A stretch of DNA of 64,000 nt. It comes from Escherichia phage MIZ6. The notes under the pieces are model-generated. The model saw nothing but the letters and a program-made list of their open reading frames with translations. It was not told where the DNA came from and did not search any database. The position numbers were made by a program, and so were the translations under genes. Shown piece by piece: positions 1-64,000 of the stretch. Each line of letters opens with the position of its first letter. Positions within the stretch are counted from its first letter, which is position 1. Location of the stretch: sequence record OR192075.1; one strand, 5' to 3'.

Positions 1-1163
1 TTGTTAATGCCCGTGATGGCGTTATTATGGCGTATATTGACACCACAACGGGCGAATTTAAGTCTAAAGGGACTATCGAAGGGACAACCATTAAAGACAC
101 AGGTCAACGCGTCTATAGCCCTGTTAATAAACCAACGAATAATGATTTAGATTTGGTGTCTCGTCGCGGTGATACCCTCACAGGAACATATAATTTAAAC
201 ACCGTCACTGTTAAACTATCGGTTGATTCGAAATTAATTGCAAGGGAACGTGATTTAATTAATTTTGATGCGACTAAGATCTATTATGGTAACGTTCTTG
301 ATACGTTGGTCTTCCGAAGTAAAGATGAGCCTACCATTTTTGTTAATGGCAAAGAAGGTCGTTTTTATCACACCAACAATAAACCAACTAAAGCCGATGT
401 TGGACTAGGCAATGTCACCAATGATGCACAGGTTAAACGTGCTGGTGATATTATGGAAGGTAACTTGCAAGCGCCTAGAATGTTGGCGACAAACGATCCT
501 GCTGGTCCGAATGAATTGGTTCGTTTGAGCTACTTTGAGAGAAAATCAATGGTAGCAAATCCAACCATCATAGGAAACGTTGATTGGAACACTCTTATTA
601 ATCGCGGTATCTATCGTGTGGAAAATGCTGGGTCGGGTACTAATAAACCGTCTGATAGCTATTATAACGGCGTTTTGATGGTATATCGCCCAGAAGATGC
701 GGTCGGTACTCGTCGAATTGTTCAGGTGTATTATCCTGAATCTATTGACCATCCGATGTGCTGGCGTTCTTGTTCTAATGAATCATGGACTGCATGGAAC
801 TATGTAGATCACCGTAAATTAGCCGATATTCGCTATGTTAACGTAACTGGCGATACCATGACAGGACCGTTAACTGTTCCGGCTGCAAACGGTGTTAGAA
901 CGGCTAAAACTAACTATAACGGGGATAACTGTTATGCGGCGTTAAGCGGTGCTGATGGTACTGCTATGATTCACCGCATTAGTGATATTAAAGGGACCGA
1001 AAAGCTGGGGATCACCCACGACTCAAAGGTCGTGTTTTTCCGTTCTAGAAACAATACTCAAACCGTGGACCGCTATCAGCTTTATCATGAAGGTAATAAA
1101 CCTACTCCGGCTGATGTTGGAGCGGTTCCACTTAATGCGGTGATTGATTTTGGTACTTTCTAA
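1..1163 (+). CDS. Tail fiber protein, C-terminal portion (5' end lies upstream of window); possibly gp36-like long tail fiber subunit
   Basis: Track ORF 27..1163 stays open in frame back to base 3 and has no SD before ATG-27; tail-fiber motifs GDTMTG and HEGNKPTxADVG shared with the next gene. Confidence 0.55.
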   Translation, partial: VNARDGVIMAYIDTTTGEFKSKGTIEGTTIKDTGQRVYSPVNKPTNNDLDLVSRRGDTLTGTYNLNTVTVKLSVDSKLIARERDLINFDATKIYYGNVLDTLVFRSKDEPTIFVNGKEGRFYHTNNKPTKADVGLGNVTNDAQVKRAGDIMEGNLQAPRMLATNDPAGPNELVRLSYFERKSMVANPTIIGNVDWNTLINRGIYRVENAGSGTNKPSDSYYNGVLMVYRPEDAVGTRRIVQVYYPESIDHPMCWRSCSNESWTAWNYVDHRKLADIRYVNVTGDTMTGPLTVPAANGVRTAKTNYNGDNCYAALSGADGTAMIHRISDIKGTEKLGITHDSKVVFFRSRNNTQTVDRYQLYHEGNKPTPADVGAVPLNAVIDFGTF

Positions 1164-1167
1164 TTTT

Positions 1168-1193
1168 AGCGGGGATTATCTCCCCGCTTTTCT
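1168..1193 (+). terminator. Intrinsic terminator after first fiber gene
   Basis: GC hairpin agcggggattatctccccgct followed by tttct. Confidence 0.5.
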
Positions 1194-1199
1194 AAATAA
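1192..1199 (+). promoter_or_regulatory. Candidate late promoter element (CTAAATAA, variant of T4 late TATAAATA)
   Basis: Same octamer sits ~35 nt upstream of both the gp37 ATG and the holin ATG. Confidence 0.25.
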
Positions 1200-1233
1200 T
1201 ATTATTCTAATAACCGTTTAAGGATTTTATAAA

Positions 1234-3990
1234 ATGGCAGATTTAAGCAGAATCCAATTTAAACGCACTAGCACTAAAGGTCGTAAACCTGATGCTAGTG
1301 CGATGAATCCGGGGGAATTGGCAATCAACCTTGCGGATCAATATCTTCTTACTAAAAATGATTCCGGTGCTATTATCAATTTAAGTTGTCCTCCGGTGTA
1401 TGACCGACAAGTTAGATTCGCTGGTAAGGTTGACGGTGACAACTATATTTTAGGTAAAACTGCTAACTATATGGATGATTCAACCGCTCGCGACCTTAAC
1501 AAATTTGGTGCGTTTCGAACGAATAATGCTGATGGATGGTCTAACTTGATTCTGAACATTCCTCATTCTAGCGGTAAAGCACACGGTCGCGGGTTTGAAT
1601 TTCAATATGGTTCTAGTTCCTCTCAGGTTAAAACCTATGGCTTTGATCAGGATGGTAACAAGAGATTCAGTTACCGCATGTATCATGAAGGCGATAAACC
1701 TACACCATCGGAATTGAACGTTTACAGCAAACAAGAAGTAGATAGAATGTTTGTTAAAAACGTTAAAATGTCTACTCCTCCCGATGTAAGTCGAGGATAT
1801 TTCAAAATTGCTACCGCCATGATCCCCCAGCAAGGAAAAATGGCATTTATTCGTATCTATGGTGGTAATGGATATAACGTTAACTCTATGGATCAAGTTG
1901 ACTTTGTAGAAATCGTGATTCGTGGTGGGAATGGAAATCCTAAAGGTGTTAGTATTGCAGCATATCGACGAAATGCTTTAAATCAGCTTGAAGTATTTGC
2001 TATTAATACATCTGGTGATAACTATGATATCTATGTAAAATATGGTCGATACACCGATAACGTTATTGTAGAATTTGGAAAAACGGTCGATGTTAATTTA
2101 ACTGTTCATGATGTTCCGGCTTTTTCGGAAGCAAAACCTGCTGGTACTACCTTTGAAGGTCGTGTTATTACGATGTTCAACACCGAAAACAAAGCCGGAA
2201 CGTTGATGTTTGATAATAACTCACAAGCAACCTATGATATTGTGAGCCTTAGCAATGCACCTGATAATAGCCGAAATTATCTGCGTAAATTCCGTAGCAA
2301 AGCGAATGAAACAATATGGCATGAAACTGTTCAAGGTGATGTGTATCGTCTGGCTACTGGTTCCACCGACCAAAAAGAAGTATTAAAAATTGTTGGTAGT
2401 GATGGTTTATTTGTCAATAGACTTCATCTGCAAGGCAATAACGCGATTCGTATGTGGCGTCCTACTGGTTGTAGTAACTATTTTGAATATATGGATCAGC
2501 GAGACGGGGCTAATAAACGTCAAGGCTGGTTTGGTTTTGGTTCTACAGAAACCAACGATTTTCAATGGTATAGTGACGAAGGTAAAAACTTTGTTAAGCT
2601 AGAAGCAAGTGGTCAAGTATCTTTAAGCGCAGGTGCAACCAAAATTGTATACACTAATGGTCAATATGTAGCTGCCAATTCTGATGCATACCGTATGATC
2701 TTTGGTAATTATGGTGCATTCTGGCGTAATGACGGCACTAAAGTTTATCTTCTTTCTACTGCCGAAAATGATCGTTTTGGTGGATGGAATAGCTATCGTC
2801 CATTCATTTATGATTTAACTTCCGGTAACGTTCAATTAGGCGGTGATGGTAACGAAGATGCATTAACGTTAGAATGTGCTTCTCGTGCCGCTCGCTTTAG
2901 TAATGACGTTTACATTAAGAAAGGGCTTTTGACTTTCGACGCTGGGCGATTAAATTCCCGCGATTACTTCCGGTTTAACCATTGGGGCGATAGCAATAAC
3001 GGTCGCGATAACATCCTACAGATTGAAGACAGTCAGGGCGCACATTTTATCACTGAACGTGCTATGGGTACTGGTAACATAACAACACGTTTTAGAGGCT
3101 TTGTACGTGTAGAATCTGGTGAAATTGCATTTGATGCTAACCGTGGTTCTTCTTCGCAATTTAGTCTCCATACATGGGGTAATGAATCACGAAAACAAGT
3201 TTTTGAATGTAAGGATGCAACAAGTTATCATTGGTATACCGAACGTACTGCGGGTGGCACTGGTCCGGTTAAGTTCTCTGTTGCAGGTTCTTTCTATAGC
3301 GGAAGCGATGTTAACGTAGGCGGTAGTCTGAATTTTGGTAATGCTATTCAACGCGGCGCTAGCGTCATTACTATAGATTCTGGTTCTGCGGGTGCTGGTT
3401 CTTTTGCATCTCAACATGATGATAACGTCAAAGCACCTATTTTCCAACGTTTAGACCGTGGTGATGCGTCTATATATGTTCCTTTGATTAAGCAACGTTA
3501 TGTTCAAGGTGCAGTAACATTCTCGTTGGGTATGCTTCTTAACGAAGGTTCATGGCGAGTTCATGTTAAAGGTTCTGGTGTTGAATCTAATACTACCTTC
3601 TATAAAAACGGCGATTTCCAAGCTGGACGCAATGGTAACTTTAACGACGTTTACATTCGCTCTGACTCTCGCCTGAAAATCAACAAGGAAGAGTATAAAG
3701 AGAATGCTACCGATAAAGTAAATAATCTTAAGGTATATTCCTACGATAAGGTTAAATCTTTAACCGACCGTACTGTAATCGCTCATGAAGTTGGTATTAT
3801 TGCTCAGGATCTTGAAAAAGAATTGCCGGAAGCAGTAACAACTTCTAACATCGGCGACCCAGATAACCCAGAAGAGATCTTAACAATTTCTAACTCTGCT
3901 GTCAACGCTCTTTTAATTAAGGCGTTTCAGGAAATGAGCGAAGAATTGAAAGCCGTTAAAGCTGAACTAGCGGAACTTAAAAAGAATTAA
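1234..3990 (+). CDS. 37: Long tail fiber distal subunit gp37-like, with C-terminal intramolecular chaperone (peptidase S74-like) domain
   Basis: N-terminus MADLSRIQFKRTSTKGRKPDASAMNPGELAINL matches T4 gp37 N-terminus; conserved AGAGSFASQ..YVPLIKQRYVQG block; C-terminal ~130 aa resemble the autoproteolytic chaperone domain of T5 pb1 / endosialidase. Confidence 0.8.
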   Translation: MADLSRIQFKRTSTKGRKPDASAMNPGELAINLADQYLLTKNDSGAIINLSCPPVYDRQVRFAGKVDGDNYILGKTANYMDDSTARDLNKFGAFRTNNADGWSNLILNIPHSSGKAHGRGFEFQYGSSSSQVKTYGFDQDGNKRFSYRMYHEGDKPTPSELNVYSKQEVDRMFVKNVKMSTPPDVSRGYFKIATAMIPQQGKMAFIRIYGGNGYNVNSMDQVDFVEIVIRGGNGNPKGVSIAAYRRNALNQLEVFAINTSGDNYDIYVKYGRYTDNVIVEFGKTVDVNLTVHDVPAFSEAKPAGTTFEGRVITMFNTENKAGTLMFDNNSQATYDIVSLSNAPDNSRNYLRKFRSKANETIWHETVQGDVYRLATGSTDQKEVLKIVGSDGLFVNRLHLQGNNAIRMWRPTGCSNYFEYMDQRDGANKRQGWFGFGSTETNDFQWYSDEGKNFVKLEASGQVSLSAGATKIVYTNGQYVAANSDAYRMIFGNYGAFWRNDGTKVYLLSTAENDRFGGWNSYRPFIYDLTSGNVQLGGDGNEDALTLECASRAARFSNDVYIKKGLLTFDAGRLNSRDYFRFNHWGDSNNGRDNILQIEDSQGAHFITERAMGTGNITTRFRGFVRVESGEIAFDANRGSSSQFSLHTWGNESRKQVFECKDATSYHWYTERTAGGTGPVKFSVAGSFYSGSDVNVGGSLNFGNAIQRGASVITIDSGSAGAGSFASQHDDNVKAPIFQRLDRGDASIYVPLIKQRYVQGAVTFSLGMLLNEGSWRVHVKGSGVESNTTFYKNGDFQAGRNGNFNDVYIRSDSRLKINKEEYKENATDKVNNLKVYSYDKVKSLTDRTVIAHEVGIIAQDLEKELPEAVTTSNIGDPDNPEEILTISNSAVNALLIKAFQEMSEELKAVKAELAELKKN

Positions 3991-4030
3991 GGAAACTCCC
4001 AGGGAAGGGAACTACTAAGGAGAAACGGCT

Positions 4031-4270
4031 ATGGTCTATAATATCGTCATTGGCGCTTTGTCTAATTTCGGAATGAAATTATTGTCAAAGTTAATTAGTG
4101 AAAAGATGCTCACTAAAATTTTCTTCTATTGCGCTCGTCGTCTTGCGGCTTATACCAATACGCCAATTGATGATCGTTTTGTGGAAGAACTTTATAAGGA
4201 GTTTAATAAAGATCAGTCAGAAGATAGTAACGAGCAAGATAAATCTAGTGATAGTCAACTACCTAAATAA
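4031..4270 (+). CDS. Hypothetical small protein (79 aa), hydrophobic N-terminus, acidic C-terminus
   Basis: Strong SD AAGGAG 8 nt before ATG; sits between gp37 and holin. Confidence 0.4.
   Translation: MVYNIVIGALSNFGMKLLSKLISEKMLTKIFFYCARRLAAYTNTPIDDRFVEELYKEFNKDQSEDSNEQDKSSDSQLPK
4263..4270 (+). promoter_or_regulatory. Candidate late promoter element (CTAAATAA) upstream of holin
   Basis: Octamer 34 nt upstream of holin ATG, same spacing as upstream of gp37. Confidence 0.25.
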
Positions 4271-4303
4271 GAGTACACTGTCATAGTTATCTTAGGGCAT
4301 TAT

Positions 4304-4960
4304 ATGCAAGTTTCTGAAAAAGGGAAAGACTTTGCTATCTCAAATGTCCTGCGCGCTATTTTCACAACTAAAAGCACGGAGTTGCTCGTACTTCGTGTTT
4401 TTGCTGCCGTCGTGTTGTCCATATTGGCATTTGTCGTTTATAGTAAAAACGAGTTATTTGCGCTTTATAAAGAGACTCGTTATGAGACTTATGCTCACAT
4501 TCTCCAGGTAGAGAAAGACCGCAATTTTGATAATGCAGCACAGGAGCAGTTACAGATAGTTCATGTGTCGGCTGATGCCGATTTTTCTGCTGTTTTTAGT
4601 TTTCGTCCGAAAAACCTAAACTATTTTGTTGATTTGGTGGCATATGAAGGAAAGCTACCACACACAATCGATGAAAAAAATTTAGGCGGATTCCCTATCA
4701 ATAAAACGAGTGAAGAATATCGTAGGCATCTTTTAGGTAAATCATATTTTACCGATAAAGATTTCCAGTATATTCCATCAAGAGAAAAGAAATTAGAGAA
4801 TATCGATATAGGTTTCATGTATTCTTGTCCTATATTCAATCTCGATAATGTCTATTCTGGTAGTATCGCCATTTCATGGAAGAATAAACCGGATATTGAC
4901 ATTGAGAATTTAGATACTCTTTGCAATCAATCTGCCAGAATCCTCGGAAGGATTAGATAA
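4304..4960 (+). CDS. t: Holin T
   Basis: 218 aa; strong similarity to T4 holin t (YETY, QLQIVH, FSAVFSFRPKNLNYFVD, ARILGR motifs); ATG start. Confidence 0.9.
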   Translation: MQVSEKGKDFAISNVLRAIFTTKSTELLVLRVFAAVVLSILAFVVYSKNELFALYKETRYETYAHILQVEKDRNFDNAAQEQLQIVHVSADADFSAVFSFRPKNLNYFVDLVAYEGKLPHTIDEKNLGGFPINKTSEEYRRHLLGKSYFTDKDFQYIPSREKKLENIDIGFMYSCPIFNLDNVYSGSIAISWKNKPDIDIENLDTLCNQSARILGRIR

Positions 4961-4963
4961 CTT

Positions 4964-4998
4964 AAAGGGGAAGCCTTTCGGCCTCCCCTTCTTTTTAT
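4964..4998 (+). terminator. Intrinsic terminator after holin
   Basis: Hairpin aggggaagcctttcggcctcccct followed by tctttttatt. Confidence 0.5.
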
Positions 4999-5243
4999 TG
5001 GCGCATAGACGCGCCTGAATCGCATTTTGACGCTGTATGATGAAAACAGGTAGCGTACCAGTCATCGGCTTGTTTGTCTTCGTCAGAAAACGCGTAATTT
5101 CGTTGTACGCCGTTTTCTACTTTGACCAGTGCGATAGCTGTTTCTGGAAGATCAATCAATCGGACAAAATCACCATCTTCCCACTCTACACGAGCAATAT
5201 CATAGCCCATCTCAAAGTATACAATCGCTTGTTCTAATTTCAT
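4995..5243 (-). CDS. Hypothetical protein (82 aa)
   Basis: ATG overlaps stop of upstream gene (ATGA coupling). Confidence 0.4.
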   Translation of the reverse strand: MKLEQAIVYFEMGYDIARVEWEDGDFVRLIDLPETAIALVKVENGVQRNYAFSDEDKQADDWYATCFHHTASKCDSGASMRQ

Positions 5244-5569
5244 TCTGGAAACTTCCCGTAAACATTCTCTGCCAGCTTACGTGCGTCTTTTACAATATCT
5301 TTCATGTAATGACTATAATTTTTAGCTAGATCAATGATGCAATCAACAAAGAAGTAATAGCGTCGCAGTGCTACCATCTCAACATCTTCAAGATGACCAT
5401 TTTCTCCAATCTCTGAAATATGTTTAAATTCCTTTCGGATCGCGTCCATCGCGACATTAACTTCTTTTATAATATCTTTCGTATTATATGCACCTCGACT
5501 AATCAAAATTTTGGTTATGTCCTCTGCTTTTTCGTGAAAGTTGTCAATTTCAAACTCGATCATAATCAC
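5240..5569 (-). CDS. Hypothetical protein (109 aa)
   Basis: Track ORF; shares C-terminal pattern with ORF 5678..6010 (possible paralogs). Confidence 0.45.
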   Translation of the reverse strand: MIMIEFEIDNFHEKAEDITKILISRGAYNTKDIIKEVNVAMDAIRKEFKHISEIGENGHLEDVEMVALRRYYFFVDCIIDLAKNYSHYMKDIVKDARKLAENVYGKFPE

Positions 5570-5677
5570 CTCTCATAATTTCACGCTGTTGTGTCAACAT
5601 TTTTTCGTGGTTTGCTAATTCTATACCTTGTAATAGCATAACCAGTGCAATTTTCAATGATTCATCATCTTTCATAA

Positions 5678-6010
5678 TCAAAATTTATCGAAAATATTCT
5701 CTGTCATAATTCTTGCTTCGTCGATTATTTTCGTCATGTTCATGGTGTAGTTATGATCATTTAGTGCTTTAATGACAACGAGCAAGGAATCTAAAAACAC
5801 TCGATACCGGGTATATTCTACGCTATTTGTGAATACCGATGTTTTCTCTACTTTATCGATCAGATAGCCTAAAACCGATAGCGCCTCGTTTACTTCCCTT
5901 GTTACTTTATCGGCGCTAAACAACACCGGATAAAGACGCGGTGTGATTAACCGCGCTGCCTCTTTCAATTCGGTCGCTTTCCAGGATTCATATTTGTCAT
6001 AGTTAAACAT
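5678..6010 (-). CDS. Hypothetical protein (110 aa)
   Basis: Track ORF; possible paralog of 5240..5569. Confidence 0.45.
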   Translation of the reverse strand: MFNYDKYESWKATELKEAARLITPRLYPVLFSADKVTREVNEALSVLGYLIDKVEKTSVFTNSVEYTRYRVFLDSLLVVIKALNDHNYTMNMTKIIDEARIMTENIFDKF

Positions 6011-6022
6011 TGTATAATCTCC

Positions 6023-6355
6023 TTACAGATGAAAACCTGTTACGATCACCGCATCGATCGTACCGCTAGGAATAAACGGTTCGCCCTCTTTTATTTCAAC
6101 TTTGAATTGATGCCATTTCGCTAATACTTCTTCCGGTACACCCAGCGATTCGGCGTCTGCTTTAGTTTCATCCATAATCCAACTAGGCTGCATGAGAGCA
6201 TAGTTTACATAGTCCATTTCTGGGGTCATGTCATCAATGTTAATATATTTGCAGTTGACGCGTTTCAGAATTTCAAATTCTTTATTGTCAACCTGTACCA
6301 TGTATAATTCAGTAGTTTCTGGAATCAGTTCCCAAACAATCAGTACATTTTTCAT
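6023..6355 (-). CDS. Hypothetical protein (110 aa)
   Basis: Track ORF in minus-strand early gene array. Confidence 0.45.
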   Translation of the reverse strand: MKNVLIVWELIPETTELYMVQVDNKEFEILKRVNCKYINIDDMTPEMDYVNYALMQPSWIMDETKADAESLGVPEEVLAKWHQFKVEIKEGEPFIPSGTIDAVIVTGFHL

Positions 6356-6363
6356 AGTTCACC

Positions 6364-6732
6364 TCACTTAACAAAGATTTTCTTTAATGCTTTCAGGATC
6401 GTTGCTTCCGGCGCTTCTTCCGGTGGAGGAAGCAATTCTACCACTTCCTCTTCCAACTCGATATAGTCTACCAGATATTCTACATAGAATGCAAGTGCTT
6501 CCATGAAATTAGATGCTACATCCGATTCACCACACGCACCTACATGCATTGTATAAACACCACTGCGATCAAGTTTGTGGATGCTTCCCAGATAGTTCCG
6601 GTTATACCAGACTTCCCACACTTTCAGCTTTCCAGTTTTTGTTGCTGTTTTATAATCGGTTTCGTAATGATGCAATTGACGTTGCAAATCATTGATAATA
6701 ACACATTTTTCGTAATTGTTTTGAATTTCCAT
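6364..6732 (-). CDS. Hypothetical protein (122 aa)
   Basis: Track ORF, tightly packed with neighbours. Confidence 0.45.
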   Translation of the reverse strand: MEIQNNYEKCVIINDLQRQLHHYETDYKTATKTGKLKVWEVWYNRNYLGSIHKLDRSGVYTMHVGACGESDVASNFMEALAFYVEYLVDYIELEEEVVELLPPPEEAPEATILKALKKIFVK

Positions 6733-6742
6733 GATGTAATCC

Positions 6743-6934
6743 TCACTTATCGTTAAGAAGTTCTAAAACTTTCTGTCGTACTTTGTCAATATTGGTTGAT
6801 TCAAAAACTGTACGGTATCCCCAGCTTTGACCGTATGAGCGCGAGCAATCCCCATAACCCCATTGTTCAACCTGATAATATTCAAGGAATGGGTGCTGCC
6901 GAACTATGATACCATCGCGATTAAAAATTACCAT
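6743..6934 (-). CDS. Hypothetical protein (63 aa)
   Basis: ATG preceded by conserved GAGGATTATATT initiation region. Confidence 0.4.
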   Translation of the reverse strand: MVIFNRDGIIVRQHPFLEYYQVEQWGYGDCSRSYGQSWGYRTVFESTNIDKVRQKVLELLNDK

Positions 6935-6957
6935 AATATAATCCTCACGTCAACAAC

Positions 6958-7236
6958 TTATTTTCGGTTGTACTTCTGCCACTTTCGGTAATACTGCTTG
7001 TAATATTGTTTAATGTTTGGTGGTTCGTCACTATACATGTTATCAACCATCATGTCAATAAGACCTTCCGGTGTTTGATAGTTACCCGCTCGAATGAGTT
7101 CCTTAATCAAAAGATCTTGTGTCGCTTTATACTTGACAATAACAACTGTCTTTTCTGCCTTTCCAATTCCGATCCGGTCGTTAGCTCTCATAGCATCCCA
7201 CCAATCTTTTTTAAACTTCATGTTGTTAAATTTCAT
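6958..7236 (-). CDS. Hypothetical basic protein (92 aa)
   Basis: Track ORF. Confidence 0.4.
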   Translation of the reverse strand: MKFNNMKFKKDWWDAMRANDRIGIGKAEKTVVIVKYKATQDLLIKELIRAGNYQTPEGLIDMMVDNMYSDEPPNIKQYYKQYYRKWQKYNRK

Positions 7237-7239
7237 AAT

Positions 7240-8040
7240 TTAACCCTTCTTATATTCGCAAACATATTGAGTACCATAATCATAGCTAATGCGACCTTTC
7301 TCGATGACTTCAAAGCGGATTTCATCGTTTTCCCCTACCCACATTTTGTACTCGTTGAAGTATCCTGCTACATCCGGTTTGCTCATACCAACAACCATAT
7401 TTTTATATTGTTTGCTGCGTGTCAGATTTGATTTAAACACTTCGCGCTCATCAACATATACGAAAGAAGACAATTCACCTTCGGTCATGGTCATTTTCAG
7501 CTTGCCGCCCTTGTTGCCATAAGTAGAGTTGCCATACAATGGATCTTTGCGGCTGTCTGTTTCAATACCATCAATGATTTTCCATGTAAATTTTGCAATG
7601 CACTGATAAGTGATAGATCCAGAGATTTTCTCTTCTTTCTTCTGTTCTTCCACCACTTTTTCTTCCTGTTTCGGTTGTTCTTCTTCAACCTTCGCAGAAG
7701 TCTCTGAATCGCTTTCTGACTCGGTTTCTTCTTTAGGTAATACATTCATCAAGTTTTGGATTTGAGCGTTGTATACAGCCTCCAGTGGCTGGATCTGTCC
7801 GATATTGATCATTGTATCACGAACAGTTTTATTCCAGTTGCGTTGCTCTTGTTTCAGAGACGGATCAATCTTAACAGCCTTAACATACACCTCATGAAGT
7901 TTCGAATCCAGTGCGGAGATTGACTCATTAGCACAAATAAACTTCTCTGATTTGGTAGTGGCTTTAGCGCAATCAAAGGACGCAGCATTAGCACCGAAAG
8001 CAGTAGCGGAAAGAACGATCGCAGCGATAATGTTTTTCAT
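7240..8040 (-). CDS. Secreted protein with DUF1311 / LprI-like (lysozyme-inhibitor family) N-terminal domain
   Basis: Signal peptide MKNIIAAIVLSATAFGANA; FDCAKATT..EKFIC..LDSKLHEVY motif typical of DUF1311; acidic linker; SD GAGGAA; own promoter. Confidence 0.6.
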   Translation of the reverse strand: MKNIIAAIVLSATAFGANAASFDCAKATTKSEKFICANESISALDSKLHEVYVKAVKIDPSLKQEQRNWNKTVRDTMINIGQIQPLEAVYNAQIQNLMNVLPKEETESESDSETSAKVEEEQPKQEEKVVEEQKKEEKISGSITYQCIAKFTWKIIDGIETDSRKDPLYGNSTYGNKGGKLKMTMTEGELSSFVYVDEREVFKSNLTRSKQYKNMVVGMSKPDVAGYFNEYKMWVGENDEIRFEVIEKGRISYDYGTQYVCEYKKG

Positions 8041-8074
8041 AATATATTCCTCAATGTTTTGTCTTGATGGGAGT

Positions 8075-8103
8075 ATCTTACTACTCCCTTAATCCGGTGT
8101 CAA
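8075..8103 (-). promoter_or_regulatory. sigma70-like early promoter (TTGACA-17-TAAGAT) embedded in GGGAGTA..TACTCCC palindrome
   Basis: Minus-strand reading of tgtcaa (8098-8103) and atctta (8075-8080); palindrome 8069-8088. Confidence 0.4.
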
Positions 8104-8114
8104 CTACTTTTAAA

Positions 8115-8414
8115 TTATTTTCGCCATTCACCGGAAACAATAAAGTTTGTAAAGTGATCGTGGTCCGTGATAACGTCATTAAGTACCATATGTGGATACA
8201 CTTTAGTGATAATTTTACTAAGTACCATATGCGGATATGCTTTAGTGTAATCACGTTTACGATCAGTCATCCAGCCAACGAAAGTTGGTGCAAAGTACGG
8301 TACACCGTCAGACGATGCCATATTAAACCCTTTATCAACCATAAATGCAGCCGCCCTAAGATTTTTAATTGAAGTAGTGCGACTAATTTCAAAAACTTTA
8401 TCGGTAAAATTCAT
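8115..8414 (-). CDS. Hypothetical protein with internal tandem repeat
   Basis: Start moved to internal ATG (MNFTDK); contains KAYPHMVL / KVYPHMVL duplicated segment. Confidence 0.4.
   Translation of the reverse strand: MNFTDKVFEISRTTSIKNLRAAAFMVDKGFNMASSDGVPYFAPTFVGWMTDRKRDYTKAYPHMVLSKIITKVYPHMVLNDVITDHDHFTNFIVSGEWRK
8181..8251. repeat. Direct tandem repeat (~33 bp units, ~39 bp period) inside ORF 8115..8414
   Basis: aagtaccatatgtggatacactttagtgataat repeated as aagtaccatatgcggatatgctttagtgtaat. Confidence 0.5.
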
Positions 8415-8415
8415 T

Positions 8416-8625
8416 TTAAGCCCCCGCTCGTGCATTAATACGCATTTTCTGCATAGCCATGATCTGGTTTACTGCTTCTTCTTTACGTTCTTGCGTGATA
8501 ACGTGACCAGATTCCGCAAACTCTCCCGCAACTTCTTCTACGATCTCGCGAACTTGAGAACGTCCAAAGATGCGGTTTCCTTCGTAGCTCATAAACTCGG
8601 TTACTACTTGCTCGATAGATTTCAT
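8416..8625 (-). CDS. Hypothetical protein (69 aa)
   Basis: SD AAGGAG; own promoter upstream. Confidence 0.45.
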   Translation of the reverse strand: MKSIEQVVTEFMSYEGNRIFGRSQVREIVEEVAGEFAESGHVITQERKEEAVNQIMAMQKMRINARAGA

Positions 8626-8655
8626 GTGATTCTCCTTTCGTTTCGGTGTGGGAGT

Positions 8656-8684
8656 ATGTTAATACTCCCATTTCTTTACGTCAA
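8656..8684 (-). promoter_or_regulatory. sigma70-like promoter (TTGACG-17-TAACAT) with GGGAGTA..TACTCCC palindrome
   Basis: Palindrome gggagtatgttaatactccc at 8650-8669 overlaps -10. Confidence 0.35.
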
Positions 8685-8691
8685 CCAGTTT

Positions 8692-8934
8692 TTAGAAATT
8701 TTTCGCTTCTTCTTCGGTCATCATCACCGCGCATTCGTGCATAACTTTGAAAACCGGGTCAATCATATCGAATGCTTCGCTGGACAGTTTACGAGAAGCG
8801 ATTTTGATTGCTTCAACGTCTTCTACTACAGGAACAAAAACAGTTTTCAGTTCGTCGAGCACGGCAGCTTCTTTTTCATTCAGGAAGATCCCAGCGTCGT
8901 ACAGTGCAACTTCGATAACATTAACTTTAACCAT
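8692..8934 (-). CDS. Hypothetical acidic protein (80 aa)
   Basis: SD GGAGGA; own promoter upstream. Confidence 0.45.
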   Translation of the reverse strand: MVKVNVIEVALYDAGIFLNEKEAAVLDELKTVFVPVVEDVEAIKIASRKLSSEAFDMIDPVFKVMHECAVMMTEEEAKNF

Positions 8935-8967
8935 TTTATTTCCTCCAGTTCGTTTCGGTATGGGAGT

Positions 8968-8996
8968 ATAATACTACCGATGACCTTTGGCGTCAA
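8968..8996 (-). promoter_or_regulatory. sigma70-like promoter (TTGACG-17-TATTAT)
   Basis: Minus-strand reading of cgtcaa and ataata; degenerate GGGAGTA palindrome. Confidence 0.35.
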
Positions 8997-9198
8997 CTGC
9001 TTTTTTATTATTTTCGTGAAAATTTTTCGTCGCCTCATGTGCTTTTCGCTGGGCTTCTTGTTGTGCTTGCTGGCGTGCTGCCTCTTGTGAAGCCATAACG
9101 GAAGCATTTGCAGCAGTTACAGCCGCTACCATCGCTGCGGTATTAGCATTTACAGTACATGCACTAGCCAGCAAAGCAATTGCAATCATTTTCTTCAT
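8974..9198 (-). CDS. Small secreted or lipoprotein-like protein (74 aa)
   Basis: N-terminal signal peptide MKKMIAIALLASAC with Cys; Ala/Gln-rich mature part. Confidence 0.4.
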   Translation of the reverse strand: MKKMIAIALLASACTVNANTAAMVAAVTAANASVMASQEAARQQAQQEAQRKAHEATKNFHENNKKAVDAKGHR

Positions 9199-9365
9199 AG
9201 TTTCCCCTTTAGGTTATCTTCGACCTTCACCCATTCCGCGTATTCTTGCGCGGCTACTTTCGGATTTAGTCCGTCTTCGTACATTGCTTCAAGTAATTCT
9301 TCGTCGGTGGGCTTATACCCTAGATAAGCCTCCACCTGATTTTTCCAAATTTTATACCAGTTCAT
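9195..9365 (-). CDS. Hypothetical protein (56 aa)
   Basis: Start moved to internal ATG (MNWYKIW) to remove overlap with upstream gene. Confidence 0.3.
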   Translation of the reverse strand: MNWYKIWKNQVEAYLGYKPTDEELLEAMYEDGLNPKVAAQEYAEWVKVEDNLKGKL

Positions 9366-9369
9366 ATTA

Positions 9370-9642
9370 TCACCAGTCAAGAGCGCGTGTCTCTGCGTCT
9401 TCCCATGCTTGATCCATAACAGCCTTGAAAACATATTCTAAAGTATCATCTTTAGAGAATCCGAAGACCTTAGACGGAATATCTTCAATTGCTACTCCCG
9501 CGACTTCTGCATTACGCGCTTGGCAATAATGCAACTCTAAGTTATCGAGATAGCGACCGCCTAATTTCTCCATATCATCCCAGCATTTCCAGTAACCTAC
9601 TTTATTTGCAATCGCTAACACCTTGCTGTTTTCGTTGTTCAT
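9370..9642 (-). CDS. Hypothetical protein (90 aa)
   Basis: Start moved to ATG (MNNENSK) with SD AAGGAG; promoter and terminator upstream. Confidence 0.4.
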   Translation of the reverse strand: MNNENSKVLAIANKVGYWKCWDDMEKLGGRYLDNLELHYCQARNAEVAGVAIEDIPSKVFGFSKDDTLEYVFKAVMDQAWEDAETRALDW

Positions 9643-9673
9643 CTTTGATTCTCCTTTTGTTTGGTATGTGTGT

Positions 9674-9702
9674 ATTATGCAATGATGGATTTGTGAAGTC
9701 AA
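9674..9702 (-). promoter_or_regulatory. sigma70-like promoter (TTGACT-17-CATAAT)
   Basis: Minus-strand reading of agtcaa and attatg. Confidence 0.35.
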
Positions 9703-9715
9703 CAACTTTTTAAAA

Positions 9716-9742
9716 TAAAAAAGCCGACCACACGGATCGGCT
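9716..9742 (-). terminator. Intrinsic terminator
   Basis: Hairpin agccgaccacacggatcggct; minus-strand RNA followed by U-run. Confidence 0.45.
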
Positions 9743-9752
9743 TAATAATCAG

Positions 9753-10145
9753 TTACTTACTAAATTTCTTTTTGGCTTCGTCTACCGCATGAGATGCCAG
9801 TACCGCAGCCGCATGTGCACTTTTATCTGTGTTGCAGAGAACACCCAGATAAACATCACGCCAAAGTTTAATCATCTCGTAGATCATATCAATATCATTT
9901 TCTTGTTTGTTGGCGATGCTATTCGTCGTTATCTGGTAAGGTAACGGCTTAATCTGTACTGGTTCCGCCATCGGGCTAAACGGTTTCGGATCAGTCATCG
10001 GATTAATTGATGGCGATGTTTTCCATACGTCATTATTCCACGGTTTAACGGTTGTACCGTATATTTTATAAGGATTTTTGTCTGGATCAACCATCCATGC
10101 ATGATGGATACCTAAACCATTTGAAGTGATGCGTCGTTCAGTCAT
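9753..10145 (-). CDS. Hypothetical protein (130 aa)
   Basis: ATG with SD GAGGGGG. Confidence 0.45.
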   Translation of the reverse strand: MTERRITSNGLGIHHAWMVDPDKNPYKIYGTTVKPWNNDVWKTSPSINPMTDPKPFSPMAEPVQIKPLPYQITTNSIANKQENDIDMIYEMIKLWRDVYLGVLCNTDKSAHAAAVLASHAVDEAKKKFSK

Positions 10146-10344
10146 GTTTTACCCCCTCTGATAATTCTTTCATCAAGCTGTCGATCTTTGCTCTGTGTTC
10201 TGGCGTGTTTGTCATCTCTGCTAATTTGCTCAGAGATTCACTGGTGATCCGGTTGGATTCTTCCAGTGTTTCAACGACAATTGGCACAATCTTTTTATTG
10301 TTGTACAGAAATGCAATATAACCGCCTTCTGGATATTCTTTCAT
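10138..10344 (-). CDS. Hypothetical protein (~68 aa)
   Basis: Track start is TTG; moved to ATG (MKEYPEGG). Confidence 0.4.
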   Translation of the reverse strand: MKEYPEGGYIAFLYNNKKIVPIVVETLEESNRITSESLSKLAEMTNTPEHRAKIDSLMKELSEGVKHD

Positions 10345-10346
10345 AA

Positions 10347-11711
10347 TCAACCCTTCTTAAGTTCTTTAAGATCTTTCTTATATTCCTTCATTGCGGTCGT
10401 CTTTGTCCAATACTCATATTCACTATGATGTTTCTCGGCATCTTTGACCAGTCGATCATACTCTTCTTGAGTAACGCTATACAATGGCATAGAAACTAGC
10501 TTATCGGCGTATGGACGCAGTTTTTCATGTCCATTGATGGATTGCATTACATCGGCCTTTTTCTTTCCCTGTAGCTCGATTTCGCCATTAATTACGAGAT
10601 CGATAAATTCGGCTTTAGCCATTGCATAATTGTATGCTTCCAGCGTTTCCGCTTGCATCAATTCAATGCGTTTATCGACATACCCTAATCGGATTTCGAC
10701 GAATCGACGGATCAGATCGCTCGCTTTCTCGAATACTTCTACTAAACCACGTTCATTAACCACTACGATATTCTGGGCTACTAACTGTGTTAGTTTAAAA
10801 TCCTTCATGATTTGCTCATGTCGAGCGGATTCATCTTCGCTTTTGAAATAATCGCGTTTCAGTGTTACTTCAAATCTGAATCCATCCTTAGAGCAACGGT
10901 CATTATATGAGACAATCAGATCTTTTTCTTCCAGTGCATCCAGTACCGCTACATATTCTTCACGGTCGAACTTATAAGGGACTTCTGATATTGTCAGCTT
11001 AGTCTTGCCGTTTAGTTCATATGTACCCTCAAGAATCACACCATCGCGATCATCTCGCGGGATAACTTTACCCGTGAATTTCGGGAATTGAACACTAGGT
11101 TCTTTATCCAGTTTTCCGGCAAGTGCTAGCTCTGTGCATTCAATGAGGCTTTCCAGTGAATGCGGTAAAATGTCAGTTTTATACCCTGTAGCAATACCAC
11201 TAATACCATTAGCCAATACCATTGGCACAACTGGCAAGTAGAACGCTGGCGGGATGTGTTCCAGATCTTCGTGCTTAGGTGCGCAATTCATATCTTTATA
11301 GATTTTAAAGAAGTTTTCATGCACGCGAGCAAAGATATAACGTGCCGCACCTGCTTTCTGGACTAAACGCGATCCGAAGTTACCTTGACCGTCAAGCAGT
11401 GGAGTATTATTGCTCCATGTATTCGCCATAAGTGATCCGGCTTCTACGGCATTAGTTTCCCCGTGGTGATAACCCAACTCGGCAACACCAGATCCAATAT
11501 CTGCCATCTTACGGAATTTCTTACGGTCGCCTTTACTCTTTTGCAAAGCACATTCCATAACAAAGCGTTGCACTGGTTTAAGCCCATCCACTAATTGAGG
11601 AATCCCGCGTTCCTCGGCAGAATAGATCGCATATTCCTTAGCTTCATTATGTACAATGCTTTCAAGGCTGCGGTAAGTAAATGTGTTTACAATTTGACTA
11701 ATTTTATCCAT
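10347..11711 (-). CDS. 52: DNA topoisomerase II medium subunit (GyrA-like)
   Basis: Strong similarity to T4 gp52 (DGLKPVQRFV, GYHHGE, LLDGQGNFGSR); track GTG start replaced by ATG (MDKIS) with SD GAGGTG. Confidence 0.9.
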   Translation of the reverse strand: MDKISQIVNTFTYRSLESIVHNEAKEYAIYSAEERGIPQLVDGLKPVQRFVMECALQKSKGDRKKFRKMADIGSGVAELGYHHGETNAVEAGSLMANTWSNNTPLLDGQGNFGSRLVQKAGAARYIFARVHENFFKIYKDMNCAPKHEDLEHIPPAFYLPVVPMVLANGISGIATGYKTDILPHSLESLIECTELALAGKLDKEPSVQFPKFTGKVIPRDDRDGVILEGTYELNGKTKLTISEVPYKFDREEYVAVLDALEEKDLIVSYNDRCSKDGFRFEVTLKRDYFKSEDESARHEQIMKDFKLTQLVAQNIVVVNERGLVEVFEKASDLIRRFVEIRLGYVDKRIELMQAETLEAYNYAMAKAEFIDLVINGEIELQGKKKADVMQSINGHEKLRPYADKLVSMPLYSVTQEEYDRLVKDAEKHHSEYEYWTKTTAMKEYKKDLKELKKG

Positions 11712-11718
11712 CTTCACC

Positions 11719-12081
11719 TCATACACGCTTACAAATCACATTCTTTACTTTATCAGATTTATCAGCCCAATCCAATAGCCATTTTAACGGAAGGATTGAC
11801 ACAATAAACGGGGCAGCAATCAAAGCAAACATGATACACCTGATAATCAGGAAAACGCAAGTGACAAAACTAGCGATAGTGATCCCGACAAAACAAAATA
11901 CCATAGAAAACAGAGTAATGATATAGAAAGGCCAGAATACCCACTCCCGCATCTTAACGCCTTTGTATTCTCTGAATTGCTTAAAATCTACAAACAACTC
12001 TCGGATAGACGCGTACAGGACCGAAAAATCATCTTTCATTGCTCTGAATGAGCAATCTTCTATTTTAGAATGACCTAGCAT
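11719..12081 (-). CDS. Hypothetical membrane protein (120 aa)
   Basis: Two or three hydrophobic helices; ATG start. Confidence 0.4.
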   Translation of the reverse strand: MLGHSKIEDCSFRAMKDDFSVLYASIRELFVDFKQFREYKGVKMREWVFWPFYIITLFSMVFCFVGITIASFVTCVFLIIRCIMFALIAAPFIVSILPLKWLLDWADKSDKVKNVICKRV

Positions 12082-12083
12082 TA

Positions 12084-12377
12084 TTAACCGCCTTTCATCA
12101 TTGATACTGGAATTGTTTTCTGATTTGTGTATAACTGGCCTACTTCAATTTTTTCTTGAATCACCACGACGTTACAATATCCACTGTCTTTAAGTTTTCT
12201 GATAATAACTCGCTTTTGTTCGTCGGTGATAGGATTGACTGTTCTCACCAATTCACCGCAAATAATAGCACCATCTTTACAATTACCAGTAACTTTCATG
12301 CTACGACCGTGAACAACAACCACATCACCGTAAATCACATTTTCGTCGTCGTATTTGGTAATAACCGTGACCGTCAT
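12084..12377 (-). CDS. Hypothetical protein (97 aa)
   Basis: ATG with SD AGAGGGAA. Confidence 0.4.
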   Translation of the reverse strand: MTVTVITKYDDENVIYGDVVVVHGRSMKVTGNCKDGAIICGELVRTVNPITDEQKRVIIRKLKDSGYCNVVVIQEKIEVGQLYTNQKTIPVSMMKGG

Positions 12378-12387
12378 AATGTATTCC

Positions 12388-12415
12388 CTCTAAGAAAGGC
12401 CGCGCAAAGCGGCCT
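12388..12415 (-). terminator. Putative terminator or leader hairpin
   Basis: Hairpin aggccgcgcaaagcggcct with U-rich tail on minus strand, overlapping downstream SD. Confidence 0.35.
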
Positions 12416-12422
12416 ATGTTGA

Positions 12423-12749
12423 TTATTGTTCTACAGTATAGCCGTTGTTTTCAAGCCATGCAATAACAATCTTTTCGCCAATTTCATCGAGCATTTCATC
12501 AGCGCCATATTCTTTAATGAAAGTCGATGGATCATTATTGCTTACTACGTGCTGGATCACAACATGTTCAGGAATTGCGTCTAGCAGTTCGCTATGATCA
12601 TACTCATTAACGATATCTTCAACACTAACATTATTAACCAAATCAACATCATCCATAGTCACAGTAACGCGACCGGACGGACGCAATGAATATTGGCTAC
12701 TTTCAACTTCAACATGTGCACTTTCGCAAGTAACTTTCATATCAACCAT
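12423..12749 (-). CDS. Hypothetical acidic protein (108 aa)
   Basis: ATG with SD GAGGAA. Confidence 0.4.
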   Translation of the reverse strand: MVDMKVTCESAHVEVESSQYSLRPSGRVTVTMDDVDLVNNVSVEDIVNEYDHSELLDAIPEHVVIQHVVSNNDPSTFIKEYGADEMLDEIGEKIVIAWLENNGYTVEQ

Positions 12750-12763
12750 AATTAATTCCTCTG

Positions 12764-13765
12764 TTAGTAATGGCTAAAACCTTCGGTTACATCTTCAACC
12801 ACATAGTAACGATGACAGCGCATTTTGGCATTCGCATAATCTTTCGGGATACTTACAACGTGACGCGGATCAACTTTACATTTAATGATTCGGCCTCGTC
12901 CACCGCCATAGTGCGGAATATAGTGTTTCGCTGCAACGTGGAGTCCATTAGAGCAAGTGCGATCATCATCTGGGTCCACGTCTTTACGCTTCATTTTAAC
13001 CGTGCGCCCTGGGCTATTATCAAACGTATGCGTAAAGAAATCTTTATAATCAACATCAACACGTTTCCATGCATAGAAACAACCATCTTCCCCGATCTCA
13101 ATGTCGTTGTGCTCTAAGAAGTCAAATAGACGATCTACCGCCTTACGGCTAGGGTTTTTCTTGCACTTCTCAAAGAAGTTCAGATAGTGCGTATATGGCT
13201 TATTCTCTTTAATCGACTCCACAACTCGACGAGTCAGATTATTATCAAGAACAATATTATGATAATACACAATACCATTTTCGATACGGAAAGCGCCGTG
13301 ATAATATACTTCAACCGCTTTCTTAATGTCAATCAGCGTAATAGCTTTGATGAAATCATTATGTTTAATCGCTTCCAGTGCTTCATTAAAGTTAACATGC
13401 GACGGATCAGCAGTATAAACAATGTCACCACATGTAATAGTAATAAACTTAGTTGAGGCTATTGCTACGATTTTTGAGGAAGTAGTCACGGGCTTTTTTG
13501 CGCGTTCACCTCCTTTTCCTTTACTGGTTTTACGGCGTGCTTTACGTTTTTCTAGTGCCTTGCGACCTTCCGCTACTGCGTCTTTCTGAATCAGTAATAC
13601 ACGGGAAGCAGTACGACGAGATACCCCAAATGCTGCCGCAAGTGCTTCGCGGGTAGTAAACTTACCTTCGCCCCACTGTTTAGCCAGTTTGATTTGTTTT
13701 TCAGAATCCAGGCATTGAACGTTACGGTCAGAGACGGTGATTTTTGCTTTAGTCATAGTATTCAT
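12764..13765 (-). CDS. rIIB: rIIB protein
   Basis: 333 aa; strong similarity to T4 rIIB (SRLFDFL..NDIEI.EDG.FYAWK, TFDNSPG, MRCHRYYVVEDVTE). Confidence 0.9.
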   Translation of the reverse strand: MNTMTKAKITVSDRNVQCLDSEKQIKLAKQWGEGKFTTREALAAAFGVSRRTASRVLLIQKDAVAEGRKALEKRKARRKTSKGKGGERAKKPVTTSSKIVAIASTKFITITCGDIVYTADPSHVNFNEALEAIKHNDFIKAITLIDIKKAVEVYYHGAFRIENGIVYYHNIVLDNNLTRRVVESIKENKPYTHYLNFFEKCKKNPSRKAVDRLFDFLEHNDIEIGEDGCFYAWKRVDVDYKDFFTHTFDNSPGRTVKMKRKDVDPDDDRTCSNGLHVAAKHYIPHYGGGRGRIIKCKVDPRHVVSIPKDYANAKMRCHRYYVVEDVTEGFSHY

Positions 13766-13818
13766 TCCTCTATTAGTTGGGCGACTATCGCCGCCCGATT
13801 CACATCATTATACCAGAA

Positions 13819-13950
13819 TTATTTTGCTTCTACAACCTTGCGGATTGTGCGGTCTGATACATTATAGATTCGTGCCAGTTCGCCTTTAGTCAAGCCGCGA
13901 GCGTATTGTTTACGGATGGTTTCTTTCTGGATAGCGGTCAGTTTAGTCAT
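13819..13950 (-). CDS. Small helix-turn-helix protein (43 aa) between rIIB and rIIA
   Basis: Hand-translated MTKLTAIQKETIRKQYARGLTKGELARIYNVSDRTIRKVVEAK; SD GAGGTG 5 nt before ATG; below 60-aa track cutoff. Confidence 0.4.
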   Translation of the reverse strand: MTKLTAIQKETIRKQYARGLTKGELARIYNVSDRTIRKVVEAK

Positions 13951-13961
13951 AATATCACCTC

Positions 13962-16070
13962 TTAAAATTTAACATTCTTAACCAGTTTCATAAAGTCTTG
14001 TGCGCGTTTGTCGTTATGCAGAATACGATACCAGTTATCTACAATATCATACAGTAACGGGCTATTCTCTTTAAACTTAGCACAAACTGCTTTAATTCGT
14101 TCGTTTGCTGCCGTGAATTTTTCATCACAGATCTTTTTAGTTTCTTCGTCCATAATCCAACGAGTACGAAGGAGTAACTTGGAAACCTCTTTATTATAAT
14201 GACGACCGTACAGTCTGTCAATAAATTCTGGAACACAGCGTTCTAATTCATCGTCATGATACAACATAGTGATCACACCCAGATATTCGCCATACCCCAG
14301 ATGATTGGTCTTAACCTTCTTAGCCAGACCAGCCAGCTTACCGCGAACAAATTCTAGCGCACATTCCAATTGTTCGTCAACGAGATATTTTTGTGTCTCG
14401 TTTCGAGTAATAATATACTTTGTTACCCCGAAGTAGTCAAGCGCCGTGTGTAATGTATTTTCATTATAGATCGATTGACGGCTACGGCTTTCGAATGCAT
14501 CACCTACGCGGAACATGTGCAAGCCTGATAACTCGCGAATCTCTGCCGCTTTCATGTGATGGCTGGTTTTATGCCAACTGTCACCAATCTTTTCCATGAT
14601 ATACACGTTAGGCAGCTTGGGAGTAGCTTCACGTTGTGTACGCTCGGTCTTCTCCGGCTTAACTGCTTTAGCACGCAGATCATCGGCCTCTGATACCTTA
14701 ATCACGGTCATTTCAGATTCATCATAATACTGTTTGATGTACTCGAAAGTCTCCATATGTTTTTCGTTGCGCTGACGGAACACCAGTACCTTTTTATTAA
14801 TGCCGTATTCCTGGACCATGCCGTTAAGAGTCAGTGCACGCAGTTTCGGTTTATCGGTATCATCAATAAGACACGTAATATCTTCTTTATGCATCCATAC
14901 AAAATGCGTAATATTGTATTGACTGCTAACGAAAGCAGGTCGCAATTTGCTGATTGTGTGTCGATGATGATACAGAGTATACACCTGACCTTCTACGTCA
15001 TTAGGCGAATCTTTACCCGCATTCACAAACTTATTATAGATTGCTACCGGATCATCCCACTGTCCGATCTTACCCATCTTGCTAATAATATTGCGTTGCG
15101 TCGATGAATACTCGCTCATAAATTGCGCAAGTTTACGCTCTGTTTTAATGTTGGCGATCTTCTCTTTAACCTTTTCCAACATCATTTCATTGATTTCTGC
15201 AATGCGTTTTTCGATGTTCGCTTTAGTCTCAATTGACAAGTGAACTTCTTCACGCGATGGCATCAGGTCCAAATCACCCAACTCAAAATTAATGTAAATG
15301 GTCTGGTGCTGGCGGTTTACAGCTTCTAACCATGTTCCGCGAACATATTCATACGGGATCGGATACTGGATCTTACCCATGATTGCATATACTACATAGG
15401 AATCGTTATCACGCCCATTACAAACATAATAATTATCAAAGCTAGGGAAATAATTAATTTCGATTGCATTGATATTAGGTTTGTGTTCACCAAAATGACG
15501 CAGTACAAACTGTGCTTCTCGATGCCATGTCTGAATGTCTTTTTCTTTCACCGGAATAGTGATTTTCAGACCATTGTCTTCATAGGTCGGTTCGTCGAAA
15601 ATCTGCACCATTTTCGGCATAGAGTTTTGCACAAATGCCGTAAAGCCATAAGCGCGACCATTGTAGTAGTTTACGATTGTAAAGGTGTCGGTGTAGCTAT
15701 AAGCAGATTTCGCACCCAAACCAAAAGATCCGATATAATCATTAGTTTGGTCTTTTGTTGATTCAAAGTAAACCGTAAACAGTTGTTCTAATTCTTTCTT
15801 AGACGGAATACCAGTACCATAATCACGCACAGAAAAATACGGTTCGATTGCAGTTGGTAAATGAATATCAAACGGACGATCTAAGGTTCCGGCTTCTTTG
15901 TGAGTGTCGGTAGCATTGCACGAATACTCACGGACACAAGCACGTTCACAATATTGATAAGTGTTCTTAGAAAGCACCATAAAAGCCTTGCTACTTGCTT
16001 TCAGTGAAAAATCAACCGCACCGCTCAAGTCACTGCCAAATACTTCTTCATTATCAATATGCATTTTCAT
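13962..16070 (-). CDS. rIIA: rIIA protein
   Basis: 702 aa, adjacent to rIIB as in T4; size close to T4 rIIA (725 aa); ATG with conserved GAGGATTATATT initiation region. Confidence 0.85.
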   Translation of the reverse strand: MKMHIDNEEVFGSDLSGAVDFSLKASSKAFMVLSKNTYQYCERACVREYSCNATDTHKEAGTLDRPFDIHLPTAIEPYFSVRDYGTGIPSKKELEQLFTVYFESTKDQTNDYIGSFGLGAKSAYSYTDTFTIVNYYNGRAYGFTAFVQNSMPKMVQIFDEPTYEDNGLKITIPVKEKDIQTWHREAQFVLRHFGEHKPNINAIEINYFPSFDNYYVCNGRDNDSYVVYAIMGKIQYPIPYEYVRGTWLEAVNRQHQTIYINFELGDLDLMPSREEVHLSIETKANIEKRIAEINEMMLEKVKEKIANIKTERKLAQFMSEYSSTQRNIISKMGKIGQWDDPVAIYNKFVNAGKDSPNDVEGQVYTLYHHRHTISKLRPAFVSSQYNITHFVWMHKEDITCLIDDTDKPKLRALTLNGMVQEYGINKKVLVFRQRNEKHMETFEYIKQYYDESEMTVIKVSEADDLRAKAVKPEKTERTQREATPKLPNVYIMEKIGDSWHKTSHHMKAAEIRELSGLHMFRVGDAFESRSRQSIYNENTLHTALDYFGVTKYIITRNETQKYLVDEQLECALEFVRGKLAGLAKKVKTNHLGYGEYLGVITMLYHDDELERCVPEFIDRLYGRHYNKEVSKLLLRTRWIMDEETKKICDEKFTAANERIKAVCAKFKENSPLLYDIVDNWYRILHNDKRAQDFMKLVKNVKF

Positions 16071-16084
16071 AATATAATCCTCAC

Positions 16085-16342
16085 TTAATTAAAATCTTCT
16101 TTGTCCATCTCTGCGTAGATTACATCCCACGCCCATAAATCAATAAACGCATTATATGTCACGGTGCAATCGTTGTCAATCACTTCTTTCGCATATTTCT
16201 TGATGTTTTCGTAGGAAACTTGCGGGTCAATTTTGTGTTTACGAAGGTGCGCATATTCATATCTCAGACATTTCATAAATAGGTCCATCGATTTCTTTTC
16301 TCGATGACACTTGGCGATCATAAAATCAAAACTTCGACTCAT
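16085..16342 (-). CDS. Hypothetical protein (85 aa)
   Basis: Track ORF. Confidence 0.4.
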   Translation of the reverse strand: MSRSFDFMIAKCHREKKSMDLFMKCLRYEYAHLRKHKIDPQVSYENIKKYAKEVIDNDCTVTYNAFIDLWAWDVIYAEMDKEDFN

Positions 16343-16353
16343 TTTTCTACTCC

Positions 16354-16548
16354 TTATACATTTTCAATTACCCATTGCAGATGGGCTTCTGCGTCAACCA
16401 GTTCAGCGCGGCTTTTCTCTAAGCACTTGCTGTATTCTTTACGTTCCCACTCGGCAATTTCGTTTTTCAGGACTTCTTCATAGTAAGCAATTACGCCTTT
16501 CAGGTCTGAAACTTTACGGCTTGCCAATTCGATGTAATGGTTACGCAT
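16354..16548 (-). CDS. Hypothetical protein (64 aa)
   Basis: Track ORF. Confidence 0.35.
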   Translation of the reverse strand: MRNHYIELASRKVSDLKGVIAYYEEVLKNEIAEWERKEYSKCLEKSRAELVDAEAHLQWVIENV

Positions 16549-16735
16549 TTTGATTCTCCTTTGTTACTAGATAACGAATTTGGTCTTGCATTGCGATCAG
16601 TTCCCAGCGTGCTACTTTCATCATGGAAACTGACTCTTTGAACATAATATTAGCTTTTTCCTTCTCCCCTGTCAAGTAGATTTCTGCAATTTTTTCACAA
16701 AATTTTTGAGTTTCTTCATTCTTAAACGGTTTCAT
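16541..16735 (-). CDS. Hypothetical protein (64 aa)
   Basis: Track TTG start replaced by ATG (MKPFKNEE). Confidence 0.4.
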   Translation of the reverse strand: MKPFKNEETQKFCEKIAEIYLTGEKEKANIMFKESVSMMKVARWELIAMQDQIRYLVTKENQNA

Positions 16736-16765
16736 ATAAGTCAACCTTTTGTTTTCGATGGGGAC

Positions 16766-16794
16766 ATTATGATATATCCCCGATCCAGTGTCAA
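16766..16794 (-). promoter_or_regulatory. sigma70-like promoter (TTGACA-17-CATAAT) with GGGGA..TCCCC palindrome and one GATC in spacer
   Basis: Minus-strand reading of tgtcaa (16789-16794) and attatg (16766-16771). Confidence 0.35.
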
Positions 16795-16801
16795 CAGATT
16801 T

Positions 16802-17101
16802 TTAATCTTTTTTCAGTGCATCCATTACTCGCTCTGCGATCAGTTCTCGTAAGCACTGATAACCATGATATTTGATGGCAATGTCACGCAGATCATTAAC
16901 CAGTTCCCGTACTTCATGGTCTTTCAGATCGTCTCTGTATTTCGATTTAACCGTGTCTTTAGGTGGATTGCGGATAACCTGAAAACCTTGTTCTGCAATC
17001 ACTGCGGCTTCGCGCTGGCGTTCATGTTGTACTGTATTTTTGATCAGGTCTGCTTCCATGAACTTTGCCATACTCATCATCATGTTATTCTTTTTGCTCA
17101 T
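16802..17101 (-). CDS. Hypothetical protein (~99 aa)
   Basis: Start moved to ATG (MSKKNN) with SD GAGGA; longer track ORF would swallow the promoter. Confidence 0.4.
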   Translation of the reverse strand: MSKKNNMMMSMAKFMEADLIKNTVQHERQREAAVIAEQGFQVIRNPPKDTVKSKYRDDLKDHEVRELVNDLRDIAIKYHGYQCLRELIAERVMDALKKD

Positions 17102-17135
17102 TATTAAATCCTCATAAAAGAAAAGGGAGACTCCC

Positions 17136-17163
17136 ATTATAGAGAATCTCCCTTGTATGTCAA
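17136..17163 (-). promoter_or_regulatory. sigma70-like promoter (TTGACA-16-TATAAT) followed by GGGAGtCTCCC hairpin plus U-run
   Basis: Sits directly after the gp39 stop codon. Confidence 0.4.
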
Positions 17164-17166
17164 GTG

Positions 17167-18990
17167 TTATGATTGCATCCAAATTTTGCGCTGATCTGCA
17201 TCTTCACTATAGAGCAAATCGAATAGCTCTTTATAGTTTTCCGGTAACGTGATGATCTCCATGACAGGATCGTTGATCACGCGATGATAGTCTGATTCTG
17301 TGAGCGATGCTAAACCTTTGATATATCGAATGTTGTAACCTTTGATATTATCTCGGTCGTTCTCGAAATCTTCTAGGTCATAATACCATCGAACATCATC
17401 ACCTTTCTTTGGTTCAGCAATGATAATAGGTGTTTTGATAAACCGGATTCGTCCATCTTCGAACAATTCAGGCCAACGTGCAAAGAAAGAGATCAGACTA
17501 GGTTTAATAGACCCGATCCCGTCAGTATCAGCGTCTGTCATAATCGCAATATTTTTGTATTGCATAACTTCCAATGCATCAACACCAAATTGCAAGCCAG
17601 TGATCGCCATGATGTTAAAAATTTCGGCGTTCTTAACGATCTTTGCCTCCGGTTGTTCCCACGTTGTAAGAGTTTTGCCTCGCAACGGGAAACCTCCATG
17701 TAAATCTTGATCGCGTACAGAGATCAGATAGTTGATCGCGGAATCACCTTCCGTCAAAAACAGGGTAGTTTCTGCGTCAGTTCCAATAAGGTTAGCTTTA
17801 ACGTGTTTTGCCACCTTAGCCCGTTTCGCTGCCTTTGCTGCCTTAGTCGCTGCCGCTTTATCTGCTGCCTCTTTGCGTGCCAGGACTACAGCAATAATAG
17901 GCATGATAATGTTTTCTTTCTTAGCAATGACTTTAGCCAGCTTTTTAAAATCAAGATCAATATGACGCTTGATATCACCAGTTGGATTAGTCAATCGTTC
18001 TTTTGTCTGTGAATCAAAACGAAGGTTAGGCAATTCACGAACAATAAGAATACAGGTCAATCCAGACTTAACCGCAGCTTTAGTAACATCAACCTTATAT
18101 TCTTTCTTGATTCGTTTTACAATCTCTTCACAAAGATCATCTGTCACATAATCAACGTGTGTTCCCCCGTTTTTGGTAAACAGACCATTAGCAAAGGATA
18201 CTGATTTAAAACCTTCTCCCTCGACCGCAGGAACTAGGGCAAGTGAAAAGTTTTTATCTTCAATGACAAACGGATCATCATTGTATAGTTTAGCATAATC
18301 CTTGAACTTGCTGGTTATCTTTTTGCCATTAAACTTAAACGTGATCTTAGGAAAGATTACACTCAATGAATACATTCGATCGCAAATCACATCTGAAATT
18401 TCTTGTGACATGATCATACCTTCAAAATGATCGAAATCGGGGCAGAACGTAACCTTAGTTCCTTTCAGTTTTGACGGCTTAGATGACCAGCTAATATTTT
18501 CTGCACCATTGGTACATTGAACGGTCAGTTCATTCTCTCCGTCACACGTCACACCAGTAAACCAGGACGAGAAAAATGATGTGAGCGCGCTTCCGATCCC
18601 ATTCATACCCATAGTAACACGATTTGTATCATCAAAGTTAGACCCTGCTTTAGCTCGTGTCCATGCAGCAACTGGTTGTGGAATCTGTTTCCCTTCTGGC
18701 GTCGTAACAATATGTTGCGGAATACCGCGACCATTATCTGTTACTGACACAATGTTATCTTTTATATCCACACTAATAACATTAGCGTACTCAAAATTAG
18801 TGCGGATCGCCTCGTCTACAGAATTGTCGATAATTTCATCAATAATTTTAACTAGACCGGGAACGTATGAAACTTTGGTCCATTTTCCAAATAGGAAACG
18901 ATTGTGTGATTCATAAGTCGTTGACCCGATGTACATTGAAGGCCTCTTAAGACAGTGAGCGCGATCATCCAACAGCAAAAATTCAGACAT
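17167..18990 (-). CDS. 39: DNA topoisomerase II large subunit (GyrB-like), gp39 with gp60 region fused
   Basis: 607 aa continuous ORF; N-terminal ATPase domain plus TOPRIM-like region; T4 splits this as 39 + 60. Confidence 0.9.
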   Translation of the reverse strand: MSEFLLLDDRAHCLKRPSMYIGSTTYESHNRFLFGKWTKVSYVPGLVKIIDEIIDNSVDEAIRTNFEYANVISVDIKDNIVSVTDNGRGIPQHIVTTPEGKQIPQPVAAWTRAKAGSNFDDTNRVTMGMNGIGSALTSFFSSWFTGVTCDGENELTVQCTNGAENISWSSKPSKLKGTKVTFCPDFDHFEGMIMSQEISDVICDRMYSLSVIFPKITFKFNGKKITSKFKDYAKLYNDDPFVIEDKNFSLALVPAVEGEGFKSVSFANGLFTKNGGTHVDYVTDDLCEEIVKRIKKEYKVDVTKAAVKSGLTCILIVRELPNLRFDSQTKERLTNPTGDIKRHIDLDFKKLAKVIAKKENIIMPIIAVVLARKEAADKAAATKAAKAAKRAKVAKHVKANLIGTDAETTLFLTEGDSAINYLISVRDQDLHGGFPLRGKTLTTWEQPEAKIVKNAEIFNIMAITGLQFGVDALEVMQYKNIAIMTDADTDGIGSIKPSLISFFARWPELFEDGRIRFIKTPIIIAEPKKGDDVRWYYDLEDFENDRDNIKGYNIRYIKGLASLTESDYHRVINDPVMEIITLPENYKELFDLLYSEDADQRKIWMQS

Positions 18991-18996
18991 ATTATA

Positions 18997-19725
18997 TCAT
19001 TCTCCGTCAGTTCGTTTCAGGTATTCCAATGCCGCATATAATCTTTGAGGATCGTCTTTGAACATCCCTAATCCGGCATTACATTTTCCACAAAGAACAC
19101 CTCTTATCTTACCAGTCTTATGATTATGGTCAAGATGTTTCCACTTTTGGCGTTTTCTCACGCCGCATCGTTCATTTATGAATTTTACACCGCATATCTC
19201 GCAATTGTCAACTCTTCCTAAAATTTCTAACGCTTCTCTTTTTGATATTTTTATACCATTTTCGGCATGATGATATGGCCTATCTAGTTCTCGCTCTCGC
19301 TTCTCAAACAATCGACACTCATCAGAACAATACTTTTGAGATACGTTTATTGCAACAAATGGTTTACCACATTTAGCGCATTCTCGTTCAATCTTTATGT
19401 TTTGTGCCTGGTCCAACGATGCGCAACGAGAACAGCAAAATTTATGATAGCCTTTAGAGTATGTATGATAATTTACAGGATTTGGGCATCTTGCACATTT
19501 AACTATTCCTGTTATTCCGTGGCGCAATCTATAAACAGCCTCGTTATATGGTTGTTGATTTCTGAGACCTCCATTACAGAACTTAAACTCATTCCTTATA
19601 ATCTGAAATTCCGCAGGATACAATTTTTCCATTTCAGGAATTTTATTTTCTTTAAAAAGATTTGAGTTTAGTCTATTTCCGCTTTTCGCCTCCAGAACAT
19701 CAACAATAAACTTTTTGATGTTCAC
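18997..19725 (-). CDS. Putative homing endonuclease with zinc-ribbon repeats and C-terminal endonuclease VII-type (HNH-like) domain
   Basis: C-terminal CEICG..HLDHNHKTGKIRGVLCGKCN matches Endonuclease_7 signature; several CxxC pairs; likely GTG start with SD GGAGAG. Confidence 0.6.
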   Translation of the reverse strand: MNIKKFIVDVLEAKSGNRLNSNLFKENKIPEMEKLYPAEFQIIRNEFKFCNGGLRNQQPYNEAVYRLRHGITGIVKCARCPNPVNYHTYSKGYHKFCCSRCASLDQAQNIKIERECAKCGKPFVAINVSQKYCSDECRLFEKRERELDRPYHHAENGIKISKREALEILGRVDNCEICGVKFINERCGVRKRQKWKHLDHNHKTGKIRGVLCGKCNAGLGMFKDDPQRLYAALEYLKRTDGE

Positions 19726-19791
19726 TTTTTCTCTCTCCAATTCATAACATAACCATAACTTACTGCAACCGCCACAAAGACGGCTGCAACA

Positions 19792-19819
19792 ATCATATTA
19801 AAAATTGAGTGATTGTCAA
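19792..19819 (-). promoter_or_regulatory. sigma70-like promoter (TTGACA-16-TATGAT)
   Basis: Minus-strand reading of tgtcaa (19814-19819) and atcata (19792-19797). Confidence 0.4.
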
Positions 19820-19828
19820 GTATATGAC

Positions 19829-20002
19829 TCATGACACGCGCACATTTTTATCGTAATACCCGCCATTAATCCCGCGCGGGGCAGTTAATCCCTGTTTGCA
19901 TTCTTTACCACATTCAGGGCATTCTGCCTTTTCACGCTCGGAAATTTTGCGGATTTTCTGAAATTGACCGTGTTCTTCACAAGAATAATCATATAATGGC
20001 AT
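19829..20002 (-). CDS. FmdB-family zinc-ribbon protein (~57 aa)
   Basis: MPLYDYSCEEHGQF...CPECG motif; start moved to internal ATG. Confidence 0.4.
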   Translation of the reverse strand: MPLYDYSCEEHGQFQKIRKISEREKAECPECGKECKQGLTAPRGINGGYYDKNVRVS

Positions 20003-20003
20003 A

Positions 20004-20672
20004 TTATCCCCTTTGTTTCTTAACTGAATTTGGATCTGGATTTTCTGGCAAGTCTTCCAGACCCATAGCATAACGTTGTGCATAGATTAGCATAAGAATA
20101 TCGCGAGCGCAATCATGAATTGCATCATGTGCGATAAAACCATCTAGCGTACCCATTGGTAACGGACACTCACACATCCCGCGATGCATCAATGTACGCT
20201 CAATGGCGGTGCGAACATCTCGGATGTTCCAGAATCGCACAGGTTCAAGATTGAACGTCTCTCGTGTATTGTGTGCACGGCGGATCATATCAACTAGTAA
20301 CGGAATATCAAACGCATTACCGCGTGACCACATTACGGATTTAACCGGATCTACTCCTACGGCTTCACAGAATGCGTTAAAACGCGCTAAACCTTCTTTA
20401 GTTGATACTTCCGTACCATTTGTGATTAATTGCTTTCTCATGCCTTCTGAGGCGGTATTCTTCCACCATTCAACCACACCATGATCAAACACCCTTACAC
20501 CTTTCTGGGAAGGAATATCAAATTTTACCAGAAAGGAATTGTCAACCAGTTCTTTAAATGTAGGTGGATTGTGCGGATCTTCTTTAAATCCGATTGCCGC
20601 CATATTGATAACCGCCCCATCAGGCGGATAACCTAAACTTTCAAAGTCAATCATTAAATCCACTGGAAGCAT
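20004..20672 (-). CDS. dexA: 3'-5' exonuclease (DnaQ-like DEDDh), DexA-like
   Basis: Exo motifs DFES, GNAFD, H-x4-D; start moved to ATG (MLPVDL) with SD GGAGGA; syntenic with T4 dexA. Confidence 0.7.
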   Translation of the reverse strand: MLPVDLMIDFESLGYPPDGAVINMAAIGFKEDPHNPPTFKELVDNSFLVKFDIPSQKGVRVFDHGVVEWWKNTASEGMRKQLITNGTEVSTKEGLARFNAFCEAVGVDPVKSVMWSRGNAFDIPLLVDMIRRAHNTRETFNLEPVRFWNIRDVRTAIERTLMHRGMCECPLPMGTLDGFIAHDAIHDCARDILMLIYAQRYAMGLEDLPENPDPNSVKKQRG

Positions 20673-20673
20673 T

Positions 20674-20916
20674 TTAAATATCCTCCGCGATATGCCGGAA
20701 CAACTCCAGATCGTTTTTATCCAGAATGAAACCGCTACAATCAATAATCCCGTTACCGTAATTATCGGTTAACAGTCGTTCCGTTGCCATGTATGCGCGT
20801 ACTTTGTTGTTAAAATTCATTACATGTTGTGCATAGTCACAATGAATCTTTTGACGGTTCCACGCGACAATTGATTGTAGATGTATTACATTAGCCACAT
20901 TATTAATAACAACCAT
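20674..20916 (-). CDS. Hypothetical protein (80 aa)
   Basis: Track ORF, ATG start. Confidence 0.4.
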   Translation of the reverse strand: MVVINNVANVIHLQSIVAWNRQKIHCDYAQHVMNFNNKVRAYMATERLLTDNYGNGIIDCSGFILDKNDLELFRHIAEDI

Positions 20917-20917
20917 A

Positions 20918-21085
20918 TCAAAACCCTCGCTTAGTGAAATATTCGATCATTTTATTGATACATTCAGCTTCACTGTCGCCGGATACGTTCCATCCATAAT
21001 GACCCCAACTAAAACACATGGTAACAGTTCCATTGTGACGGCGTACCGTCACATCATCAAATTCTGGGATACTTCGCATAATCAT
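20918..21085 (-). CDS. Hypothetical small protein (55 aa)
   Basis: Hand-translated MIMRSIPEFDDVTVRRHNG...; SD GAGGAA; fills gap between dda and next gene. Confidence 0.35.
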   Translation of the reverse strand: MIMRSIPEFDDVTVRRHNGTVTMCFSWGHYGWNVSGDSEAECINKMIEYFTKRGF

Positions 21086-21095
21086 AATAATTTCC

Positions 21096-22487
21096 TCAAA
21101 TATAGTCTACTCGATACCGCGCACGGGTAACACCCACATATAATAACTGCATTGCCAATTCAAAGTCAACATTGTCTGTACACATGCAAGGAGTATACAG
21201 GAACACGCGGTCTACGCTGATCCCTTGTGACTTATGAATGGTGCAAGCTGGTAATGCTTTTACATTCAAGAACATACGCTTCATCGTCCAGAATGAATCC
21301 CAATCTGGTTTAAATTTTGGATTCTCTTTCTTCATTTCGCGATATTGTCCGGCGACCGTATTCAGATAGATAGAGAAAATGTTCTTCTGACGTTGTTCTG
21401 TCAGAATGTTGATTTCTACTAAATCTGGTTTATCTGTAGTGATTCCGACTGCATCTAAACCTACTTTCTGATTTAGGATTTCTTTGTCTTCGTCATCATC
21501 GACGCTTTCCACTTTCAGAGTATATCCTAAAACTGGTTGCGGATCTACCCCCGTGCAACGTAATGTAAATTCACGCGGGATGACCTCTTTAACTCGGATC
21601 ATCTCACCATTGTTAAAAATAACATTGGGAATCTTCTTCCCGCGTTCATCTCGCAGATATTCGATCAATGGTTCCTGAGTAACCAGAATTTCATCTACAA
21701 TCACTGGTTCATCGGTGTTATAAACGCGCTTACGTACAATTTCATTGAGTTTTTCGACGCTCTTGTTAGTGTAGGCCAGAATACGGTTTTCTAGAAGGTC
21801 TTCCGGCGTTTTAACGGTTTCGAAATAATGTTTCATAAACTCCGGCAGAGTTGAGCTATGGAATACACCCTCGTTACCGCACTGTTTTTCGAATACCCAT
21901 TTACCGTTACGGACAGCGGTCGCCACATCAATGATCGGTGCATTAGATCGTTTAATTTCTGTCAACTCCACGTTTTGAAAATTTTCATCCGTGAAGAAAG
22001 GAGAAATTGACGTTGCACCGCTCGGATCAACTGGTCGTAACTGGTGCGGATCGCCAACTGCAATAACAACAATTCGACCGTTGATACTCTTCATGAGAAT
22101 ATCAAATAGTTTCTTATCGACCATACTCGCTTCATCAACAATGATGATCTGAACATCATCTAGTTTAGGAGTATCTTTTTGTTCAAATACTTGAGTATCT
22201 TCATAGTTGGTCGGGTTAAGACGCAATAAAGCATGTAAAGTAAATGCTTGACGACCTACCGCCTTACTCAAAACTTTTTTAGCCTGATGGGTAGGCGTTG
22301 CCAAAACCACACCAGTTACACCACGGCGGACCATTTCCTGAACAATGAATTTCATCATTGCGGTTTTACCAGTACCCGCCGCACCACGGACAGTTGTATG
22401 CTTCTTTTGTTCAATGCGTTTCATTAGAACATCAAAAGCATGTTTTTGTCCGTCTGTTAACATATCGAAAGTTAATACTCTGCTCAT
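21096..22487 (-). CDS. dda: Dda DNA helicase (SF1)
   Basis: 463 aa; Walker A GAAGTGKT, helicase motifs; syntenic with T4 dda. Confidence 0.85.
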   Translation of the reverse strand: MSRVLTFDMLTDGQKHAFDVLMKRIEQKKHTTVRGAAGTGKTAMMKFIVQEMVRRGVTGVVLATPTHQAKKVLSKAVGRQAFTLHALLRLNPTNYEDTQVFEQKDTPKLDDVQIIIVDEASMVDKKLFDILMKSINGRIVVIAVGDPHQLRPVDPSGATSISPFFTDENFQNVELTEIKRSNAPIIDVATAVRNGKWVFEKQCGNEGVFHSSTLPEFMKHYFETVKTPEDLLENRILAYTNKSVEKLNEIVRKRVYNTDEPVIVDEILVTQEPLIEYLRDERGKKIPNVIFNNGEMIRVKEVIPREFTLRCTGVDPQPVLGYTLKVESVDDDEDKEILNQKVGLDAVGITTDKPDLVEINILTEQRQKNIFSIYLNTVAGQYREMKKENPKFKPDWDSFWTMKRMFLNVKALPACTIHKSQGISVDRVFLYTPCMCTDNVDFELAMQLLYVGVTRARYRVDYI

Positions 22488-22801
22488 TATCCTAAAATCC
22501 TCACCTTGCGAACACAGATAGTATTGAGTTCTCGCCGTACCCGTTCTTTTTCATATTCAGGAATTTTATATTCGATACCATCCCGAACAATTTCAGAAGA
22601 CCGGATTATACCAAATTTTCTTTTAGGCACAACCTTGTATTTCGGTTCACCTGCCAATAGACTCTCACAATAATCTATCTGATCACACATTGACGCTAAC
22701 GCAGCATCATGTGTTTCGCAAGTTAGGACGCGACCCTTCGCGTCCACTGAGTATTGAAAGAATCCGTCTTTATCACGATAACATACAGCAAATACATGCA
22801 T
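22487..22801 (-). CDS. Hypothetical protein (104 aa)
   Basis: Track ORF with start overlapping upstream stop. Confidence 0.4.
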   Translation of the reverse strand: MHVFAVCYRDKDGFFQYSVDAKGRVLTCETHDAALASMCDQIDYCESLLAGEPKYKVVPKRKFGIIRSSEIVRDGIEYKIPEYEKERVRRELNTICVRKVRILG

Positions 22802-23556
22802 TATAAACCTACCTTAGCTTTCATCAATTCAATCCACGACGCATCAATCGGAAGCCCGTATTTCACGCGTTCTTTTTGTGCTGGCGTTAAGTTCTCATAC
22901 TTAGAAAGAGATTCAATCAAAACGCTGGTATATTTTAGCACGATTTCGGCATTGTTTGCAATAGCCTTAAGTTTTTCTTCTTTCTTGTTGATTTCGCTAA
23001 GTGCTTGCTTGAGATCTGCAATTTTCTGATAACGTTCTTCCATACGGAAGAGAGTATTTTTAATCGCTCGCTCTGCTGCCTCTGCTTTCTCCGGTTCGTT
23101 GTGCTTTTTGTGGCGCTCGATTGCTAATTTCTTTTCTTCAATTGCCATTTCCTGATTTTTGATGCGATTCTCGTTAAGTTCGATCCACTCGATGTACTTC
23201 GCACGTAGGGCAATTTCATCATCAGAAAGTTTACCGTTAGTTCCTAGTTCCTGGATCTCTTTAAGAGATTCGATAGTGTGATTGCCACGGAAAGAATTAT
23301 ATTTCAGTTTAACCGGAATTACATTGCCATCAACATATCCCAGATTGCAATCAATGCGCTCTAAGGAGAGTCCGTCATCACCTTCACCGAAAGCCTCACC
23401 TGAATAGGCGCAATGAGTCTGACGGTAAATGTTACGCACTGTGACTAAGCTCATAGAGAAGTCTTTGTTGCGACGTGAAGCGCCAGCCATGATAGAGTTC
23501 AGACGGAAAACAACCAGTGCCAATTCTTCGTTAGATTTAAAAGCAAACAGTTTCAT
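22801..23556 (-). CDS. Hypothetical protein with N-terminal Cys/His region and long coiled-coil
   Basis: HCAYSGEAFG...SLERIDCNLGY region loosely HNH-like; charged helical C-terminus; SD AGGAGA. Confidence 0.45.
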   Translation of the reverse strand: MKLFAFKSNEELALVVFRLNSIMAGASRRNKDFSMSLVTVRNIYRQTHCAYSGEAFGEGDDGLSLERIDCNLGYVDGNVIPVKLKYNSFRGNHTIESLKEIQELGTNGKLSDDEIALRAKYIEWIELNENRIKNQEMAIEEKKLAIERHKKHNEPEKAEAAERAIKNTLFRMEERYQKIADLKQALSEINKKEEKLKAIANNAEIVLKYTSVLIESLSKYENLTPAQKERVKYGLPIDASWIELMKAKVGL

Positions 23557-23584
23557 AATTGATTCTCCTTAGTTGGTATGTGTG

Positions 23585-23615
23585 TATTATTGTCTATCTT
23601 GGTTTGTGATGTCAA
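23585..23615 (-). promoter_or_regulatory. sigma70-like promoter (TTGACA-17/18-AATAAT)
   Basis: Minus-strand reading of tgtcaa (23610-23615) and attatt. Confidence 0.3.
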
Positions 23616-23618
23616 CAC

Positions 23619-24122
23619 TTAAATTAAAGAAAATTTGTAAATCTCTATCAGATCGCCGTTACACGCGTAAACTTCCTCGATCTCATCAAGGATCATGGTC
23701 GTTCCTGTCTTGTATATGCACTCGCGCTCGTCTGCCAACATAGCATACAAAGACAGTCGAGTAGTCGGATTGTCATACTCTTTAGACACCACTCGGTCAA
23801 TAGCATGTTCGTAATAATTCATGCAAGGCTTGGTTGGTTTTATCGCAATAATCTTTCCTGTTGCATAAACATCGGTTGCAAAGTCCTCTGCTGTTGATTG
23901 CAGCGGTGTAAAGCTCATAGGACGCTCTACAACGAAAGAATCACCTACAATTAAGGTATCCAACTTACGGCCTTCTCTTTTGCTCACACCGCGATACAAG
24001 GCTTCATGATGCACTAACCGTTCAGTCTTTTCGATCAATCCATTAAGGATCGACATATCGATATTTTCTTTAGAGTTCATCACTTCATCAATGATGTTAA
24101 GTTCTTCTGGTGTAAATTGCAT
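23619..24122 (-). CDS. Putative ADP-ribosyltransferase (ModA/ModB-like)
   Basis: Possible R-S-E signature (LYRGV .. STAEDF .. ADERE); position between dda and gene 56 matches T4 modA/modB. Confidence 0.4.
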   Translation of the reverse strand: MQFTPEELNIIDEVMNSKENIDMSILNGLIEKTERLVHHEALYRGVSKREGRKLDTLIVGDSFVVERPMSFTPLQSTAEDFATDVYATGKIIAIKPTKPCMNYYEHAIDRVVSKEYDNPTTRLSLYAMLADERECIYKTGTTMILDEIEEVYACNGDLIEIYKFSLI

Positions 24123-24123
24123 A

Positions 24124-24155
24124 ATAAAAAAGCCTCCAATCTTTCGACGGGAGGC
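24124..24155 (-). terminator. Intrinsic terminator whose 3' arm contains the downstream SD
   Basis: Hairpin gcctcc..ggaggc then U6 on minus-strand RNA, immediately before ATG at 24122. Confidence 0.4.
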
Positions 24156-24184
24156 ATAATAAAACCATTATAGAGTAGTGTCAA
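24156..24184 (-). promoter_or_regulatory. sigma70-like promoter (TTGACA-17-TATTAT)
   Basis: Minus-strand reading of tgtcaa (24179-24184) and ataata (24156-24161). Confidence 0.35.
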
Positions 24185-24191
24185 CTAATTT

Positions 24192-24710
24192 TTAGTAGCC
24201 GCGTTCTTGACGGGCGAAGTTTTCAGCATTTTTCAGATAGTACAGCTTGAAGATATCCTTAGCGGTTAAACCTAAGCCCAGCATTTTAATCAGCACAAAA
24301 TGCCAGATATCGATCAATTCCATCGCAATTTCGGTTTTATCGTCATCTGACAGATCAGCAAATTTACGCGCTCGTGCTTCGCCGTGGTTCTTCTTCCACA
24401 CTTTAGTAATTGCGCTTGCATCTTTGCCATTTGACATGCCACCCAGGGCAACATAAAGTTCTCGTGTCTCGTCGTCGATTGCGTCATCCCACAACTTCAT
24501 CCAGTCAAGGATCTCCCCGCAAGTTTCCAGCTTATCAGGATGCGGCACCCACTCAAATTTATCAGCTAGTGCGACCTGTAAGCCTTTTTGCATATCTAAC
24601 ATTACTTGCAGCGGGTCTTTGCCGCTAGTGATTGCCTCGGAATACGCAATACCAGCTTTAGACATAGTTTCGTCGCTAACCAGACCAGCACAAGAATTAA
24701 ATTCTGACAT
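24192..24710 (-). CDS. 56: dCTP pyrophosphatase (dCTPase/dUTPase family)
   Basis: Strong similarity to T4 gp56 (DPLQVMLDMQ, HPDKLET, IFKLYYLKNAENFARQERGY); track GTG start replaced by ATG. Confidence 0.8.
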   Translation of the reverse strand: MSEFNSCAGLVSDETMSKAGIAYSEAITSGKDPLQVMLDMQKGLQVALADKFEWVPHPDKLETCGEILDWMKLWDDAIDDETRELYVALGGMSNGKDASAITKVWKKNHGEARARKFADLSDDDKTEIAMELIDIWHFVLIKMLGLGLTAKDIFKLYYLKNAENFARQERGY

Positions 24711-24724
24711 ATTCACCTCATTAA

Positions 24725-25753
24725 TTAAAATTTACAATATTTCATAAACCGCATTTTAGCCATCAGACCTTGTACGGTGTTCTCTTTGATATATTCCATG
24801 ATCTGGTCGCGTGTAGCGCCCTCGTCCTGAATCATGGCGTTAACGTCTTTAGAATGCCACGGGCAACGGTCCCACAATACAATCTTTTCCCCTGCATTGA
24901 TAAACTTTTCCAGTCGGTGCATTGTATCGGCAGACCGTGGTTCCGCATCAAGTACAAACACTCGCTGGTCTGGGAAAGGTATTTCATCTAATCCCAAAGT
25001 ACCGCCAGTAATTGCACACCCGTTATCAATAAACAATGAATCGATCGGACCTTCTAAGAAATACACTGGTTTACTCGGATCGGCGCGTTCAAGACCATAG
25101 ACCTTACTCGCTAACTCATGAGTTTTAATCGTCATATATTTGGTCTTTCCGTAATCCTTTCTCAATGCTCGCCCCTGAATGGATTCTATCTTGTTCTCGC
25201 GGTTAAAGATAGGAATCACTAAACGCGGTTCAGGTTGTGGATTCTTGAAAGTATCAGCCTTAATGTGATTTGCTACCTTTTGCCATTCTCTCGTGAAATA
25301 CAGAAGATCCCATTTATCGTGGGGAATGCAACGATCACTGACATACTTTATTATAGGATGATTAGCCGGGAGAGTATCTAACCTCTCACAGAAAGGCAAT
25401 GTTTGCACTTTCTTAATCTCCGGCTTTTCTACCTTTTTCAGTGGCTTGAACGTGGTGTTCTTGTGGTCGCCTTGTTCCTTCCGTCGTTCAATAAGCCATT
25501 CCCTGAATAGGTCCGGCTTATATTGTTTGAGAAATTCACCTAACGGCTGATTGTAGTTACAGTTGAAACAACCGCATCGCAAACTATCCTTATAGGTATA
25601 GATACGGAATCGCGCTTGAGTATGATTTTTCTTTGAGTCACCGCAGATCGGACAACTACAGACCAGCGTAAATGAGCTAGTATGCAACCGTTTAAAATTT
25701 CGTTCGCCGTATATGGCTTTTTCCGCTATTTCATAATCTGCGTAGTAAATCAT
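24725..25753 (-). CDS. 61: DNA primase
   Basis: 342 aa; N-terminal zinc ribbon CSCPICGD...CFNC and TOPRIM core; same length as T4 gp61. Confidence 0.85.
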   Translation of the reverse strand: MIYYADYEIAEKAIYGERNFKRLHTSSFTLVCSCPICGDSKKNHTQARFRIYTYKDSLRCGCFNCNYNQPLGEFLKQYKPDLFREWLIERRKEQGDHKNTTFKPLKKVEKPEIKKVQTLPFCERLDTLPANHPIIKYVSDRCIPHDKWDLLYFTREWQKVANHIKADTFKNPQPEPRLVIPIFNRENKIESIQGRALRKDYGKTKYMTIKTHELASKVYGLERADPSKPVYFLEGPIDSLFIDNGCAITGGTLGLDEIPFPDQRVFVLDAEPRSADTMHRLEKFINAGEKIVLWDRCPWHSKDVNAMIQDEGATRDQIMEYIKENTVQGLMAKMRFMKYCKF

Positions 25754-25762
25754 AATAACCTC

Positions 25763-25966
25763 TTATAGCTCAAATTTCATGAAAGTTCCTACACTTTCAT
25801 TTTCATTCTCTCCGTTCTCATCTAAGCCAAATTTGTAGACACTACCATCTGGCGCTGTGTAAGAGAATACACGAAAACGGCCTACCGGATCAAGTTCTGT
25901 AAATTCATATTCTTTTCCGGCTTCAAACAGTGCATATGTGCTCTTAAGACATTTCATCGTAATCAT
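25763..25966 (-). CDS. Hypothetical protein (67 aa)
   Basis: Track ORF, ATG start. Confidence 0.4.
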   Translation of the reverse strand: MITMKCLKSTYALFEAGKEYEFTELDPVGRFRVFSYTAPDGSVYKFGLDENGENENESVGTFMKFEL

Positions 25967-26106
25967 TTAAGCGCCACCGACAACAGAATTAGAACTACAC
26001 CAACATACATTGTGATCTCGGATAACTTTTCTGTTTTTGTTTTGTGTCCAGATAATCCGAAAACAACAACACCGATAATAGCGGACAGCAAGCCAACGAT
26101 AAACAT
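25963..26106 (-). CDS. Putative small membrane protein (47 aa)
   Basis: Hand-translated MFIVGLLSAIIGVVVFGLSGHKTKTEKLSEITMYVGVVLILLSVALK; two hydrophobic helices; no clear SD. Confidence 0.2.
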   Translation of the reverse strand: MFIVGLLSAIIGVVVFGLSGHKTKTEKLSEITMYVGVVLILLSVALK

Positions 26107-26113
26107 GATGATA

Positions 26114-26290
26114 CTAAGCACCGTCTTTCTCCTTTTTGCGTTTTTCTTTACCCGCTACACTAGGTCCACGATTGGTAATAGATCCGCTCGTTTCACCTGC
26201 TGCGATCTTCTCAGGATTGCCGCCAGCATCACCAGCGGTCATATCTTCTTTGAGTTTATTTTCTTCAACAAACTGTTTAAATCCAATCAT
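26114..26290 (-). CDS. Hypothetical small protein (58 aa)
   Basis: Hand-translated MIGFKQFVEENKLKEDMTAGDAGGNPEK...; ATG overlaps upstream stop. Confidence 0.3.
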   Translation of the reverse strand: MIGFKQFVEENKLKEDMTAGDAGGNPEKIAAGETSGSITNRGPSVAGKEKRKKEKDGA

Positions 26291-26664
26291 AGAATAATCT
26301 CTTTCAGTAAGTCAACAATCTGGTCTTTCGTCAGTTTATCCTGATTCTCTACAATCTTGATAACACAAGCGTTAACATCTTTTCGAGTCACGCGGGAGAT
26401 CGTTTTAATCCGGTTAAATGGTTCGTAGAAATATACTGCTTCATTATAGAGAGCGGATACTTTACGACGCATTTGATCTTTATCTGACAAGAAAACAAGT
26501 GCTGTTTTATGACCTTCTACACCCGCCACGTTATATAGTTCAGCAACACCCCAGCGACCTTCCGGTTCAATCATTCCGGCGTGTTTACCGTCGATAAAAA
26601 TCAGAATATCTCCGTTGAATGCGGTTTTGAATGCTACATCTTCCGGCGTAATCATATTTTTCAT
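26287..26664 (-). CDS. Hypothetical protein (125 aa)
   Basis: Track ORF, ATG start. Confidence 0.45.
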   Translation of the reverse strand: MKNMITPEDVAFKTAFNGDILIFIDGKHAGMIEPEGRWGVAELYNVAGVEGHKTALVFLSDKDQMRRKVSALYNEAVYFYEPFNRIKTISRVTRKDVNACVIKIVENQDKLTKDQIVDLLKEIIL

Positions 26665-26694
26665 GATATAGTCTCCTTAGAGTTTCATTATAAA

Positions 26695-27330
26695 TTAATC
26701 TAATGTAGAAAGCAAATGTTTTGTTTCTTTCAGTTGTCGTTCAAGATTTTTGCGTTTCTCTTTAAGTTGCATTTTAGCATTATTTCGCTCTCTTGTAACC
26801 TCTTTATCAATGCTCTTATTCCAGTTATCAATATCAGAATAAGTTGGCATACCCAATTCTAGACCTAATGCGGTTGGATGCAGGGTAACAGTCCATAAAC
26901 CGCTAATCTTCTTAAACAGGTCGGGGTGTAGTGTACTATCTACATCTTCCGGTGTCAACTCTTTTTCTTCTTTCAGTGGTGGGATCTCGTCATATGGTTC
27001 CAGTGCATTTACTTTAATATCAGATACCTCATCAAAGAATCCGCGTACATCCGCAGGAAATACACAAGCAATTTCCCAACCGTGATCACGCAGAGAAGTA
27101 ATATTTTTCACTCCCCCACCATGTGTGATGATTGATGTGACATTGCCATCAAGGTCCACCGAATTTACGAGAAATGGCTTATCGTCTGTCAGATCATTAT
27201 AAAACTGTGCTTCGGCTGTAGTCATCTCCAGAAACAGATCTCGGATCGGACGACCATCAGGTGCGTTACCTTCCTTGAGAGTATAAAAGCGACTTACGAT
27301 CCATTTTGGCGGTAAAGAATTAGCGATCAT
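26695..27330 (-). CDS. Hypothetical protein (211 aa)
   Basis: Track ORF between helicase and primase genes. Confidence 0.45.
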   Translation of the reverse strand: MIANSLPPKWIVSRFYTLKEGNAPDGRPIRDLFLEMTTAEAQFYNDLTDDKPFLVNSVDLDGNVTSIITHGGGVKNITSLRDHGWEIACVFPADVRGFFDEVSDIKVNALEPYDEIPPLKEEKELTPEDVDSTLHPDLFKKISGLWTVTLHPTALGLELGMPTYSDIDNWNKSIDKEVTRERNNAKMQLKEKRKNLERQLKETKHLLSTLD

Positions 27331-27380
27331 GTTATATCTCCTATCAAATCATTCACCAGCGCCCCGCAGGGCGCATTTTA

Positions 27381-28793
27381 TTAGAAAGTCATGTTATTTG
27401 CTAGCTCGTCGAGTTTTTCTCGTTTCTCGGCTTGCTGTGCGCTTTGTGGTTTAACTTGTGCATTCTCCTGATCTGCGATCTGGTTTGGTACTTCATACCA
27501 ACGCTGATTTCCTTTTTTCACACCAACGTTAAACCGTGAATAATAGTTCTTGTCACCGTAACGAGACTTGATCTGCTTCATGAGTTGAACGCCCATTTTA
27601 GCCAGGTCTTCGGTTTCGATAACACCCAACATAAAATCGGCTGTAGCCGGAAGACCTGCTGATTCAGCGGTATCACTCATGTTAAGGTCGGAAGCATCCC
27701 AACCCGCGCGGGTAGTCTGTGCCGCAGTCCAACCAACAACATCCCACTTAACAAAAAATCCTCGCAGTTCTTCCGCAATCGCCTTAACTAGTGTGTAACT
27801 ATTTTCAGAGTATACACGCAAGCGAGACGATGCGCAAATCCCCAGATAGTCAACAATCACAACATCAGGTTTAAACTGTTTCTTGAGTCGCAATTCATTC
27901 ATTAACGCCTCAAAGTGATTGGAGTTTGCGCCACCAGTCGGATACTGCTTGATCATCAATTTTCCAACCGGACGATCTCCGATCTTCTTATTCTTAACAC
28001 GCTTCATACGTGCGGAATATTCCGCAAAAGAAACATTACCATTATCCAATTCATCTAATGTAATGTCAAGCAAGTTTGCGTCGATACGTTTGGCTACGAC
28101 ATGCTCTGCCATCTCCATTGAGATATACAATACATCATAACCACATTCCATATAATCCGCAGCAAGAGAACACAAGCCAAGCGATTTACCAACGTTTACA
28201 CCAGCAAGCAACACATTTAGCGTTTTTCTTTCCGCCCCTCCTTTCGTGATTTTATTCAACATCGGCAGCTTAAACGGGATCTTATTCGCCTTAGTCTGAT
28301 ATAGCAAGAATCGTTTTTCAAAGTCATTAAACCAGTCATGACCTACATCAGAATCAAACGTAATGGATAGTGCTTCCTGCATAATTTCAGGAATAGCGCC
28401 CTCACTAGGCAATTTCTTATTCTGTTTCTCTTTTGGTAGTTGTGCGTTCGCCTGAATCTCTAGCGCCCGTGACATTGCATTATACATGGCACGGTCACGA
28501 ATAAATTTTTCGGTTTCCTTCATTAACCAATCAAGGTCTTCCGGTGTATTCTCCAGCGAATCGAGAAGAGTTTTAGCCCCTTCATATGTTGTCTGATTGC
28601 CTCTCTCCTTGTCCAAAGCAATCTGTAATGCAGTTGGCGTAGGAATATTGGAATATTCGTCTACGTGCTTTTTAATCAGCTTATAAATCAGTTTTTCTTC
28701 GTCTTCGGTGAAGTAGTCCGCTTTAAGGTGAGGCCATACATTCGTAAAGAATGCGCCATTGTAAATCAACTGTGAAAAGATAGTTTTAATCAT
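27381..28793 (-). CDS. 41: Replicative DNA helicase (DnaB-like)
   Basis: 470 aa; strong similarity to T4 gp41 (LNVLLAGVNVGKS, YISMEMAE, IKQYPTGGA). Confidence 0.9.
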   Translation of the reverse strand: MIKTIFSQLIYNGAFFTNVWPHLKADYFTEDEEKLIYKLIKKHVDEYSNIPTPTALQIALDKERGNQTTYEGAKTLLDSLENTPEDLDWLMKETEKFIRDRAMYNAMSRALEIQANAQLPKEKQNKKLPSEGAIPEIMQEALSITFDSDVGHDWFNDFEKRFLLYQTKANKIPFKLPMLNKITKGGAERKTLNVLLAGVNVGKSLGLCSLAADYMECGYDVLYISMEMAEHVVAKRIDANLLDITLDELDNGNVSFAEYSARMKRVKNKKIGDRPVGKLMIKQYPTGGANSNHFEALMNELRLKKQFKPDVVIVDYLGICASSRLRVYSENSYTLVKAIAEELRGFFVKWDVVGWTAAQTTRAGWDASDLNMSDTAESAGLPATADFMLGVIETEDLAKMGVQLMKQIKSRYGDKNYYSRFNVGVKKGNQRWYEVPNQIADQENAQVKPQSAQQAEKREKLDELANNMTF

Positions 28794-29107
28794 ACATAGC
28801 CCCCAACTACACGCATAACAAAGGTCTTGAGTTTATACCAGAAAGTTTCTTTTTTCAACTTTTCTTCTGCTTCTTTGATCTGCGCGGTTAACGCCTTAAT
28901 GACGTGTGGATATACCACATCACGATCTGACGGCGTGGAGTAGTCGACCACAATACCTTTAGTGTCTGGATCGTATTCAACATTATGAATATAGACAATA
29001 TGATGTTCTCCCTCTTCATCAACAATTATCAGTTCCTGGATAACTGTCTTCATTGCTTCTTGAATCAAGCCGTGTGCTTCTTCTAAACTTGTTGGCTTCT
29101 TATCCAT
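28790..29107 (-). CDS. Hypothetical protein (105 aa), position of T4 gene 40
   Basis: Lies between uvsX and gene 41; conserved GAGGATTATATT initiation region. Confidence 0.45.
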   Translation of the reverse strand: MDKKPTSLEEAHGLIQEAMKTVIQELIIVDEEGEHHIVYIHNVEYDPDTKGIVVDYSTPSDRDVVYPHVIKALTAQIKEAEEKLKKETFWYKLKTFVMRVVGGYV

Positions 29108-29162
29108 AATATAATCCTCTCTAGATATGAAAAAGGGGCACGTAGCCCCTTTACTACCATTG

Positions 29163-30233
29163 TTATGCTAACATATCTTCGATTTCTTTGTCAACTGCTT
29201 CGTCGCTGATCACTTGCCCCAGCTTATAATGATCGTTGATTGCTTCGTTAAACTTATCGTTTGTCAGAAGTGGTTTCCAGAACTCAATGCTATTGGTTTC
29301 TTTAGCACGGAACTTGCGTTCTTCGGTTTCCATCTCTCCGGTCTCGGTATTTAGGATTGAACGAGAATACCAGCCGTTTGACGGTTTCACTACCCAGCCT
29401 AACTCTACAGCCAATTCCAGCAAGCCGGAATAAGGATCGATGCCACCGCTAAATGTTACGCTAATCGGGAACTTCGATTTTTCTTTAACGGTTCGCGATT
29501 TTTCCGCATTCAGGATAAAATCATAACCAGTAATTTCGGTTCCTTCTTTCTGCTGACGACGACCAATAATGAAAACTTCATTGGCTGAATACATCGCGCC
29601 CGTACCGCCGGACATAACGGTTTTACTAAACATTTCTTGCGTTTCGTAAGTGTGGTTAATAGCGATGCACGGGATATCATTCATAGTCAGATACGGCGTA
29701 ACCATACGGAACAAGCCTTTAAGTGCTTTAGCTCGCGTCATATCCTGTGCGGATTTCTCATTAATCGCGTCTTCAACTTCTTTTTTACTTGCTAAGTTAC
29801 CGATTGAGTCAATAAAGATGATCACTTTATCTTCACGGGTAATTTGCTCAAGCTGGTTCATGATTTCAAATTTAAGTTCTTCGATGTTCTTGATCGGAAC
29901 ATGCACCACGCGATCAGGATCTACACCCATAGATTCAAGATAAGCGGATGTAATACCGAACTCAGAATCAAAGAACAAACACGCCGCATCAGGATTCTGT
30001 TTCATGTATGCACTAACGCAAGTTAATCCCATGTTTGATTTAAAGTGCTTAGACGGACCAGCAAAGAAAATCAGACCAGATTGAAAGCCTTTTTTAAGAT
30101 CACCTGAAAACGCAATATTCAGCATCGGGATCTTAGTGCGAGTATTTGTTTTTTCGTTAAAGAAGCTGGATTTAGACAGTACCGCAGTAGTTTTCAGGGT
30201 AGAGTTCTTTTTCAGTTTTTCCAGTACAGACAT
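29163..30233 (-). CDS. uvsX: UvsX recombinase (RecA-like)
   Basis: 356 aa; strong similarity to T4 UvsX (TKIPMLNIA, AGPSK.FKSN, CIAINHTYETQEMFSKTVM). Confidence 0.9.
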   Translation of the reverse strand: MSVLEKLKKNSTLKTTAVLSKSSFFNEKTNTRTKIPMLNIAFSGDLKKGFQSGLIFFAGPSKHFKSNMGLTCVSAYMKQNPDAACLFFDSEFGITSAYLESMGVDPDRVVHVPIKNIEELKFEIMNQLEQITREDKVIIFIDSIGNLASKKEVEDAINEKSAQDMTRAKALKGLFRMVTPYLTMNDIPCIAINHTYETQEMFSKTVMSGGTGAMYSANEVFIIGRRQQKEGTEITGYDFILNAEKSRTVKEKSKFPISVTFSGGIDPYSGLLELAVELGWVVKPSNGWYSRSILNTETGEMETEERKFRAKETNSIEFWKPLLTNDKFNEAINDHYKLGQVISDEAVDKEIEDMLA

Positions 30234-30244
30234 TATTAATACCT

Positions 30245-30433
30245 CTATTCAGTTAATCCGTAATACTTTAATTGCTTCATTGTTATTCGATCTTTGTAGT
30301 GCTCTTGAATTAACTTTTTCATCGCATCAACATCGATCGTCACAAATACTTCGTTGCTGTGATTTCCGTGAACTTTCTTGAAATGCTCTATGCCTTCCTC
30401 ACGTTCACGTTTAATCTTTTCAATGTCTCTCAT
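30245..30433 (-). CDS. Hypothetical small protein (~62 aa)
   Basis: Only ORF between uvsX and polymerase; track GTG start moved to ATG. Confidence 0.35.
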   Translation of the reverse strand: MRDIEKIKREREEGIEHFKKVHGNHSNEVFVTIDVDAMKKLIQEHYKDRITMKQLKYYGLTE

Positions 30434-30494
30434 AATATATTTCTCACGTTGGCGGGTATCGTCACCCAACACCCGCCATTATACACACTTTATC

Positions 30495-33173
30495 TTAAAT
30501 GTCAAACAGGTCCGTAAGCGATGCCACCTTTTCATATTGCAGCTTTGCAGCCGTGGTAATGTTCTCCAGTGGTTTGACGAAAGTCTTATTAAACAACAAA
30601 GGCCAGTCTAACCACTTCAACACTTCTGATTCAATTTCTGGCGGAATACGAGTACCAGACAACCAACCAAAACAGATTTCTCCAAACGGATTTCGATCTT
30701 TAAGCGGTACAATCATAACCTTCTCGCCTTCACGAATCGGATCTAGTCCGAATTTTCGAGCATTACGATTATAACACAATACACTCTTAACCGCATACGG
30801 ACAACCCTTAATCGGATACCCGTTTGAATCGCTGTATTTCTGTAGGTTGTTTGCCGATGATACCGCAGCAACCTCAAGATAGTCAAGTTTTCTAAACTCT
30901 TGCTCAAAAATACCGTAGTATTCCTGCAATGACTCTTCCCCTTCCTGCAACATACGGCGAATACATTCTTTCAGTGATTTCTGACATGCTTTAGGGGTAG
31001 AGCTACGTTGCGTTTCCAATCCCATGATTTTTAGCTTAGGTTCAGCAAAGCGCGTTCCTTCCATATCCCAAACATTAAGAGCATAACGCTTTTTACCAGT
31101 CCAGAATCCACCGATACCCGCAGATTTCAACGGAGGACCAGCAATTGCCTCACGGTCCATAAACATCAAGTGCTCATAGTTATTCATGTACTCGCATAAC
31201 TCGCGATATCCCTTGTCGATAATAGGTTCCATTCGATGTTTACCGAAATTATCAAGGAAGTCAACAAGTTTTTCGGTATCGTCGAAACGGTCTTCCCCGC
31301 CAACCTTATCAATAACATTGTTAACCAGCACATAAACGGAGTCAGTATCACAATAACGAACATATGCAAAATCGGTTGTTCCGCAAAGCTCGTTTAAGTA
31401 TTCGTTAATCTTACGCTCAATCCACTGAATTGCAAGCTGACCAAACAAGGTGATCGCACTAGCGTTACGGAGATCATAAAAACGGAATTTAGGATTCCCC
31501 AACGCACCATAAAGGGAGTTGATCAAAACTTTACGAGAAAGCTGGTTTGTATTGCACAAGATCGACTCGTCTTTACATTCTTCCAGCAATTTCTCTAAGG
31601 CATCTTTACTTAATTCAGAAAGCATCGATTTAAACGCTTCATCAAAGTCGTGACGCACTTCAACGCTATAGCTAATGGTTCCCCCATAAACATGATTTTC
31701 ATCGTGTAGAATCGCTTTACATAGTTCAGCATTGCGATCACATGCCAACATCATGTTTTTGTACTGCTTGCGCTGGTCGAATACCTTTTTAATCTCAATC
31801 GGTACGATACCATGAATATCTTTTCGATACATCCACCCGTTAGGCGAGCAAGAATACTCATCACTCGGACGTGGTGCAGTTTTATTGATATACTCGTGCA
31901 TCGGTGCAGCATCAAAAGATCCAGCGATTGTTTCAGGCGAAATATTAACCTGTCGAATAATAGATGGATACAGACTTGTCAAGTCAAAGCTCATCATCCA
32001 ACGGTAAGCATTCGGCACAGGTTCTTTTACGAATGCGCCAGGATAAGTCTGCTTAGGCTGTATCTTGTTCTCTGGTACTACTTTACCCTCAGCTTTCAGA
32101 GATCCGAAGATAATAGCATCCCATACTTTCATCGGGTTATAAACATGGTTAAATTTAATCTTTGCATAGAAACATAGGCTATATACCAGATCGATAAATC
32201 CGCGCTTTTTATCAATCGCCAGCACACGGTCAACGTCGCCGATGTTATAATCTATGTAAAGTTGATGGTTATCATCACGCAATTTCTTTAACGGACCATC
32301 ATAATCAACCTTACCGATTCCTGTCTCATATTCAGCAACATAATCTAATGCATATGTTGGTTGAGTAGTAAAGCTAAATTTCTTGTACAGGTCAATATAA
32401 TCAAGGCTTTCGATCCCCATGATCGTAAATGCTTCACGCTCGTTGCCAAAATCATCCTGTGAGATTCTGGATTTAATCTTACCGCACGGGCTTAGACGGT
32501 TAGCGGTTCTACTTCCGAACTTATTACTGATACGTTTAATGATATATGGAATATCGAATGTTTCTGTGTTCCAGCCAGTGAAACCAACGGGTCGGTTTTC
32601 CTCAAAGAATCGGATGTATTCTAATAGCAATTCATCTTCTGTGTCATAGACGTTATAAACAACGCGCTCTACAATATCAGGTCGAAGAATAGACTTGCTT
32701 GCTTCCCAGATTTCACCGTTTTTTCCTTTCAAATCAAATACAAAGAAACGATCATGTACGGAATCATAATGCGTAATTGCATCGATAGGATATTTCGCTT
32801 CTTCTGGTTTAGGAAATTCCGGTGCAGTGACCTCGATATCAACCCATGCTACACGGATTTTATTTCGGTCATATCGAATCTCGCCTTTATATGTATCGGA
32901 CAGATAGGAGATGATAAAATCATCCATCCCTAGTGCCTCCTGCCCCATTTCTCCCATCTTTTTACGCCATTTGTTGGCCTCGTTCATAGATGGGAATTTT
33001 TTAGCAATGCAAGGCTTGCCATAGATATCTTTATAATTCGTAACCATACCAGGAGCGGCATGATGAAATAAAGTTGGCGTATATTCAACGTAACGCTCTT
33101 GTTCTTGTCCAGCATCATCAATATAACGCTCGTAGATCTTATCACCCACTCGCTCACATGACAGAAAATACAT
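30495..33173 (-). CDS. 43: DNA polymerase (family B) with 3'-5' exonuclease
   Basis: Strong similarity to T4 gp43 across length (SFDLTSLYPSIIRQVNISPET, YCDTDS, INSLYGALGN); track GTG start replaced by ATG with SD AAGGAG 8 nt upstream. Confidence 0.9.
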   Translation of the reverse strand: MYFLSCERVGDKIYERYIDDAGQEQERYVEYTPTLFHHAAPGMVTNYKDIYGKPCIAKKFPSMNEANKWRKKMGEMGQEALGMDDFIISYLSDTYKGEIRYDRNKIRVAWVDIEVTAPEFPKPEEAKYPIDAITHYDSVHDRFFVFDLKGKNGEIWEASKSILRPDIVERVVYNVYDTEDELLLEYIRFFEENRPVGFTGWNTETFDIPYIIKRISNKFGSRTANRLSPCGKIKSRISQDDFGNEREAFTIMGIESLDYIDLYKKFSFTTQPTYALDYVAEYETGIGKVDYDGPLKKLRDDNHQLYIDYNIGDVDRVLAIDKKRGFIDLVYSLCFYAKIKFNHVYNPMKVWDAIIFGSLKAEGKVVPENKIQPKQTYPGAFVKEPVPNAYRWMMSFDLTSLYPSIIRQVNISPETIAGSFDAAPMHEYINKTAPRPSDEYSCSPNGWMYRKDIHGIVPIEIKKVFDQRKQYKNMMLACDRNAELCKAILHDENHVYGGTISYSVEVRHDFDEAFKSMLSELSKDALEKLLEECKDESILCNTNQLSRKVLINSLYGALGNPKFRFYDLRNASAITLFGQLAIQWIERKINEYLNELCGTTDFAYVRYCDTDSVYVLVNNVIDKVGGEDRFDDTEKLVDFLDNFGKHRMEPIIDKGYRELCEYMNNYEHLMFMDREAIAGPPLKSAGIGGFWTGKKRYALNVWDMEGTRFAEPKLKIMGLETQRSSTPKACQKSLKECIRRMLQEGEESLQEYYGIFEQEFRKLDYLEVAAVSSANNLQKYSDSNGYPIKGCPYAVKSVLCYNRNARKFGLDPIREGEKVMIVPLKDRNPFGEICFGWLSGTRIPPEIESEVLKWLDWPLLFNKTFVKPLENITTAAKLQYEKVASLTDLFDI

Positions 33174-33205
33174 AATATAAACTCCTTCACTTACGAAAGA
33201 CACTC

Positions 33206-33234
33206 ATTATAGGGGAATCGACCTAGTTTGTCAA
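33206..33234 (-). promoter_or_regulatory. sigma70-like promoter (TTGACA-17-TATAAT) upstream of polymerase gene, flanked by ATAGGGG / CCCCTAT inverted repeat
   Basis: Minus-strand reading of tgtcaa (33229-33234) and attata (33206-33211). Confidence 0.4.
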
Positions 33235-33255
33235 TACCCCTATCCCATCAGTATC

Positions 33256-33618
33256 TTAGCGTCCGATCTGATATTTCTCGATCAGCGTCCACTCTTCTTT
33301 CTGTTTGAAAGACAGTACACGGAAATTATTAACTTCGGTAGTTTCAAAATCACTATCAATCAGGGTACACAGATTCCACTGCGCCAGAAGTTTTGCAATG
33401 TTATTACGGCGTAATTCATCTTCCCACGTCATTTTAACACTACGACCATCTAATTTCAACAACTCCTTGAAATGAACGATGTAATAGCGCCCTTTCTTCT
33501 GGAGAATATGACAGGACTGATACAGCGTCTTGTCTCGATTGTTGGCAATGCCGCAGCGGGTTAAAGTTTCCTTAATTTTAAGGAAGTTTTCAGGACTAAT
33601 CAAATTAATTTCAATCAT
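33256..33618 (-). CDS. regA: RegA translational repressor
   Basis: 120 aa; strong similarity to T4 RegA (LYQSCHILQKKG.YYIVHFKE, NNFRV.SFKQK). Confidence 0.85.
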   Translation of the reverse strand: MIEINLISPENFLKIKETLTRCGIANNRDKTLYQSCHILQKKGRYYIVHFKELLKLDGRSVKMTWEDELRRNNIAKLLAQWNLCTLIDSDFETTEVNNFRVLSFKQKEEWTLIEKYQIGR

Positions 33619-33619
33619 T

Positions 33620-34198
33620 TTACCACCTTTCTATAATCTTTTTAAGTCGTTTCCTTTCTGTCTGATTCTTAGTAACACCCGCCAAAAGTTCATCGGTCGC
33701 ATACGGTTTAATGTGCTTCAATAACTTGTCCATATATCCCTTTTCATTAGCCAAATCGAGATAAAACCGGGCGTCATCCATATTTACACAATATGCTTTC
33801 GCCACTGCCATTAAAACCAATTTTTGGTCCAATTCTTCTGTTAGTTTAGCCCATTTACCGTATCGTTTCCCCTTAGAAATACTCTGTAAGAGATAATCAA
33901 AATGCATTTGATCTGGGAGGCCATGACCGATTAAATTCATCACATACGCGCTATATAGACAATCTGCGTGCTGGGAAAGAGCGGTGTTAATCCATCTCTG
34001 GTTATATGCAGAATTGTTTCCCACATTAACGCGCTGTTTATCTAAGGTGATATGATCCATCAGAGCAAATAATGCATTGTCGGTTTTCTCGGTGAATGTG
34101 TCCGCTAGTTCAGACACTTTTTCCCAATCACGAGAGCGCCATGCAATTTCATGCTCGTTTAATTGTGTATCATCTTCACCGAAAAATTGACCTAACAT
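33620..34198 (-). CDS. 62: Clamp loader small subunit
   Basis: 192 aa; similarity to T4 gp62 (LNEH..AW, YAMNLIG.GL, GKRYGKWAKL). Confidence 0.85.
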   Translation of the reverse strand: MLGQFFGEDDTQLNEHEIAWRSRDWEKVSELADTFTEKTDNALFALMDHITLDKQRVNVGNNSAYNQRWINTALSQHADCLYSAYVMNLIGHGLPDQMHFDYLLQSISKGKRYGKWAKLTEELDQKLVLMAVAKAYCVNMDDARFYLDLANEKGYMDKLLKHIKPYATDELLAGVTKNQTERKRLKKIIERW

Positions 34199-35172
34199 TA
34201 TACGAACTCCAATTCAACCATTAATTGCATTAACAAAAAGACAATGTGAATCTCTTTATCAGCCGCGTGCGCAAACATCTGATTATTTTCACCGATAATC
34301 TCAGTGAGACGAATAATAGAAGCTGGCTTAACTTGAGTATACAACTCATTATAAAGTTTCTTGACAAATTGAGCGTATGTATTGGTATATCGCGGTGCAA
34401 GTTTACGTACATTAGCAAACTGTTTAGTTTTAAGTGCTTCCACCACATCGGTTACTTCGGTATTGCTACTTTCGATAACCATGCTCAATACGCCAGCATC
34501 AATTTTACCATGTTTAGCGTAGCGGTCCAAAAGTTTCATTACGCGTCGGAAGTCTGGGAAGTTCTGCTTAACCAGTTCCGCTAATACGCGCATTTCTTCT
34601 ACTGGCACACCTTCTTTATCAAGAATTGCTTTACACCGGACGATCATTTCTTTCATCATGCGAAGCTGATCATCTTTAGTCGGAGATCCAAACGTGATGG
34701 GATCAAATCGAGATCGTAACGCTGGGATAATACCTTCTAGATCGTTTGCTGTGATAATGAATGTCACGTTGTTTGAGTATGCCTCAGAGAAACTACGCAA
34801 GTGTCTTTGAGCGTCAGCCAACCCCGCTCGGTCATACTCATCGATAATAACAACTTTGCCTTTTTCTCGTTTTTCTTCATCGAGTGATACACTCTGCGCA
34901 AAGCGTGTAATCTCATCGCGGATAAAATCAATCTTACAATCTGCGCCGTTAACAAACAGATAATCAACACCCACATCTTCGCAAAGCGCCTTAGCAACGG
35001 TTGTTTTACCAGTACCAGGCGATGGGCTATGCAGGATCATAGAAGGGATTCGGCCTTGCTTAACAATCTGCGCGAAGATCTTTTTATCTGCTTCCGGCAG
35101 AATACATTCAGAAATTGATTTCGGACGGTATTTCTGTTCCCACTGAAACTCATTTTCATTAACACTCAGCAT
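34198..35172 (-). CDS. 44: Clamp loader large subunit (AAA+)
   Basis: Similarity to T4 gp44 (EQKYRP, ILHSPSPGTGKTTVAKALC, VIIDE.DR); track GTG start replaced by ATG with SD GAGGTG. Confidence 0.85.
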   Translation of the reverse strand: MLSVNENEFQWEQKYRPKSISECILPEADKKIFAQIVKQGRIPSMILHSPSPGTGKTTVAKALCEDVGVDYLFVNGADCKIDFIRDEITRFAQSVSLDEEKREKGKVVIIDEYDRAGLADAQRHLRSFSEAYSNNVTFIITANDLEGIIPALRSRFDPITFGSPTKDDQLRMMKEMIVRCKAILDKEGVPVEEMRVLAELVKQNFPDFRRVMKLLDRYAKHGKIDAGVLSMVIESSNTEVTDVVEALKTKQFANVRKLAPRYTNTYAQFVKKLYNELYTQVKPASIIRLTEIIGENNQMFAHAADKEIHIVFLLMQLMVELEFV

Positions 35173-35237
35173 ATAATCACCTCTCACAAATTACATCATT
35201 AAAACGGGGAGTATTTACACTCCCCACAAACATTATA

Positions 35238-35924
35238 TTAGTCGGTGTAGCTGGAGTCAAGGTCACACGCGATCATATAAGATACGGTTTCACTTGCCAG
35301 CCATACAGCCTTACGGCGAGTGAAGCTCAGTTTGTAATCGCCGAAGTCAGTAGCAACCAGTTTCATGTTATCTTTACGAATAAAGAAATGGAAGTCTGCG
35401 GTTCCGGTATATTCGCCCATATCAAGACAAAACATCTCATTAGGATTATTTTTGTCAATCTCTTCCCAGCCTTTGATCATCAGACGACCATCAATCGGAA
35501 GAAATTCAAGGCGATCCACTTTAAGCTGATTGCTCATTTTCATAAGCTGTTTCAGATCGTCGTTGCTCAGTTCGTAATCTACATCGCTTGCAGGTGGAGT
35601 AACTCGGCCTTTCGGTGATACGATAGCGGCAGCACTAGCACCAGGATAATTAATTTTCAGACGATCATTAGACACACGAATGTTTCCGGTTCGGTCATCA
35701 ACCGTAATATCTGCTTCATCGCCTACCAGATTCAGAATACCCAGGAAAGAGTTAAGATCATAGATCCCAATTTCGTGTTCCAGTTCTTGATTCAGAGTCG
35801 CTTCACCATATACAACGTTTGTCATGTTTTTGGTGATCAGGACGTTTCCTTTTTTCAGGATGATACCTGGGTTAATCGCGGAAAAGTTTTTCAGGGTAGC
35901 AATGGTTTCTTTAGTCAGTTTCAT
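35238..35924 (-). CDS. 45: Sliding clamp
   Basis: 228 aa from ATG; similarity to T4 gp45 N-terminus (ATLKNF..IN.GI.LK) and matching length. Confidence 0.85.
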   Translation of the reverse strand: MKLTKETIATLKNFSAINPGIILKKGNVLITKNMTNVVYGEATLNQELEHEIGIYDLNSFLGILNLVGDEADITVDDRTGNIRVSNDRLKINYPGASAAAIVSPKGRVTPPASDVDYELSNDDLKQLMKMSNQLKVDRLEFLPIDGRLMIKGWEEIDKNNPNEMFCLDMGEYTGTADFHFFIRKDNMKLVATDFGDYKLSFTRRKAVWLASETVSYMIACDLDSSYTD

Positions 35925-35954
35925 CAAATCACCTTTATCATGTTAATCAATTAA

Positions 35955-36347
35955 TTACGGGTTTACTTCGTGCTCATTTTGAATCTTTAGCATTCTTTCG
36001 ATAAATTTTTTCTCGGCTTCCTTGTCGGATGAGTGAGTATACTTCAATCCAATGTAAGCTGTCAAGTATTGTTGCAGAGCATAGACAGTAACAGGATTCT
36101 TTGCGGTCTTTTTGCCATCGAGATATACCAGATCACCACGAACATCAAACGCAAGTTTACGACGAATCACATCATCAACAAATTTATCTAGGACAAAATA
36201 CCACTCAATACACTCTATCCCGTGACGGTAGTTCATTACATCATTATCTTTGATATAGTCAAACGGAATATGGCATAATTTACTATTTTGTAGGATGAAT
36301 AGCATTTGTTCTTTTAAGCTCATACGTTTCATTCTATCACTTCCCAT
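35955..36347 (-). CDS. Hypothetical protein (T4 rpbA/46.x position)
   Basis: Track ORF; start codon uncertain (several in-frame ATGs). Confidence 0.35.
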   Translation of the reverse strand: MGSDRMKRMSLKEQMLFILQNSKLCHIPFDYIKDNDVMNYRHGIECIEWYFVLDKFVDDVIRRKLAFDVRGDLVYLDGKKTAKNPVTVYALQQYLTAYIGLKYTHSSDKEAEKKFIERMLKIQNEHEVNP

Positions 36348-36714
36348 CAGCAATTGCGATCAGACGAGTTACTACTACGCCAGCGGCTTCAATCAGCAAT
36401 TCATCAGTGTCAATCTGATAACCCTTTTCGAGAATATCTTTACCTCGAATAGTTTTAGCGCCTTTAGCAATTGAATCTTCGTAATACTTGCGCATTGCCG
36501 CGATCCATTCTTTTTGCACCATATCATCAATATGAGCATACAGTTCAAAACGTGCTTGCTGCGGGATAACCTTCATTTTAGCTTTCTCGCTTTCCGGCAT
36601 TTGTAGTACCCACGCTTTACGGATCTTGTTCATTGCTCGGTCAAATTCGAGGCTGGTTTTCTTGTTCTGAATGTCTGCTACAGTAATTTTAGCCAGGTTT
36701 GCGGAAGTCGTCAT
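36337..36714 (-). CDS. Hypothetical protein (~125 aa)
   Basis: Start moved to ATG (MTTSANLAK). Confidence 0.4.
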   Translation of the reverse strand: MTTSANLAKITVADIQNKKTSLEFDRAMNKIRKAWVLQMPESEKAKMKVIPQQARFELYAHIDDMVQKEWIAAMRKYYEDSIAKGAKTIRGKDILEKGYQIDTDELLIEAAGVVVTRLIAIADGK

Positions 36715-36745
36715 AATATTAATCTCCAAAAATAAAATCAGTATA

Positions 36746-36976
36746 TCACGTTCTAAAGTTTGTTGCAACCCCAGCATCAGGGTAATCAAGTTTATCTAAG
36801 TTGGGGACCAGCATAAACTCATGATGACGACAAGACAACATTTTTGTTATGTCTTCATCGCTGTATATGCTGTTTTTCATATCCCCCATACTAACTACAT
36901 ATTCTTCACCGGAATATAGATTGATTAAGGTATACAATTCTAACTCCGGCTGCGTTACTCTGTCAAATGTTAACAT
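36746..36976 (-). CDS. Hypothetical protein (76 aa)
   Basis: Track ORF, overlaps end of gene 46. Confidence 0.35.
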   Translation of the reverse strand: MLTFDRVTQPELELYTLINLYSGEEYVVSMGDMKNSIYSDEDITKMLSCRHHEFMLVPNLDKLDYPDAGVATNFRT

Positions 36977-38645
36977 TCATTTCAGTGAATCGCCCACGTT
37001 TAACCATCTTGAGATGACGGCTAAAATCATCAGGGTTATGGTCACGATGGCTGATAATATACACGTTATCATCTAACTTGTCAATGATGGAATCAAGTGC
37101 TTTTACGCCTTGAACGTCCGTAGCCCCATCATAAATTTCGTCGAGTACCAACAAAGAAATATTAGTACCAGATACCTTACCAGCAACATCACGCCATGTA
37201 AAGAGCATCGCAAGATCAATACGTGCTTTTTCGCCTTGACTGAATGATGTATACGAAAACGATTCACGCCCCCGTGATTTGATTGTTTCGTTAAACTCTT
37301 CATCTAGCGTAAAGATATAATCCGCTTCCATGATATCAAGATAATATGCAATCCGATCATTGAAATATGGAATATATTTCTTGACGATAGACGCCTTAAC
37401 ACCGGAATCCTTCAACATTTCTGTTACAAATCCACGGTGATATTTTTCAAGAACTAGCTTTGATTTTTCATTAGTAATCTCTACCAGTTCGTGTTCCAGT
37501 TTAGCAAGTTCTTCGGAATTGTCAACCCTTTCTTTTTGTAATTCCTGAATTGCTTTCTGGATCTGCTTAGCACGACCTACAGATGCCGTTAAATTCGCTC
37601 TCTGTGACTCTATAGCGCGTTTAATTTCCAAGACCTTAGTTTGTGCTGTCTGGAAAGAATTGGCCTTCTCTGCGTACTCTACGCGTTTCTCGTCAATCAG
37701 AGACAGTTTATGTTCTGCTTGTGCTTTTTGTTCTCGTACAGCTTGATCATTACCCTGAATGATCGGTTGTGTGCACGTAGGACAGATCCCGCCTTTCTCA
37801 TGCATATGAATAACACGGTCAAAGTTCTGGATCTGTGCACCAATCTGTGCGATAGCCGTATTAATTTTAGCCAATGCCGCGCTAGGATCTTCCGGCATAA
37901 CAACAGCCAATAGCTCATCGGTCAAGCGCGTTTCTTCGGCTTTAAATGCTTTAGCAGATTCTACCTCTTTATCATACATATTCTGTAAACGCTGGAGATT
38001 CTCGGCACTCGCCTTGCTAGCGTCTTCTATGTACTTTTTATGAGTGTTGATTTGTTGCTGAACGTGATTAGCTTTCATTTCCTGCATTTGGATATTCTGG
38101 GTAATCTCGCGCACATACGCTTTATTCAGTTTATCCATTTCGCCTAGTGTAGCAATATCAAGCAAATCCTCGACCAGTTTACGGCGACCCGCTGCCGGAA
38201 GACTCATAAACGGAACATAACCAGCAGTGCCTAAAACAACGATCTGTTTAAAGCTGGCTAGGTTCATGCCTATGATACCTTCAAAATATTCCTGAAAGTC
38301 TTTGGTGCTTGCGCTCTCGTCGATCTTTTGACCGTCTCGATGCACTTCGAATACTTCCGGCTTTTGTCCACGTTTAATATAAAATTCTTTCCCGTCCAGT
38401 TCAAACCAGACTTCGACTAACAGTTTCTTTTTGTTGACGCTGTTAATCAATTGGCCTTTCTTGATACTACGAAACGGTTTACCGAACAACACAAAGCAAA
38501 GCGCCTCAATCATGGTCGATTTACCAGCACCGTTAACACCAGTGATTAGTGTCTTTTTGAATCCGTCTAGCTGAATCTCTACAGGTTCAGCACCCACGCT
38601 CATTATATTTTGATAGCGCAAGGTTTTAAAATTTAACTTTGCCAT
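36963..38645 (-). CDS. 46: Recombination endonuclease subunit (Rad50/SbcC-like ATPase)
   Basis: 560 aa from ATG, same as T4 gp46; strong similarity (KTLITG.NG.GKSTM.EA, KYIPYFN, IMEADY.FTLDEEFNETIKSRGRE); track TTG start replaced. Confidence 0.85.
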   Translation of the reverse strand: MAKLNFKTLRYQNIMSVGAEPVEIQLDGFKKTLITGVNGAGKSTMIEALCFVLFGKPFRSIKKGQLINSVNKKKLLVEVWFELDGKEFYIKRGQKPEVFEVHRDGQKIDESASTKDFQEYFEGIIGMNLASFKQIVVLGTAGYVPFMSLPAAGRRKLVEDLLDIATLGEMDKLNKAYVREITQNIQMQEMKANHVQQQINTHKKYIEDASKASAENLQRLQNMYDKEVESAKAFKAEETRLTDELLAVVMPEDPSAALAKINTAIAQIGAQIQNFDRVIHMHEKGGICPTCTQPIIQGNDQAVREQKAQAEHKLSLIDEKRVEYAEKANSFQTAQTKVLEIKRAIESQRANLTASVGRAKQIQKAIQELQKERVDNSEELAKLEHELVEITNEKSKLVLEKYHRGFVTEMLKDSGVKASIVKKYIPYFNDRIAYYLDIMEADYIFTLDEEFNETIKSRGRESFSYTSFSQGEKARIDLAMLFTWRDVAGKVSGTNISLLVLDEIYDGATDVQGVKALDSIIDKLDDNVYIISHRDHNPDDFSRHLKMVKRGRFTEMNVNI

Positions 38646-38889
38646 TAATCCACTCCGCAATCACACATTCCATAATATTAAATGCTAACACATCTTCATC
38701 AATGTTGTAAACACTTGCCGCCTTCACTTTAACTAATGTGTCTCTGCGATCTGGCAACATGATCACATAATCCAGTGTCGCAGGATCATATGTCATAAAG
38801 GGATCAACATAAATCCCTTTATTCAATGCCAGATATTCGCGAAGACCTTCTATAACCCTGTGTCTAAGGTAGGTCATCGATAGAATCAT
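38626..38889 (-). CDS. Hypothetical protein (87 aa)
   Basis: Track ORF in segment between genes 47 and 46. Confidence 0.4.
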   Translation of the reverse strand: MILSMTYLRHRVIEGLREYLALNKGIYVDPFMTYDPATLDYVIMLPDRRDTLVKVKAASVYNIDEDVLAFNIMECVIAEWINGKVKF

Positions 38890-39482
38890 TTTAGTTTATG
38901 TTCCTCTAAAAATTCTTCAATTTCACCTTGCAGGTCTTCCGCTTGCTGTTCCAGAATATCGCGAAATTCACCTACAGTCAAGCGGTAATCACATTTCACC
39001 AGTCGATGCGGGAGAATATACCCTTTATACATTGTCTCTGACGCTTCCAGGAATACCCCACTATGCATGACAGAGATCCAACCTGTTAACGTCAATGGAG
39101 TATTCGGAAAATAATACTTGCTGGATTGTTTCCACTGTACGAAAGCACCATATACAATAGGATTATATTCACCAACCACACTCTTAATAATGGATTCTAC
39201 TTTGTCTTTTACAAAGTCGCCAATGTCCATAGTTATCATCAACTCTTTTGGATGAATAATTTTAAGGTAACGACGATAGCCATCATCATAATACAGCTTA
39301 ACTACTGGTTCACCCCACATAGACGAAATATTCGCTTTCAGATATCCATAAATCGGATTCTTATCATATGATTGTTTTAGCGTGTAGGTATGCAACAGCG
39401 TAATAAAATGTCGCATTACCAGTTTATCTGGATCAGCCGCGACCATAGTCGTATTCATAATATGTTCCTCGTTCAATTTCAT
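38886..39482 (-). CDS. Hypothetical protein (198 aa)
   Basis: Track ORF in segment between genes 47 and 46. Confidence 0.45.
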   Translation of the reverse strand: MKLNEEHIMNTTMVAADPDKLVMRHFITLLHTYTLKQSYDKNPIYGYLKANISSMWGEPVVKLYYDDGYRRYLKIIHPKELMITMDIGDFVKDKVESIIKSVVGEYNPIVYGAFVQWKQSSKYYFPNTPLTLTGWISVMHSGVFLEASETMYKGYILPHRLVKCDYRLTVGEFRDILEQQAEDLQGEIEEFLEEHKLK

Positions 39483-39750
39483 ATTGTTTCAGGTCTTCTA
39501 AAAGTTCATCCACTGCTTGTTTCAGCACATGACGCAGCGTAAAGTAATAGCTTTCATCAAATTCTATTTCCGCGCGAGGAATAGAGCGAAACTTACACTT
39601 AACGGTAGTATCAGTGAGTCGCTTTTCGACCATCATCCGAACTTCTTCATGCTCTTTGGAATACCATACATCAACGGAGATCCCCTTACGTCGAGCAAAC
39701 ATAGGCAATGCCGCATTAAATTCCATGACCTTTTGTGCAAGTGTTTTCAT
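39433..39750 (-). CDS. Hypothetical protein (105 aa)
   Basis: Track ORF; start may be further downstream. Confidence 0.4.
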   Translation of the reverse strand: MKTLAQKVMEFNAALPMFARRKGISVDVWYSKEHEEVRMMVEKRLTDTTVKCKFRSIPRAEIEFDESYYFTLRHVLKQAVDELLEDLKQYEIERGTYYEYDYGRG

Positions 39751-39998
39751 CGTACAGACCCCATAGATCCACGCGCAATAACATTCTGAGTAATATCAGC
39801 AACCTTACGGGATACGATGTTTGTTAGCCCCTCTTTGGTGATATGTTCACGATCAAATGGGATTTCGTCATGAGTCCATAAACCATAGTTAGACCGAAAT
39901 GATAGCATATACTGACCATCTCGCACAACCTCAAATACATGGATCTTAGTGAATTTCGATAAACCTTCGTTGATTTCTTTCAGTGCATTAGTAATCAT
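39747..39998 (-). CDS. Hypothetical protein (83 aa)
   Basis: Track TTG start replaced by ATG with SD GGAGG. Confidence 0.4.
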   Translation of the reverse strand: MITNALKEINEGLSKFTKIHVFEVVRDGQYMLSFRSNYGLWTHDEIPFDREHITKEGLTNIVSRKVADITQNVIARGSMGSVR

Positions 39999-40023
39999 AA
40001 CAACCTCCAATCAATTTTTAGAG

Positions 40024-40052
40024 AGTATAACGGGGATTTCTCCCCGCGTCAA
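40024..40052 (-). promoter_or_regulatory. sigma70-like promoter (TTGACG-17-TATACT) with CGGGGA..TCCCCG palindrome in spacer
   Basis: Directly after gene 47 stop; drives the 47-46 intervening ORFs. Confidence 0.35.
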
Positions 40053-41078
40053 CTAACTTTTTGCGCTATTTACTTCGGCTAAAAGTTCATCAGAAATACG
40101 CTTGACCGCCGCAAGTTCTTCCGGTTCTAGGTTTTGTTCTTCCAGATATTCATAGACCATCTGAATAGTGCTTTTAACTTCAATAACACCTGTTTCCTGT
40201 GATGCGCTACTCTCCAGCTTATGGACCACTTTTAGCTTGTGTACAACGGCCTCTAACGCGCTTTCTAACTTACTTAACCCATTATCAGCAACCGTTGCGA
40301 TAAGACGCACACTAAGCCCCTTAAAGCGTTCTACATCGATTTTATCATCTGACGGGTAAGTGATACGCACATGATAAGTTTTATCATTCTGGATAAACTC
40401 TTTTTTGTGTGTATCGGTATCGAATACCCAAAAACCACGCGGATCGTTTTCGTCACCAGCCGTTAGTGTGTATGGTGTACCAATATACGTTACGTTACCG
40501 CCATCACTGATAGTATGAAAGTGACCAGAAAACACTTCACGGTATTTCTTGAGGAAGTCCGCGCTATAACCTTCTGATTTTAGCCCTTTATAGAAATAGT
40601 AACCGGACAATTCCCAATGGCCTACACAATATTCGCTGAATGAGTTTTGAATAAACTCTAAAATCTCTGATTTATTGTCATCACAAAACCACGGGAACAG
40701 ATCAAATGATACACCATCAAAGGTGACTGTTTCCGGCTTATCGATAACTTTAATACAATCATACTGGCTTAACACTTCACGCGGTGCGTTAGGCTGGATC
40801 TTGTTTCGTTTAAACATATCATGGTTCCCGACCGTGATATAACAAGTAATACCAGCCTCTTCCAGTAACGGGATGACCTTAGTGCGGTTAAATTTCATGG
40901 TTTCATGGGTAATTGCTTTTCGGCAATCAAACCAATCCCCTGTTTGAATCCATGTCTTAATATTATGCTCTTTGGAGTATTCAACCGCCTTCTTGATGGT
41001 ATCAAGAATATACTCATGCACCCACGGATCATCGCCACCGATACCAGTATGCAGATCACCTAAAAGCAAAATTTTCAT
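40053..41078 (-). CDS. 47: Recombination endonuclease subunit (Mre11/SbcD-like nuclease)
   Basis: 341 aa; calcineurin-like phosphoesterase motifs (LLLGDLH, GNHD, GHFH); matches T4 gp47 size. Confidence 0.85.
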   Translation of the reverse strand: MKILLLGDLHTGIGGDDPWVHEYILDTIKKAVEYSKEHNIKTWIQTGDWFDCRKAITHETMKFNRTKVIPLLEEAGITCYITVGNHDMFKRNKIQPNAPREVLSQYDCIKVIDKPETVTFDGVSFDLFPWFCDDNKSEILEFIQNSFSEYCVGHWELSGYYFYKGLKSEGYSADFLKKYREVFSGHFHTISDGGNVTYIGTPYTLTAGDENDPRGFWVFDTDTHKKEFIQNDKTYHVRITYPSDDKIDVERFKGLSVRLIATVADNGLSKLESALEAVVHKLKVVHKLESSASQETGVIEVKSTIQMVYEYLEEQNLEPEELAAVKRISDELLAEVNSAKS

Positions 41079-41120
41079 AGTCTCTTCCTCTCTTCGTTTT
41101 CGATGCTCTCACTATATCAC

Positions 41121-41146
41121 AGAAAAATAAAAAGGGAAACCCCTTT
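41121..41146 (-). terminator. Intrinsic terminator
   Basis: Hairpin aaagggaaaccccttt with U-run on minus-strand RNA. Confidence 0.4.
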
Positions 41147-41168
41147 CAGAGTCTCCCTTATAAAGCCA

Positions 41169-41456
41169 TTACAGCATACTTAATACAGTTTGCCGTGTAC
41201 TAATCCACATAGCAGAAAGCAGTTCTGGCGTGTGTGGCTGTTTGTAGATATCACGTAACTTTCCGATAGCGTAGATATACGCATCGCGGTTATCATCGAT
41301 GATAGCTTGTTCAGCCCACCGCTTAAGGCGTGCAATCTCTCGCGAGTTCTTACGCAAGATCTTTTCCGCTTTCTTAGCGGCTTTAGCCTCTAGTTCTGCT
41401 TGTACTTTGTCTACTTCATTCACTGCAATCTGGTCATGCTGTTCATTGCAAGTCAT
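41169..41456 (-). CDS. Hypothetical protein (95 aa)
   Basis: Track ORF. Confidence 0.4.
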   Translation of the reverse strand: MTCNEQHDQIAVNEVDKVQAELEAKAAKKAEKILRKNSREIARLKRWAEQAIIDDNRDAYIYAIGKLRDIYKQPHTPELLSAMWISTRQTVLSML

Positions 41457-41457
41457 A

Positions 41458-41691
41458 TTATTTTACCTCTGGGATATAATCAATTATTAAAGAAAATTCA
41501 TCTTCTGATACATTATAGCTATGTGAGATTGTACCCGTAAAGACCTCAAGATCCGGTGATTTGATATTGCACGGATCGATAATCACCGGAACGCCGCAAT
41601 CTCTCAAAAATAATTTGGCGAAATACGGCACGAGGTCAGTTTCAAACTCTGCTTCTTCCAGCAAACGGGAAATGTTAATTTTCAATCTCAT
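41458..41691 (-). CDS. Hypothetical protein (77 aa)
   Basis: Track ORF. Confidence 0.4.
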
Positions 41692-42208
41692 AAAATTGGT
41701 CCAAGCTAGGCAATTCCTCGGTCAATACATCTTCAACCTTTGGCGCTTTCGGTTTATTGACCGATTCCTCGTAGTTGTTGATTTTATCGTAAATGTCCTG
41801 TATGAATGCCTCATCAGCAATCTGGCACATATCAGCGTCGCGTTCGTCATATACATGATGCACAAAATATTTGTATTTTGCGGCTGTCGCTGTTCTTTCT
41901 TTTTTAATGCGCTGTACAAAAGCATTAAAGCACGCTTGCGTGATGTAAGCATGAGGATTTTTATACTTTGTCTCGTCAAAATTAATCAAACCCTTGACCG
42001 CCGCTTCGATTCCGTCGTCGATCATTTCTTCGCGCCATGTTTGACTATAACCAGAAAAGTTAAAACGACGTGATAGATTTTTAGAGATTTGCATAATTGC
42101 TAGGCCGATTTGATCGCTCATTGGAACTTGCCGACCTTCTGCTGCAATTTGTTGTTTCCAACGGCAAATTTCTTCGTAAAGCTCTTTATTGTTTACATAA
42201 TCAGACAC
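41675..42208 (-). CDS. 55: Late sigma factor
   Basis: Strong similarity to T4 gp55 ([38 protein letters not shown]); GTG start with SD GAGGGTG. Confidence 0.85.
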
Positions 42209-42248
42209 TTCGCACCCTCGCTATTATTTAGGAAATAACCCTTTCGGG

Positions 42249-43718
42249 CTATTCCCCATTACCATTATACTTTCTTTGCTTAGTTATCCACACTCTAACC
42301 ATCTCTACGGATTCACCGTCAGACGGATCAAGAGTTTTTCCTTTTTTCTTCATGCGGTACTTAAATCCGTTAAATCTTGCATTCTCTTGCTCGTTAAAGT
42401 CGAACATCTTTTTAAATGATTTTCGCCCTTTACGCTCACCGCATTCTAGCGGAATCATTCGGTCTGTTATTACATTGGCATTAGGCAGAAACGTTTTTAG
42501 ATAATCCACCAACGCCCAATCAGGAACATATAGATTAACATTCTCCTTGCTCTCGTTGTCTCTCAGGTTACAACGCAAACATAATTGAAATGCTGGTTCC
42601 AGATAATCAGACACATGACGCGCTTTCAAAAACTCGTTTGTTGGGAGATCACAACTATTAGCAAGACCTTTTAAAATATCAATCTCCCATCGTTGAGGGT
42701 TAAAGCTGAACATCACAGCAACATTTTTATGATGAATGTAAGAGTTAAGACCATAAGATCCGTAAGGTATCCGCTCACCAATACCATTTGTGCACGCTTC
42801 ACGGTCCCGATTCACGGTATAAATGAAGTCATCACCACATTCATTTTTAACCATATCAACAAGACGTTCAAAGGTATTGTTTGTTTCTGACTGGTGACGC
42901 GACCATCGTTCGGAGTCCGTCATAAGGATGATGTTAACTCTATCTGTATTTTTATACTCTTTGAAATATAGTCTGGATTCTAGCGCACTCGGAACAAAAT
43001 CGCAATTTGCATAGTATCGTAGATACTTCCCACTATATGTATCAAAGAGATTTGCACATGCTATCGTAACCTTTTTAAAGTCTCCCCACGTACCGTGTTT
43101 GTTATCGTTCAAGAAAACAATTTTCGACCCATTCTTCCGGTGTCCTTCGTTATGTTTTACCATAACGTTGATTTTCTTCTCTAATAACGCCTCATAAAGC
43201 CCTCTAAGAGAAGAATCGATCATATCAGTACCATCCTTTGCACTTTCTATCTTTTCTTTGATAGCGGCCTTCTCAGAGTCTTTTAGAACTAAGTTCTGTA
43301 GGCATTCCGATTCGTCGGCGATTGGTTCGCAATGCTTCGTGATAAGTTCAAGATTAGACTTAAACGGATACTCATTAAATTCAACCAGTTGAGGAACTTC
43401 ATCAATGTAAAGAGCATATTCACCAAACATTTTTGAACGTTCCATATTAGATAACGCTGTATGTGTAATGAATATCACATCAGCACCATCTTTAACTGAT
43501 TGCATTATAGACGCTTGCACTGTCTTAAGGCTTCTTAGTCTTGTGCTATCAATCAAGACAGCACGACCGCCCATTCTTTTAAACTTATTGTAAGATTGTT
43601 CACTTAAAACACGAGATGGCGAAGCAATAACCGCTTTTTCTTTTGTCTCTAGGACGTGGGAAAGTATAGCATCAGTTTTCCCCGCCGCTGGCAATGCGAT
43701 TAATGTTTCAATCTTCAT
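42249..43718 (-). CDS. P-loop NTPase, SF2 helicase-like N-terminal domain, function unknown
   Basis: Walker A PAAGKT, motif Ia-like SPSRVLSEQ, Walker B YIDEVPQ; 489 aa; no T4 counterpart I can recall. Confidence 0.5.
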   Translation of the reverse strand: MKIETLIALPAAGKTDAILSHVLETKEKAVIASPSRVLSEQSYNKFKRMGGRAVLIDSTRLRSLKTVQASIMQSVKDGADVIFITHTALSNMERSKMFGEYALYIDEVPQLVEFNEYPFKSNLELITKHCEPIADESECLQNLVLKDSEKAAIKEKIESAKDGTDMIDSSLRGLYEALLEKKINVMVKHNEGHRKNGSKIVFLNDNKHGTWGDFKKVTIACANLFDTYSGKYLRYYANCDFVPSALESRLYFKEYKNTDRVNIILMTDSERWSRHQSETNNTFERLVDMVKNECGDDFIYTVNRDREACTNGIGERIPYGSYGLNSYIHHKNVAVMFSFNPQRWEIDILKGLANSCDLPTNEFLKARHVSDYLEPAFQLCLRCNLRDNESKENVNLYVPDWALVDYLKTFLPNANVITDRMIPLECGERKGRKSFKKMFDFNEQENARFNGFKYRMKKKGKTLDPSDGESVEMVRVWITKQRKYNGNGE

Positions 43719-44005
43719 TAGAAACCCTTACGTCGTGCTTTCTGGCATTTCTTGATCATTTTATCAGAAATTTCGCGCTTAGGTGCAATCTCTTTCACAC
43801 CGAAAGCACTAATGCCAAATTCAGAGAGAATATATTCAACTAACAATTCACGCACACGCGCTTTACCGATATTCACGCCGTTATTTTTCAGATATGTCTG
43901 GCCTTCGACTTGCATCAGATCTAAATCAGCGTCGGTAATATTGATTTCTTCCATGCGCCCAAATCGAGAGTAAACCATGTGTGCGATTGTATTGTGTACT
44001 AACAT
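43718..44005 (-). CDS. Hypothetical protein (95 aa)
   Basis: Track TTG start replaced by ATG (MLVHNT) with SD GAGGAA. Confidence 0.4.
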   Translation of the reverse strand: MLVHNTIAHMVYSRFGRMEEINITDADLDLMQVEGQTYLKNNGVNIGKARVRELLVEYILSEFGISAFGVKEIAPKREISDKMIKKCQKARRKGF

Positions 44006-44026
44006 AATATATTCCTCACTCAAGAA

Positions 44027-44185
44027 TTACTTAATGATACTTACTTTACCAGATCCGTGACAATGAGCGCAACACCCATCACCACGCAATCCTGTTCCGT
44101 TACAGTGTTTACACTTCTTCAACGGTAAAGCCATTATAACAAATAAAGCAATAATGAACACCGAAACTAAATTCTCAATAATCAT
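44027..44185 (-). CDS. Membrane-anchored miniprotein with two DnaJ-type CxxCxGxG zinc-finger motifs (52 aa)
   Basis: Hand-translated MIIENLVSVFIIALFVIMALPLKKCKHCNGTGLRGDGCCAHCHGSGKVSIIK; SD GAGGG. Confidence 0.35.
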   Translation of the reverse strand: MIIENLVSVFIIALFVIMALPLKKCKHCNGTGLRGDGCCAHCHGSGKVSIIK

Positions 44186-44444
44186 AAATCGCCCTCAGTT
44201 CTTTATAGCCTCCAATGTGCTCGTTGTTAATGAATATCTGGGGGTATACAAACCGGAGGCTCTTTGAGTTCAGCCTCCCCGCCAGTTCTTCAATCATATC
44301 ACGGTCGGGAATAATGTCAACCCCGACCTGCTTGAATACTGGTTTAAGTGTATACGGAATACCCAGATCATCCAGTAGCTTCATTGCACTAATACAACCA
44401 TAACAATGATAAGCCTCTTTCGGTATGCCGTATATCTCGATCAT
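44175..44444 (-). CDS. Glutaredoxin/NrdH-like redoxin
   Basis: 89 aa; CYGC active-site motif and C-terminal IGGYKEL pattern. Confidence 0.6.
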   Translation of the reverse strand: MIEIYGIPKEAYHCYGCISAMKLLDDLGIPYTLKPVFKQVGVDIIPDRDMIEELAGRLNSKSLRFVYPQIFINNEHIGGYKELRAIYDY

Positions 44445-44917
44445 TTCTCAGCCTTTAATCTTTCTAGTTCTTCTTCCAGTTCCTTGATCCGTTGGTCACG
44501 TTCAAAGTCACGTTGTAGCTTAGTGGCAAATACCCGCTTAAACTGATTGTAATCATCGATTTTAAACACTTCTTCTTCGCCATAGCGACGTACAGAAACT
44601 TCGTAGTTATTGAAGAATTGTTGCATCATTGCTTCGGATGATAGTTCTGCTGATACTACTTTAAAATATTGATCTTCTGTAGGCGAAAACCAATTACAAG
44701 CATAAAGATAAACCTTTTCATTGTCTGGGCACTGGTAAGCCTTACCATCGATTTCAATCACAGAAACATATTCAGGTATAGTAGATGAATCAATAGCTAA
44801 GACTTTAAACTGACGGTCCCCGATAAACTCAGAGATCACACGATTCGCATCACTGGTTGCAAAGGCTTTACGCGCTTGTTCGCTTTTCCACTGATAGGTC
44901 ATACCAACAACAAACAT
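44441..44917 (-). CDS. Family-A paralog (novel ~90-aa domain plus coiled-coil tail)
   Basis: TYQWKSEQARKAF...IEIDGKAY...QYFKVV core; C-terminal KELEEELERLKAEK; track TTG start moved to ATG. Confidence 0.5.
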   Translation of the reverse strand: MFVVGMTYQWKSEQARKAFATSDANRVISEFIGDRQFKVLAIDSSTIPEYVSVIEIDGKAYQCPDNEKVYLYACNWFSPTEDQYFKVVSAELSSEAMMQQFFNNYEVSVRRYGEEEVFKIDDYNQFKRVFATKLQRDFERDQRIKELEEELERLKAEK

Positions 44918-44918
44918 A

Positions 44919-45743
44919 TTACCAACCTCGCTCTTTACCAATCAAAAATTCAACTTCACGACGTTTAATGTCTTCTTGAAGGTCTTTAATCTTCTGGCGA
45001 TCTTGCATGATTTCGTCCATTTTGTCAAGTGCTGCAATAAAATCATCGAAACGTTCAAAGGTTTTACCTTCATTTGCTTCGCCAAATTTAACCATAGTCA
45101 GACCGTAACGACTACTAAACAGACGTTTCAACTGTCCAACGATCTTAGAATCAGTGGTTATAACTTCCAATTCTTCTACTTCTTGAAAGAATTTTCTATC
45201 AGAATCAATAAACCAGCTAGTTCCTTTATGGTTGCTATCTTCGGTTGCACTCATTAGAGTATGGTCTTTACCATCAATTTCAATTACATCAATTTGCCCA
45301 CATGGACGAACATTTTTAACAGTAAAAGGTCTATAATTTATTGCTCGTGCAATAACATAATTAAGGTTAGATACGTTTTCAGCATAATGGCAGAAGTCGG
45401 TCATAGCATTCGCATCTTTCCAAGTATAAGTTTTACCAACTTCCCATTTCTGGGGAACTTCTTCAACTTCACGAAAGAATTTTCTATCGAATGGACTAAA
45501 GAAATATGTTGCCGTCCAAATGTCTTTTCCTGTAGCAGTTTTCGCCGTATGATAAACACCGTCTAGCTCTATTGCATTAATCCAACCATTACCCTCGATC
45601 TCGATGATGGTAAATGGCTTGTCACCAATAGCTGCACTAATATCGCTATTAAGTGGAGAAAGAACACCTTCTCCGTTAGTAATAAACTCAGTTTTAGCGT
45701 TTACATCTTTCCAGGTGTAAGTTTTACCAATTTCCCATTTCAT
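44919..45743 (-). CDS. Family-A paralog with two tandem copies of the domain
   Basis: MKWEIGKTYTWKD...RKFFREVEE then QKWEVGKTYTWKD...RKFFQEVEE; helical C-terminus. Confidence 0.5.
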   Translation of the reverse strand: MKWEIGKTYTWKDVNAKTEFITNGEGVLSPLNSDISAAIGDKPFTIIEIEGNGWINAIELDGVYHTAKTATGKDIWTATYFFSPFDRKFFREVEEVPQKWEVGKTYTWKDANAMTDFCHYAENVSNLNYVIARAINYRPFTVKNVRPCGQIDVIEIDGKDHTLMSATEDSNHKGTSWFIDSDRKFFQEVEELEVITTDSKIVGQLKRLFSSRYGLTMVKFGEANEGKTFERFDDFIAALDKMDEIMQDRQKIKDLQEDIKRREVEFLIGKERGW

Positions 45744-45755
45744 AATATATTCCCC

Positions 45756-46256
45756 TTAACCGATTTTATCAAGTTCGTTTAATGCTTTCTCTGCTTCCTG
45801 TATAGCTTGCACCCTTTCCGGCATTTTGTCAAGAAAATCTTTCAACTCTTCAAAACTGGAGATATGACGCAAGGCATTAGCACCGATAGCCGCATGTGAT
45901 TTGCATTCAAAGCGAATTTTATAATTATCCATAGCCAATTTGAGAAGATCAATTAGATCATATTCACGACCAGGCAATAAAACTTCTTTGAAGCACGCTC
46001 GGTCGCCATCGGAAAACCATATATTATCGCCAACATCGATAGAACTAATATAATCCCCTTCGTGATTATAGATTGAACGTACATTACCCCAACGGTCTAC
46101 AGTAGCGACAGTAAATGGTTTATCTAGATATGTAAACACACCATCAATATTAGGTTTTTGTTCGTAACGCCAACAATCACGCAAAATACGCTTTTCGTAC
46201 TCACCAACCAACTTATATGTCTTCCCTTCTTCCCATTTCATAATATCATCTCTCAT
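45756..46256 (-). CDS. Family-A paralog
   Basis: MKWEEGKTYKL...RACFKEV; conserved C-terminal F.ELKDFLDKMP module. Confidence 0.5.
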   Translation of the reverse strand: MRDDIMKWEEGKTYKLVGEYEKRILRDCWRYEQKPNIDGVFTYLDKPFTVATVDRWGNVRSIYNHEGDYISSIDVGDNIWFSDGDRACFKEVLLPGREYDLIDLLKLAMDNYKIRFECKSHAAIGANALRHISSFEELKDFLDKMPERVQAIQEAEKALNELDKIG

Positions 46257-46782
46257 TTTTGATATGTGATTCTAATTGGATCATACGGTCGCGCGTTTGC
46301 TTATATTCTCGGATAGCACCGATCCGGCTAGGCATACCATCCAGTACGCTCTTAATCCCTTCTAGGGTAGTGATTTTAGCAATACTATTATGCAATCCCA
46401 TCTTATCGATTAACTGAATGTCGTAGGCTTCCATAAGCAGACCCAGACGTTCTAAAGTTAGGTCTTCTTCTTTTTCTTCCGATTCTGGAATCTTAGGTTC
46501 AATAGTAACTTCGGTAAAGAAACGACGCTCGCCCGACCAAAACCACACACCGGAACAGCCAATAGGGGATTCTTTTAACGTCATAGAGTCGTAACCGCTG
46601 CCGATAATAGTAATTTCTCTAACATCACCATCATCGTCAATGTCTTCTACCCTAAACGGGCGACCAGCCAACAAGTCAACAATACATCTGTTAATAGACG
46701 ACGAAAATTTAGTCAGTTCGGCTTTCGACGCTTCGCATTCAATCTTGTAAGTTTTACCAACTTCCCATTCCATAATAATCAC
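46246..46782 (-). CDS. Family-A paralog
   Basis: MEWEVGKTYKI...RRFFTEV; C-terminal LEGIKSVLDGMP module. Confidence 0.5.
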   Translation of the reverse strand: MIIMEWEVGKTYKIECEASKAELTKFSSSINRCIVDLLAGRPFRVEDIDDDGDVREITIIGSGYDSMTLKESPIGCSGVWFWSGERRFFTEVTIEPKIPESEEKEEDLTLERLGLLMEAYDIQLIDKMGLHNSIAKITTLEGIKSVLDGMPSRIGAIREYKQTRDRMIQLESHIKNER

Positions 46783-46783
46783 C

Positions 46784-47287
46784 TCAAATAATTTTCACTG
46801 GAATACTATTAACAATCTTGTATTGTACTTGATTGTCAGACCCCCGCCACGGCTTCTTCGTTGGCATATCTTTAATATAACGACCATCGATGAACATGTC
46901 AACTGATTCTACAATTTTTCTTTGCTCATCATTCAATTGGTCAAGGGTATAACCAGACCATAGCCAAATATCTTTATTTGGCATCCATGATTTTACTTCA
47001 TCGATGATCCGCTGTACACCCTTTAAATTGCGTTTATACAGTGGATCGCCACCTAAGAATGTTAGCCCCTGAATAAAATCAGGTCTAAGCAGATCCAGAA
47101 TCAATCCCATTGTATCATCGGTGAATGGTTCCCCGTTCTTAGGATTGAGTATACTGGAATTAAAGCAACCATCACATGCGTGTGAACATCCGGTAACGTA
47201 AAGGGAGACTCTCACTCCCTCACCGTTAACCATATCACAATCTTTAATATCGGCATAGCGTAGTTTGCCGTATGTATCAGAACTCAT
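46784..47287 (-). CDS. nrdG: Anaerobic ribonucleotide reductase activating protein (radical SAM)
   Basis: CSHACDGC radical-SAM cluster motif, similarity to T4 NrdG (DIWLW.GY, PTKK.WRGSDNQ); track TTG start replaced by ATG. Confidence 0.85.
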   Translation of the reverse strand: MSSDTYGKLRYADIKDCDMVNGEGVRVSLYVTGCSHACDGCFNSSILNPKNGEPFTDDTMGLILDLLRPDFIQGLTFLGGDPLYKRNLKGVQRIIDEVKSWMPNKDIWLWSGYTLDQLNDEQRKIVESVDMFIDGRYIKDMPTKKPWRGSDNQVQYKIVNSIPVKII

Positions 47288-47429
47288 ATTCAATTACCCC
47301 GAACTCGTTTACAATCTGCGCTTTATAGTAACCACCGCGAGATGCTAATAGATAAGCTGGGCTTAGGTATTCGTATTCACGGATTTCTACTTGTGCGTTT
47401 TCAGTTTCCCAAATCAGTAAAGTCCACAT
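47277..47429 (-). CDS. Hypothetical small protein (~50 aa)
   Basis: Start moved to ATG (MWTLLIW) with SD AGGAGA; promoter upstream. Confidence 0.3.
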   Translation of the reverse strand: MWTLLIWETENAQVEIREYEYLSPAYLLASRGGYYKAQIVNEFGVIEYEF

Positions 47430-47471
47430 ATTTGATTCTCCTGTAAAGTTGTATCTCGTCTTGATGAATAT

Positions 47472-47500
47472 AGTATAGGGGATCTCGCGATCCCCGTCAA
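47472..47500 (-). promoter_or_regulatory. sigma70-like promoter (TTGACG-17-TATACT) with GGGGATC..GATCCCC palindrome (two GATC) filling the spacer
   Basis: Minus-strand reading of cgtcaa (47495-47500) and agtata (47472-47477). Confidence 0.35.
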
Positions 47501-47504
47501 GCAT

Positions 47505-48053
47505 TTATTTTAAATTTTTTCGAATGTATTCAGACCATTCCTTCCCTGTCATTTCGGACCCGTTCTGGAAACTGAAATATTCATACGGCATCGAGTCAAG
47601 ATAAAACAGGATCATACATCGCGCCATATAATACCAATCACGATTAAAGTAAACTACGTTATCACCAGTACCATCAACCCCTTTATCATAACCATCGCGG
47701 GTACGGGCGACCCATTGAATAGTATCATTTTTCTCGCGGATCGTAACAGGTTCCCAATATCCAGCACATCCAGCATGACCACACGAACAAGTCAGGAAAT
47801 ATTGACCTTTTGCTTTGTTGTCATCCCATTCACGATGGATTGGTTCGATCTCGTGAAACAGTGCTAAGCAATCATGATTATGCAACACTGGCTTACCATC
47901 AATCAATGCATGGAATGTATACAAACGACCAGTAGACAAATAGCTATCCTCACGCTCAACCAGTTCAATAGCAATCTTTTTAGCTCGTTCTTTGTGTCGT
48001 TGTGCTTTACGCTTACGGTTTAATGATTTCATATTCACCTCACACATTATCAA
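47505..48053 (-). CDS. Hypothetical Cys-containing protein (182 aa)
   Basis: Track ORF; CSCGHAGCAGYW motif. Confidence 0.45.
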   Translation of the reverse strand: MIMCEVNMKSLNRKRKAQRHKERAKKIAIELVEREDSYLSTGRLYTFHALIDGKPVLHNHDCLALFHEIEPIHREWDDNKAKGQYFLTCSCGHAGCAGYWEPVTIREKNDTIQWVARTRDGYDKGVDGTGDNVVYFNRDWYYMARCMILFYLDSMPYEYFSFQNGSEMTGKEWSEYIRKNLK

Positions 48054-48460
48054 AGGTCGCGATATAGTACATTATGAAAATGAGAACTTGCATTACCAAT
48101 ATTGTAGATAATAAATTCTTCATCCGGCGCTTGCGCTACAAATTGAGTATGAGCAACCGCCACAACCTTAAAAATACGATCCGTGATCTTGTGTTTAATT
48201 TCTGCTCCTACTTCCATAGGAACATATTCATGTGTTTCTGTTTCAGTCGCAAAACAGCCATCTTCTTCATAAGCACGAACAAATCGATCGCAATCAGTAC
48301 GCTTAACAAATTCAAGAGTATATAATTCTCGTGAATTGTCGGTATAGACCAACACAGAATTATTCTGATAGCGAATCACATACAGGTTATTATCATCGTC
48401 AATTACGCAAAAGCTACGGATTTGTGTTCCTTCGCCTTTACTCCAGCAGATATTAACCAC
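48050..48460 (-). CDS. Hypothetical protein (start uncertain)
   Basis: Track ORF begins with GTG and overlaps the upstream gene by ~58 nt. Confidence 0.35.
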   Translation of the reverse strand: MVNICWSKGEGTQIRSFCVIDDDNNLYVIRYQNNSVLVYTDNSRELYTLEFVKRTDCDRFVRAYEEDGCFATETETHEYVPMEVGAEIKHKITDRIFKVVAVAHTQFVAQAPDEEFIIYNIGNASSHFHNVLYRDL

Positions 48461-48594
48461 CGTTCCTCTAATAAAAAACTTTCCTTTAAATTAAAACTAG
48501 ACAATGTGCTAGCGTGCATTTTCACAACAACACCATCGCCAATTTCCAGTTTACGAAGTTTAACTTCTTTGCTCAGTACACAAAACATCATCAT
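48403..48594 (-). CDS. Hypothetical protein (63 aa)
   Basis: ATG with SD GAGGA and promoter upstream. Confidence 0.4.
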   Translation of the reverse strand: MMMFCVLSKEVKLRKLEIGDGVVVKMHASTLSSFNLKESFLLEERWLISAGVKAKEHKSVAFA

Positions 48595-48623
48595 GTTGTC
48601 CTCTCGTTGTTTTCGATGTGAGC

Positions 48624-48651
48624 ATTATACATTAGCTAATCATGTTGTCAA
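48624..48651 (-). promoter_or_regulatory. sigma70-like promoter (TTGACA-16-TATAAT)
   Basis: Minus-strand reading of tgtcaa (48646-48651) and attata (48624-48629). Confidence 0.4.
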
Positions 48652-48660
48652 CACCCCAAA

Positions 48661-48689
48661 ACGAAAAAGCCGACCCTTTCGGATCGGCT
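48661..48689 (-). terminator. Intrinsic terminator after nrdD
   Basis: Hairpin agccgaccctttcggatcggct with flanking A/T runs. Confidence 0.5.
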
Positions 48690-48694
48690 GAAAA

Positions 48695-50557
48695 TTACAT
48701 GTGCTTAACGCGGTTTACCATCTCGGAGTGTTTCCCGTGGTTGAATGGACGCAGATCAACAGATCCAAGATATCCACTAACGCGACGGATAACATTCATC
48801 TTTTCCAGATTGTCATTGCCGCAATCAGGGCAAACAAAACCAGACTCGGTCGCTCTCATTTCCTTAGTAGATCCGCATACATGACATACATCAGAAGGAG
48901 TATTAACACCGAAGTAGTGCAATTTATCCATTGCATAGTCTACTACAGTTTCAAGACCTTTCAGGTTGTTTTTCATGTCTGGGAACTCAACATAAGAGAT
49001 CATGCCCCCGGACGCCAGCCAGTGATAATCTTTCTCAAAGTCGATTTTCTCAAATGGAGTGACTTTCCGGTCTACGTCAAGGTGGAATGAGTTGGTGTAC
49101 CAGTCTTTATCGGTAGCACCCTTAACAATACCAAATTGCTCTCGGTCCAGTCGATTAAATCGATAGCAAAGGCTCTCGGCTGGCGTACCGTAAAGACTAA
49201 ACCCAAGTCCAGTTTCGTCCTTCCATTTTTCAGTATAATGACGCAAGATCTTAAGAATATGTTTACCGTATCGCTGCGCAACTTCCGAATCAAACGGATG
49301 AACACCAAACAGGACGCTCAATACCTCATGTAAACCAATATATCCAAGAGAGATACTAGCGCGACCATCTTTCAGAACTTCCAAAATTTCATCGTTTTGA
49401 TGAATACGGAAAAATGCACCTTCGGTATACAGTACAGGAGCAACATTGGCTTTAGCCCCTTTTAAAGCGTCTACGCGACTCATGAGCGCATCAAAGCAAA
49501 TAGGCATACGATTAGCTAGCTCTTGTTCGAATAGCTCAATTCTGCGCATTACAGACTCTTTACCAGCACGACGAGCGGCAATAAGGGCAATACGCGGAAG
49601 ATTCAGAGTCACAACACCTAAGTTATTACGTCCGTCTAATACTTCCTCGCCTTTCTCATTATGCCACACACCCAGGAAGCTACGACAACCCATCGGGCTA
49701 ACCGGAACACTAGATCCGGTGATACTACGGTTATTCTTTGCAGAGATATAATCAGGGTAAAGACGCTTACTAGAACATTCCAATGCAAGTTGCTTAATGT
49801 CGTAGTTCGGATCTTCCGGTTTAAGGTTTAATCCTTCTTCTAAGAACATCACCAGCTTAGGAAACACCGGAGTGATACCATCTTTACCTAAACCTTTAGT
49901 TCGAACTTTCAGGATCGCTTTCTGAATCAGTTTTTCTTCCCAGCTAGTACCCATACCAAATGTTAAAGTCACAAAAGGTGTTTGACCGTTGGTGGAGAAC
50001 AAAGTGTTGATTTCATATTCCAACGCTTGATACCCGTCTAGCGTTTCTTTTTCTGTCTTCTCTTGTGCATAGAGAGTATCAGCTTTGATTCCGTAGGTTT
50101 CGGCATCAGCAAGGTGTTTATAATATGTTTTCTCAACGTATGGAGCTAACACCTGATCGATGTTTGCAATTGTGGTCCCGCCATATTGATGACTTGCCAC
50201 CTGTGCGATAATTTGAGCGGTTACAGCACAAGCAACACCGATCGATTTAGGACTTTCGATTTGTGCGCTACCCAATTTAAAACCATTCTCTAGCATGTCT
50301 TTTAGATTAACAAGACAGCAGTTAGTAAACGGCATAGCGGGTGCATAATCCATATCATGATAATGAATATCACCGTCTACATGCGCTTTATAGATGTGCT
50401 CAGGTAACACGGTTTTAGCAATCTGTTTAGACACAGCGCCAGCAATCAGATCTCGACGTGTCGGGAATGTTCGCGCGTCTTTGTTCGCGTTCTCTTTGCT
50501 TACTTCGTTTTCTTTACCCGTTGCGATCTCTGTAATGTCTTTGATTAGTTTTTCCAT
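48695..50557 (-). CDS. nrdD: Anaerobic ribonucleoside-triphosphate reductase (class III, glycyl radical)
   Basis: 620 aa; strong similarity to T4 NrdD; C-terminal zinc site CHVCG..CPDCG and glycyl-radical motif RRVSGYLG; uninterrupted (no intron). Confidence 0.9.
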   Translation of the reverse strand: MEKLIKDITEIATGKENEVSKENANKDARTFPTRRDLIAGAVSKQIAKTVLPEHIYKAHVDGDIHYHDMDYAPAMPFTNCCLVNLKDMLENGFKLGSAQIESPKSIGVACAVTAQIIAQVASHQYGGTTIANIDQVLAPYVEKTYYKHLADAETYGIKADTLYAQEKTEKETLDGYQALEYEINTLFSTNGQTPFVTLTFGMGTSWEEKLIQKAILKVRTKGLGKDGITPVFPKLVMFLEEGLNLKPEDPNYDIKQLALECSSKRLYPDYISAKNNRSITGSSVPVSPMGCRSFLGVWHNEKGEEVLDGRNNLGVVTLNLPRIALIAARRAGKESVMRRIELFEQELANRMPICFDALMSRVDALKGAKANVAPVLYTEGAFFRIHQNDEILEVLKDGRASISLGYIGLHEVLSVLFGVHPFDSEVAQRYGKHILKILRHYTEKWKDETGLGFSLYGTPAESLCYRFNRLDREQFGIVKGATDKDWYTNSFHLDVDRKVTPFEKIDFEKDYHWLASGGMISYVEFPDMKNNLKGLETVVDYAMDKLHYFGVNTPSDVCHVCGSTKEMRATESGFVCPDCGNDNLEKMNVIRRVSGYLGSVDLRPFNHGKHSEMVNRVKHM

Positions 50558-50602
50558 TGTATCACCTATGAAAAAGCGGGATTTTCTCCCGCTCGTTGAT
50601 AG

Positions 50603-51097
50603 TTATTTTACCAGTTCTGCTAATTCTTTTTCTTTAGCTTCCAGTTCAGCCTTAAGCTGTTTAATCTCTTGTCGCTTCTTATTAGCGGCTTCTTGCTTAC
50701 TATTTCGGATAACCTGATCTAGATACAACTCCCAATCCTGAATATTTTTGATAATATAACCGTCAACATTAATTGGTCGGATATTTAGTACAGCTTCCAG
50801 TTTAGTCGCAAAAACTTTAATTGCTGGGGTGAAGTATTCATATTCGTTATCTTCAAACCAATAACCTAGACTTGCATTATCAATACGAAGACGAAGTTCA
50901 AGATCAAGGTCTTTATCTTCGGTGTAAAGATCTTTCACCTGACCCAGCGAACTAACAACAACTTTAAAACGAATTTTATCTACACCACCAAACACATCAG
51001 TAAGTATACCAGCAATTGAGCTATTAGCGCAAGATTGGTCGCTGAATGCGTCAAGGTTTTCTTTAGTTACAGTATACCAAACATCTTGTACCCACAT
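50603..51097 (-). CDS. Family-A related protein (shares FATKL module and coiled-coil tail)
   Basis: KVFATKLEAV segment matches family-A gene 44441..44917 C-terminal module; KQLKAELEAKEKELAELVK tail. Confidence 0.45.
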   Translation of the reverse strand: MWVQDVWYTVTKENLDAFSDQSCANSSIAGILTDVFGGVDKIRFKVVVSSLGQVKDLYTEDKDLDLELRLRIDNASLGYWFEDNEYEYFTPAIKVFATKLEAVLNIRPINVDGYIIKNIQDWELYLDQVIRNSKQEAANKKRQEIKQLKAELEAKEKELAELVK

Positions 51098-51118
51098 AAT
51101 ATAATCCTCTCGTTGTTA

Positions 51119-51146
51119 AGTGGGAGTATTATAGCATACTCCCTTC
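51119..51146 (-). promoter_or_regulatory. sigma70-like promoter (TTGACA-16-TATAAT) inside GGGAGTA-N8-TACTCCC palindrome
   Basis: Palindrome 51113-51134 overlaps -10. Confidence 0.4.
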
Positions 51147-51151
51147 GCATG

Positions 51152-52330
51152 TCAAGCACTAACTTTTTTCTTTATTGCTTTCACCTTCTGGCGAATTGCT
51201 CGAATCTCTTCGATCTCTTTTTCAGTATCTTTAACAATTTCTTTGCGATTCTGAATATCTTTATCGAGATTATCATCAAGTTTAGGCAGCATGTCAATCA
51301 AGAACTTTTTAAGGTCTTTCAGGTTGCGAATAACAGTACCTTCACCCATTACCGCCACGCCTACACCATCCGGCAGATCACCAAACAGCTTAACCAGTTC
51401 AGACAGATGATCATGATCTTCTAGTGCTTCTTCTGATTCAGATGGCAGTTCAACAAAGTTATAACGTTCATCATTGCTGATCAGGTGATACCAGCAAAGC
51501 CCAAAAGATTTAGGAGTATATTCTACACCACCAACTTCAACTGCGTCAACACTTCCGAAAGAATCTACTTTAGTTACCTTAAATCCATGTTCCAGCGTTT
51601 TAATAATTTCAATAACATGACTGGATACGGTTTCAGTATTAAACCAATGAGGCAAATTATGTGGATTTGGCTTGTATCGTTCGCCTACTTTAAATCTCTG
51701 ACCACGCTCTTGCATACGGACATATTCAACTCGCGTGATTTCCGCGAAGTATTCAAATTCGCTACCGTCAAACAAGCAATTCCATTGATCACAAAAACGA
51801 TCCGCCTTGACGGTTTCACCTTTCGCGGTGATCATGGTAGCTGATCCGTGCAATTCTTCTTCAACCAAAAAGCCATATTCGACAAAATCAACAAGTTTCA
51901 TGGCTTCTTTGTGCTCTGGGTCATGCTCTCCCCAGAATCGCTTAAATTCTTGCAAACCTTCTGGTGTAAACGAATAACATTTACCTTTTTCAAAGTAAGT
52001 CGGCATTGCATCCTCTTTCTTGTTCATCGCTTCGTATGCCTCTTTTGAGATGCGTTTAAAGTATTTACGCTCATCGTGCATAATCATAGTAGCCCAATAA
52101 TAAACGATATCCTCAGCGGAATAAACTACATCTCCAGCTTCAATAGTAATAACATGACCGTTGTCATCTTTTTCTAATACTTTAAAGCCCTTTTCGACGA
52201 TTTCAGCAACCCGAATATGACCACGGCGCGAAGCATCGGTCAGAATAATTGAATAGCGAGAAAAGTCTAGAAACTCATCTTTACCACCTTCACGGAATGC
52301 ATAGTAATGACCTTCAAAGAATTTAGCCAT
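51152..52330 (-). CDS. Family-A paralog with about four tandem domain copies
   Basis: 392 aa; repeated ...F.V.....G.....IE.G.V.Y......YF..I blocks incl. ERKYFKRI; helical C-terminus. Confidence 0.5.
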   Translation of the reverse strand: MAKFFEGHYYAFREGGKDEFLDFSRYSIILTDASRRGHIRVAEIVEKGFKVLEKDDNGHVITIEAGDVVYSAEDIVYYWATMIMHDERKYFKRISKEAYEAMNKKEDAMPTYFEKGKCYSFTPEGLQEFKRFWGEHDPEHKEAMKLVDFVEYGFLVEEELHGSATMITAKGETVKADRFCDQWNCLFDGSEFEYFAEITRVEYVRMQERGQRFKVGERYKPNPHNLPHWFNTETVSSHVIEIIKTLEHGFKVTKVDSFGSVDAVEVGGVEYTPKSFGLCWYHLISNDERYNFVELPSESEEALEDHDHLSELVKLFGDLPDGVGVAVMGEGTVIRNLKDLKKFLIDMLPKLDDNLDKDIQNRKEIVKDTEKEIEEIRAIRQKVKAIKKKVSA

Positions 52331-52361
52331 AATATAATCCTCTAGTTGTTTAAATGGGAGT

Positions 52362-52390
52362 ATCTTACTACTCCCGTTTCATCATGTCAA
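52362..52390 (-). promoter_or_regulatory. sigma70-like promoter (TTGACA-17-TAAGAT) inside GGGAGTATCTTACTACTCCC palindrome
   Basis: 20-bp palindrome identical to the one at 8069-8088. Confidence 0.4.
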
Positions 52391-52393
52391 GCG

Positions 52394-52954
52394 TTAAAGT
52401 GACTTTTGGATCTCTTTCAGTTCAGCTACTTTATCGGCGCTGAATTTAGCGTAGGTATCATGTCGAATAATTTCACTTTCAAGAAAGGTTTCCAGCCGAG
52501 ATCTATTTTCAATAAGGAACTCTTTCAGGTCTTCCGCGTTCTTGATAAAGATTTTATTGTCAGTAATGTCATCTTCAATCGCAAAGGAGATAGAGCGAAC
52601 TTTACCAAACAAGTTAATCAGATCTTCCAGCGATTCTTCTTTCTTAACTGGTTTCATTTCTTCAAACTGCTTTTTAGTGATGCGTTTAAAGTATTTGCGC
52701 TCGTTTGCAGCAATCAGAACAGATGCACCTTCATACCCATGAGTTTCTACCAGATACACACGCCCCATCGCATCAACAGTGAGAACTTTAAAGCCGTTAC
52801 AAAGCACGTCATACAAGAACTTATTATGTTGCGGACATCGTTTGATAAATTCTGCGGCTGTTTCTGCACTACGGAAAGTATAGTAACGACCTCGTTCAAA
52901 AACAGCATCATTTGAAGACTTAGCCGGATACAATTTATACGTTTTCTGTACCAT
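52394..52954 (-). CDS. Family-A paralog
   Basis: YKLYPAKSS...ERKYFKRI; start moved to ATG (MVQKTYK) after GAGGATTATATT. Confidence 0.5.
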   Translation of the reverse strand: MVQKTYKLYPAKSSNDAVFERGRYYTFRSAETAAEFIKRCPQHNKFLYDVLCNGFKVLTVDAMGRVYLVETHGYEGASVLIAANERKYFKRITKKQFEEMKPVKKEESLEDLINLFGKVRSISFAIEDDITDNKIFIKNAEDLKEFLIENRSRLETFLESEIIRHDTYAKFSADKVAELKEIQKSL

Positions 52955-52968
52955 AATATAATCCTCTA

Positions 52969-53241
52969 TCATTTCACTAATTGAACAGCACGAAACAGAA
53001 TGCGGTCACACGGAAGAAGCATAAATTCCCAACGCGGATCAAAGTCTTTAGCGGTATATGTTTTCCCATCAACCGAGATTTCACTTACATAACCAATAGG
53101 TGACACTTTAAGAACAGTAAACCCATTCTTGATGACTTCGTAGGTATCTTTCAATCCTTCGTAGTCATCCTCTAGGAAGTCTTTACGTGCTTGCTCAGAT
53201 TTAAAAACATAGGCAACACCGGATTTAAACATCTTACGCAT
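52969..53241 (-). CDS. Family-A paralog, single domain (~90 aa)
   Basis: YVFKSEQARKDF...SVDGKTYT...ILFRAV; start moved to ATG (MRKMFKSG) with SD AAGGAG. Confidence 0.5.
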   Translation of the reverse strand: MRKMFKSGVAYVFKSEQARKDFLEDDYEGLKDTYEVIKNGFTVLKVSPIGYVSEISVDGKTYTAKDFDPRWEFMLLPCDRILFRAVQLVK

Positions 53242-53272
53242 TGTTGATTCTCCTTCTTGATTAGATGGGAGT

Positions 53273-53301
53273 ATTTTACTACTCCCATTTCTTATTGTCA
53301 A
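53273..53301 (-). promoter_or_regulatory. sigma70-like promoter (TTGACA-17-TAAAAT) inside GGGAGTATTTTACTACTCCC palindrome
   Basis: Minus-strand reading of tgtcaa (53296-53301) and atttta (53273-53278). Confidence 0.4.
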
Positions 53302-53304
53302 CTA

Positions 53305-53778
53305 CTATCTTAATCTTTGTATAAATTGTTTCTTATACTTCTTCGTGATCTCTTCTCGTGTATCAGCGTCGCAGTAATCGAAACCTTCTGCGTCCATAAT
53401 AGCAACCATCTCCGCGCGTGTCAAGCGTGAAAATCGTTTTACTTTATCAACAGCATATTGAGGATGTAAATGATTGTTGGTGTAGTCTCCTTTGATGTAA
53501 TTAACATAGTTTGTAGCCCAAACAACGAAATCAGCACCTAAAGCACCAACACCAAACCGTTTAAAGTCTCCGGTCAACGATCCTTCTAGGCGGTTGCAAC
53601 ACGAATGAAGCAATCCCCTTACGCGGCCTTGCCCTTTACCATCTAGATCGTGGTCGTGGTCAAGATGGTTTTTGCTCATATCCTCAAAAAGTGGCAATTG
53701 ACAAAGGGGGCAAATGCCCCCCTGTTTTTCGAATAGTTCTTGTTTGTACTCTTTAGCACTCTTAGCAGTCAGTAACAT
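53305..53778 (-). CDS. 49: Endonuclease VII (Holliday-junction resolvase)
   Basis: 157 aa from ATG, same as T4; CPLCQ...NHLDHDHDL..G.VRGLL motif; SD GGAGGGTG. Confidence 0.8.
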   Translation of the reverse strand: MLLTAKSAKEYKQELFEKQGGICPLCQLPLFEDMSKNHLDHDHDLDGKGQGRVRGLLHSCCNRLEGSLTGDFKRFGVGALGADFVVWATNYVNYIKGDYTNNHLHPQYAVDKVKRFSRLTRAEMVAIMDAEGFDYCDADTREEITKKYKKQFIQRLR

Positions 53779-53802
53779 AAATTCACCCTCCAAAGAAGGT
53801 AT

Positions 53803-54084
53803 TTAACCATTAATCTTGTTTTTGACTACAAAGGATCGGAACTCATCAAAGCCACCGATATAATCACCATCATAGAAAATCTGCGGCATGGTGGCAATAA
53901 CTTCTACCCCTGCGCGATCCTGAATGTCGGCAATGATAGAATCAATCTTTACCGGACGACCGTTTTCGTCCACACCATCATTGACAGGAATATAGATGTA
54001 AGGGATCTTACGCGATTCACAAAGGCGCTTTGCATTCTGGCAATACTTACAGTTGTAACCTTCAAAACCAAAAATTTCTACCAT
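53803..54084 (-). CDS. nrdC: Thioredoxin/glutaredoxin (NrdC-like)
   Basis: CKYCQNAKRL active site close to T4 NrdC CVYCDNAKRLL; C-terminal IGGFDEF; track TTG start replaced by ATG. Confidence 0.7.
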   Translation of the reverse strand: MVEIFGFEGYNCKYCQNAKRLCESRKIPYIYIPVNDGVDENGRPVKIDSIIADIQDRAGVEVIATMPQIFYDGDYIGGFDEFRSFVVKNKING

Positions 54085-54092
54085 GTTGTACC

Positions 54093-54905
54093 TCAATCTA
54101 CGTTAGTTACATAAACTTCTTGTGTATCAGAAGACTTACCACCTGAACGATCTAGGCAATAGGTCTTATTCAACAGGACGCAGTTTAAATCATTCCGCTT
54201 GATAAAGTCAAGAAGATGATCATTTACCTTTCCCTTATGATGTGTGACATTACTGATACCAAACTGAAAACCACGCGCCATAATAGATTCTACCCACTGA
54301 TAGAATTTAATCTCTTCCTCGTCACTCCAGAACTTATTATATTCCGCAGAAGTGATAAGGTACGGCGGGTCCAAATAAACGAAATCACCTGGCAAGATCT
54401 CGATCTCGTCATAACGACCAGACGTAAAACTGATTCGACCGTCTTTGTTTTCTTCCTTAAAATTCAGGACACGCTCTACCGCGTTTTCGTTAAAAGTCCG
54501 GCGACCAAAATTAGCATTAAATTCGCCCTTCCGGTTATGGCGGTTAAGGTTGCTAAAACTGTGCTGAATCAACACAAACAGCGATAGCGGATCTGGATTC
54601 TCGTTATACTTCTTACGGAATGCCATGTAAGCATCTTTATCATCGCGAGACAAACCATTTTCGGCAATAATCCGCTTGATCGTAGAAACCGGATCAGGAC
54701 ACTCGTCAATGGCCTTGTAAGCATCAATTAAGCGGTGATCATAGTCATTAGCCAGAACATCCCCTTCGACGTACAGAGACACGCTCAAACCGCCACAAAA
54801 GGCATCGACAAAGCGGTTATAGTGCTTAGGGAAATATTTACTAACACCGGGCAATAACTTTTCCTTATTGCCCGTATAGGGAATTAAACCTAATGCTTTC
54901 TTCAT
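54093..54905 (-). CDS. dam: DNA adenine methyltransferase (Dam, GATC-specific family)
   Basis: Strong similarity to T4 Dam (YTGNK..LLP, RFVD.FCGGLSVSL, GDFVY.DPPYLIT.A.YNKFWS.). Confidence 0.85.
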   Translation of the reverse strand: MKKALGLIPYTGNKEKLLPGVSKYFPKHYNRFVDAFCGGLSVSLYVEGDVLANDYDHRLIDAYKAIDECPDPVSTIKRIIAENGLSRDDKDAYMAFRKKYNENPDPLSLFVLIQHSFSNLNRHNRKGEFNANFGRRTFNENAVERVLNFKEENKDGRISFTSGRYDEIEILPGDFVYLDPPYLITSAEYNKFWSDEEEIKFYQWVESIMARGFQFGISNVTHHKGKVNDHLLDFIKRNDLNCVLLNKTYCLDRSGGKSSDTQEVYVTNVD

Positions 54906-55336
54906 TATCCCTTCCTCAAATAAGTTCGTTCAATCTCTACCAGTTCGAAAAATTCTTGCCAATCACACGGAAAGTTACAGTTTCCAAAATGGTCTTCGTT
55001 ATAGAGTTCTTTACCGGATGGCAACTTAATATCTGTTACAGTATACCAACCGCAACAATCGCAATCACCCTCAGCAACAGAAACCTTCGTAGGAATTTGC
55101 ATCATTGCCAGATAGGTTGGCACGTCAGACTGTTCAAAGATCATGTAACCTTCATGGTCAAACGAGACAAAATTGTCATCACCCAAAAAAGGAATGTAAT
55201 GGTCATAATCGGTTACATGTTGACCGTGTAATTCCCATTCTACAATTTTAACATTACCACTAAACTTTATACCCATAATTTCAACAAGAAAATGAGTATC
55301 GTCAATGTAAATCTTACTAGGGGTTGGATAAACCAT
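54905..55336 (-). CDS. Hypothetical protein (143 aa)
   Basis: Track ORF; Cys cluster DCDCCGW. Confidence 0.4.
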   Translation of the reverse strand: MVYPTPSKIYIDDTHFLVEIMGIKFSGNVKIVEWELHGQHVTDYDHYIPFLGDDNFVSFDHEGYMIFEQSDVPTYLAMMQIPTKVSVAEGDCDCCGWYTVTDIKLPSGKELYNEDHFGNCNFPCDWQEFFELVEIERTYLRKG

Positions 55337-55346
55337 TATATAATCC

Positions 55347-55643
55347 TCATATCTCAGAGAATAGAATCTCTGTTAGCTTCACTGACTGCTCTCTGAATGT
55401 TAGCGTATACTCGAAAGGAAAGTCAACACCCAACTTCAAAAGAGAATAGCCTACCGCCTCTTTATGCTTATCGGTTATGGCGATCCTAACCAATTCCCGT
55501 TGAATCTCTTTAGGCGGTGAATGGATAGTAACACGGGTATCATGTAATGTCCAATCACCATTTCGAATTAAGATTAACGGTTTATCATCATTGAAGATCA
55601 CCGACCCCTTTCCGGTCGGTGAATGTTTTATATTAATCATCAA
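55347..55643 (-). CDS. Hypothetical protein (98 aa)
   Basis: Track ORF. Confidence 0.4.
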   Translation of the reverse strand: MMINIKHSPTGKGSVIFNDDKPLILIRNGDWTLHDTRVTIHSPPKEIQRELVRIAITDKHKEAVGYSLLKLGVDFPFEYTLTFREQSVKLTEILFSEI

Positions 55644-55854
55644 ATTCTAAGAAATATTCTGGAACGATATAACCGTTAAAGTCATTGCACTTATAAAAAT
55701 GTGGTGCATTTAATGCTGGATGAGCATTAGTAAAGAGTTTACCCTCTAGAAACAGAATGTAATTAATCGGTCTAATACCGACAGAATCAGGATCTAAACC
55801 TTTTTCTTTCAGTTCAGCCAGCGTTAAAACTCGTCCAGATCGTAACTTAGCCAT
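55633..55854 (-). CDS. Hypothetical protein (73 aa)
   Basis: Track ORF. Confidence 0.35.
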   Translation of the reverse strand: MAKLRSGRVLTLAELKEKGLDPDSVGIRPINYILFLEGKLFTNAHPALNAPHFYKCNDFNGYIVPEYFLEFDD

Positions 55855-56140
55855 GATTTACCCCAAATTCATCAAGATTATGTCGCAGCATTTCAGAGTA
55901 TTTTTCTACTTCCTTAATCTTAGTGTGGATCTCCACGATCTCATCTTCACTATCAGAAAGTTTAATGGCAATTGCTAGCGTGCTTTTACCAGCTTTCATA
56001 GTCTCTTTACGTTCAACCAATAGATCCGCGTGTTTCAATAGTAATTCTTCACGTTGAACATAAGCGACGGTCAAAGCATCATCAGCGATTTCTAAAGCAT
56101 TTTCAGCGACACCAACAACCATTTTACGAGTAGACAGCAT
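55847..56140 (-). CDS. Hypothetical protein (97 aa)
   Basis: Track ORF. Confidence 0.4.
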   Translation of the reverse strand: MLSTRKMVVGVAENALEIADDALTVAYVQREELLLKHADLLVERKETMKAGKSTLAIAIKLSDSEDEIVEIHTKIKEVEKYSEMLRHNLDEFGVNHG

Positions 56141-56154
56141 AAATTCACCTCACA

Positions 56155-56463
56155 TTATTTCACGTTAACGCCGTCATCAATCCAGCCGACGCTATTTGGT
56201 TTAACAGTTTTACCATAGGATGCATACTTAATCAAGCATGGTTTAACATCATTATCAAATCTTCCTAAACGTACTCCCAAATCAGGAATATCCATGTATG
56301 CGGCTTTATACCCCCATGTGCCGTATTCAGAATCAATCTCAACCGGACGGCCTTTAAAAGCATACACTACACCGTGACGGTCAACGATAACATAGCGATA
56401 ACCAGCCGGAAGATACACAGTTTCGCCGTAAACTTTAACTGGAGTAGCAGAAGAGATAAACAT
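56155..56463 (-). CDS. Hypothetical protein (~102 aa)
   Basis: Start moved to ATG (MFISSATPV) after GAGGATTATATT. Confidence 0.4.
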   Translation of the reverse strand: MFISSATPVKVYGETVYLPAGYRYVIVDRHGVVYAFKGRPVEIDSEYGTWGYKAAYMDIPDLGVRLGRFDNDVKPCLIKYASYGKTVKPNSVGWIDDGVNVK

Positions 56464-56532
56464 AATATAATCCTCACATCGTTCATTTGATGCGGTCATT
56501 ATATGATAACCGCATTTTCATGTCAACAGTTT

Positions 56533-56907
56533 TTAAAAATCTTCTTCCGGTTTATATCGACCGTCATCGACTGGTTTTGGACTGAATCCGGTATGTTTGC
56601 GCGGCTTCGCTTCCGGTTTCCCCGCGATCGATAGTCCAAGCCATTTAAGAAGTTTGTATGAGTAAGCGATGATCACAACCACCCACGTTAAAGGCCATAC
56701 AATAGAACAAATGGCATATGCTCCGGTATCGACCTCTTTGGTGTCCTTATCGAATCTGGCATACAAGCAAATTATAAGATATGTGATCATTGCACCAGTA
56801 GGCCAAATATAAAGCACATTAACAATATCTTGTGTTGTCACGTTATCCTCCTTACATGTCTTGCAGTGCATAAAAGCATTTTTCTTCGTAGTCATAGAAA
56901 ATGTCAA
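56533..56907 (-). CDS. Hypothetical membrane protein (124 aa)
   Basis: Two hydrophobic helices. Confidence 0.4.
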   Translation of the reverse strand: MTFSMTTKKNAFMHCKTCKEDNVTTQDIVNVLYIWPTGAMITYLIICLYARFDKDTKEVDTGAYAICSIVWPLTWVVVIIAYSYKLLKWLGLSIAGKPEAKPRKHTGFSPKPVDDGRYKPEEDF

Positions 56908-57130
56908 AGTATGCTTTTTCTACATACTCACCATTGATCCAAGCGGCAGTAACAATCAGAGTGGTCCAGTTAGATCCGCTCTCAACGGTAAAGGTTTTAA
57001 TACCCAGCTTCGCTGCCAAGTCACGAGCAAACTGATCGCAACCACGGCAGGAAGTGATATTGGAAGTTTTGATTTTAAAGCCACCGCGAGTTTTAGAAAT
57101 TTCTACTTTAGCGAAAGACAGGTTGCTCAT
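56852..57130 (-). CDS. Hypothetical protein (~92 aa), family-C (shares N-terminal motif with 60162..60383)
   Basis: Start moved to ATG (MSNLSF) with SD AGGAGA; FAKVEISKTRGGFKIK resembles VKIIKSSAGFGFMRGAK. Confidence 0.4.
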   Translation of the reverse strand: MSNLSFAKVEISKTRGGFKIKTSNITSCRGCDQFARDLAAKLGIKTFTVESGSNWTTLIVTAAWINGEYVEKAYFDIFYDYEEKCFYALQDM

Positions 57131-57172
57131 TTTGATTCTCCTTAAGAAAGTGTGTTTCGTTTTGATGTGTGT

Positions 57173-57201
57173 AGTATAGGGGATCACCGATCCCCTGTCA
57201 A
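57173..57201 (-). promoter_or_regulatory. sigma70-like promoter (TTGACA-17-TATACT) with GGGGATCaccGATCCCC palindrome (two GATC) as the spacer
   Basis: Minus-strand reading of tgtcaa (57196-57201) and agtata (57173-57178). Confidence 0.4.
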
Positions 57202-57210
57202 CAACTTTTT

Positions 57211-57420
57211 TTATGATTTTAGTGAATTAACCACTACATCAAAATGATGTACAGAGTACACCTTACGAAACACATACTCATCGTGTTTAGGAATAGCGCC
57301 TAACCGCTTTATTTCGCTCGCTGACACGATAAACCGTTTATCCGGTGCATTTACCTTATATGCTTCAACAACGCACGGAAAACGCGTTTTAGCGAGTTCG
57401 GGATAGTTTTCTGACTCCAT
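57211..57420 (-). CDS. Family-B small protein (start uncertain)
   Basis: ...KRFIVSASEIKRLGAIP motif; start moved to ATG (MESENYP) to avoid overlap. Confidence 0.35.
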   Translation of the reverse strand: MESENYPELAKTRFPCVVEAYKVNAPDKRFIVSASEIKRLGAIPKHDEYVFRKVYSVHHFDVVVNSLKS

Positions 57421-57439
57421 CAGGACAATGAATACCCTG

Positions 57440-57778
57440 TTACATTGATTGTAGAATCCTGTTTTTGATTTCATCAAGTTTTCTTCTCTGTACAATTCGT
57501 GCAATCTTCCTTTCATGATTTCGTTGGTTCTTGTCTTCACAGTTTACCCATTCAACAAGATCTTTACCCAACTCGAAAGCCCATTCTCGGTCTTGCTTTA
57601 CGTTTTGTAGGTATGGACTTTCTGACACTCTACGAAGTGATGTTGTCGTAACAAGAATGATCTCAGGAATGGTCGGATGTTCTTTTCCATATACAATAGG
57701 ACGCGAGTCACTATCAATACCTTGTAAGAAGGTGTATCCTGAATCACTTAGAATCATATACTTTTTCATTTCACACAT
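57440..57778 (-). CDS. Family-B small protein
   Basis: MILSDSGYTF...IILVTTTSLRRVSE; ATG with SD GAGGAA; ATGA overlap with upstream stop. Confidence 0.4.
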   Translation of the reverse strand: MCEMKKYMILSDSGYTFLQGIDSDSRPIVYGKEHPTIPEIILVTTTSLRRVSESPYLQNVKQDREWAFELGKDLVEWVNCEDKNQRNHERKIARIVQRRKLDEIKNRILQSM

Positions 57779-58035
57779 CACAGTTTCCTCAACCAGTTAT
57801 TAAAGCGAGCAAACCATGACGCTTTTCGTGCTTCTTTTACTTTATGTGCACGAAAACCACTGAAACACCATTCATAATCATCACCGAAACATGATTCAAC
57901 AGGAACACCCGCATTTCGTAGTTCTCTGGTCTTTATCATGAATCCTTGACATAAGGGGCGACCTTCAACAATGATAGGAAGTTTAACTTTTTCCATGAAA
58001 GTATACCCAGCACGGTCAATAATTTCAATTTTCAT
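57778..58035 (-). CDS. Family-B small protein
   Basis: MKIEIIDRAGYTF...GFMIKTRELRNAGVP; SD GGAGA. Confidence 0.45.
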   Translation of the reverse strand: MKIEIIDRAGYTFMEKVKLPIIVEGRPLCQGFMIKTRELRNAGVPVESCFGDDYEWCFSGFRAHKVKEARKASWFARFNNWLRKL

Positions 58036-58280
58036 TTTACATTATCTCCATAGATCTTTCCATCAATATCAATTTCACCAGCGCGAACATCTAGGATAAG
58101 ATGCGGTAGGTGTATGCAGTTTTCCCACCCTACGCGCTTCATTTCTGAAACAGTGACGTAAGCCCACCCGTTCGCTGTAATAAAGTCTACTTCAACCTTG
58201 AGAGGAAAGCAAGACTTTTCTATGTCTTCGAATCCGATAATGTGTTTTGTCGTTGAATATGGAATATATCCGATGATCAT
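58032..58280 (-). CDS. Family-B small protein
   Basis: MIIGYIPYSTT...AYVTVSEMKRVGW; SD AAGGAGA. Confidence 0.45.
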   Translation of the reverse strand: MIIGYIPYSTTKHIIGFEDIEKSCFPLKVEVDFITANGWAYVTVSEMKRVGWENCIHLPHLILDVRAGEIDIDGKIYGDNVK

Positions 58281-58711
58281 TTTGTGATCTCCTTATACTC
58301 AACACACCATAAGCGGGTAGCCCATGATAAACGCTCATAACGCTGGCAGAAATCGGACCATAGATATTGTGTACCGTCTTGCATGGTTGAAATATGCGTT
58401 TTCTCACCTACTTTCACGAAAGAAGTATTCGATTTTGTGATCTCGACCGGAGTATATCCGAAAGCGGGTTCCAAGTCAACATCTGAACTAAATGCCAATT
58501 TAACAGAATTTGTTTTTCTGACCGCTGTCCGGTTTCCTTCTGGGTACAACACAGCAGGTTTAGCGCCTAAGCGGATAAACTCAGTATTTTTAATGAACAG
58601 AATATCATGATAACCGTCATATTCCGACACTTCCATAGTAACAGGAAAATTGATATGTGCTAAACCTGGTAGATCTCGCATATCATGAAATGTAGCCATA
58701 ATCTTTTTCAT
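58277..58711 (-). CDS. Family-B protein with C-terminal extension
   Basis: MKKIMATFHD...ILFIKNTEFIRLGAKP; start moved to ATG with SD GAGGAA. Confidence 0.45.
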   Translation of the reverse strand: MKKIMATFHDMRDLPGLAHINFPVTMEVSEYDGYHDILFIKNTEFIRLGAKPAVLYPEGNRTAVRKTNSVKLAFSSDVDLEPAFGYTPVEITKSNTSFVKVGEKTHISTMQDGTQYLWSDFCQRYERLSWATRLWCVEYKEITK

Positions 58712-58721
58712 TCTATATTCC

Positions 58722-58919
58722 TCACTCTTCTGTTTCATTTCTTTTATATGGTACTATAACAGGATTAATACAGCAAGCACCAATTACGTTATGAGCACCA
58801 CAATTTAAACATTTATAGTCATGGAACTTATTAAGGAATCGACCAAACTCATAACCGACTAGCGCCGCATGTACTTGAGTCTCGATCTCATCCATATCAG
58901 CCAATGTTTTAACCTTCAT
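58722..58919 (-). CDS. Hypothetical Cys-containing small protein (65 aa)
   Basis: ATG after GAGGATTATATT; CLNCG..GACC. Confidence 0.4.
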   Translation of the reverse strand: MKVKTLADMDEIETQVHAALVGYEFGRFLNKFHDYKCLNCGAHNVIGACCINPVIVPYKRNETEE

Positions 58920-58929
58920 AATATAATCC

Positions 58930-59220
58930 TCAAATTGTAGTTTTGCGAAGATGGTTATTACATGCTTTTAATGCATCATTCGCGGTGTCATAGCGAGTAT
59001 TATCATAGCACCAATAACCATCTGTCAACCGATAAATTAATCCATCCTTTTTAGCTTCTATGAAAGATAACTCTTTGAAAGTTTCTACTTTCTTTGCTGA
59101 TACTCCACGGTCACGGCGTTTATAGAGTTTAGCTAAAATGCGTTCAGCTTGTTCCTCTTTATCACCTGACAGATCCCAGATGATGTTTCGGATATGCTTG
59201 ATTAATTGTTCAGTGGTCAT
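58930..59220 (-). CDS. Hypothetical protein (96 aa)
   Basis: ATG with SD AAGGAGA; promoter upstream. Confidence 0.4.
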   Translation of the reverse strand: MTTEQLIKHIRNIIWDLSGDKEEQAERILAKLYKRRDRGVSAKKVETFKELSFIEAKKDGLIYRLTDGYWCYDNTRYDTANDALKACNNHLRKTTI

Positions 59221-59249
59221 CTTTGATTCTCCTTAGTTGGTATGCGTGC

Positions 59250-59277
59250 ATTATAGCATTGTGATTATCTTTGTCAA
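59250..59277 (-). promoter_or_regulatory. sigma70-like promoter (TTGACA-16-TATAAT)
   Basis: Minus-strand reading of tgtcaa (59272-59277) and attata (59250-59255). Confidence 0.4.
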
Positions 59278-59321
59278 CACCCAAAAACAAAAAAGGCTAC
59301 CCCGAAGGATAGCCCATAAAA

Positions 59322-60107
59322 TTACACGCGAGCACCGTAGATCGTGCCTACTTTATCCCAGCGAGGGGCATTACCAGTAACAGCTTTACCCGCAGCACCA
59401 CCAGAGTGAACAGTTCCTCCAGTACCACCTTTAATATATGAAGATTTGCCAGCAGCTCCCAAATCTCCACCATCTCCTCCATAATGAACCCCAGAAACAG
59501 TGCCTTTACCTGGGGCAGAAATTGTACCAGCAGATGCTGCCGCTGCGCCGCCTCCTGCCGCACCCGCAGCACCAAATGGACGGCCTCCACCGCCGCCAAA
59601 TTTCATATCCATTTGAGGGAAAGGATTGTATCTAGCACCAGCACCGCCACCACCGCCACCACCAATAATACCATTATTGTTTATTCTTAAACGAGTTCCA
59701 ATTCCGTTATTTATTGCATTTCCTCCTGCTCCACCAGCAGAGTTACTTCCGCCATTTCCTCCACGACCTAATACATGAACACCAGAGTTAATAATGAGTG
59801 TTACATATTCGTTTGTCAGTGAGCTAGGGAAATCAAGACAAGGAACGCCAGTAGATTGGGAAACAATATTACCCGTGATAGTAATTACTACCGGAGTAGA
59901 TCCTTGTGCTTTCATCCAGTTAATAAGAGTGTCTTTATTGTAAGAGTTACTAGCACCAATGCTATAATGAATCTCTTTAGAGCGTCCGACCATTGCCGAC
60001 ATATACGCCGGACGACCTAAGCGAACAGCTTGCATTGCGGCGCTCATCCACCGTTGACCAGTCTCGGACACAGCAGATGATCCTACCCATCCAGAAGATA
60101 TTGCCAT
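59322..60107 (-). CDS. 38: gp38-type tail fiber adhesin homolog (glycine-rich)
   Basis: N-terminus SGWVGSSAVSETGQRWM and NEYV..I...GV...GRGGNGGSNS plus poly-Gly motifs and C-terminal VTGNAPRW..G.IYG.RV match T2/S16-type gp38 as I recall it; SD GAGGAA. Confidence 0.7.
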   Translation of the reverse strand: MAISSGWVGSSAVSETGQRWMSAAMQAVRLGRPAYMSAMVGRSKEIHYSIGASNSYNKDTLINWMKAQGSTPVVITITGNIVSQSTGVPCLDFPSSLTNEYVTLIINSGVHVLGRGGNGGSNSAGGAGGNAINNGIGTRLRINNNGIIGGGGGGGAGARYNPFPQMDMKFGGGGGRPFGAAGAAGGGAAAASAGTISAPGKGTVSGVHYGGDGGDLGAAGKSSYIKGGTGGTVHSGGAAGKAVTGNAPRWDKVGTIYGARV

Positions 60108-60119
60108 AAAATTTCCTCA

Positions 60120-60143
60120 CAAGAAAAGCCCCAATTAAGGGGC
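60120..60143 (-). terminator. Intrinsic terminator
   Basis: Hairpin gccccaattaaggggc followed by U-run on minus-strand RNA, between upstream gene and the gp38-like gene. Confidence 0.45.
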
Positions 60144-60161
60144 ATTGATTGATAATATTAC

Positions 60162-60383
60162 TTAGATGACCTCTGCTTCACCATTCAGGAAGAAAGACCA
60201 TGTTTTGTTAGGATAGCGAAGCGCCCATGATTCAGCGGTTTTAACACCAGATTCGAACAATTGACGGCTGGTTACTTTAGCCATACCATCTTCGATGGCA
60301 ACGTTTTCAATAATCATCGGGTACTTAGCGCCACGCATGAAACCGAAGCCAGCGGAAGATTTGATAATTTTAACCGTTGCCAT
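60162..60383 (-). CDS. Hypothetical protein (73 aa), family-C
   Basis: ATG with SD AGGAGA; N-terminal motif shared with 56852..57130. Confidence 0.4.
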   Translation of the reverse strand: MATVKIIKSSAGFGFMRGAKYPMIIENVAIEDGMAKVTSRQLFESGVKTAESWALRYPNKTWSFFLNGEAEVI

Positions 60384-60424
60384 TTTTGATTCTCCTAGAA
60401 AGTGTATCTCGTTTCGATGTGTGT

Positions 60425-60453
60425 ATTATGCAATAACACCGGAACGCTGTCAA
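60425..60453 (-). promoter_or_regulatory. sigma70-like promoter (TTGACA-17-CATAAT)
   Basis: Minus-strand reading of tgtcaa (60448-60453) and attatg (60425-60430). Confidence 0.4.
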
Positions 60454-60471
60454 CACTTTCTAAGAAAAATT

Positions 60472-60756
60472 TTAAACTAATCGAATGTAGCCCAAAATTT
60501 CAGCATTTTTAGCCAGATCTAAAATTTCCCATTCAAGATCGCCGTAGTCATAATTTGCAACCATCAACTGACCATTTTTCATGCAGCAATCATGAGAGAA
60601 AATTTGCCCCGCATAAACTACGATAGTAATAAACTTTCCTGATTCTGGCGGTGTGGAAGACAAAGCGACCATATGACCATTCAGCTTAGTCACCAGTGAT
60701 GGAACAATAAAATTCGGGCTTACCTGAATACCGTTAAATTCGTTTGTGTCTTTCAT
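60472..60756 (-). CDS. Hypothetical protein (94 aa)
   Basis: Track ORF. Confidence 0.4.
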   Translation of the reverse strand: MKDTNEFNGIQVSPNFIVPSLVTKLNGHMVALSSTPPESGKFITIVVYAGQIFSHDCCMKNGQLMVANYDYGDLEWEILDLAKNAEILGYIRLV

Positions 60757-61103
60757 GCCAGACCTCGCAAAACACTAATAGCATAATCATGCTGGTTATT
60801 CATAATATCAATTGCATTGTGATAACGAGCTAAACCATCAAGGATAAATTCTTGTTTATCCTGTTTCAGTTTGGTATCACGCGCAGCCATAAGAGCATCA
60901 AGAACAGGTCCAAAGTGATTATCTAATTCATCTTCGGTTGCAATGTTTCCTATTGCCTCGTCGATCCGTGATTCTAATGCTTGCTTTTCGTTGATCACTT
61001 GCTGGGTATATTCCAACACATCAAGAATATCGCGGGTAACGTCGCCATGATAAGGTATCCCCGCATGAAGATGATCGATTAATCGCTGAATATCAATGTT
61101 CAT
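60753..61103 (-). CDS. Hypothetical protein (116 aa)
   Basis: Track ORF. Confidence 0.4.
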   Translation of the reverse strand: MNIDIQRLIDHLHAGIPYHGDVTRDILDVLEYTQQVINEKQALESRIDEAIGNIATEDELDNHFGPVLDALMAARDTKLKQDKQEFILDGLARYHNAIDIMNNQHDYAISVLRGLA

Positions 61104-61438
61104 TTGTAACCCTCCTCTGAAAGCACATCCCAGATCGTTGCGTCAAGATGCATTAAATTCCACATAATAGAGTCATAACTACCGAAGCCAGAAGTAAAAA
61201 TTACATCACACTGGCGATATGTCTTATGAAAATCGGTGGCTGTCTCTGCATCAATCGGCATATCGTCACCGGAAAGCACCAGACATTTAAGAATCATAAC
61301 TCTGTTAGCCGTTGGCGCTTGCTTAGTCTTTTCAGCATATTTTTCGATGATCCGTTTTGCCTTTTCTTCTTTGATACGTCCAGACCAAATCCGGTTTCGG
61401 TATTGATTCATAATAATTTCAATCACATCATTTTGCAT
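61100..61438 (-). CDS. Hypothetical protein (112 aa)
   Basis: Track ORF. Confidence 0.4.
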   Translation of the reverse strand: MQNDVIEIIMNQYRNRIWSGRIKEEKAKRIIEKYAEKTKQAPTANRVMILKCLVLSGDDMPIDAETATDFHKTYRQCDVIFTSGFGSYDSIMWNLMHLDATIWDVLSEEGYK

Positions 61439-61637
61439 TCTTCACGGTCTCCATAATTGTTTTGTAAGCCAGTTTAAGATGATCACCGAAAAACTTTGCG
61501 GTGTTACCCTTCGGATCGCGGAGCATGGTTTCTACGATCTCATCGGTAGTAACAATTTCTCCTTTCTTTGCTGCATGTTCTACCATATACTTCAAAGTTT
61601 CTTCGGAAGCAAGTGCTGCCGCTACTGGATTAATCAT
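61428..61637 (-). CDS. Hypothetical protein (69 aa)
   Basis: ATG with SD AAGGAGA; promoter upstream. Confidence 0.4.
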   Translation of the reverse strand: MINPVAAALASEETLKYMVEHAAKKGEIVTTDEIVETMLRDPKGNTAKFFGDHLKLAYKTIMETVKNAK

Positions 61638-61666
61638 TTTGATTCTCCTTTGTTGTCGATGTGTGC

Positions 61667-61695
61667 ATTATGCTATACCCTATTCCGGTTGTCAA
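61667..61695 (-). promoter_or_regulatory. sigma70-like promoter (TTGACA-17-CATAAT)
   Basis: Minus-strand reading of tgtcaa (61690-61695) and attatg (61667-61672). Confidence 0.4.
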
Positions 61696-61700
61696 CACCT

Positions 61701-61736
61701 AAAAACGAAAAAGCCACCCTTTCGGATGGCTTTTTG
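61701..61736. terminator. Bidirectional intrinsic terminator
   Basis: Hairpin agccaccctttcggatggct flanked by A5 and T5. Confidence 0.5.
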
Positions 61737-61965
61737 ATTATATTTTATTCACGTCCATTTGTATAGTAGTGTTTGAATCGACCTTTGCTAAACTAGTTAA
61801 ACATAGTAACCAATTCACCATCCCTTTCCAATGATAACACTTCCTCGTCTTAGACGGGTCTTCTGATTCGGCAGTAATTGAACACGCGAAAGTATGAGGA
61901 AGCCAAATAGTTGTGTTGATGCTAGTATTCTTTTACTTCTGGTATGTATCCCAATGTGACTAACA

Positions 61966-62364
61966 TTAAGCCAATCGAGTGAGTTTATAAATTGTTTTAA
62001 AGCATAGAGCTTTGATATCGTCTAAAACGCTCTGTAACGAGCTATCAACATCATTATAAATCTCACTAGCCATTTGCGTTAACTCTTGCAAATAGGCAAT
62101 TTCGCTCATCTCCTTGCGGACGACCAACGTTGGCCGATAACGACCAGTGATCCCAATATTGGTTTCAGTGAAATCATCAACCAATTCTTGCATTTCAAGA
62201 TAGAACTCTTCTAGAGCCTTATGTTTTGCATAAGATCCAGGACCAGTTACCCCAAAATGCGCAGAATGCATATAAGTAACACTCATCAGACATTCACCGA
62301 TAAAGCGGTCAACTTTATTATCTTTTCCATCTTCGGACGTCTTTCGAAAATCACTGAATTTCAT
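61966..62364 (-). CDS. Putative ferritin-like / Dps-like protein (~132 aa)
   Basis: Start moved to ATG (MKFSDF) with SD GGAGA; H..H..V.G......H..LEE......D..TE pattern loosely resembles a Dps ferroxidase helix pair. Confidence 0.3.
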   Translation of the reverse strand: MKFSDFRKTSEDGKDNKVDRFIGECLMSVTYMHSAHFGVTGPGSYAKHKALEEFYLEMQELVDDFTETNIGITGRYRPTLVVRKEMSEIAYLQELTQMASEIYNDVDSSLQSVLDDIKALCFKTIYKLTRLA

Positions 62365-62653
62365 GTTCTCGATTCTCCATATTATGCAACATAACAAACT
62401 GTTGTGCGGCATATTCCCCCATAATAAAACACTGCTTAGAATCCATACATTTACTACGAGCATACATCTTCATAATATGGGCATGAAATTTCTGGCTGGT
62501 TTCAATGGAAGGAGATATTTTGTTTACATATACTATCATTGCACCGTCGAAATAATCAGTAAAGTCACCAGTTGGATCATATTGATCAGCACTGACACTT
62601 CCGACCGCAGTCAAGCATATTGCCGCTGTTAGAGTTTTACGAATAAATGACAT
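62351..62653 (-). CDS. Small secreted protein (100 aa)
   Basis: Signal peptide MSFIRKTLTAAICLTAVGSVSA; SD GGGGGA lies in the 3' arm of an upstream hairpin. Confidence 0.4.
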   Translation of the reverse strand: MSFIRKTLTAAICLTAVGSVSADQYDPTGDFTDYFDGAMIVYVNKISPSIETSQKFHAHIMKMYARSKCMDSKQCFIMGEYAAQQFVMLHNMENREHEIQ

Positions 62654-62721
62654 AAGTCATTCCCCCAGATTAAAAATATTCAGTTATATTTATAATCTGG
62701 GGCTTTATTTATGATTAACTC

Positions 62722-63318
62722 TTATTTGGTAGTACCGTCAATAAAATGTTTACGGCACACAGAGACATATTTATCCTCTGCACCAACTTCTATTTGAGCA
62801 CCATCGCGAATAACATTACCCTCTTTATCTACACGAAGGACCATTGTTGCTTTCTTGCCACAATGACAAATACCCTTCATTTCGACCAGTTTATCAGCAA
62901 ATGCCATTAATGCCGCAGATCCTTCAAATAGATTGCCCTGAAAGTCGGTGCGAAGGCCATAGCACAGTACAGGGATATTTGCATCATCGACAAGCGCACA
63001 CAAGCCTAAAACATGCTCTTTAGTCATAAATTGGGCTTCATCTACAAATACAGCATCAGGACGCCATCGATCCGGTCTACGCTTACCTAACGATTCACGA
63101 TAAACCAAATCGAAAAGATCATCCGATTCAGTGAAGGTGATCGCTGGAGCACTTAGGCCAATTCGGGAAACAACTTCACTTTCTGAATCTCGATTATCAA
63201 TCGCTGGCTTAAGAATTAATACTCGCATATCACGTTCGGTATAGTTATAAGCACTTTGTAACAGAGAAGTTGATTTGCCAGCGTTCATAGATGCATAGTA
63301 GAAATATAGTTGCGCCAT
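62722..63318 (-). CDS. tk: Thymidine kinase
   Basis: Strong similarity to bacterial/T4 Tdk (MAQLYFYYASMNAGKST, VLCYGLRTDF, YVSVCRKH). Confidence 0.9.
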   Translation of the reverse strand: MAQLYFYYASMNAGKSTSLLQSAYNYTERDMRVLILKPAIDNRDSESEVVSRIGLSAPAITFTESDDLFDLVYRESLGKRRPDRWRPDAVFVDEAQFMTKEHVLGLCALVDDANIPVLCYGLRTDFQGNLFEGSAALMAFADKLVEMKGICHCGKKATMVLRVDKEGNVIRDGAQIEVGAEDKYVSVCRKHFIDGTTK

Positions 63319-63611
63319 TAATTAATCTCCAAAAATCCAGCAAGACCTAAACCGATATAAGTCCAGATACAAAGGAAAAAGAAGCAAACACCCATAGCAA
63401 AGATAAATCCGCGTAGTGTCTTTGGATAACCTACCCAATATTCCCGACCATCTTCTAACCGGATCAGCTTATTTCCTTGAGAGTCCATATCAATTACAAC
63501 ATGTTTATTTCTGGATTGTAACAGATATTGCTTGACAATCTCAATACCCGCCATAATAACAATAACGAAATTGAAAGTCCACATAACAAGGTTAATGGTA
63601 GTCTCAAGCAT
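63318..63611 (-). CDS. Hypothetical membrane protein (97 aa)
   Basis: Two hydrophobic helices. Confidence 0.4.
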   Translation of the reverse strand: MLETTINLVMWTFNFVIVIMAGIEIVKQYLLQSRNKHVVIDMDSQGNKLIRLEDGREYWVGYPKTLRGFIFAMGVCFFFLCIWTYIGLGLAGFLEIN

Positions 63612-63846
63612 TTTCTATAACCTCCACCCAATCAGGTGTTTCCTGAAAGACTCCTTCGCCTTCATGATGGTCGCAACCTTTATTGCTGCAATACATCCAC
63701 CAATCCCACATTCCCCACGGTAAACGCTGCATATCGTCGTTACAGCAAGTGAAGATGATAGGCCAACCACATCTAACACATCGGCAGTTTTCTTTCATGT
63801 GAGCGGTATTAGGCTTCTTCATAGATGACTCCAATATAATCGACAT
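63604..63846 (-). CDS. Hypothetical Cys/Trp-rich protein (80 aa)
   Basis: CRCVRCGW...CCNDD...CSNKGCDHHEG. Confidence 0.4.
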   Translation of the reverse strand: MSIILESSMKKPNTAHMKENCRCVRCGWPIIFTCCNDDMQRLPWGMWDWWMYCSNKGCDHHEGEGVFQETPDWVEVIENA

Positions 63847-64000
63847 TTACATTTAGGGCAATGCGGTTCTTTAATATAATACCCGTCTGTCTTTGGAACA
63901 CTAACAGGAGCGGTTTTTATATTGTATTCGGTGAAACAACGAAAACAAGTTACGTTTTCTACAGACTGACGTTTCACCCAATCACCGGAATATAGATCAT
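63829..64000 (-). CDS. Hypothetical Cys-rich protein, 3' portion (5' end beyond window)
   Basis: Open frame from window edge to TGA at ~63829 (..CFRCF..HCPKCKC..). Confidence 0.3.

Follow-up and report, generated by a model that had tools for sequence, protein, structure and literature searches.

Which protein forms the receptor-binding end of the distal long tail fiber of Escherichia phage MIZ6? The distal subunit gp37 of this phage begins much like its T4 counterpart and ends in a different way, and a gene for a gp38-type protein is found at a distance on the opposite strand. The first-pass annotation had proposed that the receptor-binding tip of gp37 was replaced by a self-cleaving chaperone domain and that, together with an orphan gp38 gene, this amounted to an unusual arrangement for receptor recognition. 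We analyzed the locus within a stretch of 64,000 nucleotides of the MIZ6 genome (OR192075.1), referred to as the window in the following.

MIZ6 is a Krischvirus and thus one of the RB49-like "pseudo-T-even" phages. The fiber genes and their neighbors are arranged in the order g34, g35, g36, g37, a 79-aa ORF and the holin gene t, followed by early genes on the minus strand, and the order around g37 is equal in RB49 and kaaroe on the one side and MIZ6 and MIZ3 on the other. At the DNA level the gp37 ORF is 100% identical to CDS0099 of phage MIZ3, annotated as "long tail fiber protein distal subunit" (OR167179.1, where the counterpart of the window spans positions 64001-128000), and it shares 80-92% identity across most of its length with kaaroe, GoldenSnicker, FL38, Whisky, JSE, RB49 and phi1. 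A literature search on the phage name MIZ3 gave no match. Two Pfam domains are found in gp37, namely Gp34_trimer (aa 416-526) and Peptidase_S74. The preceding gp36 (window 1-1163, plus strand, cut by the window start) has 496 aa in MIZ3, RB49 and kaaroe, which is more than twice the size of T6 gp36 (~217 aa). This size, in combination with the Gp34_trimer domain inside gp37, suggests that the distal half-fiber is split between gp36 and gp37 in a manner unlike that of T4 and T6. The coordinates of the features discussed here are given in Table 1.

Table 1. Features of the distal long tail fiber system in the MIZ6 window.
Feature	Position	Strand	Remarks
Gene 37, long tail fiber distal subunit	1234..3990	+	ORF; 918 aa, 102.0 kDa precursor; PHROG 1699, E 4e-148
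Distal end of mature gp37, aa 719-809	3388..3660	+	T4-like block aa 719-800, then conserved last residues GRNGNFNDVYIR; putative gp38 docking end
C-terminal intramolecular chaperone (IMC), Peptidase_S74, aa 810-918	3661..3987	+	PF13884; 109 aa, 12.2 kDa; release predicted
SDxRxK autocleavage/catalytic motif, Ser810-Asp-Ser-Arg-Leu-Lys815	3661..3678	+	predicted scissile bond between Arg809 and Ser810; dyad Ser810/Lys815
79-aa ORF, RB49 Dc5/ORF251w homologue	4031..4270	+	PHROG 402; between g37 and holin t, the slot of g38 in T2/T6
Gene 38, T2/S16-type long-tail-fiber adhesin	59322..60107	-	261 aa; Pfam GP38 + Gp38_N; 6F45_D

The C-terminus of gp37 is formed by a Peptidase_S74 intramolecular chaperone domain (IMC), and the interval in which such a domain had been suspected, 3600-3990 (aa 789-918), brackets it. 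The profile search that had been suggested as a check returned PF13884 ("chaperone of endosialidase") at aa 810-869 (nt 3661-3840; E 2.1e-11), with the full profile covered (1-58) and a score of 44.3 bits against a Pfam gathering cut-off of 22 bits. The C-terminal helix continues past the Pfam match to aa 918 (nt 3987), and the domain thereby occupies the very end of a fiber protein with Gp34_trimer and fiber homology upstream. Its catalytic Ser-Lys dyad could likewise be located: the two residues, Ser810 and Lys815, are five residues apart (S-D-x-R-x-K) and sit at the N-terminal edge of the IMC.

To place these residues in context, the last 218 residues of gp37 were aligned with 23 database homologues, all of which carry PF13884. 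Ser810, Asp811, Leu814 and Lys815 are invariant in 24 homologues, and the motif SDxRLK is shared without change by the MIZ6-type gp37, RB49, kaaroe, T6, Ox2 and the L-shaped tail fiber of a T5-like Klebsiella phage. The IMC region also aligns by sequence with the S16 gp37 construct 6F45_A (E 5.8e-5), including the SDRRIK site of S16. A tblastn search with the same 218 residues recovered the module in 1295 phage records, among them many Straboviridae distal fiber genes, T5-like L-shaped fibers and streptococcal PblB proteins.

The alignment was further used to build an AlphaFold model of the monomer. For aa 811-918, the mean pLDDT of 10-residue blocks ranges from 75 to 93, and a long terminal helix is modeled at query residues 187-217. 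The tip before the cleavage site (query residues 1-105) is of low confidence, and its pLDDT drops below 50 over query residues 1-71. A Foldseek search identified the ICA of MyRF (7DC3) as the best PDB match (E 3e-5, TM 0.66 on the target), with the endosialidase intramolecular chaperone (3GW6) and the GA-1 neck-appendage chaperone (3GUD) among the other matches. These three structures are members of the IMC fold family, in which a helix/beta-hairpin core precedes a long C-terminal helix, and the C-terminus of gp37 is predicted to share their fold.

Upstream of the IMC, gp37 retains the T4-like portions that had been noted before. More specifically, the N-terminus (aa 1-74) is 46% identical to T4 gp37, and the block AGAGSFASQ...YVPLIKQRYVQG (aa 719-759, running on to 800) shares 51% identity with T4 gp37 684-774. 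The absence of the His-rich T4 tip was also borne out, with no iron-binding HxH motif in MIZ6 gp37 as compared to eight in T4 gp37. We rejected a T4-type receptor-binding needle tip on gp37, given that neither Collar nor Phage_fiber was matched in the Pfam scan and that HxH motifs are absent.

By analogy with S16 (PMC7917993), we infer that aa 719-809 constitute the end on which gp38 docks. Over the 100 aa preceding the cleavage site, identity amounts to only 34% with RB49 and 32% with T6, and conservation is confined to the final ~12 residues; with about one third identity, the docking surface is therefore not obviously conserved beyond this short stretch. The residues just before the site, NDVYIR, match the context found in T6, Ox2 and fPS. 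Within the genus, the gp37 shaft at aa ~545-809 (window 2860-3660) is mosaic: relative to RB49, the IMC is 93% identical, against the low value for the 100 aa in front of it. RB49 gp37 is 61 aa longer than MIZ6 gp37 and 56% identical overall, conservation being good over the N-terminal ~540 aa, and the shaft block of MIZ6 is closer to T4 gp37 684-774. The shaft differences from RB49 are ordinary tail-fiber mosaicism.

In T2 and T6, the gene for the gp38 adhesin directly follows g37. At the MIZ6 locus no adhesin gene is located directly 3' of g37, and the 79-aa ORF is found there instead. We considered this ORF as a candidate for gp38 and rejected it, as it encodes a Dc5/PHROG 402 protein without significant Pfam match. 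It has a hydrophobic N-terminus and is conserved in RB49 and kaaroe. The adhesin gene itself lies 56 kb from g37 on the opposite strand, surrounded by early genes. Its product matches GP38 (PF05268, E 1e-70) and, at aa 1-40, the gp37-attachment domain Gp38_N (PF21721, E 3.9e-18), and it aligns over its full length with 6F45_D, the receptor recognition protein of S16 (E 8.6e-49). Furthermore, Trp7 and Trp20 of gp38 align with tryptophans of the S16 protein (MAISSGWVGSS...GQRW vs MAVQGPWVGSS...GQNW). Its sequence agrees completely (100% identity) with gp38 of kaaroe, W115 and FL37, and Tequatrovirus adhesins such as those of RB18 and Shfl2 are ~90% identical. The label "orphan" thus holds for the position of the gene, but not for its product, a full T2/S16-type adhesin with its docking domain. 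Identical gp38 proteins also occur in phages with only a partial match to g37, such as W115 (69% query cover, 81% identity). With one gp38 paired to very different distal shafts, docking may require no more of mature gp37 than its final ~12 residues.

The displaced position of g38 has been known as a special trait of RB49-type phages and concerns gene order, not the protein system; for RB49 itself, the distant position was described in reports of 2002 and 2011 (PMC3157838). On the minus strand, g38 is flanked by hairpin terminators, one just upstream at 60143-60128 and one just downstream at 59315-59294, and a perfect sigma-70 promoter (TTGACA-16-TATAAT) follows the downstream hairpin at 59277-59250. 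Such a promoter/stem-loop arrangement (PeSL), as present 3' of g38, has been described for RB49 and phi1, where it is a hot spot of recombination. Upstream of g38, the closest promoter-like sequence is of the early type (60453-60425, minus strand). A search for the canonical T4-type late promoter TATAAATA found none in the vicinity of g38; the 64-kb window contains a single exact match, located 2.6 kb upstream at 62694-62687, and sites with one mismatch to TATAAATA are rarer in the window than expected by chance. The missing late promoter counts against the fiber assignment proposed below, as does the low identity in front of the cleavage site.

We consider it highly probable that the two genes together specify a standard distal long tail fiber of the T2/T6/S16 type in its RB49 (Krischvirus) version. 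The T2/S16-type system is called complete here because both of its parts are present, a gp37 with a predicted cleavable IMC and a separate monomeric adhesin. In this system, gp37 would be made as a 918-aa precursor, whose IMC (Ser810-Asn918) would nucleate trimerization and fiber folding from the C-terminal end. After the trimer has folded, each chain would cut itself between Arg809 and Ser810 by means of the Ser810/Lys815 dyad, releasing the 12.2-kDa chaperone and leaving a mature chain of 809 aa and 89.8 kDa. The exposed end of the gp37 trimer would then be capped by one gp38 molecule through its N-terminal attachment domain, and the glycine-rich (polyglycine) C-terminal domain of gp38 would bind the host receptor. 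In Krischvirus, g38 is simply found at another site of the genome.

We infer the cleavage, the exact scissile bond and the docking of gp38 from homologues and the literature. According to work ascribed to Drexler in 1986, T2 gp37 is reportedly processed at its C-terminus, and Dunne in 2018 is said to have found that autocleavage of the S16 IMC exposes the gp38 docking site (6F45). Published descriptions agree that the S16 IMC, comprising the last 113 residues, is autocleaved after trimerization, by which the gp38 docking surface is exposed (PMC7917993), and that gp37 of T2 and T6 undergoes C-terminal cleavage before being capped by gp38 (PMC3157838). Autoproteolytic release has been stated in the literature for RB49 gp37 as well. 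The cleavage context in MIZ6, DVYIR^SDSRLKI, was aligned with the S16 site DLNVS^SDRRIKK and with the site inferred for the fPS phages, DVYIR^SDGRLKI (PMC7917993).

A different assignment of roles would make the cleaved end of gp37 itself the receptor binder, with the IMC taking the place of the receptor-binding tip and the distant gp38 standing outside the fiber as an orphan, either a relic or a protein of other use. That g38 is separated from g37 by 56 kb, is found on the other strand in the midst of early genes and has no canonical late promoter nearby is in line with such a scenario, as are the homology of the gp37 C-terminus to a T5-like fiber and the established knowledge that T5 pb1 and many other IMC-ended fibers bind their receptors with the tip exposed by cleavage. 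However, gp38 is intact and keeps its Gp38_N attachment domain, and its complete conservation in several Krischviruses and ~90% identity to functional Tequatrovirus adhesins are difficult to reconcile with a protein outside the fiber. Host-range mutations of RB49 moreover map to gp38 (E230K), and the gp38 type predicts the receptor in Krischvirus, where Gp38 variants decide between the use of Tsx and OmpA (PMC12032242). We hence regard a receptor-binding gp37 end with an orphaned gp38 as very unlikely. Likewise very unlikely, in our assessment, is a variant in which the S74 domain acts as a folding and trimerization module only and is kept uncleaved on the virion fiber. Some S74-like domains with mutated dyads are generally known to stay attached, but both the Ser-Lys dyad and the full SDxRLK motif are preserved here without exception, the T2 and S16 homologues are experimentally processed, and a retained IMC would block the very end on which gp38 docks.

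The regulatory setting of g38, an insulated cassette between its two hairpins, is the one feature that published work does not account for, and it allows for a further idea, which concerns the gene rather than the composition of the fiber. Here, g38 would be expressed by unusual means, be it early or middle transcription or a late promoter of non-canonical type, and/or serve as a mobile host-range cassette moving between genomes by PeSL recombination, combined with a docking mode that needs only the last ~12 residues of gp37. We view this combination as rather doubtful.

With the standard fiber as the preferred reading, the proposed replacement of the tip by the chaperone domain was right with respect to the identity of the domain, to its predicted self-cleavage and to a mature tip unlike that of T4, but not with respect to its role, given that the IMC would be a discarded folding module and the gp38 adhesin would bind the receptor. 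The suggestion of an unusual arrangement did not hold, since gp37 of T6, Ox2 and RB49 shares the S74 domain and it is T4 that represents the exception. An IMC-ended gp37 with a gp38 cap is what most T4-type phages normally have, and this design has been published. All of its elements are already known, from the S74 domain that closes gp37 and its cleavage prior to capping with gp38 to the distant g38 of RB49-type phages and the small ORF that fills the vacant slot, and the combination of a gp37 IMC with a gp38 adhesin is the textbook T2-type long tail fiber, stated explicitly for RB49-like phages; as a discovery it matters little. The practical value lies in annotation: the host-range determinant to be recorded is gp38 at 59322..60107 and not the end of gp37, and for the mature fiber protein a mass of ~90 kDa (aa 1-809) is predicted in place of 102 kDa.

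Among the known systems, the RB49-type phages RB49, phi1, JSE, kaaroe, Cognac49 and Whisky49 resemble MIZ6 in having g34-g35-g36-g37 followed by Dc5 and t, with g38 at a similarly distant locus. T2, T6 and Ox2 possess a gp38 of the same GP38 plus Gp38_N architecture, but encode it directly 3' of g37, whereas g38 of MIZ6 is 56 kb off. In the same Pfam scan, gp37 of T6, Ox2 and RB49 was also found to end in Peptidase_S74, in contrast to T4 gp37; the hexapeptide SDSRLK of T6 is identical to that of MIZ6, and the IMC of T6 is 62% identical. The gp37-gp38 pair of S16 (6F45) includes a full-length homologue of gp38, but its gp37 shows low identity outside the IMC, and its cleavage site reads VS^SD compared to IR^SD in MIZ6.

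A related combination of domains is present in an Escherichia coli assembly (GCA_031535085.1, contig ABMKHH010000064.1; L009, 2542-6912), where a 1140-aa fiber protein with Gp34_trimer and S74 is followed by a 303-aa protein (P0011), in which Gp38_N and the first half of the GP38 adhesin are joined to an S74 domain of its own. Among the genes called in this phage region is one for an HK97-type capsid (Phage_capsid) that also has a Peptidase_S78 protease domain. The 303-aa protein may be a second fiber segment that docks like gp38 and matures like gp37, or it may be a recombinant.

Endosialidase, T5 pb1, GA-1 gp12 (3GW6, 3GUD) and the MyRF ICA (7DC3) share the Pfam family, the Ser-Lys motif and the predicted fold with gp37. 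In these proteins, however, enzymatic activity or receptor binding resides in the matured trimer, whereas the end of MIZ6 gp37 is predicted to act as the platform on which a monomeric adhesin is mounted as a separate protein. T4 gp37, finally, occupies the same position in the fiber and is homologous to MIZ6 gp37 in the N-terminal 74 aa and the block at 719-800, but carries the Collar and Phage_fiber domains and the eight HxH motifs that MIZ6 gp37 lacks, and T4 gp38, which lacks the GP38 adhesin domain, is an assembly chaperone unrelated to the MIZ6 protein.

Follow-up and report, generated by a model that had tools for sequence, protein, structure and literature searches.

The window analysed here, a 64,000-nucleotide stretch of DNA, derives from an RB49-like (Krischvirus) coliphage and, by sequence comparison, represents its early/replication arm. 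Positions 4000-12000 match Escherichia phages MIZ2 and MIZ3 (Krischvirus) at 100%, and the window is identical to MIZ2 bar a 1-base offset upstream of ~3,990. Whole-genome searches used MIZ2, with 163,000 of its 163,666 bp covered (the other 666 bp hold the terminase small subunit gene and the end of the gene for the tail sheath stabilizer), and homologues of T4 genes were sought by tblastn, Pfam, PHROGs, custom AsiA and MotA profiles, and hhalign. The genome has a G+C content of 40%, as against roughly 51% in E. coli, and ~60% of its ORFs have no known function. At three sites that hold landmark genes in T4 these genes are missing, although the genes around them are conserved (t/52, uvsX/43, 47/a-gt.4/a-gt.5/55). 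The first of these sites is organized as follows.

4304-4960, plus strand: holin gene t, the left-hand syntenic anchor for the t-asiA-arn-motA-52 region of T4 (48.5% identity with T4 t, E = 5e-67; holin in the MIZ2 annotation)
4961-4994, unstranded: bidirectional terminator hairpin GAAGGGGAGGCCGAAAGGCTTCCCCTT between the convergent t and ORF 4995-5243, read from sequence
4995-5243, minus strand: 82-aa ORF with a predicted Tad2-like (DUF2829) domain, in the T4 asiA slot (PF11195, phrog_1048)
5240-10344, minus strand: hyperplastic region with 16 further early ORFans (ORF list and MIZ2 annotation), itemized below
5240-5563 and 5678-6010, minus strand: paralogous ORFans, phrog_9457
5550-5681, minus strand: ORFan
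6023-6355, minus strand: ORFan
6364-6732, minus strand: ORFan, weakly similar to the arn.4 region of T4 (E = 1e-5)
6743-6934, minus strand: ORFan
6958-7236, minus strand: ORFan
7240-8040, minus strand: ORFan with signal peptide and LprI-like domain
8041-8114, minus strand: PeSL-type cassette, -35 TTGACA, GGGAGTA/TACTCCC stem-loop over the -10, then SD and ATG (sequence, fold, promoter scan)
8115-8414, minus strand: ORFan
8416-8625, minus strand: ORFan
8626-8691, minus strand: PeSL-type cassette, -35 TTGACG, GGGAGTAT/ATACTCCC stem-loop over the -10, then SD and ATG (sequence, fold, promoter scan)
8692-8934, minus strand: ORFan
8935-8973: PeSL remnant related to cassette 8626-8691
8974-9198, minus strand: ORFan
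9195-9362, minus strand: ORFan
9370-9642, minus strand: ORFan
9643-9752, minus strand: intrinsic terminator AAGCCGATC...GGTCGGCTT with T-run, then early promoter TTGACT-17-CATAAT with SD (sequence, fold, promoter scan)
9753-10145, minus strand: ORFan
10138-10344, minus strand: ORFan
10347-11711, minus strand: gene 52 for the medium subunit of topoisomerase II, the right-hand syntenic anchor (50% identical to T4 gp52, E = 1e-143)

Seventeen small minus-strand ORFs thus lie between t and 52. The first, ORF 4995-5243, matches PF11195 (E = 2.4e-6, 28.4 bits, cut-off 25) and phrog_1048 (3e-19), and was ruled out as AsiA, having a hhalign probability of 0.3% and a predicted Tad2-like domain instead; the other 16 fall in PHROG families without known function or in no family. 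ORFan content here differs among RB49-like isolates (coverage 88-100% among the records listed). The interval is a hyperplastic region whose 17 early ORFans are exchangeable and are probably host-takeover or anti-defence genes, of which the Tad2-like protein and the predicted secreted LprI-like protein would be examples. Its cassettes match the PeSL (promoter-early stem-loop) of RB49 and Phi1, with TTGAC(A/G) as the -35, a stem-loop rich in G that sits between or over the -10, SD and ATG, upstream of ORFans in hyperplastic regions in both cases, and are further copies of that described element (Arbiol et al., 2010).

The second and third sites, together with the gene 56 homologue and the Dam-family gene, are as follows.

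24192-24710, minus strand: gene 56 homologue, dCTPase/dUTPase family, all-alpha NTP pyrophosphohydrolase (172 aa; tblastn, Pfam, phrog_173)
29163-30233, minus strand: uvsX, second-site anchor (63% identical to T4 UvsX, E = 2e-157)
30245-30433, minus strand: 62-aa ORFan, the only gene between uvsX and 43 (phrog_12120, function not annotated; no T4 match)
30495-33173, minus strand: gene 43 DNA polymerase, second-site anchor (55% identical to T4 gp43)
40053-41078, minus strand: gene 47 (tblastn against T4)
41169-41456, minus strand: a-gt.4 homologue (tblastn against T4)
41458-41691, minus strand: a-gt.5 homologue (tblastn against T4)
41675-42208, minus strand: gene 55 (tblastn against T4)
54093-54905, minus strand: Dam-family N6-adenine DNA methyltransferase (46% identical to T4 Dam; PF02086; TIGR00571 above cut-off; DPPY motif)

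In T4, segA, b-gt, 42, imm and imm.1 lie between uvsX and 43; in the window the 62-aa ORF lies there alone. Between 47 and 55, a-gt, mobB, a-gt.2 and a-gt.3 were not found, and only the a-gt.4 and a-gt.5 homologues (Pfam DUF2654 and DUF5491) are present. A first-pass annotation of this DNA had described both intervals correctly, as holding only a ~62-aa ORF and as having no agt beside gene 55, although the coordinates it gave, 4995-10350, cover the first site only. It had also remarked that gp56 is encoded while T4 landmarks are missing, and this extends to the whole genome: tblastn with T4 queries against MIZ2 found gp56, dam, denA, cd, frd, gp1, srd, gp33, gp55 and a ModB-like protein, and no motA, asiA, 42, b-gt, a-gt, alc, denB, ndd, arn or imm (the best match to 42, at E = 0.006, was td). 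The same repertoire characterizes RB49, Phi1, JSE, GEC-3S and MIZ2/MIZ3 (genus Krischvirus, 'pseudo-T-even' phages), which are 94-100% identical to the window in DNA and share its gene order; all, like the window, lack motA, asiA, 42, a-gt, b-gt, alc, denB, ndd and arn, all carry 56, denA, cd, td, frd, 1 and dam, and PeSL-rich hyperplastic regions are common to all. The absences are correct but ordinary, because RB49-like phages have long been known to possess gp56 and to lack middle-transcription factors and hmC/glucosylation genes (Nolan 2006, PMC1524935; Petrov 2010, Table 4; 2021 and 2025 surveys), a documented repertoire that the first-pass annotation did not recognize. Table 4 of the 2025 survey scores Krischvirus as dCTPase +, hmC -, denB -, denA +, ndd - and alc -.

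The gene 56 homologue, the clear dCTPase-family gene of the first-pass annotation, shares 51.4% identity with T4 gp56 along its whole length (tblastn, E = 2e-53; 52.4% by MAFFT). It is of nearly the same size (172 versus 171 aa for T4 gp56, a member of the superfamily of MazG, HisE and dimeric dUTPase), exceeds the Pfam cut-off for dUTPase_2, also matches PRA-PH, belongs to phrog_173, and retains the DExxE and ExxD motifs in alignment. The locus is present in 58/58 RB49-like records, and a dN/dS of 0.21 against the RB49 reference allele indicates purifying selection. Its protein is 69% identical to those of reference RB49, Phi1 and GEC-3S, whereas the DNA on either side is 96-99% identical, and the gene is a mosaic allele. 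A free-standing HNH homing endonuclease gene adjoins gene 56 in eight Krischvirus records, all eight of which share the window's divergent allele; the window itself has that allele and no adjoining endonuclease gene. Belle and colleagues reportedly described, in 2002, homing-endonuclease marker exclusion involving SegF and gene 56 in T4, SegF being of the GIY-YIG type and the putative Krischvirus endonuclease of the HNH type.

Why should such an enzyme be kept? No trimeric Dut homologue or second dUTPase was found in the genome, leaving gp56 as the sole dUTPase candidate. The first-pass annotation saw in it a dCTPase serving hmC-DNA synthesis, which is right for T4 but overlooks the dUTPase activity of T4 gp56; Petrov 2010 lists the protein with both roles, and since T4 gp56 is also a dUTPase the apparent paradox is gone. 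The main role of gp56, which here, unlike in T4, works without gp42, is most likely that of a dUTPase and supplier of dUMP and dCMP for dTMP synthesis. As the phage's sole dUTPase it would keep uracil out of DNA, and, acting alongside dCMP deaminase, thymidylate synthase, DHFR and dNMP kinase, would convert dUTP/dUDP to dTMP, with some dCTP/dCDP probably following the same route for a 40% G+C genome.

It could instead be that gp56 remains primarily a dCTPase, channelling dCTP/dCDP through dCMP and dUMP to dTMP to bias the pool toward A+T, with dUTP secondary. The G+C content, below that of E. coli, would fit, as would the retention of dCMP deaminase, Td, Frd and gp1, the ~52% identity to T4 gp56 with conserved catalytic motifs, and the dual listing in Petrov 2010. 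But DNA synthesis fails in a T4 HMase mutant, as dCTPase depletes dCTP (Kutter 2018), and a phage with cytosine-containing DNA would not tolerate such a level; because an efficient dCTPase without gp42 abolishes T4 DNA synthesis, the dCTPase activity of gp56 here would have to be weak, lower, balanced or controlled. With no other dUTPase in the genome, moreover, dUTP hydrolysis cannot be dispensable, and we regard a primarily dCTPase role as somewhat unlikely.

Turning to transcription, the 17 ORFs between t and 52 gave no MotA or AsiA match by tblastn, Pfam (E<=1), PHROGs or custom family profiles, and all hhalign probabilities against the two proteins were <15%, in agreement with the first-pass annotation and leaving no remote homologue in the interval. 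Profile searches of 2,603 ORF segments reached at best E = 0.15 for AsiA and 0.003 for MotA (T4 controls, 2.5e-51 and 2.7e-98, respectively); the MotA hit, a local match over 30 residues, had a hhalign probability of 7% and was rejected. Mot-box promoters on the window's coding strand are at chance (0 strict and 1 core versus 0.1 and 1.1 expected), whereas they are enriched in the syntenic T4 control (4 strict and 10 core versus 0.2 and 2.0). Sigma70-consensus promoters on the coding strand number 14 against 0.2 expected, a ~70-fold enrichment, and precede replication genes (for example at 30505-30478, upstream of 43; 33234-33206; 35260-35232), which in T4 are middle-transcribed. Desplats and co-workers are said to have found experimentally, in 2002, only two temporal promoter classes. 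RB49 likewise has no motA or middle promoters, attempts to find the latter having failed (Nolan 2006, PMC1524935), and the earlier suggestion of 'no T4-type middle-promoter system' is supported.

The window phage shares with T4 the t ... 52 neighbourhood, the host RNA polymerase and the late system of gp55, gp33 and gp45, but differs in having no MotA, AsiA or Mot-box enrichment and in its sigma70-consensus promoters before replication genes. A non-homologous substitute among the t-52 ORFans or elsewhere could sustain a middle mode with other factors and motifs: 17 ORFans without annotated function sit exactly at the asiA/motA locus, RNA-polymerase modifiers are encoded (Srd-like, ModB-like, Alt, RpbA), and KVP40 and Aeh1 have AsiA without MotA (PMC1524935), so the system is evolutionarily plastic. 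Against this stand the lack of sequence or profile similarity, the chance level of Mot boxes, the sigma70-consensus promoters ahead of genes middle-transcribed in T4 and the unsuccessful published search in RB49 (PMC1524935), and we consider such a substitute improbable. Rather, the RB49-type programme would be two-stage, with early genes transcribed from strong sigma70-consensus promoters, many in PeSL cassettes, and late genes via gp55 and gp33, in the absence of MotA/AsiA sigma appropriation.

From the T4 network for hmC and glucosyl-hmC, 56, 1 and denA are present and syntenic in the window phage, and 42, both glucosyltransferases, alc, denB and arn are missing. The single ThyA-family protein of the genome keeps the dUMP-specifying Asn (GLPFNVASY) and is therefore a true thymidylate synthase, the TS-type Asn at the active site ruling it out as a hydroxymethylase. 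HpaII and NheI both digest RB49 DNA, which therefore contains no hmC or ghmC (Yaung 2014, PMC4041780), and Krischvirus TB34 has canonical cytosine by HPLC/MS (PMC13390438); among the options first raised, that cytosine is modified 'not at all' is thus the one these experiments on RB49-like DNA support. Modification could go no further than site-specific methylation by phage methyltransferases. The Dam-family protein is the sole DNA-modification enzyme encoded in the window, a 223-aa C5-methyltransferase-like protein with FPPC and IENPV motifs is encoded outside it, and in the TB34 assembly miscalls at specific motifs (CCSGG, GGTCTA) are a hint of such methylation.

Cryptic cytosine hypermodification in Krischviruses, including the window phage, by enzymes unrelated to gp42 and the T4 glucosyltransferases, with gp56 a true dCTPase, would draw on a 2026 report that Krischvirus SAP is BrxU-sensitive and has ~1/3 5-hmdC and ~2/3 alpha-gentiobiosyl-mdC with no pathway identified (PMC13390438), on the retention of gp56, gp1 and denA, and on the many ORFs lacking an assigned function. 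However, SAP has no homologue of 42, a-gt, b-gt, alc or denB, and its extra DNA relative to MIZ2 comprises only homing endonuclease genes, a terL insertion, tail-fibre variation and LprI-like ORF variation, one more unmatched segment being the small-terminase stretch that lies outside the MIZ2 sequence compared. Its main alignment with the unmodified TB34 (HPLC/MS, PMC13390438) contains 66 events: ~40 homopolymer undercalls, eight insertions at GGTCTA, 14 CCSGG-to-CCWGG miscalls in TB34, three other substitutions and one 79-bp PeSL cassette that holds no credible enzyme gene. MIZ2, as outgroup, agrees with SAP, and almost all of these differences are assembly artefacts. The SAP genome, with the same gene content, thus does not support a modified Krischvirus. 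RB49 DNA, moreover, is cut by HpaII and NheI (PMC4041780), RB49 transduces plasmids, and the SAP nucleoside profile is that of seven T6-like Tequatroviruses from the same collection (PMC13390438), an identity that may point to an admixed stock. We judge hypermodification very improbable. That the missing genes simply lie elsewhere, as the first-pass annotation, seeing 64 kb of a ~164-kb genome, had allowed, is refuted, since the complete-genome search it proposed (tblastn and profiles, 163 kb of MIZ2) found no gp42, alpha- or beta-glucosyltransferase, the SAP genome is negative too, and published pangenome tables agree (Petrov 2010; 2025 survey).

With gene repertoire, synteny, promoter statistics and, in the ThyA homologue, a TS-type active site observed directly, we are confident in reading this DNA as an RB49-type early/replication arm with two-stage transcription, ordinary cytosine and a gp56 kept for its dUTPase role. 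RB49-type phages would replicate DNA with ordinary cytosine, for which gp42, the glucosyltransferases, alc, denB and arn are not needed, and would keep gp56 because the enzyme's second job, as a dUTPase, is independent of hmC.

The T4 landmark genes that the first-pass annotation reported absent from their syntenic positions have no homologues in the annotated genome of MIZ2, the near-identical Krischvirus used here as whole-genome proxy. The observation is thus confirmed and its interpretation supported; what explains it is the established biology of RB49-type phages, for which the absences were already known. By megablast, window positions 4000–12000 matched 58 phage records, all RB49-like, with 100% identity to Escherichia phages MIZ2 and MIZ3 and ~96–97% identity to RB49 (isolate record OZ035808), Phi1 and GEC-3S. 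At the gene 56 locus the RB49-like records are 94–100% identical to the window in nucleotide sequence, and the phage is placed in Krischvirus both by its nucleotide identity to RB49, Phi1 and JSE and by the synteny it shares with them. The window corresponds to MIZ2 ~64001–128001, save that upstream of ~3,990 the two are offset by one base. The G+C content of the window is ~40% throughout, no tRNAs were found in it, and beyond ~4995 its genes lie on the minus strand. Whole-genome searches covered 163,000 of the 163,666 bp of annotated MIZ2 together with the relevant parts of T4: 39 T4 proteins were searched against the whole MIZ2 genome by tblastn, and synteny was checked by gene-by-gene tblastn of the window's annotated CDS (4031–55336) against T4. 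The one-base difference also accounts for a discrepancy in the distal tail-fibre ORF (1234–3990, plus strand), which encodes 918 aa in the window and corresponds to a CDS at 1233–3920 in MIZ2; there may be a frameshift or sequencing error at the 3' end of this gene in one of the two records.

The genes that frame the absences, and gene 56 itself, are as follows.

4304–4960, holin gene t, 48.5% identical to T4 t, left flank of the first site
10347–11711, gene 52, 50% identical to its T4 counterpart, right flank of the first site
24192–24710, gene 56, 51.4% identical to T4 gp56 over 173 columns (tblastn, E = 2e-53)
29163–30233, uvsX, flank of the second site
30245–30433, a 62-aa ORF, the sole gene between uvsX and gene 43
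30495–33173, gene 43, flank of the second site

Between t and 52 lie 17 small minus-strand ORFs, none of which matches MotA or AsiA. The description of the uvsX–43 gap as holding a single short ORF is borne out by tblastn against T4: whereas T4 has segA, b-gt, 42, imm and imm.1 at this site, the window has the 62-aa ORF alone. Beside gene 55, where a-gt had been reported missing, only homologues of T4 a-gt.4 and a-gt.5 separate 47 from 55; the neighbourhood is therefore conserved, and it is a-gt and mobB specifically that are missing. Genome-wide, tblastn recovers gp56, dam, denA, cd, frd, gp1, srd, a ModB-like protein, gp33, dsbA and gp55 in MIZ2, with no match for motA, asiA, b-gt, a-gt, alc, denB, ndd or imm and no credible match for arn. 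The single arn candidate (E = 0.006) is spurious: it falls on the opposite strand, within the region of baseplate gene 7. The absence of alc, denB and arn agrees with published tables.

For the t–52 interval, tblastn, Pfam, PHROGs, profile searches and hhalign are all negative for MotA and AsiA, as the first-pass annotation had held. No homologue of MotA (an N-terminal activation domain with a C-terminal double-wing DNA-binding domain) or of AsiA (an anti-sigma70 protein of ~90 aa) was found in the MIZ2 genome by tblastn, and no interval ORF matched either family in PHROGs or, at E ≤ 1, in Pfam, which presumably includes PF09114 and PF09158 for MotA and PF09010 for AsiA. Family alignments were built from database homologues (AsiA, 7 sequences; MotA, 20 sequences, down to 34% identity) and searched as profiles, with filters off, against the 2,603 stop-to-stop ORF segments (≥ 30 aa) of the whole genome. 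The best genome-wide AsiA match (E = 0.15) is noise, the T4 control scoring 2.5e-51. The T4 control for the MotA profile scored 2.7e-98; the one MotA match, to a 392-aa ORF at 51152–52330 (E = 0.003), was rejected as a 30-residue local match with an hhalign probability of 7%. Against the 75 window CDS, hhalign never placed either profile above 15% probability, and AsiA probabilities were ≤ 1.7%.

The promoters tell the same story. Mot-box promoters, defined as (a/t)(a/t)TGCTT(t/c)A, N11–13, TAnnnT, occur at chance on the coding strand of the window (strict, 0 vs 0.1 expected; core, 1 vs 1.1 expected) and are enriched in the syntenic T4 control (strict, 4 vs 0.2 expected; core, 10 vs 2.0 expected). 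Promoters of sigma70 consensus, TTGAC[AT]-N16–18-TA[TC]A[AC]T, number 14 on the same strand of the window where 0.2 are expected, and several directly precede replication genes. With no MotA or AsiA in the genome and Mot boxes at chance, the proposal that this phage lacks a T4-type middle-promoter system holds. A motA ortholog and middle promoters were sought unsuccessfully in RB49, and AsiA orthologs are known in RB69, 44RR, Aeh1 and KVP40 (Nolan et al., 2006, PMC1524935). Transcription would then follow a two-class programme, with early starts of sigma70 type and late starts at TATAAATA.

What occupies the t–52 interval (4995–10350) is a hyperplastic region of 17 early ORFans, of the same kind as that described by Arbiol et al. 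(2010); the ORFs of the interval belong to PHROG families of unknown function or to none. Its main features, including candidate promoter-early stem-loop (PeSL) cassettes of the type found in RB49 and Phi1, are listed below.

4961–4994, predicted bidirectional terminator
4995–5243, minus strand, 82-aa Tad2-like ORF (DUF2829, Thoeris anti-defence 2) in the T4 asiA syntenic slot
5240–5563 and 5678–6010, minus strand, pair of paralogues of 107–110 aa, both phrog_9457
5550–5681, 43-aa ORF between these paralogues, annotated in SAP, TB34 and JSE, not in MIZ2
6364–6732, minus strand, 122-aa ORF weakly resembling the arn.4 region of T4 (29% across 62 aa, E = 1e-5)
7240–8040, minus strand, 266-aa protein whose N-terminus resembles a signal peptide, with an LprI (lysozyme inhibitor, DUF1311) match above the Pfam cut-off
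8114–8041, putative PeSL cassette read from sequence: -35 TTGAC(A/G), GGGAGTA/TACTCCC stem-loop over the -10, SD
8691–8626, putative PeSL cassette read from sequence, with the same elements
8973–8935, putative PeSL remnant
9752–9643, predicted terminator followed by predicted promoter

The PeSL calls come from sequence reading and a promoter/terminator scan, and promoter and terminator activity is predicted; in anatomy the two cassettes are canonical, combining sigma70-like -35 and -10 elements, an embedded G/C-rich stem-loop, an SD and a start codon with an ORFan downstream. The ORF in the asiA slot matches PF11195 over profile positions 1–71 of 73 (E = 2.4e-6, 28.4 bits, cut-off 25); it has no PDB sequence match, and its AF2 model, made from shallow or single-sequence input, has a pLDDT of 60 at which Foldseek matches are meaningless. 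Apart from the 122-aa ORF at 6364–6732, no gene of the interval is related to T4; in T4 itself, the arn.4 region lies just downstream of motA. The 266-aa protein is laid out as an N-terminal LprI domain, an acidic linker and a C-terminal domain. As the phage is without T4 sp and imm, we speculate that this protein may inhibit lysozyme in the periplasm as a means of superinfection exclusion.

Several smaller observations concern these and other ORFans. Within the 99-aa ORF at 8115–8414 (minus strand) a sequence is duplicated in tandem (KAYPHMVLSKIIT / KVYPHMVLNDVIT), and the PHROG match of this ORF is split in two stretches. Residues 21–72 of the minus-strand ORF at 9195–9434, which is without annotation in MIZ2, match phrog_8655 (E = 6e-28); the real gene probably starts at an internal Met, giving 9195–9362, and an ortholog is annotated in the Krischvirus pair SAP (OZ034687) and TB34 (OX001802). 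Elsewhere in the window, four tandem minus-strand paralogues in one family, phrog_5347 (44441–44917; 44919–45743, in its C-terminal part; 45756–46241; 46246–46773), bear a weak resemblance to 'mRNA metabolism modulator' families of goF type.

It had been left open whether the hydroxymethylase and glycosyltransferases lie elsewhere in the genome. They do not: the search of MIZ2 finds neither, the gp42 query returning only the thymidylate synthase gene td (tblastn, E = 0.006), and DNA alpha- and beta-glucosyltransferases have no tblastn match in MIZ2 or in SAP. The td product, a 410-aa protein encoded outside the window, is the single ThyA-family protein of the genome. In T4 dCMP hydroxymethylase, Asp stands in place of the Asn that specifies dUMP in ThyA. 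The td protein, aligned to E. coli ThyA through the active site, keeps this Asn (GLPFNVASY vs GLPFNIASY) and scores above cut-off against TIGR03284, the NCBIfam equivalog for thymidylate synthase; on these two grounds it is rejected as a hidden hydroxymethylase. The gene (MIZ2 stretch L004, positions 1508–2740, minus strand) also carries an in-frame insertion of ~170 aa between the positions that correspond to residues 82 and 110 of E. coli ThyA, where L. casei TS has a smaller insert.

No glycosyltransferase or dioxygenase domain was detected by Pfam or PHROGs in the larger unknown window proteins scanned. Three proteins considered as hidden modification enzymes, of 211 aa (26695–27330), 190 aa (38886–39458) and 274 aa (44919–45743), gave no such signal in either database, nor did a fourth, the 489-aa protein at 42249–43718, which is DEAD-helicase-like. 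Situated beside gene 55 on the minus strand, this last protein has an N-terminal DEAD/DEAH helicase domain that only just passes the Pfam cut-off, belongs to phrog_2467 and has no counterpart in T4. Three DNA methyltransferases are annotated.

54093–54905, Dam, with a DPPY motif
an N6-type enzyme with an NPPF motif
MIZ2 stretch L003, positions 30915–31586, minus strand, outside the window, a 223-aa 'DNA methyltransferase' (phrog_757)

The 223-aa protein contains FPPC and IENPV, which resemble motifs IV and VI of C5-methyltransferases, and its ortholog is labelled a hypothetical C-5 cytosine methylase in the TB34 annotation. The 223-aa protein matches nothing in Pfam, NCBIfam or the PDB, and its length leaves no room for a normal target-recognition domain.

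Published surveys describe the same repertoire. The distribution of gene 42, denB and alc is limited to T-even phages, JS98, RB69, CC31, Acinetobacter phages and some Aeromonas phages (Petrov et al., 2010, Table 4); RB43- and RB49-group phages were credited in a 2021 survey with only DenA and dCTPase-dUTPase homologues, plus a cytosine methyltransferase homologue; and our tblastn pattern is exactly the Krischvirus row of a 2025 survey (dCTPase and denA present; hmC, denB, ndd and alc absent). The restriction-sensitivity test that the first-pass annotation proposed has already been done for the type phage RB49, whose DNA is cut by HpaII and NheI and carries neither hmC nor ghmC (Yaung et al., 2014, PMC4041780).

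One report points the other way. Krischvirus SAP was reported to contain 5-hmdC and alpha-gentiobiosyl-mdC with no pathway found, while TB34, 99.96% identical to it, has canonical cytosine by HPLC/MS (PMC13390438, 2026). Taken at face value, this would imply that Krischviruses such as this one can, in certain isolates or circumstances, put hmC and glycosyl-hmC in place of cytosine by means of enzymes unrelated to gp42 and to known DNA glycosyltransferases, in which case gp56, gp1 and denA, all still present, would be what remains visible of that pathway. We consider this very improbable. SAP has no homologue of 42, a-gt, b-gt, alc or denB, and its extra DNA relative to MIZ2 consists only of homing endonuclease genes, a terL insertion and variation in the tail-fibre and LprI-like ORFs, a further unmatched segment being a small-terminase stretch outside the MIZ2 sequence compared.

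The main whole-genome alignment of SAP and TB34 contains 66 difference events. In ~40 of them a homopolymer is called one base short in TB34; in 8 TB34 has one extra base at GGTCTA/TAGACC; and 14 are substitutions, every one of which reads CCSGG in SAP and CCWGG in TB34 (14 of the 32 CCSGG sites). The rest are 3 other substitutions and a 79-bp PeSL cassette present only in SAP, the one real difference. The outgroup MIZ2 sides with SAP at nine of the 11 placeable CCSGG sites and at all four placeable GGTCTA indel sites (of eight in all), and many essential genes are split in the TB34 annotation (nrdB, topoisomerase II, uvsW, 43, uvsX and 47). The agreement of MIZ2 with SAP, together with these split genes, identifies errors in the TB34 assembly, and the two phages are genetically the same; their differences are almost all TB34 assembly artefacts, which argues for a non-genetic explanation of the SAP puzzle. 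Since the nucleoside profile of SAP is that of seven T6-like Tequatroviruses from the same collection (PMC13390438), we suspect that an admixed SAP stock is the likeliest explanation. The CCSGG and GGTCTA miscalls might themselves mark target sites of orphan phage methyltransferases, for which the C5-like protein of 223–238 aa and the NPPF N6-type enzyme are candidates, and such motif-specific miscalls suggest target sites that can be tested.

The presence of gp56 without gp42 ceases to be a paradox, since gp56 has a known dUTPase role. Homology of the encoded protein to T4 gp56 is full-length, with the catalytic DExxE and ExxD acidic metal-binding motifs conserved, it matches Pfam dUTPase_2 (25.7 bits, cut-off 22.9), and the gene occurs in all 58 RB49-like records. 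A PDB sequence search gave no useful match, and a single-sequence AF2 model is all-helical (pLDDT 56), with no PDB match at E ≤ 0.001 in Foldseek. The T4 reference record has gp56 removing dCTP, dCDP, dUTP and dUDP, and among T4 relatives only the giant Aeromonas and Vibrio phages are without gene 56; these have host-like dUTPases (Petrov et al., 2010). An E. coli Dut probe had no credible match in the genome (best E = 0.025 for a 28-aa local match by tblastn, and 3.9 by phmmer). As there is no other dUTPase, and Cd, Td, Frd, gp1, NrdAB and Tk are kept, the best-supported role for gp56, judged from gene content, would be twofold: dUTP sanitation, and supply of dUMP (and, via Cd, some dCMP) for dTMP synthesis in a genome of 40% G+C. 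A T4 HMase mutant makes no DNA, its dCTP being depleted by dCTPase (Kutter, 2018); a C-DNA phage could not tolerate depletion of this kind, and we infer that the dCTPase activity of Krischvirus gp56 is attenuated or balanced.

Gene 56, the one landmark that is present, proved unexpectedly to be a mosaic. The gp56 of the window is only 69% identical to that of reference RB49, while the flanking modB-like gene and gene 61 are 96–99% identical to RB49 at the DNA level; identity falls to 65–89% exactly over 24200–24800, and dS is 1.15 in gene 56 vs 0.08–0.12 in the flanking genes. With a dN/dS of 0.21, the sequence pattern indicates that gene 56 was imported from a distant lineage through recombination and then came under purifying selection, and does not indicate rapid local evolution. 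Both Krischvirus alleles have DDExxE and ExxD, save for ADE in the first motif of the reference RB49 allele. The allele of the window is common to ~15 records. In eight records an HNH homing endonuclease gene lies between 56 and 61, in all eight beside the window allele and in none beside the RB49 reference allele; the window has the allele and a 56–61 gap of only 14 nt (24711–24724). This linkage resembles the marker exclusion involving SegF and gene 56 in T4, where SegF targets gene 56 of T2.

The absences in themselves matter little, being the defining gene repertoire of the group, published from 2002 to 2025 and met again here. The only parts that may be new are the SAP/TB34 comparison and the mosaic gene 56, whose allele has sharp boundaries and was replaced horizontally in part of the genus; these two, and the motifs of the TB34 miscalls, may interest a specialist. 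The case is usable for calibration: the 'landmarks' of T4 are not the core genes of T4-like phages.

Follow-up and report, generated by a model that had tools for sequence, protein, structure and literature searches.

The window analysed here is a stretch of 64,000 nucleotides of Escherichia phage MIZ6 (OR192075.1), and the locus under study lies near its left end. An open reading frame of 266 aa with a promoter of its own and a strong Shine-Dalgarno sequence had been claimed in an earlier note on this DNA; the frame was found on the minus strand, which the note did not give, and both signals could be placed directly upstream of it. The features of the locus are as follows:

7240..8040, minus strand: gene for a secreted DUF1311 and beta-barrel protein, complete, 266 codons and a TAA stop
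7984..8040, minus strand: Sec signal peptide, residues 1-19 (MKNIIAAIVLSATAFGANA), predicted cleavage before ASFDC
7723..7983, minus strand: DUF1311/LprI-like helical domain, residues 20-106, from Pfam, the alignment and the AF2 model
7621..7722, minus strand: acidic Glu/Lys/Gln/Pro linker, residues ~107-140, variable in length and predicted to be disordered
7243..7620, minus strand: C-terminal orphan domain, residues 141-266, of allelic type A, a predicted soluble beta-barrel
8048-8052, minus strand: Shine-Dalgarno sequence GAGGA, 7 nt 5' of the ATG, read from the sequence
8098-8103 (-35) and 8075-8080 (-10), minus strand: early sigma-70-type promoter TTGACA-17-TAAGAT
8069-8088, minus strand: stem-loop GGGAGTA-N6-TACTCCC, overlapping the promoter
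8069..8103, minus strand: PeSL cassette directly upstream of the gene, formed by the promoter and the overlapping stem-loop

Positions 6000-9500 of the window are 100% identical to 70001-73501 of Escherichia phage MIZ2 (OR167178), a Krischvirus and thus an RB49-like, T4-type myovirus. The 266-aa protein matched phrog_14799 over its full length (E 1.5e-156), and its orthologues RB49ORF260c, Phi1 ORF262 and GEC-3S BN201_0263 are all annotated as hypothetical. Within Krischvirus the gene was present in essentially all records and at the same locus (58 matching records for the region, about 59 with the protein), and the gene as a whole is under purifying selection. The gene was considered real on account of the full-length PHROG match, its presence in nearly all Krischvirus records and the purifying selection. 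Its locus belongs to the early, leftward-transcribed hyperplastic region and is flanked by the holin gene t and the topoisomerase gene gp52, and the neighbouring genes matched only PHROGs of unknown function.

The promoter, reading from 8103 to 8075, lies inside a PeSL, which is a mobile promoter and terminator cassette of RB49 and Phi1 (Arbiol et al. 2010; PMC2839356), and a promoter is annotated at the same site in phage GEC-3S. A search of the window with the PeSL motif TTGACA-N9-GGGAGTA-N6-TACTCCC returned four copies, all on the minus strand (8069-8103, 8650-8684, 52356-52390 and 53267-53301), against 0 expected by chance. From the PeSL promoter the gene is predicted to be expressed early in infection. 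A further promoter-like site close to the consensus, TTGACA-17-TATAGT (11 of 12 positions), was noticed at 7030-7058 on the minus strand within the downstream 92-aa gene, and it may drive the small ORFs that follow.

The signal peptide, the DUF1311 motif, the acidic linker and the C-terminal domain, all likewise proposed in the earlier note, were each recovered and could be given boundaries. As read from the sequence, the signal peptide MKNIIAAIVLSATAFGANA has a Lys in the n-region, a hydrophobic core of 15 residues and an A-N-A site immediately before ASFDC. The junction of A-x-A with ASFDC recurs in the homologues of Klebsiella phage Marfa, Aeromonas phage CC2 and Salmonella phage SSU5, which makes four independent phage lineages with the window's own. 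No lipobox was found in the sequence, and the predicted cleavage, between A-N-A and the following A, is of the signal peptidase I type. With these export signals the protein is predicted to be Sec-exported and soluble in the periplasm.

The profile search against DUF1311, which had been suggested as a check on the motif, gave a match to Pfam PF07007 (LprI) of 25.9 bits (E 1.4e-5) at a gathering cut-off of 22 bits, covering residues 24-76 of the protein and positions 1-71 of 106 of the profile, and the cut-off was also reached by seven of the eight other family members tested. Across 21 family members C24, C36, Y52 and Q66-R67-x-W69 do not vary, and the homologues of Marfa, CC2 and SSU5 keep them as well. 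A single Cys pair is invariant in either domain (C24/C36 in the N-domain, C147/C261 in the barrel), which fits the oxidising environment of the periplasm. In the AF2 model, built on the family alignment (A1), the N-domain was predicted with low confidence (pLDDT 50-65) as three helices (30-58, 62-78 and 84-100), and the linker, Glu/Lys/Gln/Pro-rich also in the alignment, had a pLDDT below 50, its disordered part being put at residues 101-137. A PDB profile search with the N-domain gave only a weak match (6ar7, E 0.054). When homologues were searched a second time, with the N-domain profile, only short single-domain or truncated DUF1311 proteins were obtained and no new architecture. The assignment to DUF1311 is not new, since a weak match of RB49ORF260c to this family was already recorded in 2006 (E 0.2; Nolan et al. 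2006; PMC1524935) and relatives now bear the RefSeq and UniProt labels 'lysozyme inhibitor LprI family' or 'LprI-like N-terminal domain'.

The C-terminal domain was supported by both the alignment and the AF2 model, in which residues 141-263 form a confident eight-stranded beta domain (pLDDT ~85) with Cys147 on the first and Cys261 on the last strand of the predicted barrel. The charged surface, the lack of a C-terminal aromatic beta-signal and the disulfide predicted between first and last strand, all read from the sequence, speak for a soluble barrel and against one in a membrane. A search of 1.84 billion representative proteins with the C-domain profile returned only the protein's own family and spurious repeat proteins, so that the domain was classed as an orphan, and BFVD added just the RB49 orthologue and two phage barrels of ~150 aa. 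The predicted barrel is equally like many eight-stranded barrels, among them lipocalins, TbpB/NHBA, Cap15 and outer-membrane barrels, so that inhibition cannot be read from the fold. A lipocalin-like barrel that binds a small ligand (a lipid, siderophore, nucleotide or signalling molecule), with the DUF1311 domain serving for oligomerisation or anchoring, would be one role for such a fold, and we regard it as very unlikely.

The most informative feature of the protein, absent from the earlier note, is the combination of an invariant N-domain with a hypervariable, exchangeable C-domain. Residues 1-106 hardly vary among 20 homologue clusters, and the last ~120 fall into at least six types, which are carried as follows:

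Type A: MIZ2, GEC-3S and Phi1
Type B: mainly prophages
Type C: RB49 and ECD7
Type D: UPWr_E1 and metagenomic Krischviruses
Type E: prophage L019 and others
Type F: JSE and E. coli chromosomes

Types A to E share 33-44% pairwise identity. Type F had no profile similarity to them past the first strand (hhalign probability 2.4%), and it too is predicted to have about eight strands after the same N-domain and linker. At the nucleotide level, the initial ~400 nt of the gene are 88-100% identical, after which similarity is lost to the point of being unalignable within the linker; it recovers ~1.07 kb from the ATG. This places a recombination breakpoint in the linker near nt +400 of the gene (~7640 in the window). 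Substitution rates were estimated by the method of Nei and Gojobori. For the N-domain, dS was 0.08-0.34 and dN 0-0.02 (dN/dS ~0-0.1), and between MIZ2 and RB49 there are 14 synonymous and 0 nonsynonymous differences in this part. For the C-domain, synonymous sites are saturated between types, with a dN of 0.4-1.2, and dN/dS within types is 0.08-0.34. The type-A cassette has a dS of 0-0.014, as against 0.125-0.34 for the N-domains of the backgrounds in which it occurs. This contrast between the two halves indicates that the barrel types are old, constrained and moved by recombination in the linker, and that they do not result from recent fast point mutation. Thus a conserved N-terminal part is followed by exchangeable C-terminal cassettes, the pattern by which polymorphic toxin/immunity-type loci are recognised, and the substitution estimates describe the barrel types as discrete, putative alleles of specificity, retained over time and reshuffled, as an arms race would give. 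The gene shares with the PeSL-flanked ORFan cassettes of RB49-like phages its place in the hyperplastic region and a canonical PeSL at its 5' side, but it differs from them in that the 5' breakpoint of exchange lies within the coding sequence, in the linker, and not in the PeSL, and in that the exchange reaches temperate prophages without a T4-type backbone.

Of 5426 complete E. coli genomes, 26 contain the same gene. The prophage gene has 92-97% nucleotide identity in the N-domain; the chromosomal copy compared directly with MIZ2 gave 92-95%, and the 26 copies are 96-100% identical among themselves in their N-domain part. In every one of these genomes the gene stands last in a ~35-kb prophage of siphovirus type, which encodes a large serine recombinase and is inserted in hicB. 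Nine prophage contigs of IMG/VR also carry the gene, and chromosomal and IMG/VR prophage copies together comprise barrel types B, E and F. The occurrence of near-identical gene halves in virulent T4-like phages and in a temperate prophage represents clear gene flow across lifestyles. In E. coli O55:H7 DEC5A (NZ_CP038394 ~2722.7-2758.3 kb; L107/L007) the antitoxin gene hicB was seen to be interrupted by the ~35-kb prophage, with hicA still whole beside the right end; the prophage encodes a large serine recombinase and an endolysin of the M15-type peptidase kind. Distant homologues were found in Klebsiella phage Marfa, in Aeromonas T4-like phages and in SSU5, all on the same plan of a signal peptide, the ASFDC-DUF1311 part, a charged linker and then an unrelated C-domain with two Cys. 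A truncated homologue, its C-terminal part missing at a contig end, was found within the early-left operon of a lambdoid prophage. What is new here is the orphan barrel and the modular cassette polymorphism common to virulent and temperate phages; the LprI-like label predates this analysis.

The earlier note had gone further and called the protein an LprI-type lysozyme inhibitor, which over-reads the name of the Pfam family. According to PMC7933661, it is the MliC domain of M. tuberculosis LprI to which the inhibition of lysozyme is ascribed. No match to MliC (PF09864) was obtained in Pfam for the 266-aa protein at E values up to 10 or for five other alleles at E values up to 0.1. The label 'lysozyme inhibitor LprI family protein' on these genes consequently rests on the wrong domain. 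The phage protein resembles LprI in having a DUF1311 domain followed by a beta-barrel, but it is no lipoprotein and its second domain is an orphan barrel, not MliC. With the DUF1311/LprI family at large (LprI, ScwA and Etsi4) it has in common the Cys-containing N-terminal motif, Q-R-x-W, a helical prediction and periplasmic export; it differs in being phage-encoded, in matching only positions 1-71 of 106 of the profile and in its polymorphic C-domain. With regard to inhibitors of the MliC/PliC/PhiA type, the phage protein had no HMM match, the conserved inhibitory loop motifs of these proteins were not identified in it, and unrelated barrels score higher, PhiA being only the 23rd in the comparison with the predicted barrel, after many of them. 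No lysozyme inhibitor was among the matches of the PDB profile search. An MliC/LprI-type inhibitor was thus ruled out as far as sequence is concerned, by the lack of MliC in Pfam and of any inhibitor in the PDB sequence and profile searches. That the protein is nonetheless a genuine LprI/MliC-type inhibitor of c-type (animal) lysozyme, protecting the infected or lysogenic cell, is highly improbable in view of these searches, of the absent lipobox and of the hypervariability of the barrel, which is not what one conserved target, as animal lysozyme would be, leads one to expect.

Two characterised members of the DUF1311 family suggest other roles. ScwA of Salmonella, a DUF1311-only protein, is periplasmic and disulfide-bonded, raises the levels of MltD, causes lysis when overproduced and confers no lysozyme resistance (PMC7933661). 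A modulator of this kind, which would bind or stabilise host lytic transglycosylases or other peptidoglycan enzymes and so affect the envelope, the timing of lysis or lysis from without, would suit the extreme conservation of the N-domain, as expected for a conserved host target, and the proximity of the gene to the holin gene. However, the DUF1311 domain of ScwA is C-terminal, within a different architecture, the prophage copies are found at a cargo position and not in a lysis cassette, and a modulator offers no reason for six ancient barrel alleles; this role was judged unlikely.

Etsi4 of EHEC, also a DUF1311 protein, is the immunity partner of a periplasm-acting, cell-wall-targeting T6SS effector, as shown by rescue upon co-expression (PMC12981562), and DUF1311 immunity partners of T6SS effectors have been predicted in Salmonella Dublin and Pantoea (PMC8867033, PMC9796082). 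Orphan immunity against periplasm-acting peptidoglycan hydrolase toxins, that is T6SS effectors or bacteriocins, with different barrel alleles matching different toxins, would accord with the only experimentally supported role of DUF1311, and both the polymorphic C-terminal alleles and the cargo position in prophages fit immunity islands. Against it, an effector gene was adjacent in no context examined. The downstream 92-aa gene, considered as a cognate partner, occurs in two forms, neither of which follows the barrel type, and was ruled out for want of co-variation; no adjacent co-varying partner gene was found, and the prophage copies lack the 92-aa neighbour. For the 266-aa protein, the defence libraries gave 0 matches with PADLOC, nothing meaningful with NCBIfam and nothing with the T6SS immunity set. 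Sakai ECs_0213, presumed to be Etsi4 from gene order only, scored 18.7 bits on LprI, which is under the cut-off, and had no profile similarity to the phage N-domain. A direct kinship to the validated immunity protein was therefore rejected, and the link to validated DUF1311 immunity proteins is, as judged from profiles, at the level of the Pfam family only. Moreover, the gain from such immunity would be small for a virulent phage with a short latent period, yet all Krischviruses retain the gene. On balance this orphan immunity against toxins is improbable, though the precedent itself remains relevant below.

T4 Spackle (gp61.3) is small (75 aa), single-domain, disulfide-bonded, helical, periplasmic and early, is highly conserved across 178 homologues and inhibits gp5 in the periplasm, known proteinaceous lysozyme inhibitors being usually beta-sheet proteins (PMC7677548). 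T4 Spackle and the phage DUF1311 protein are both products of early T4-type genes, Sec-exported and soluble in the periplasm, and both have a disulfide-bonded helical module, these properties being predicted for the latter here; the proposed role, to block incoming tail lysozyme, would be the same, so that the resemblance is at the level of function only. In contrast to Spackle, the mature DUF1311 protein has 247 aa and two domains, one half of it is hypervariable, and there is no sequence similarity. A phmmer search of all PDB chains with the 266-aa protein (E up to 10) gave chance-level matches to Tudor domains and no Spackle entry, and tblastn with the Spackle of Marfa gave no match to the window or to RB49 1-45 kb; homology to Spackle was rejected on these grounds. 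In RB49, no sp or imm is annotated at the syntenic positions. Marfa (L020, 144-425 and 2501-3259) carries both a Spackle homologue and a two-domain DUF1311 homologue, ~2 kb apart around the primase gene, and the two are therefore not simple substitutes for each other.

The lysozyme region of gp5 is 98-100% identical in 59 Krischvirus records and across all barrel types, and a barrel matched to the phage's own gp5 tail lysozyme was ruled out by this invariance. The invariance of gp5 would be consistent with that of the N-domain; the same is expected of any conserved gene pair in a tight genus.

The tips of the tail fibre protein gp37 (~1234-3990 in the window, plus strand) vary strongly among close Krischviruses, with 15%-91% identity over the last 300 aa, as observed in a comparison of the gp37 of the window with those of loci L001, L104-L106, L009, L016 and L028. 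The last ~60 residues are conserved in six of the eight proteins compared and resemble an intramolecular chaperone. The tip of Phi1 (barrel type A) is 91% identical to that of L009 (type C) and 87% identical to that of JSE (type F), and the tips of MIZ2 and Phi1, both of type A, are 52% identical. These values bear on masking of the phage's own receptor in the manner of T5 Llp or Cor, in which each barrel allele would block the outer-membrane receptor of the tail-fibre tip. A secreted early protein with discrete alleles, about as numerous as the common outer-membrane protein receptors, would be suited to such a task, but tip type and barrel type assort independently, and the lack of association between them weakens this candidate; in addition the protein is no lipoprotein, and an unrelated siphophage prophage carries the same alleles. 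We give receptor masking hardly any credence.

We favour a protective binder in the periplasm that would serve superinfection exclusion or immunity, with a role like that of Spackle but not its ancestry, and we would put its probability at roughly 0.4. The protein would consist of two disulfide-stabilised modules on a flexible acidic tether, the invariant helical DUF1311 domain and the exchangeable beta-barrel, and would reside in the periplasm, be it of the infected cell or, for the prophage copies, of the lysogen, where it would neutralise an incoming agent that must get through the cell wall or cut it. Its first candidate target would be the muralytic or penetration apparatus of superinfecting phages, by analogy to T4 Spackle. 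The DUF1311 module could engage a conserved partner, either an enzyme of the lysozyme or transglycosylase fold, such as the genus-invariant gp5, or a component of the host envelope, and the barrel could add a second, allele-specific binding specificity. For export, architecture, promoter, evolution and genomic contexts there is direct evidence from sequence and model, while the binding partners and the exclusion phenotype are what we infer only.

A function that would be of use early in lytic growth and in the lysogen alike points to exclusion or immunity, and with its periplasmic site and discrete old alleles a protective binder is the simplest reading. Such a protective role would fit an early gene in a virulent phage, a terminal, moron-like gene in a prophage and the precedent of DUF1311 proteins in T6SS immunity. 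Against the protective binder stand the DUF1311-only ScwA with its lack of lysozyme resistance, the match to only two thirds of PF07007 and the low-confidence model of the N-domain, and against its being a stand-in for Spackle stands the presence of both in Marfa.

A more specific form of the protective binder, which we consider doubtful, would be a polymorphic periplasmic recognition protein, in which an invariant DUF1311 effector or anchor is joined to a specificity barrel with at least six ancient alleles under balancing selection, traded by linker recombination between virulent T4-like phages and temperate E. coli siphophage prophages, each allele excluding or neutralising a different class of invader. 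Prophages would then protect their lysogens with a gene common to Krischviruses, possibly against Krischviruses themselves.

RB49-like phages are used in phage therapy cocktails. Superinfection-exclusion factors that act in the periplasm are, to our knowledge, understood in very few cases; T4 Spackle and T5 Llp belong to the small number whose mechanism has been solved. If the protective role is true, the gene would be a candidate for the missing sp/imm function of RB49-like phages, and it would provide a natural system for studying how the specificity of exclusion diversifies.

Several further observations were made in the surroundings of the gene and elsewhere in the window, all on the minus strand. 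Two adjacent ORFs of 109 aa and 110 aa (5240-5569 and 5678-6010) both belong to phrog_9457 and are tandem paralogues. The upstream ORF of 106 aa at 8115-8435 contains an internal direct repeat (…KAYPHMVLSKIITKVYPHMVLNDVITDH…). The region matching 8115-8435 differs in GEC-3S, though the 266-aa gene there is ~98% identical, and this cassette has accordingly been replaced. Two cassettes upstream, at 8974-9198, an ORF of 74 aa without a PHROG match begins with a signal-peptide- or lipobox-like sequence (MKKMIAIALLASAC...) and ends in a Gln/Ala-rich tail, and it is a second candidate for an exported early protein. Finally, an ORF of 100 aa at 62351-62653 has a signal-peptide-like N-terminus (MSFIRKTLTAAICLTAVGSVSA...).

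Follow-up and report, generated by a model that had tools for sequence, protein, structure and literature searches.

Promoter-early stem-loops of RB49-like phages and the MIZ6 sequence

The promoter-early stem-loop (PeSL) was named by Arbiol et al. (2010; PMC2839356) in phages phi1 and RB49, where it is composed of an AT-rich region, a sigma70 consensus promoter, a stable G-rich/C-rich stem-loop, a Shine-Dalgarno (SD) sequence and a start codon. They counted 52 of these elements in phi1 and 51 in RB49, most of which stand upstream of ORFans in hyperplastic regions, and sorted them by stem position into five subclasses, the two commonest being those in which the stem lies between -35 and -10 and those in which it overlaps the -10 box (PMC2839356). 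Both promoter and terminator activity were shown with lacZ fusions, the PeSL206/205 promoter reaching approximately 13,000 Miller units, and PeSLs were put forward as linkers whose homology would allow modular shuffling and the formation of mini-circles (PMC2839356). The same authors speculated that a specific recombination protein might bind the conserved stem (PMC2839356). Later, Comeau et al. (2014; PMC4122927) widened the PeSL concept to T4/PST and KVP40/nt-1.

Here we analysed a stretch of 64,000 nucleotides from Escherichia phage MIZ6 (OR192075.1), referred to as the window, which has a GC content of approximately 40%, a negative GC skew across almost all of its length and nearly all of its genes on the minus strand. 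Positions 7000-10000 show 100% identity to Escherichia phage MIZ2 (OR167178, 71001-74001) and 95-98% identity to GEC-3S, phi1, E26 and other Krischvirus, the RB49-like T4-type coliphages. The window matches MIZ2, a Krischvirus of the RB49/phi1 group, at 100% identity; the Krischvirus phages phi1, RB49, GEC-3S and JSE are 93-98% identical to it, and 58 Krischvirus records match its positions 51000-53400 at 91-100% identity.

The original prediction held that one palindrome, GGGAGTA followed at a short distance by TACTCCC, is built into the -10 region of several early promoters. We found five exact matches to GGGAGTA-N4..10-TACTCCC in the window, at 8069-8088, 8650-8669, 51122-51143, 52356-52375 and 53267-53286 (S1 to S5 hereafter), against 0.00 matches in 100 dinucleotide-preserving shuffles, so that the palindrome is commoner than expected by chance. 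Four of the positions had been given exactly, while the third had been placed at 51113-51134, nine bases away from the correct 51122-51143. The arms are separated by N8 in S3 and by N6 in the other copies. When up to three mismatches were allowed, the extra matches were at chance level only; shortening the arms to GGGAGT-N6-ACTCCC added one site in the window (35207-35224), and isolated GGGAGTA half-sites occur at about chance frequency. An exact search also agreed with the claim that the 20-mers at 8069-8088 and 52356-52375, approximately 44 kb apart, are identical. Shared descent or homogenisation of the copies, and no dedicated binding site, is the best explanation of this identity.

All five sites have the composition of a PeSL. 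Each one extends from an upstream stop codon to a downstream SD and start codon on the coding strand, and includes a promoter close to the sigma70 consensus TTGACA-N17-TATAAT after an AT-rich region, with a GGGAGTA/TACTCCC stem that spans the -10. They occupy the same loci as their orthologs in RB49 (OZ035808) and phi1, and they lie in variable regions with indels, as seen at the ORF263 junction, in the gene arrangements upstream of S1 and at the S4 boundary. Two more identical 20-mers were found in the 100-140 kb variable region of phi1. S1-S5 thus almost certainly belong to the PeSL family, as judged from their sequence; the palindromes are the stem-loop half of an element already described, and are ordinary for RB49-like phages. 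We consider it very probable that a promoter, a hairpin insulator and a homology patch, as united in a PeSL, explain these sites. The value of the finding is mainly one of correct annotation, given that PeSL linkers are proposed to drive the shuffling of genes in T4-type variable regions.

Anatomy of the five cassettes and the possible fate of read-through RNA

Each cassette fills a gap of 54-74 nt between minus-strand ORFs. As had been claimed, the palindrome overlaps the -10 of an early sigma70-type promoter in all five copies, always on the minus (coding) strand and within TTGAC(A/G)-N16/17-TAnnAT. AT-rich runs such as AATAATTTAAAAGTAG lie upstream of the -35, and the -10 hexamers are, in order from S1 to S5, TAAGAT, TAACAT, TATAAT, TAAGAT and TAAAAT. 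The hexamer lies in the loop and takes in the first T of the 3' arm, with ACTCCC at -6 to -1; the position of the 3' arm is constant at -7..-1, and it is the 5' arm that is displaced by 2 bp in the N8 copy relative to the N6 ones. The base directly past the stem is A in all five copies, seven bases after the -10, and is the expected +1 according to standard sigma70 geometry. A leader of approximately 20-27 nt with GAGGA or AAGGAG as SD precedes the ATG. Two other kinds of promoter were considered and rejected: a late promoter on the opposite strand, for which no TATAAATA is present, and a DNA hairpin promoter of the N4 type, given that there is a standard -35/-10 pair.

The S1 cassette (8041..8114, minus strand) has its -35 (TTGACA) at 8103-8098, its -10 (TAAGAT) at 8080-8075 and its predicted +1 A at 8068, with the 5' arm GGGAGTA at 8088-8082 and the 3' arm TACTCCC at 8075-8069. 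It is followed by the SD GAGGA and by the ATG, at 8040, of a 266-aa ORF, and its phi1 ortholog stands upstream of ORF262. The 266-aa protein has matches in 11 IMG/VR loci, most of them at 62-69% identity, which were left out of the comparison. S2 (8626..8691, minus strand) combines a TTGACG -35 at 8684-8679 and a TAACAT -10 at 8661-8656 with a predicted +1 A at 8649; its palindrome (8669-8650) gives a 9-bp stem with the loop UUAA, and the ATG at 8625 opens a 69-aa ORF. In S3 (51098..51155, minus strand) the -35 TTGACA (51155-51150) is separated by a 16-nt spacer from a TGn extended -10, TATAAT (51133-51128), with the predicted +1 A at 51121, the N8 palindrome at 51143-51122 and the ATG of a 164-aa ORF at 51097; its arms are unchanged in 15 genomes. 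S4 (52331..52393, minus strand) bears TTGACA at 52390-52385, TAAGAT at 52367-52362 and a predicted +1 A at 52355, and its palindrome (52375-52356) is the same 20-mer as in S1; the ATG at 52330 belongs to a 392-aa frd.2/goF-like ORF. S5 (53242..53304, minus strand), directly downstream of gene 49 (endonuclease VII), has TTGACA at 53301-53296, TAAAAT at 53278-53273, a predicted +1 A at 53266, a 9-bp stem at 53286-53267 and an ATG at 53241. In the annotation of GEC-3S, S1, S2, S3 and S5 are promoters, and in that of G37-3, S5 is an ARNOLD terminator.

The predicted hairpins of S1-S5 have 7-9 bp, with folding energies of -11.9 to -13.8 kcal/mol and z-scores of -3.2 to -4.5 relative to shuffles. 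No U-tract was found in the sense RNA 3' of the five stems, whose A/C-rich tails read AUCAAGAC, ACACCGAA, ACUUAACA, AUUUAAAC and AUCUAAUC. A terminator scan of the minus strand made no calls at S3-S5, and Rfam covariance models at gathering score gave no matches anywhere in the window. On the plus (antisense) strand, T-rich tracts (ATTTCTTATT and ATTTCTTTAC) were observed past the hairpins of S5 (53263-53290) and S2 (8650-8669), and the terminator scan marks S5 as terminator-like in this orientation; with such tracts, these two hairpins could stop antisense transcription better than sense transcription.

Host RNA polymerase would begin transcription at the A that follows the stem in S1-S5; promoter activity was shown for other PeSLs. 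With a start directly past the stem, the transcript of the cassette itself would lack the 5' arm and form no hairpin, and the structure would act only on transcripts that arrive from upstream. In this sense, the proposal that the hairpin is restricted to read-through RNA and has no U-tract agrees with the A directly past the stem and with the sense tails. Read-through RNA would carry both arms and may fold into a hairpin of 7-9 bp with -12 to -14 kcal/mol, which in the GGGAGTA subclass would attenuate or end read-through, or at least cap the 3' end of the upstream message, and the small early genes would thereby be insulated as separate units. We searched the literature for Krischvirus transcript maps and found none. 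A compact design in which the promoter starts past its own hairpin could also serve for synthetic insulators.

Termination or attenuation is a role that we assign to the hairpin of the GGGAGTA subclass only tentatively. In each of the three PeSLs assayed with lacZ (211/210, 206/205 and 193/192), a GGGGATC stem stands between -35 and -10 and UAUAAU or UAUACU comes after it, so that termination by GGGAGTA stems is an extrapolation from them. Intrinsic terminators are GC-rich hairpins directly followed by a U-tract. S1-S5 share with them a GC-rich hairpin at a gene end, but their stems have only 7-9 bp, and the lack of a sense U-tract makes efficient intrinsic termination doubtful. The hairpin could equally well act as a pause site, as a terminator that Rho assists or as a structure that protects the 3' end.

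Another suggestion, of which the original prediction named the processing site, is that the hairpin serves in RNA processing or stability, either as a site for RegB (GGAG) or RNase E or as a 3' cap against exonucleases, which would protect the upstream mRNA after cleavage or after Rho-dependent termination further downstream. The missing U-tract at S1-S5 and the GGAG contained in the 5' arm speak in its favour, and by analogy with REP-type stabilisers, stable hairpins that block 3' exonucleases, the structures could be firm enough for such protection. RB49 also encodes a diverged RegB, and GGAU, the SD of its own regB, is cleaved in vivo, as described in a review. However, other PeSL stems lack GGAG. 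Moreover, the GGAG of S1-S5 is buried in the stem, and RegB prefers an accessible GGAG in SD-like contexts. The processing idea gained no support, and we consider a processing or stability role unlikely as the explanation of these sites. An RNase III site was rejected, the stems being too short.

Stem diversity and the question of a protein operator

Besides S1-S5, approximately ten further PeSLs with other stems are present in the window. A GC-rich stem of at least 7 pairs was found in 12 of 48 candidate promoter windows, compared with 2.6% of random windows (p = 2e-9), and the stems are unrelated in sequence (GGGGATC/GATCCCC, CGGGGA/TCCCCG, GCGGT/ACCGC and AAGGGAGA../..TCTCCCTT). The GGGGATC..GATCCCC element at 57173..57201 (minus strand), with its stem between -35 and -10, is of the type assayed by Arbiol et al.; a second one stands at 47472-47500 (minus strand), and the loop of the latter was observed to be GCGA in MIZ2, LF73P4 and Skers and TCGC in RB49 (L135, OZ035808). 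A CGGGGA/TCCCCG stem lies at 40052, a GCGGT../..ACCGC stem spans the -10 at 56526, and further PeSLs with other stems are at 44320, 33234, 30505 and 24184.

In the PeSL at 17110..17163 (minus strand) the stem is 13 bp long, including two G.U pairs, the loop is exactly the -10 TATAAT, and the U-run UUUUCUUUUAU comes next; with -21.5 kcal/mol and a z-score of -4.2, this element superimposes a consensus promoter on a canonical intrinsic terminator, and is a full match to intrinsic terminators. A degenerate relative of S1-S5, at 8950..8996 (minus strand), has the order TTGACG-N17-TATTAT-ACTCCC, in which the 3' arm is kept and the 5' GGGAGTA arm is lost. In this cassette an alternative stem, TCGGTA/TACCGA, can span the -10, and it is annotated as a promoter in GEC-3S. 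The same stem core appears in another setting at 35195..35260 (minus strand), where GGGGAGU-GUAAAU-ACUCCCC, with GUUUUAAU after it, is found downstream of TTGACT-N17-TATAAT; its 35195-35235 part is 99-100% conserved in three other genomes.

Similar arrangements are found in other phage contigs. In IMG/VR, at least 125 matches to TTGAC-N18-TAnnATACTCCC were obtained, at least 12 of them with GGGAGTA upstream at spacings from N3 to N12. The N3, N10 and N12 spacings occur in these other phage contigs with the position of the 3' arm kept. Additionally, in at least 16 IMG/VR loci tRNA genes are directly preceded by TTGACA-..-GGGAGT-TA(T/G)AAT-ACTCCC, whose loop consists of precisely the -10. These tRNA-gene promoter hairpins are on unrelated contigs (loci including L003, L004, L013, L017, L019, L024 and L028), and a megablast search of the phage genome collection with the GGGAGT-TATAAT-ACTCCC tRNA-gene promoter gave no match. 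Putative hairpins around the -10 extend beyond Krischvirus.

Within the genus the cassettes are highly conserved. In 13 aligned sequences, 6% of the columns of the S3-S5 cassettes are variable (11/180), compared with 16% in flanking coding sequence (388/2421), and among 15 Krischvirus genomes the variable columns number 2/42 in the arms and 16/205 in the remaining cassette sequence. The orthologous stems of these 15 genomes show no compensatory pair changes, hence the orthologs offer no covariation support. Four stem variants were found, all in the 3' CCC, and three of them break a pair: S1 of phi1 has CTC, which is G.U-compatible, S2 of GEC-3S and of RB49 has ACC with one broken pair, and S4 of ECD7 reads TACTACA, with the stem lost. 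Such pair-breaking variants suggest that the stem is not indispensable at every site. As a test for selection at the RNA level, sense G.U was counted against antisense A.C mismatches in PeSL stems, which gave 5 against 2, a non-significant difference to which orthologs contribute part of the excess, and the sense RNA is more stable than the antisense RNA in 21 of 25 non-tied stems, a count confounded by loop sequence.

These patterns bear on the original prediction of a repressor or operator overlapping the -10. In such a reading, a dimeric phage protein would bind GGGAGTA half-sites across the -10 and shut the early promoters off. S1-S5 do resemble palindromic repressor operators in being perfect inverted repeats centred on the -10 of a strong promoter. 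The recurrence of one arm sequence at five promoters, with isolated half-sites only at about chance level, would fit such a protein, as would the speculation on stem binding for recombination in PMC2839356. A small HTH protein of no assigned function is also encoded in the window, and had been named as one candidate binder. This ORF (MTKLTAIQKETIRKQYARGLTKGELARIYNVSDRTIRKVVEAK; 13819-13950, minus strand), between rIIA and rIIB, has a real HTH similarity (CENP-B_N-like, E = 7e-6; Sigma70_r4, 2e-4; PHROG 15481, function not assigned), and it encodes 43 aa and not four residues as had been written. Nothing ties it to the motif. A dimeric operator has a fixed half-site spacing and one sequence shared by all regulated promoters, whereas here the half-sites stand N6 or N8 apart within the window and N3, N10 or N12 apart in other contigs, and the stems of neighbouring early promoters in this genome are unrelated in sequence and differently placed, which favours a structural element. 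The G.U-compatible variant of phi1 also argues against protein recognition. Variable spacing and interchangeable stems together suggest that the hairpin has been selected, and not a protein operator; the operator claim gained no support, and we regard a dimeric repressor such as the 43-aa protein acting at these sites as highly improbable. In the wider form, in which GGGAGTA/TACTCCC would be the site of a phage HTH protein or recombination factor that switches off or recombines a subset of early promoters, a protein-bound site would explain why the same 7-mer arms occur at five or more promoters with no U-tract, but this too is very unlikely.

Proposed recombination at the cassettes and relation to described elements

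In the PeSL reading, the conserved cassette of 55-75 bp would serve as recombination homology for the insertion, deletion and swapping of flanking genes, a homology-patch role that is supported by the comparisons made here and in the literature. ORF263 of phi1 is absent from MIZ2, and the junction falls in a TTTAAAA..GTTGACA segment common to PeSLs of the GGGGATC and GGGAGTA types; this indel is of the kind predicted by the PeSL model. Upstream of S1 there are three gene arrangements, of which GEC-3S has the third, and the phi1-unique ORFan 263.1 lies within the S1 variable region. Immediately upstream of S4, divergence rises from approximately 10% to 30-43% variable columns, which marks a mosaic boundary at the S4 cassette.

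Other observations were made around these cassettes. The segment 52394-52640, the 3' part of a 192-aa ORF adjoining S4, has 30-43% variable columns in 13 Krischvirus genomes; the corresponding values are approximately 8% for the PeSL beside it and 13% for the next gene. A 106-aa ORF at 8115-8435 is present in MIZ2 and absent from GEC-3S. Phage phi1 lacks approximately 500 bp at 8706-9207, a segment that contains two small ORFs as well as the degenerate PeSL at 8996.

The putative breakpoints near S1 and S2 fall partly outside PeSLs. Exchange at these sites could also be explained at the DNA level: while the DNA is replicated or recombined, the inverted repeat would fold into a hairpin or a cruciform and thereby promote the exchange of cassettes and the formation of mini-circles, the RNA effects being incidental. 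PeSL mini-circles have been reported, and in RB49 the PeSL at 47500 has the exact reverse complement of the loop (TCGC in place of GCGA) between identical flanks, which shows that the arms can interact in DNA. The loops of the phi1 paralogs PeSL211/210 and PeSL206/205 are GGT and ACC, and both loop observations are a signature of inversion between arms. Nevertheless, cruciforms extrude poorly from 7-bp arms around loops of 6-8 nt, the ORF263 junction lies in the AT-rich/-35 part, outside the stem, and a loop inversion in the GGGAGTA subclass would destroy the -10. We find it quite unlikely that a DNA structure is the function of the palindromes, and favour the PeSL reading with its homology patch.

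Compared with the PeSLs of T4/PST and KVP40/nt-1 (PMC4122927), S1-S5 share the composite of promoter and stem-loop, the location in variable regions and an implicated role in gene exchange. The promoter consensus of those elements differs (TTTACW.., TTGYVH..), as do their stems (AGNA/TCNT, A3-4G3/C3T3-4), and unlike S1-S5, which span the -10, the PST stems lie upstream of the promoter (PMC4122927). In relation to the PeSLs of phi1 and RB49 nothing essential is different, apart from the assayed stems being GGGGATC while S1-S5 have GGGAGTA without a U-tract. The genus, the orthologous positions, the architecture and the explicitly described subclass that overlaps the -10 are the same, as are the small ORFs without assigned function nearby and the indels.
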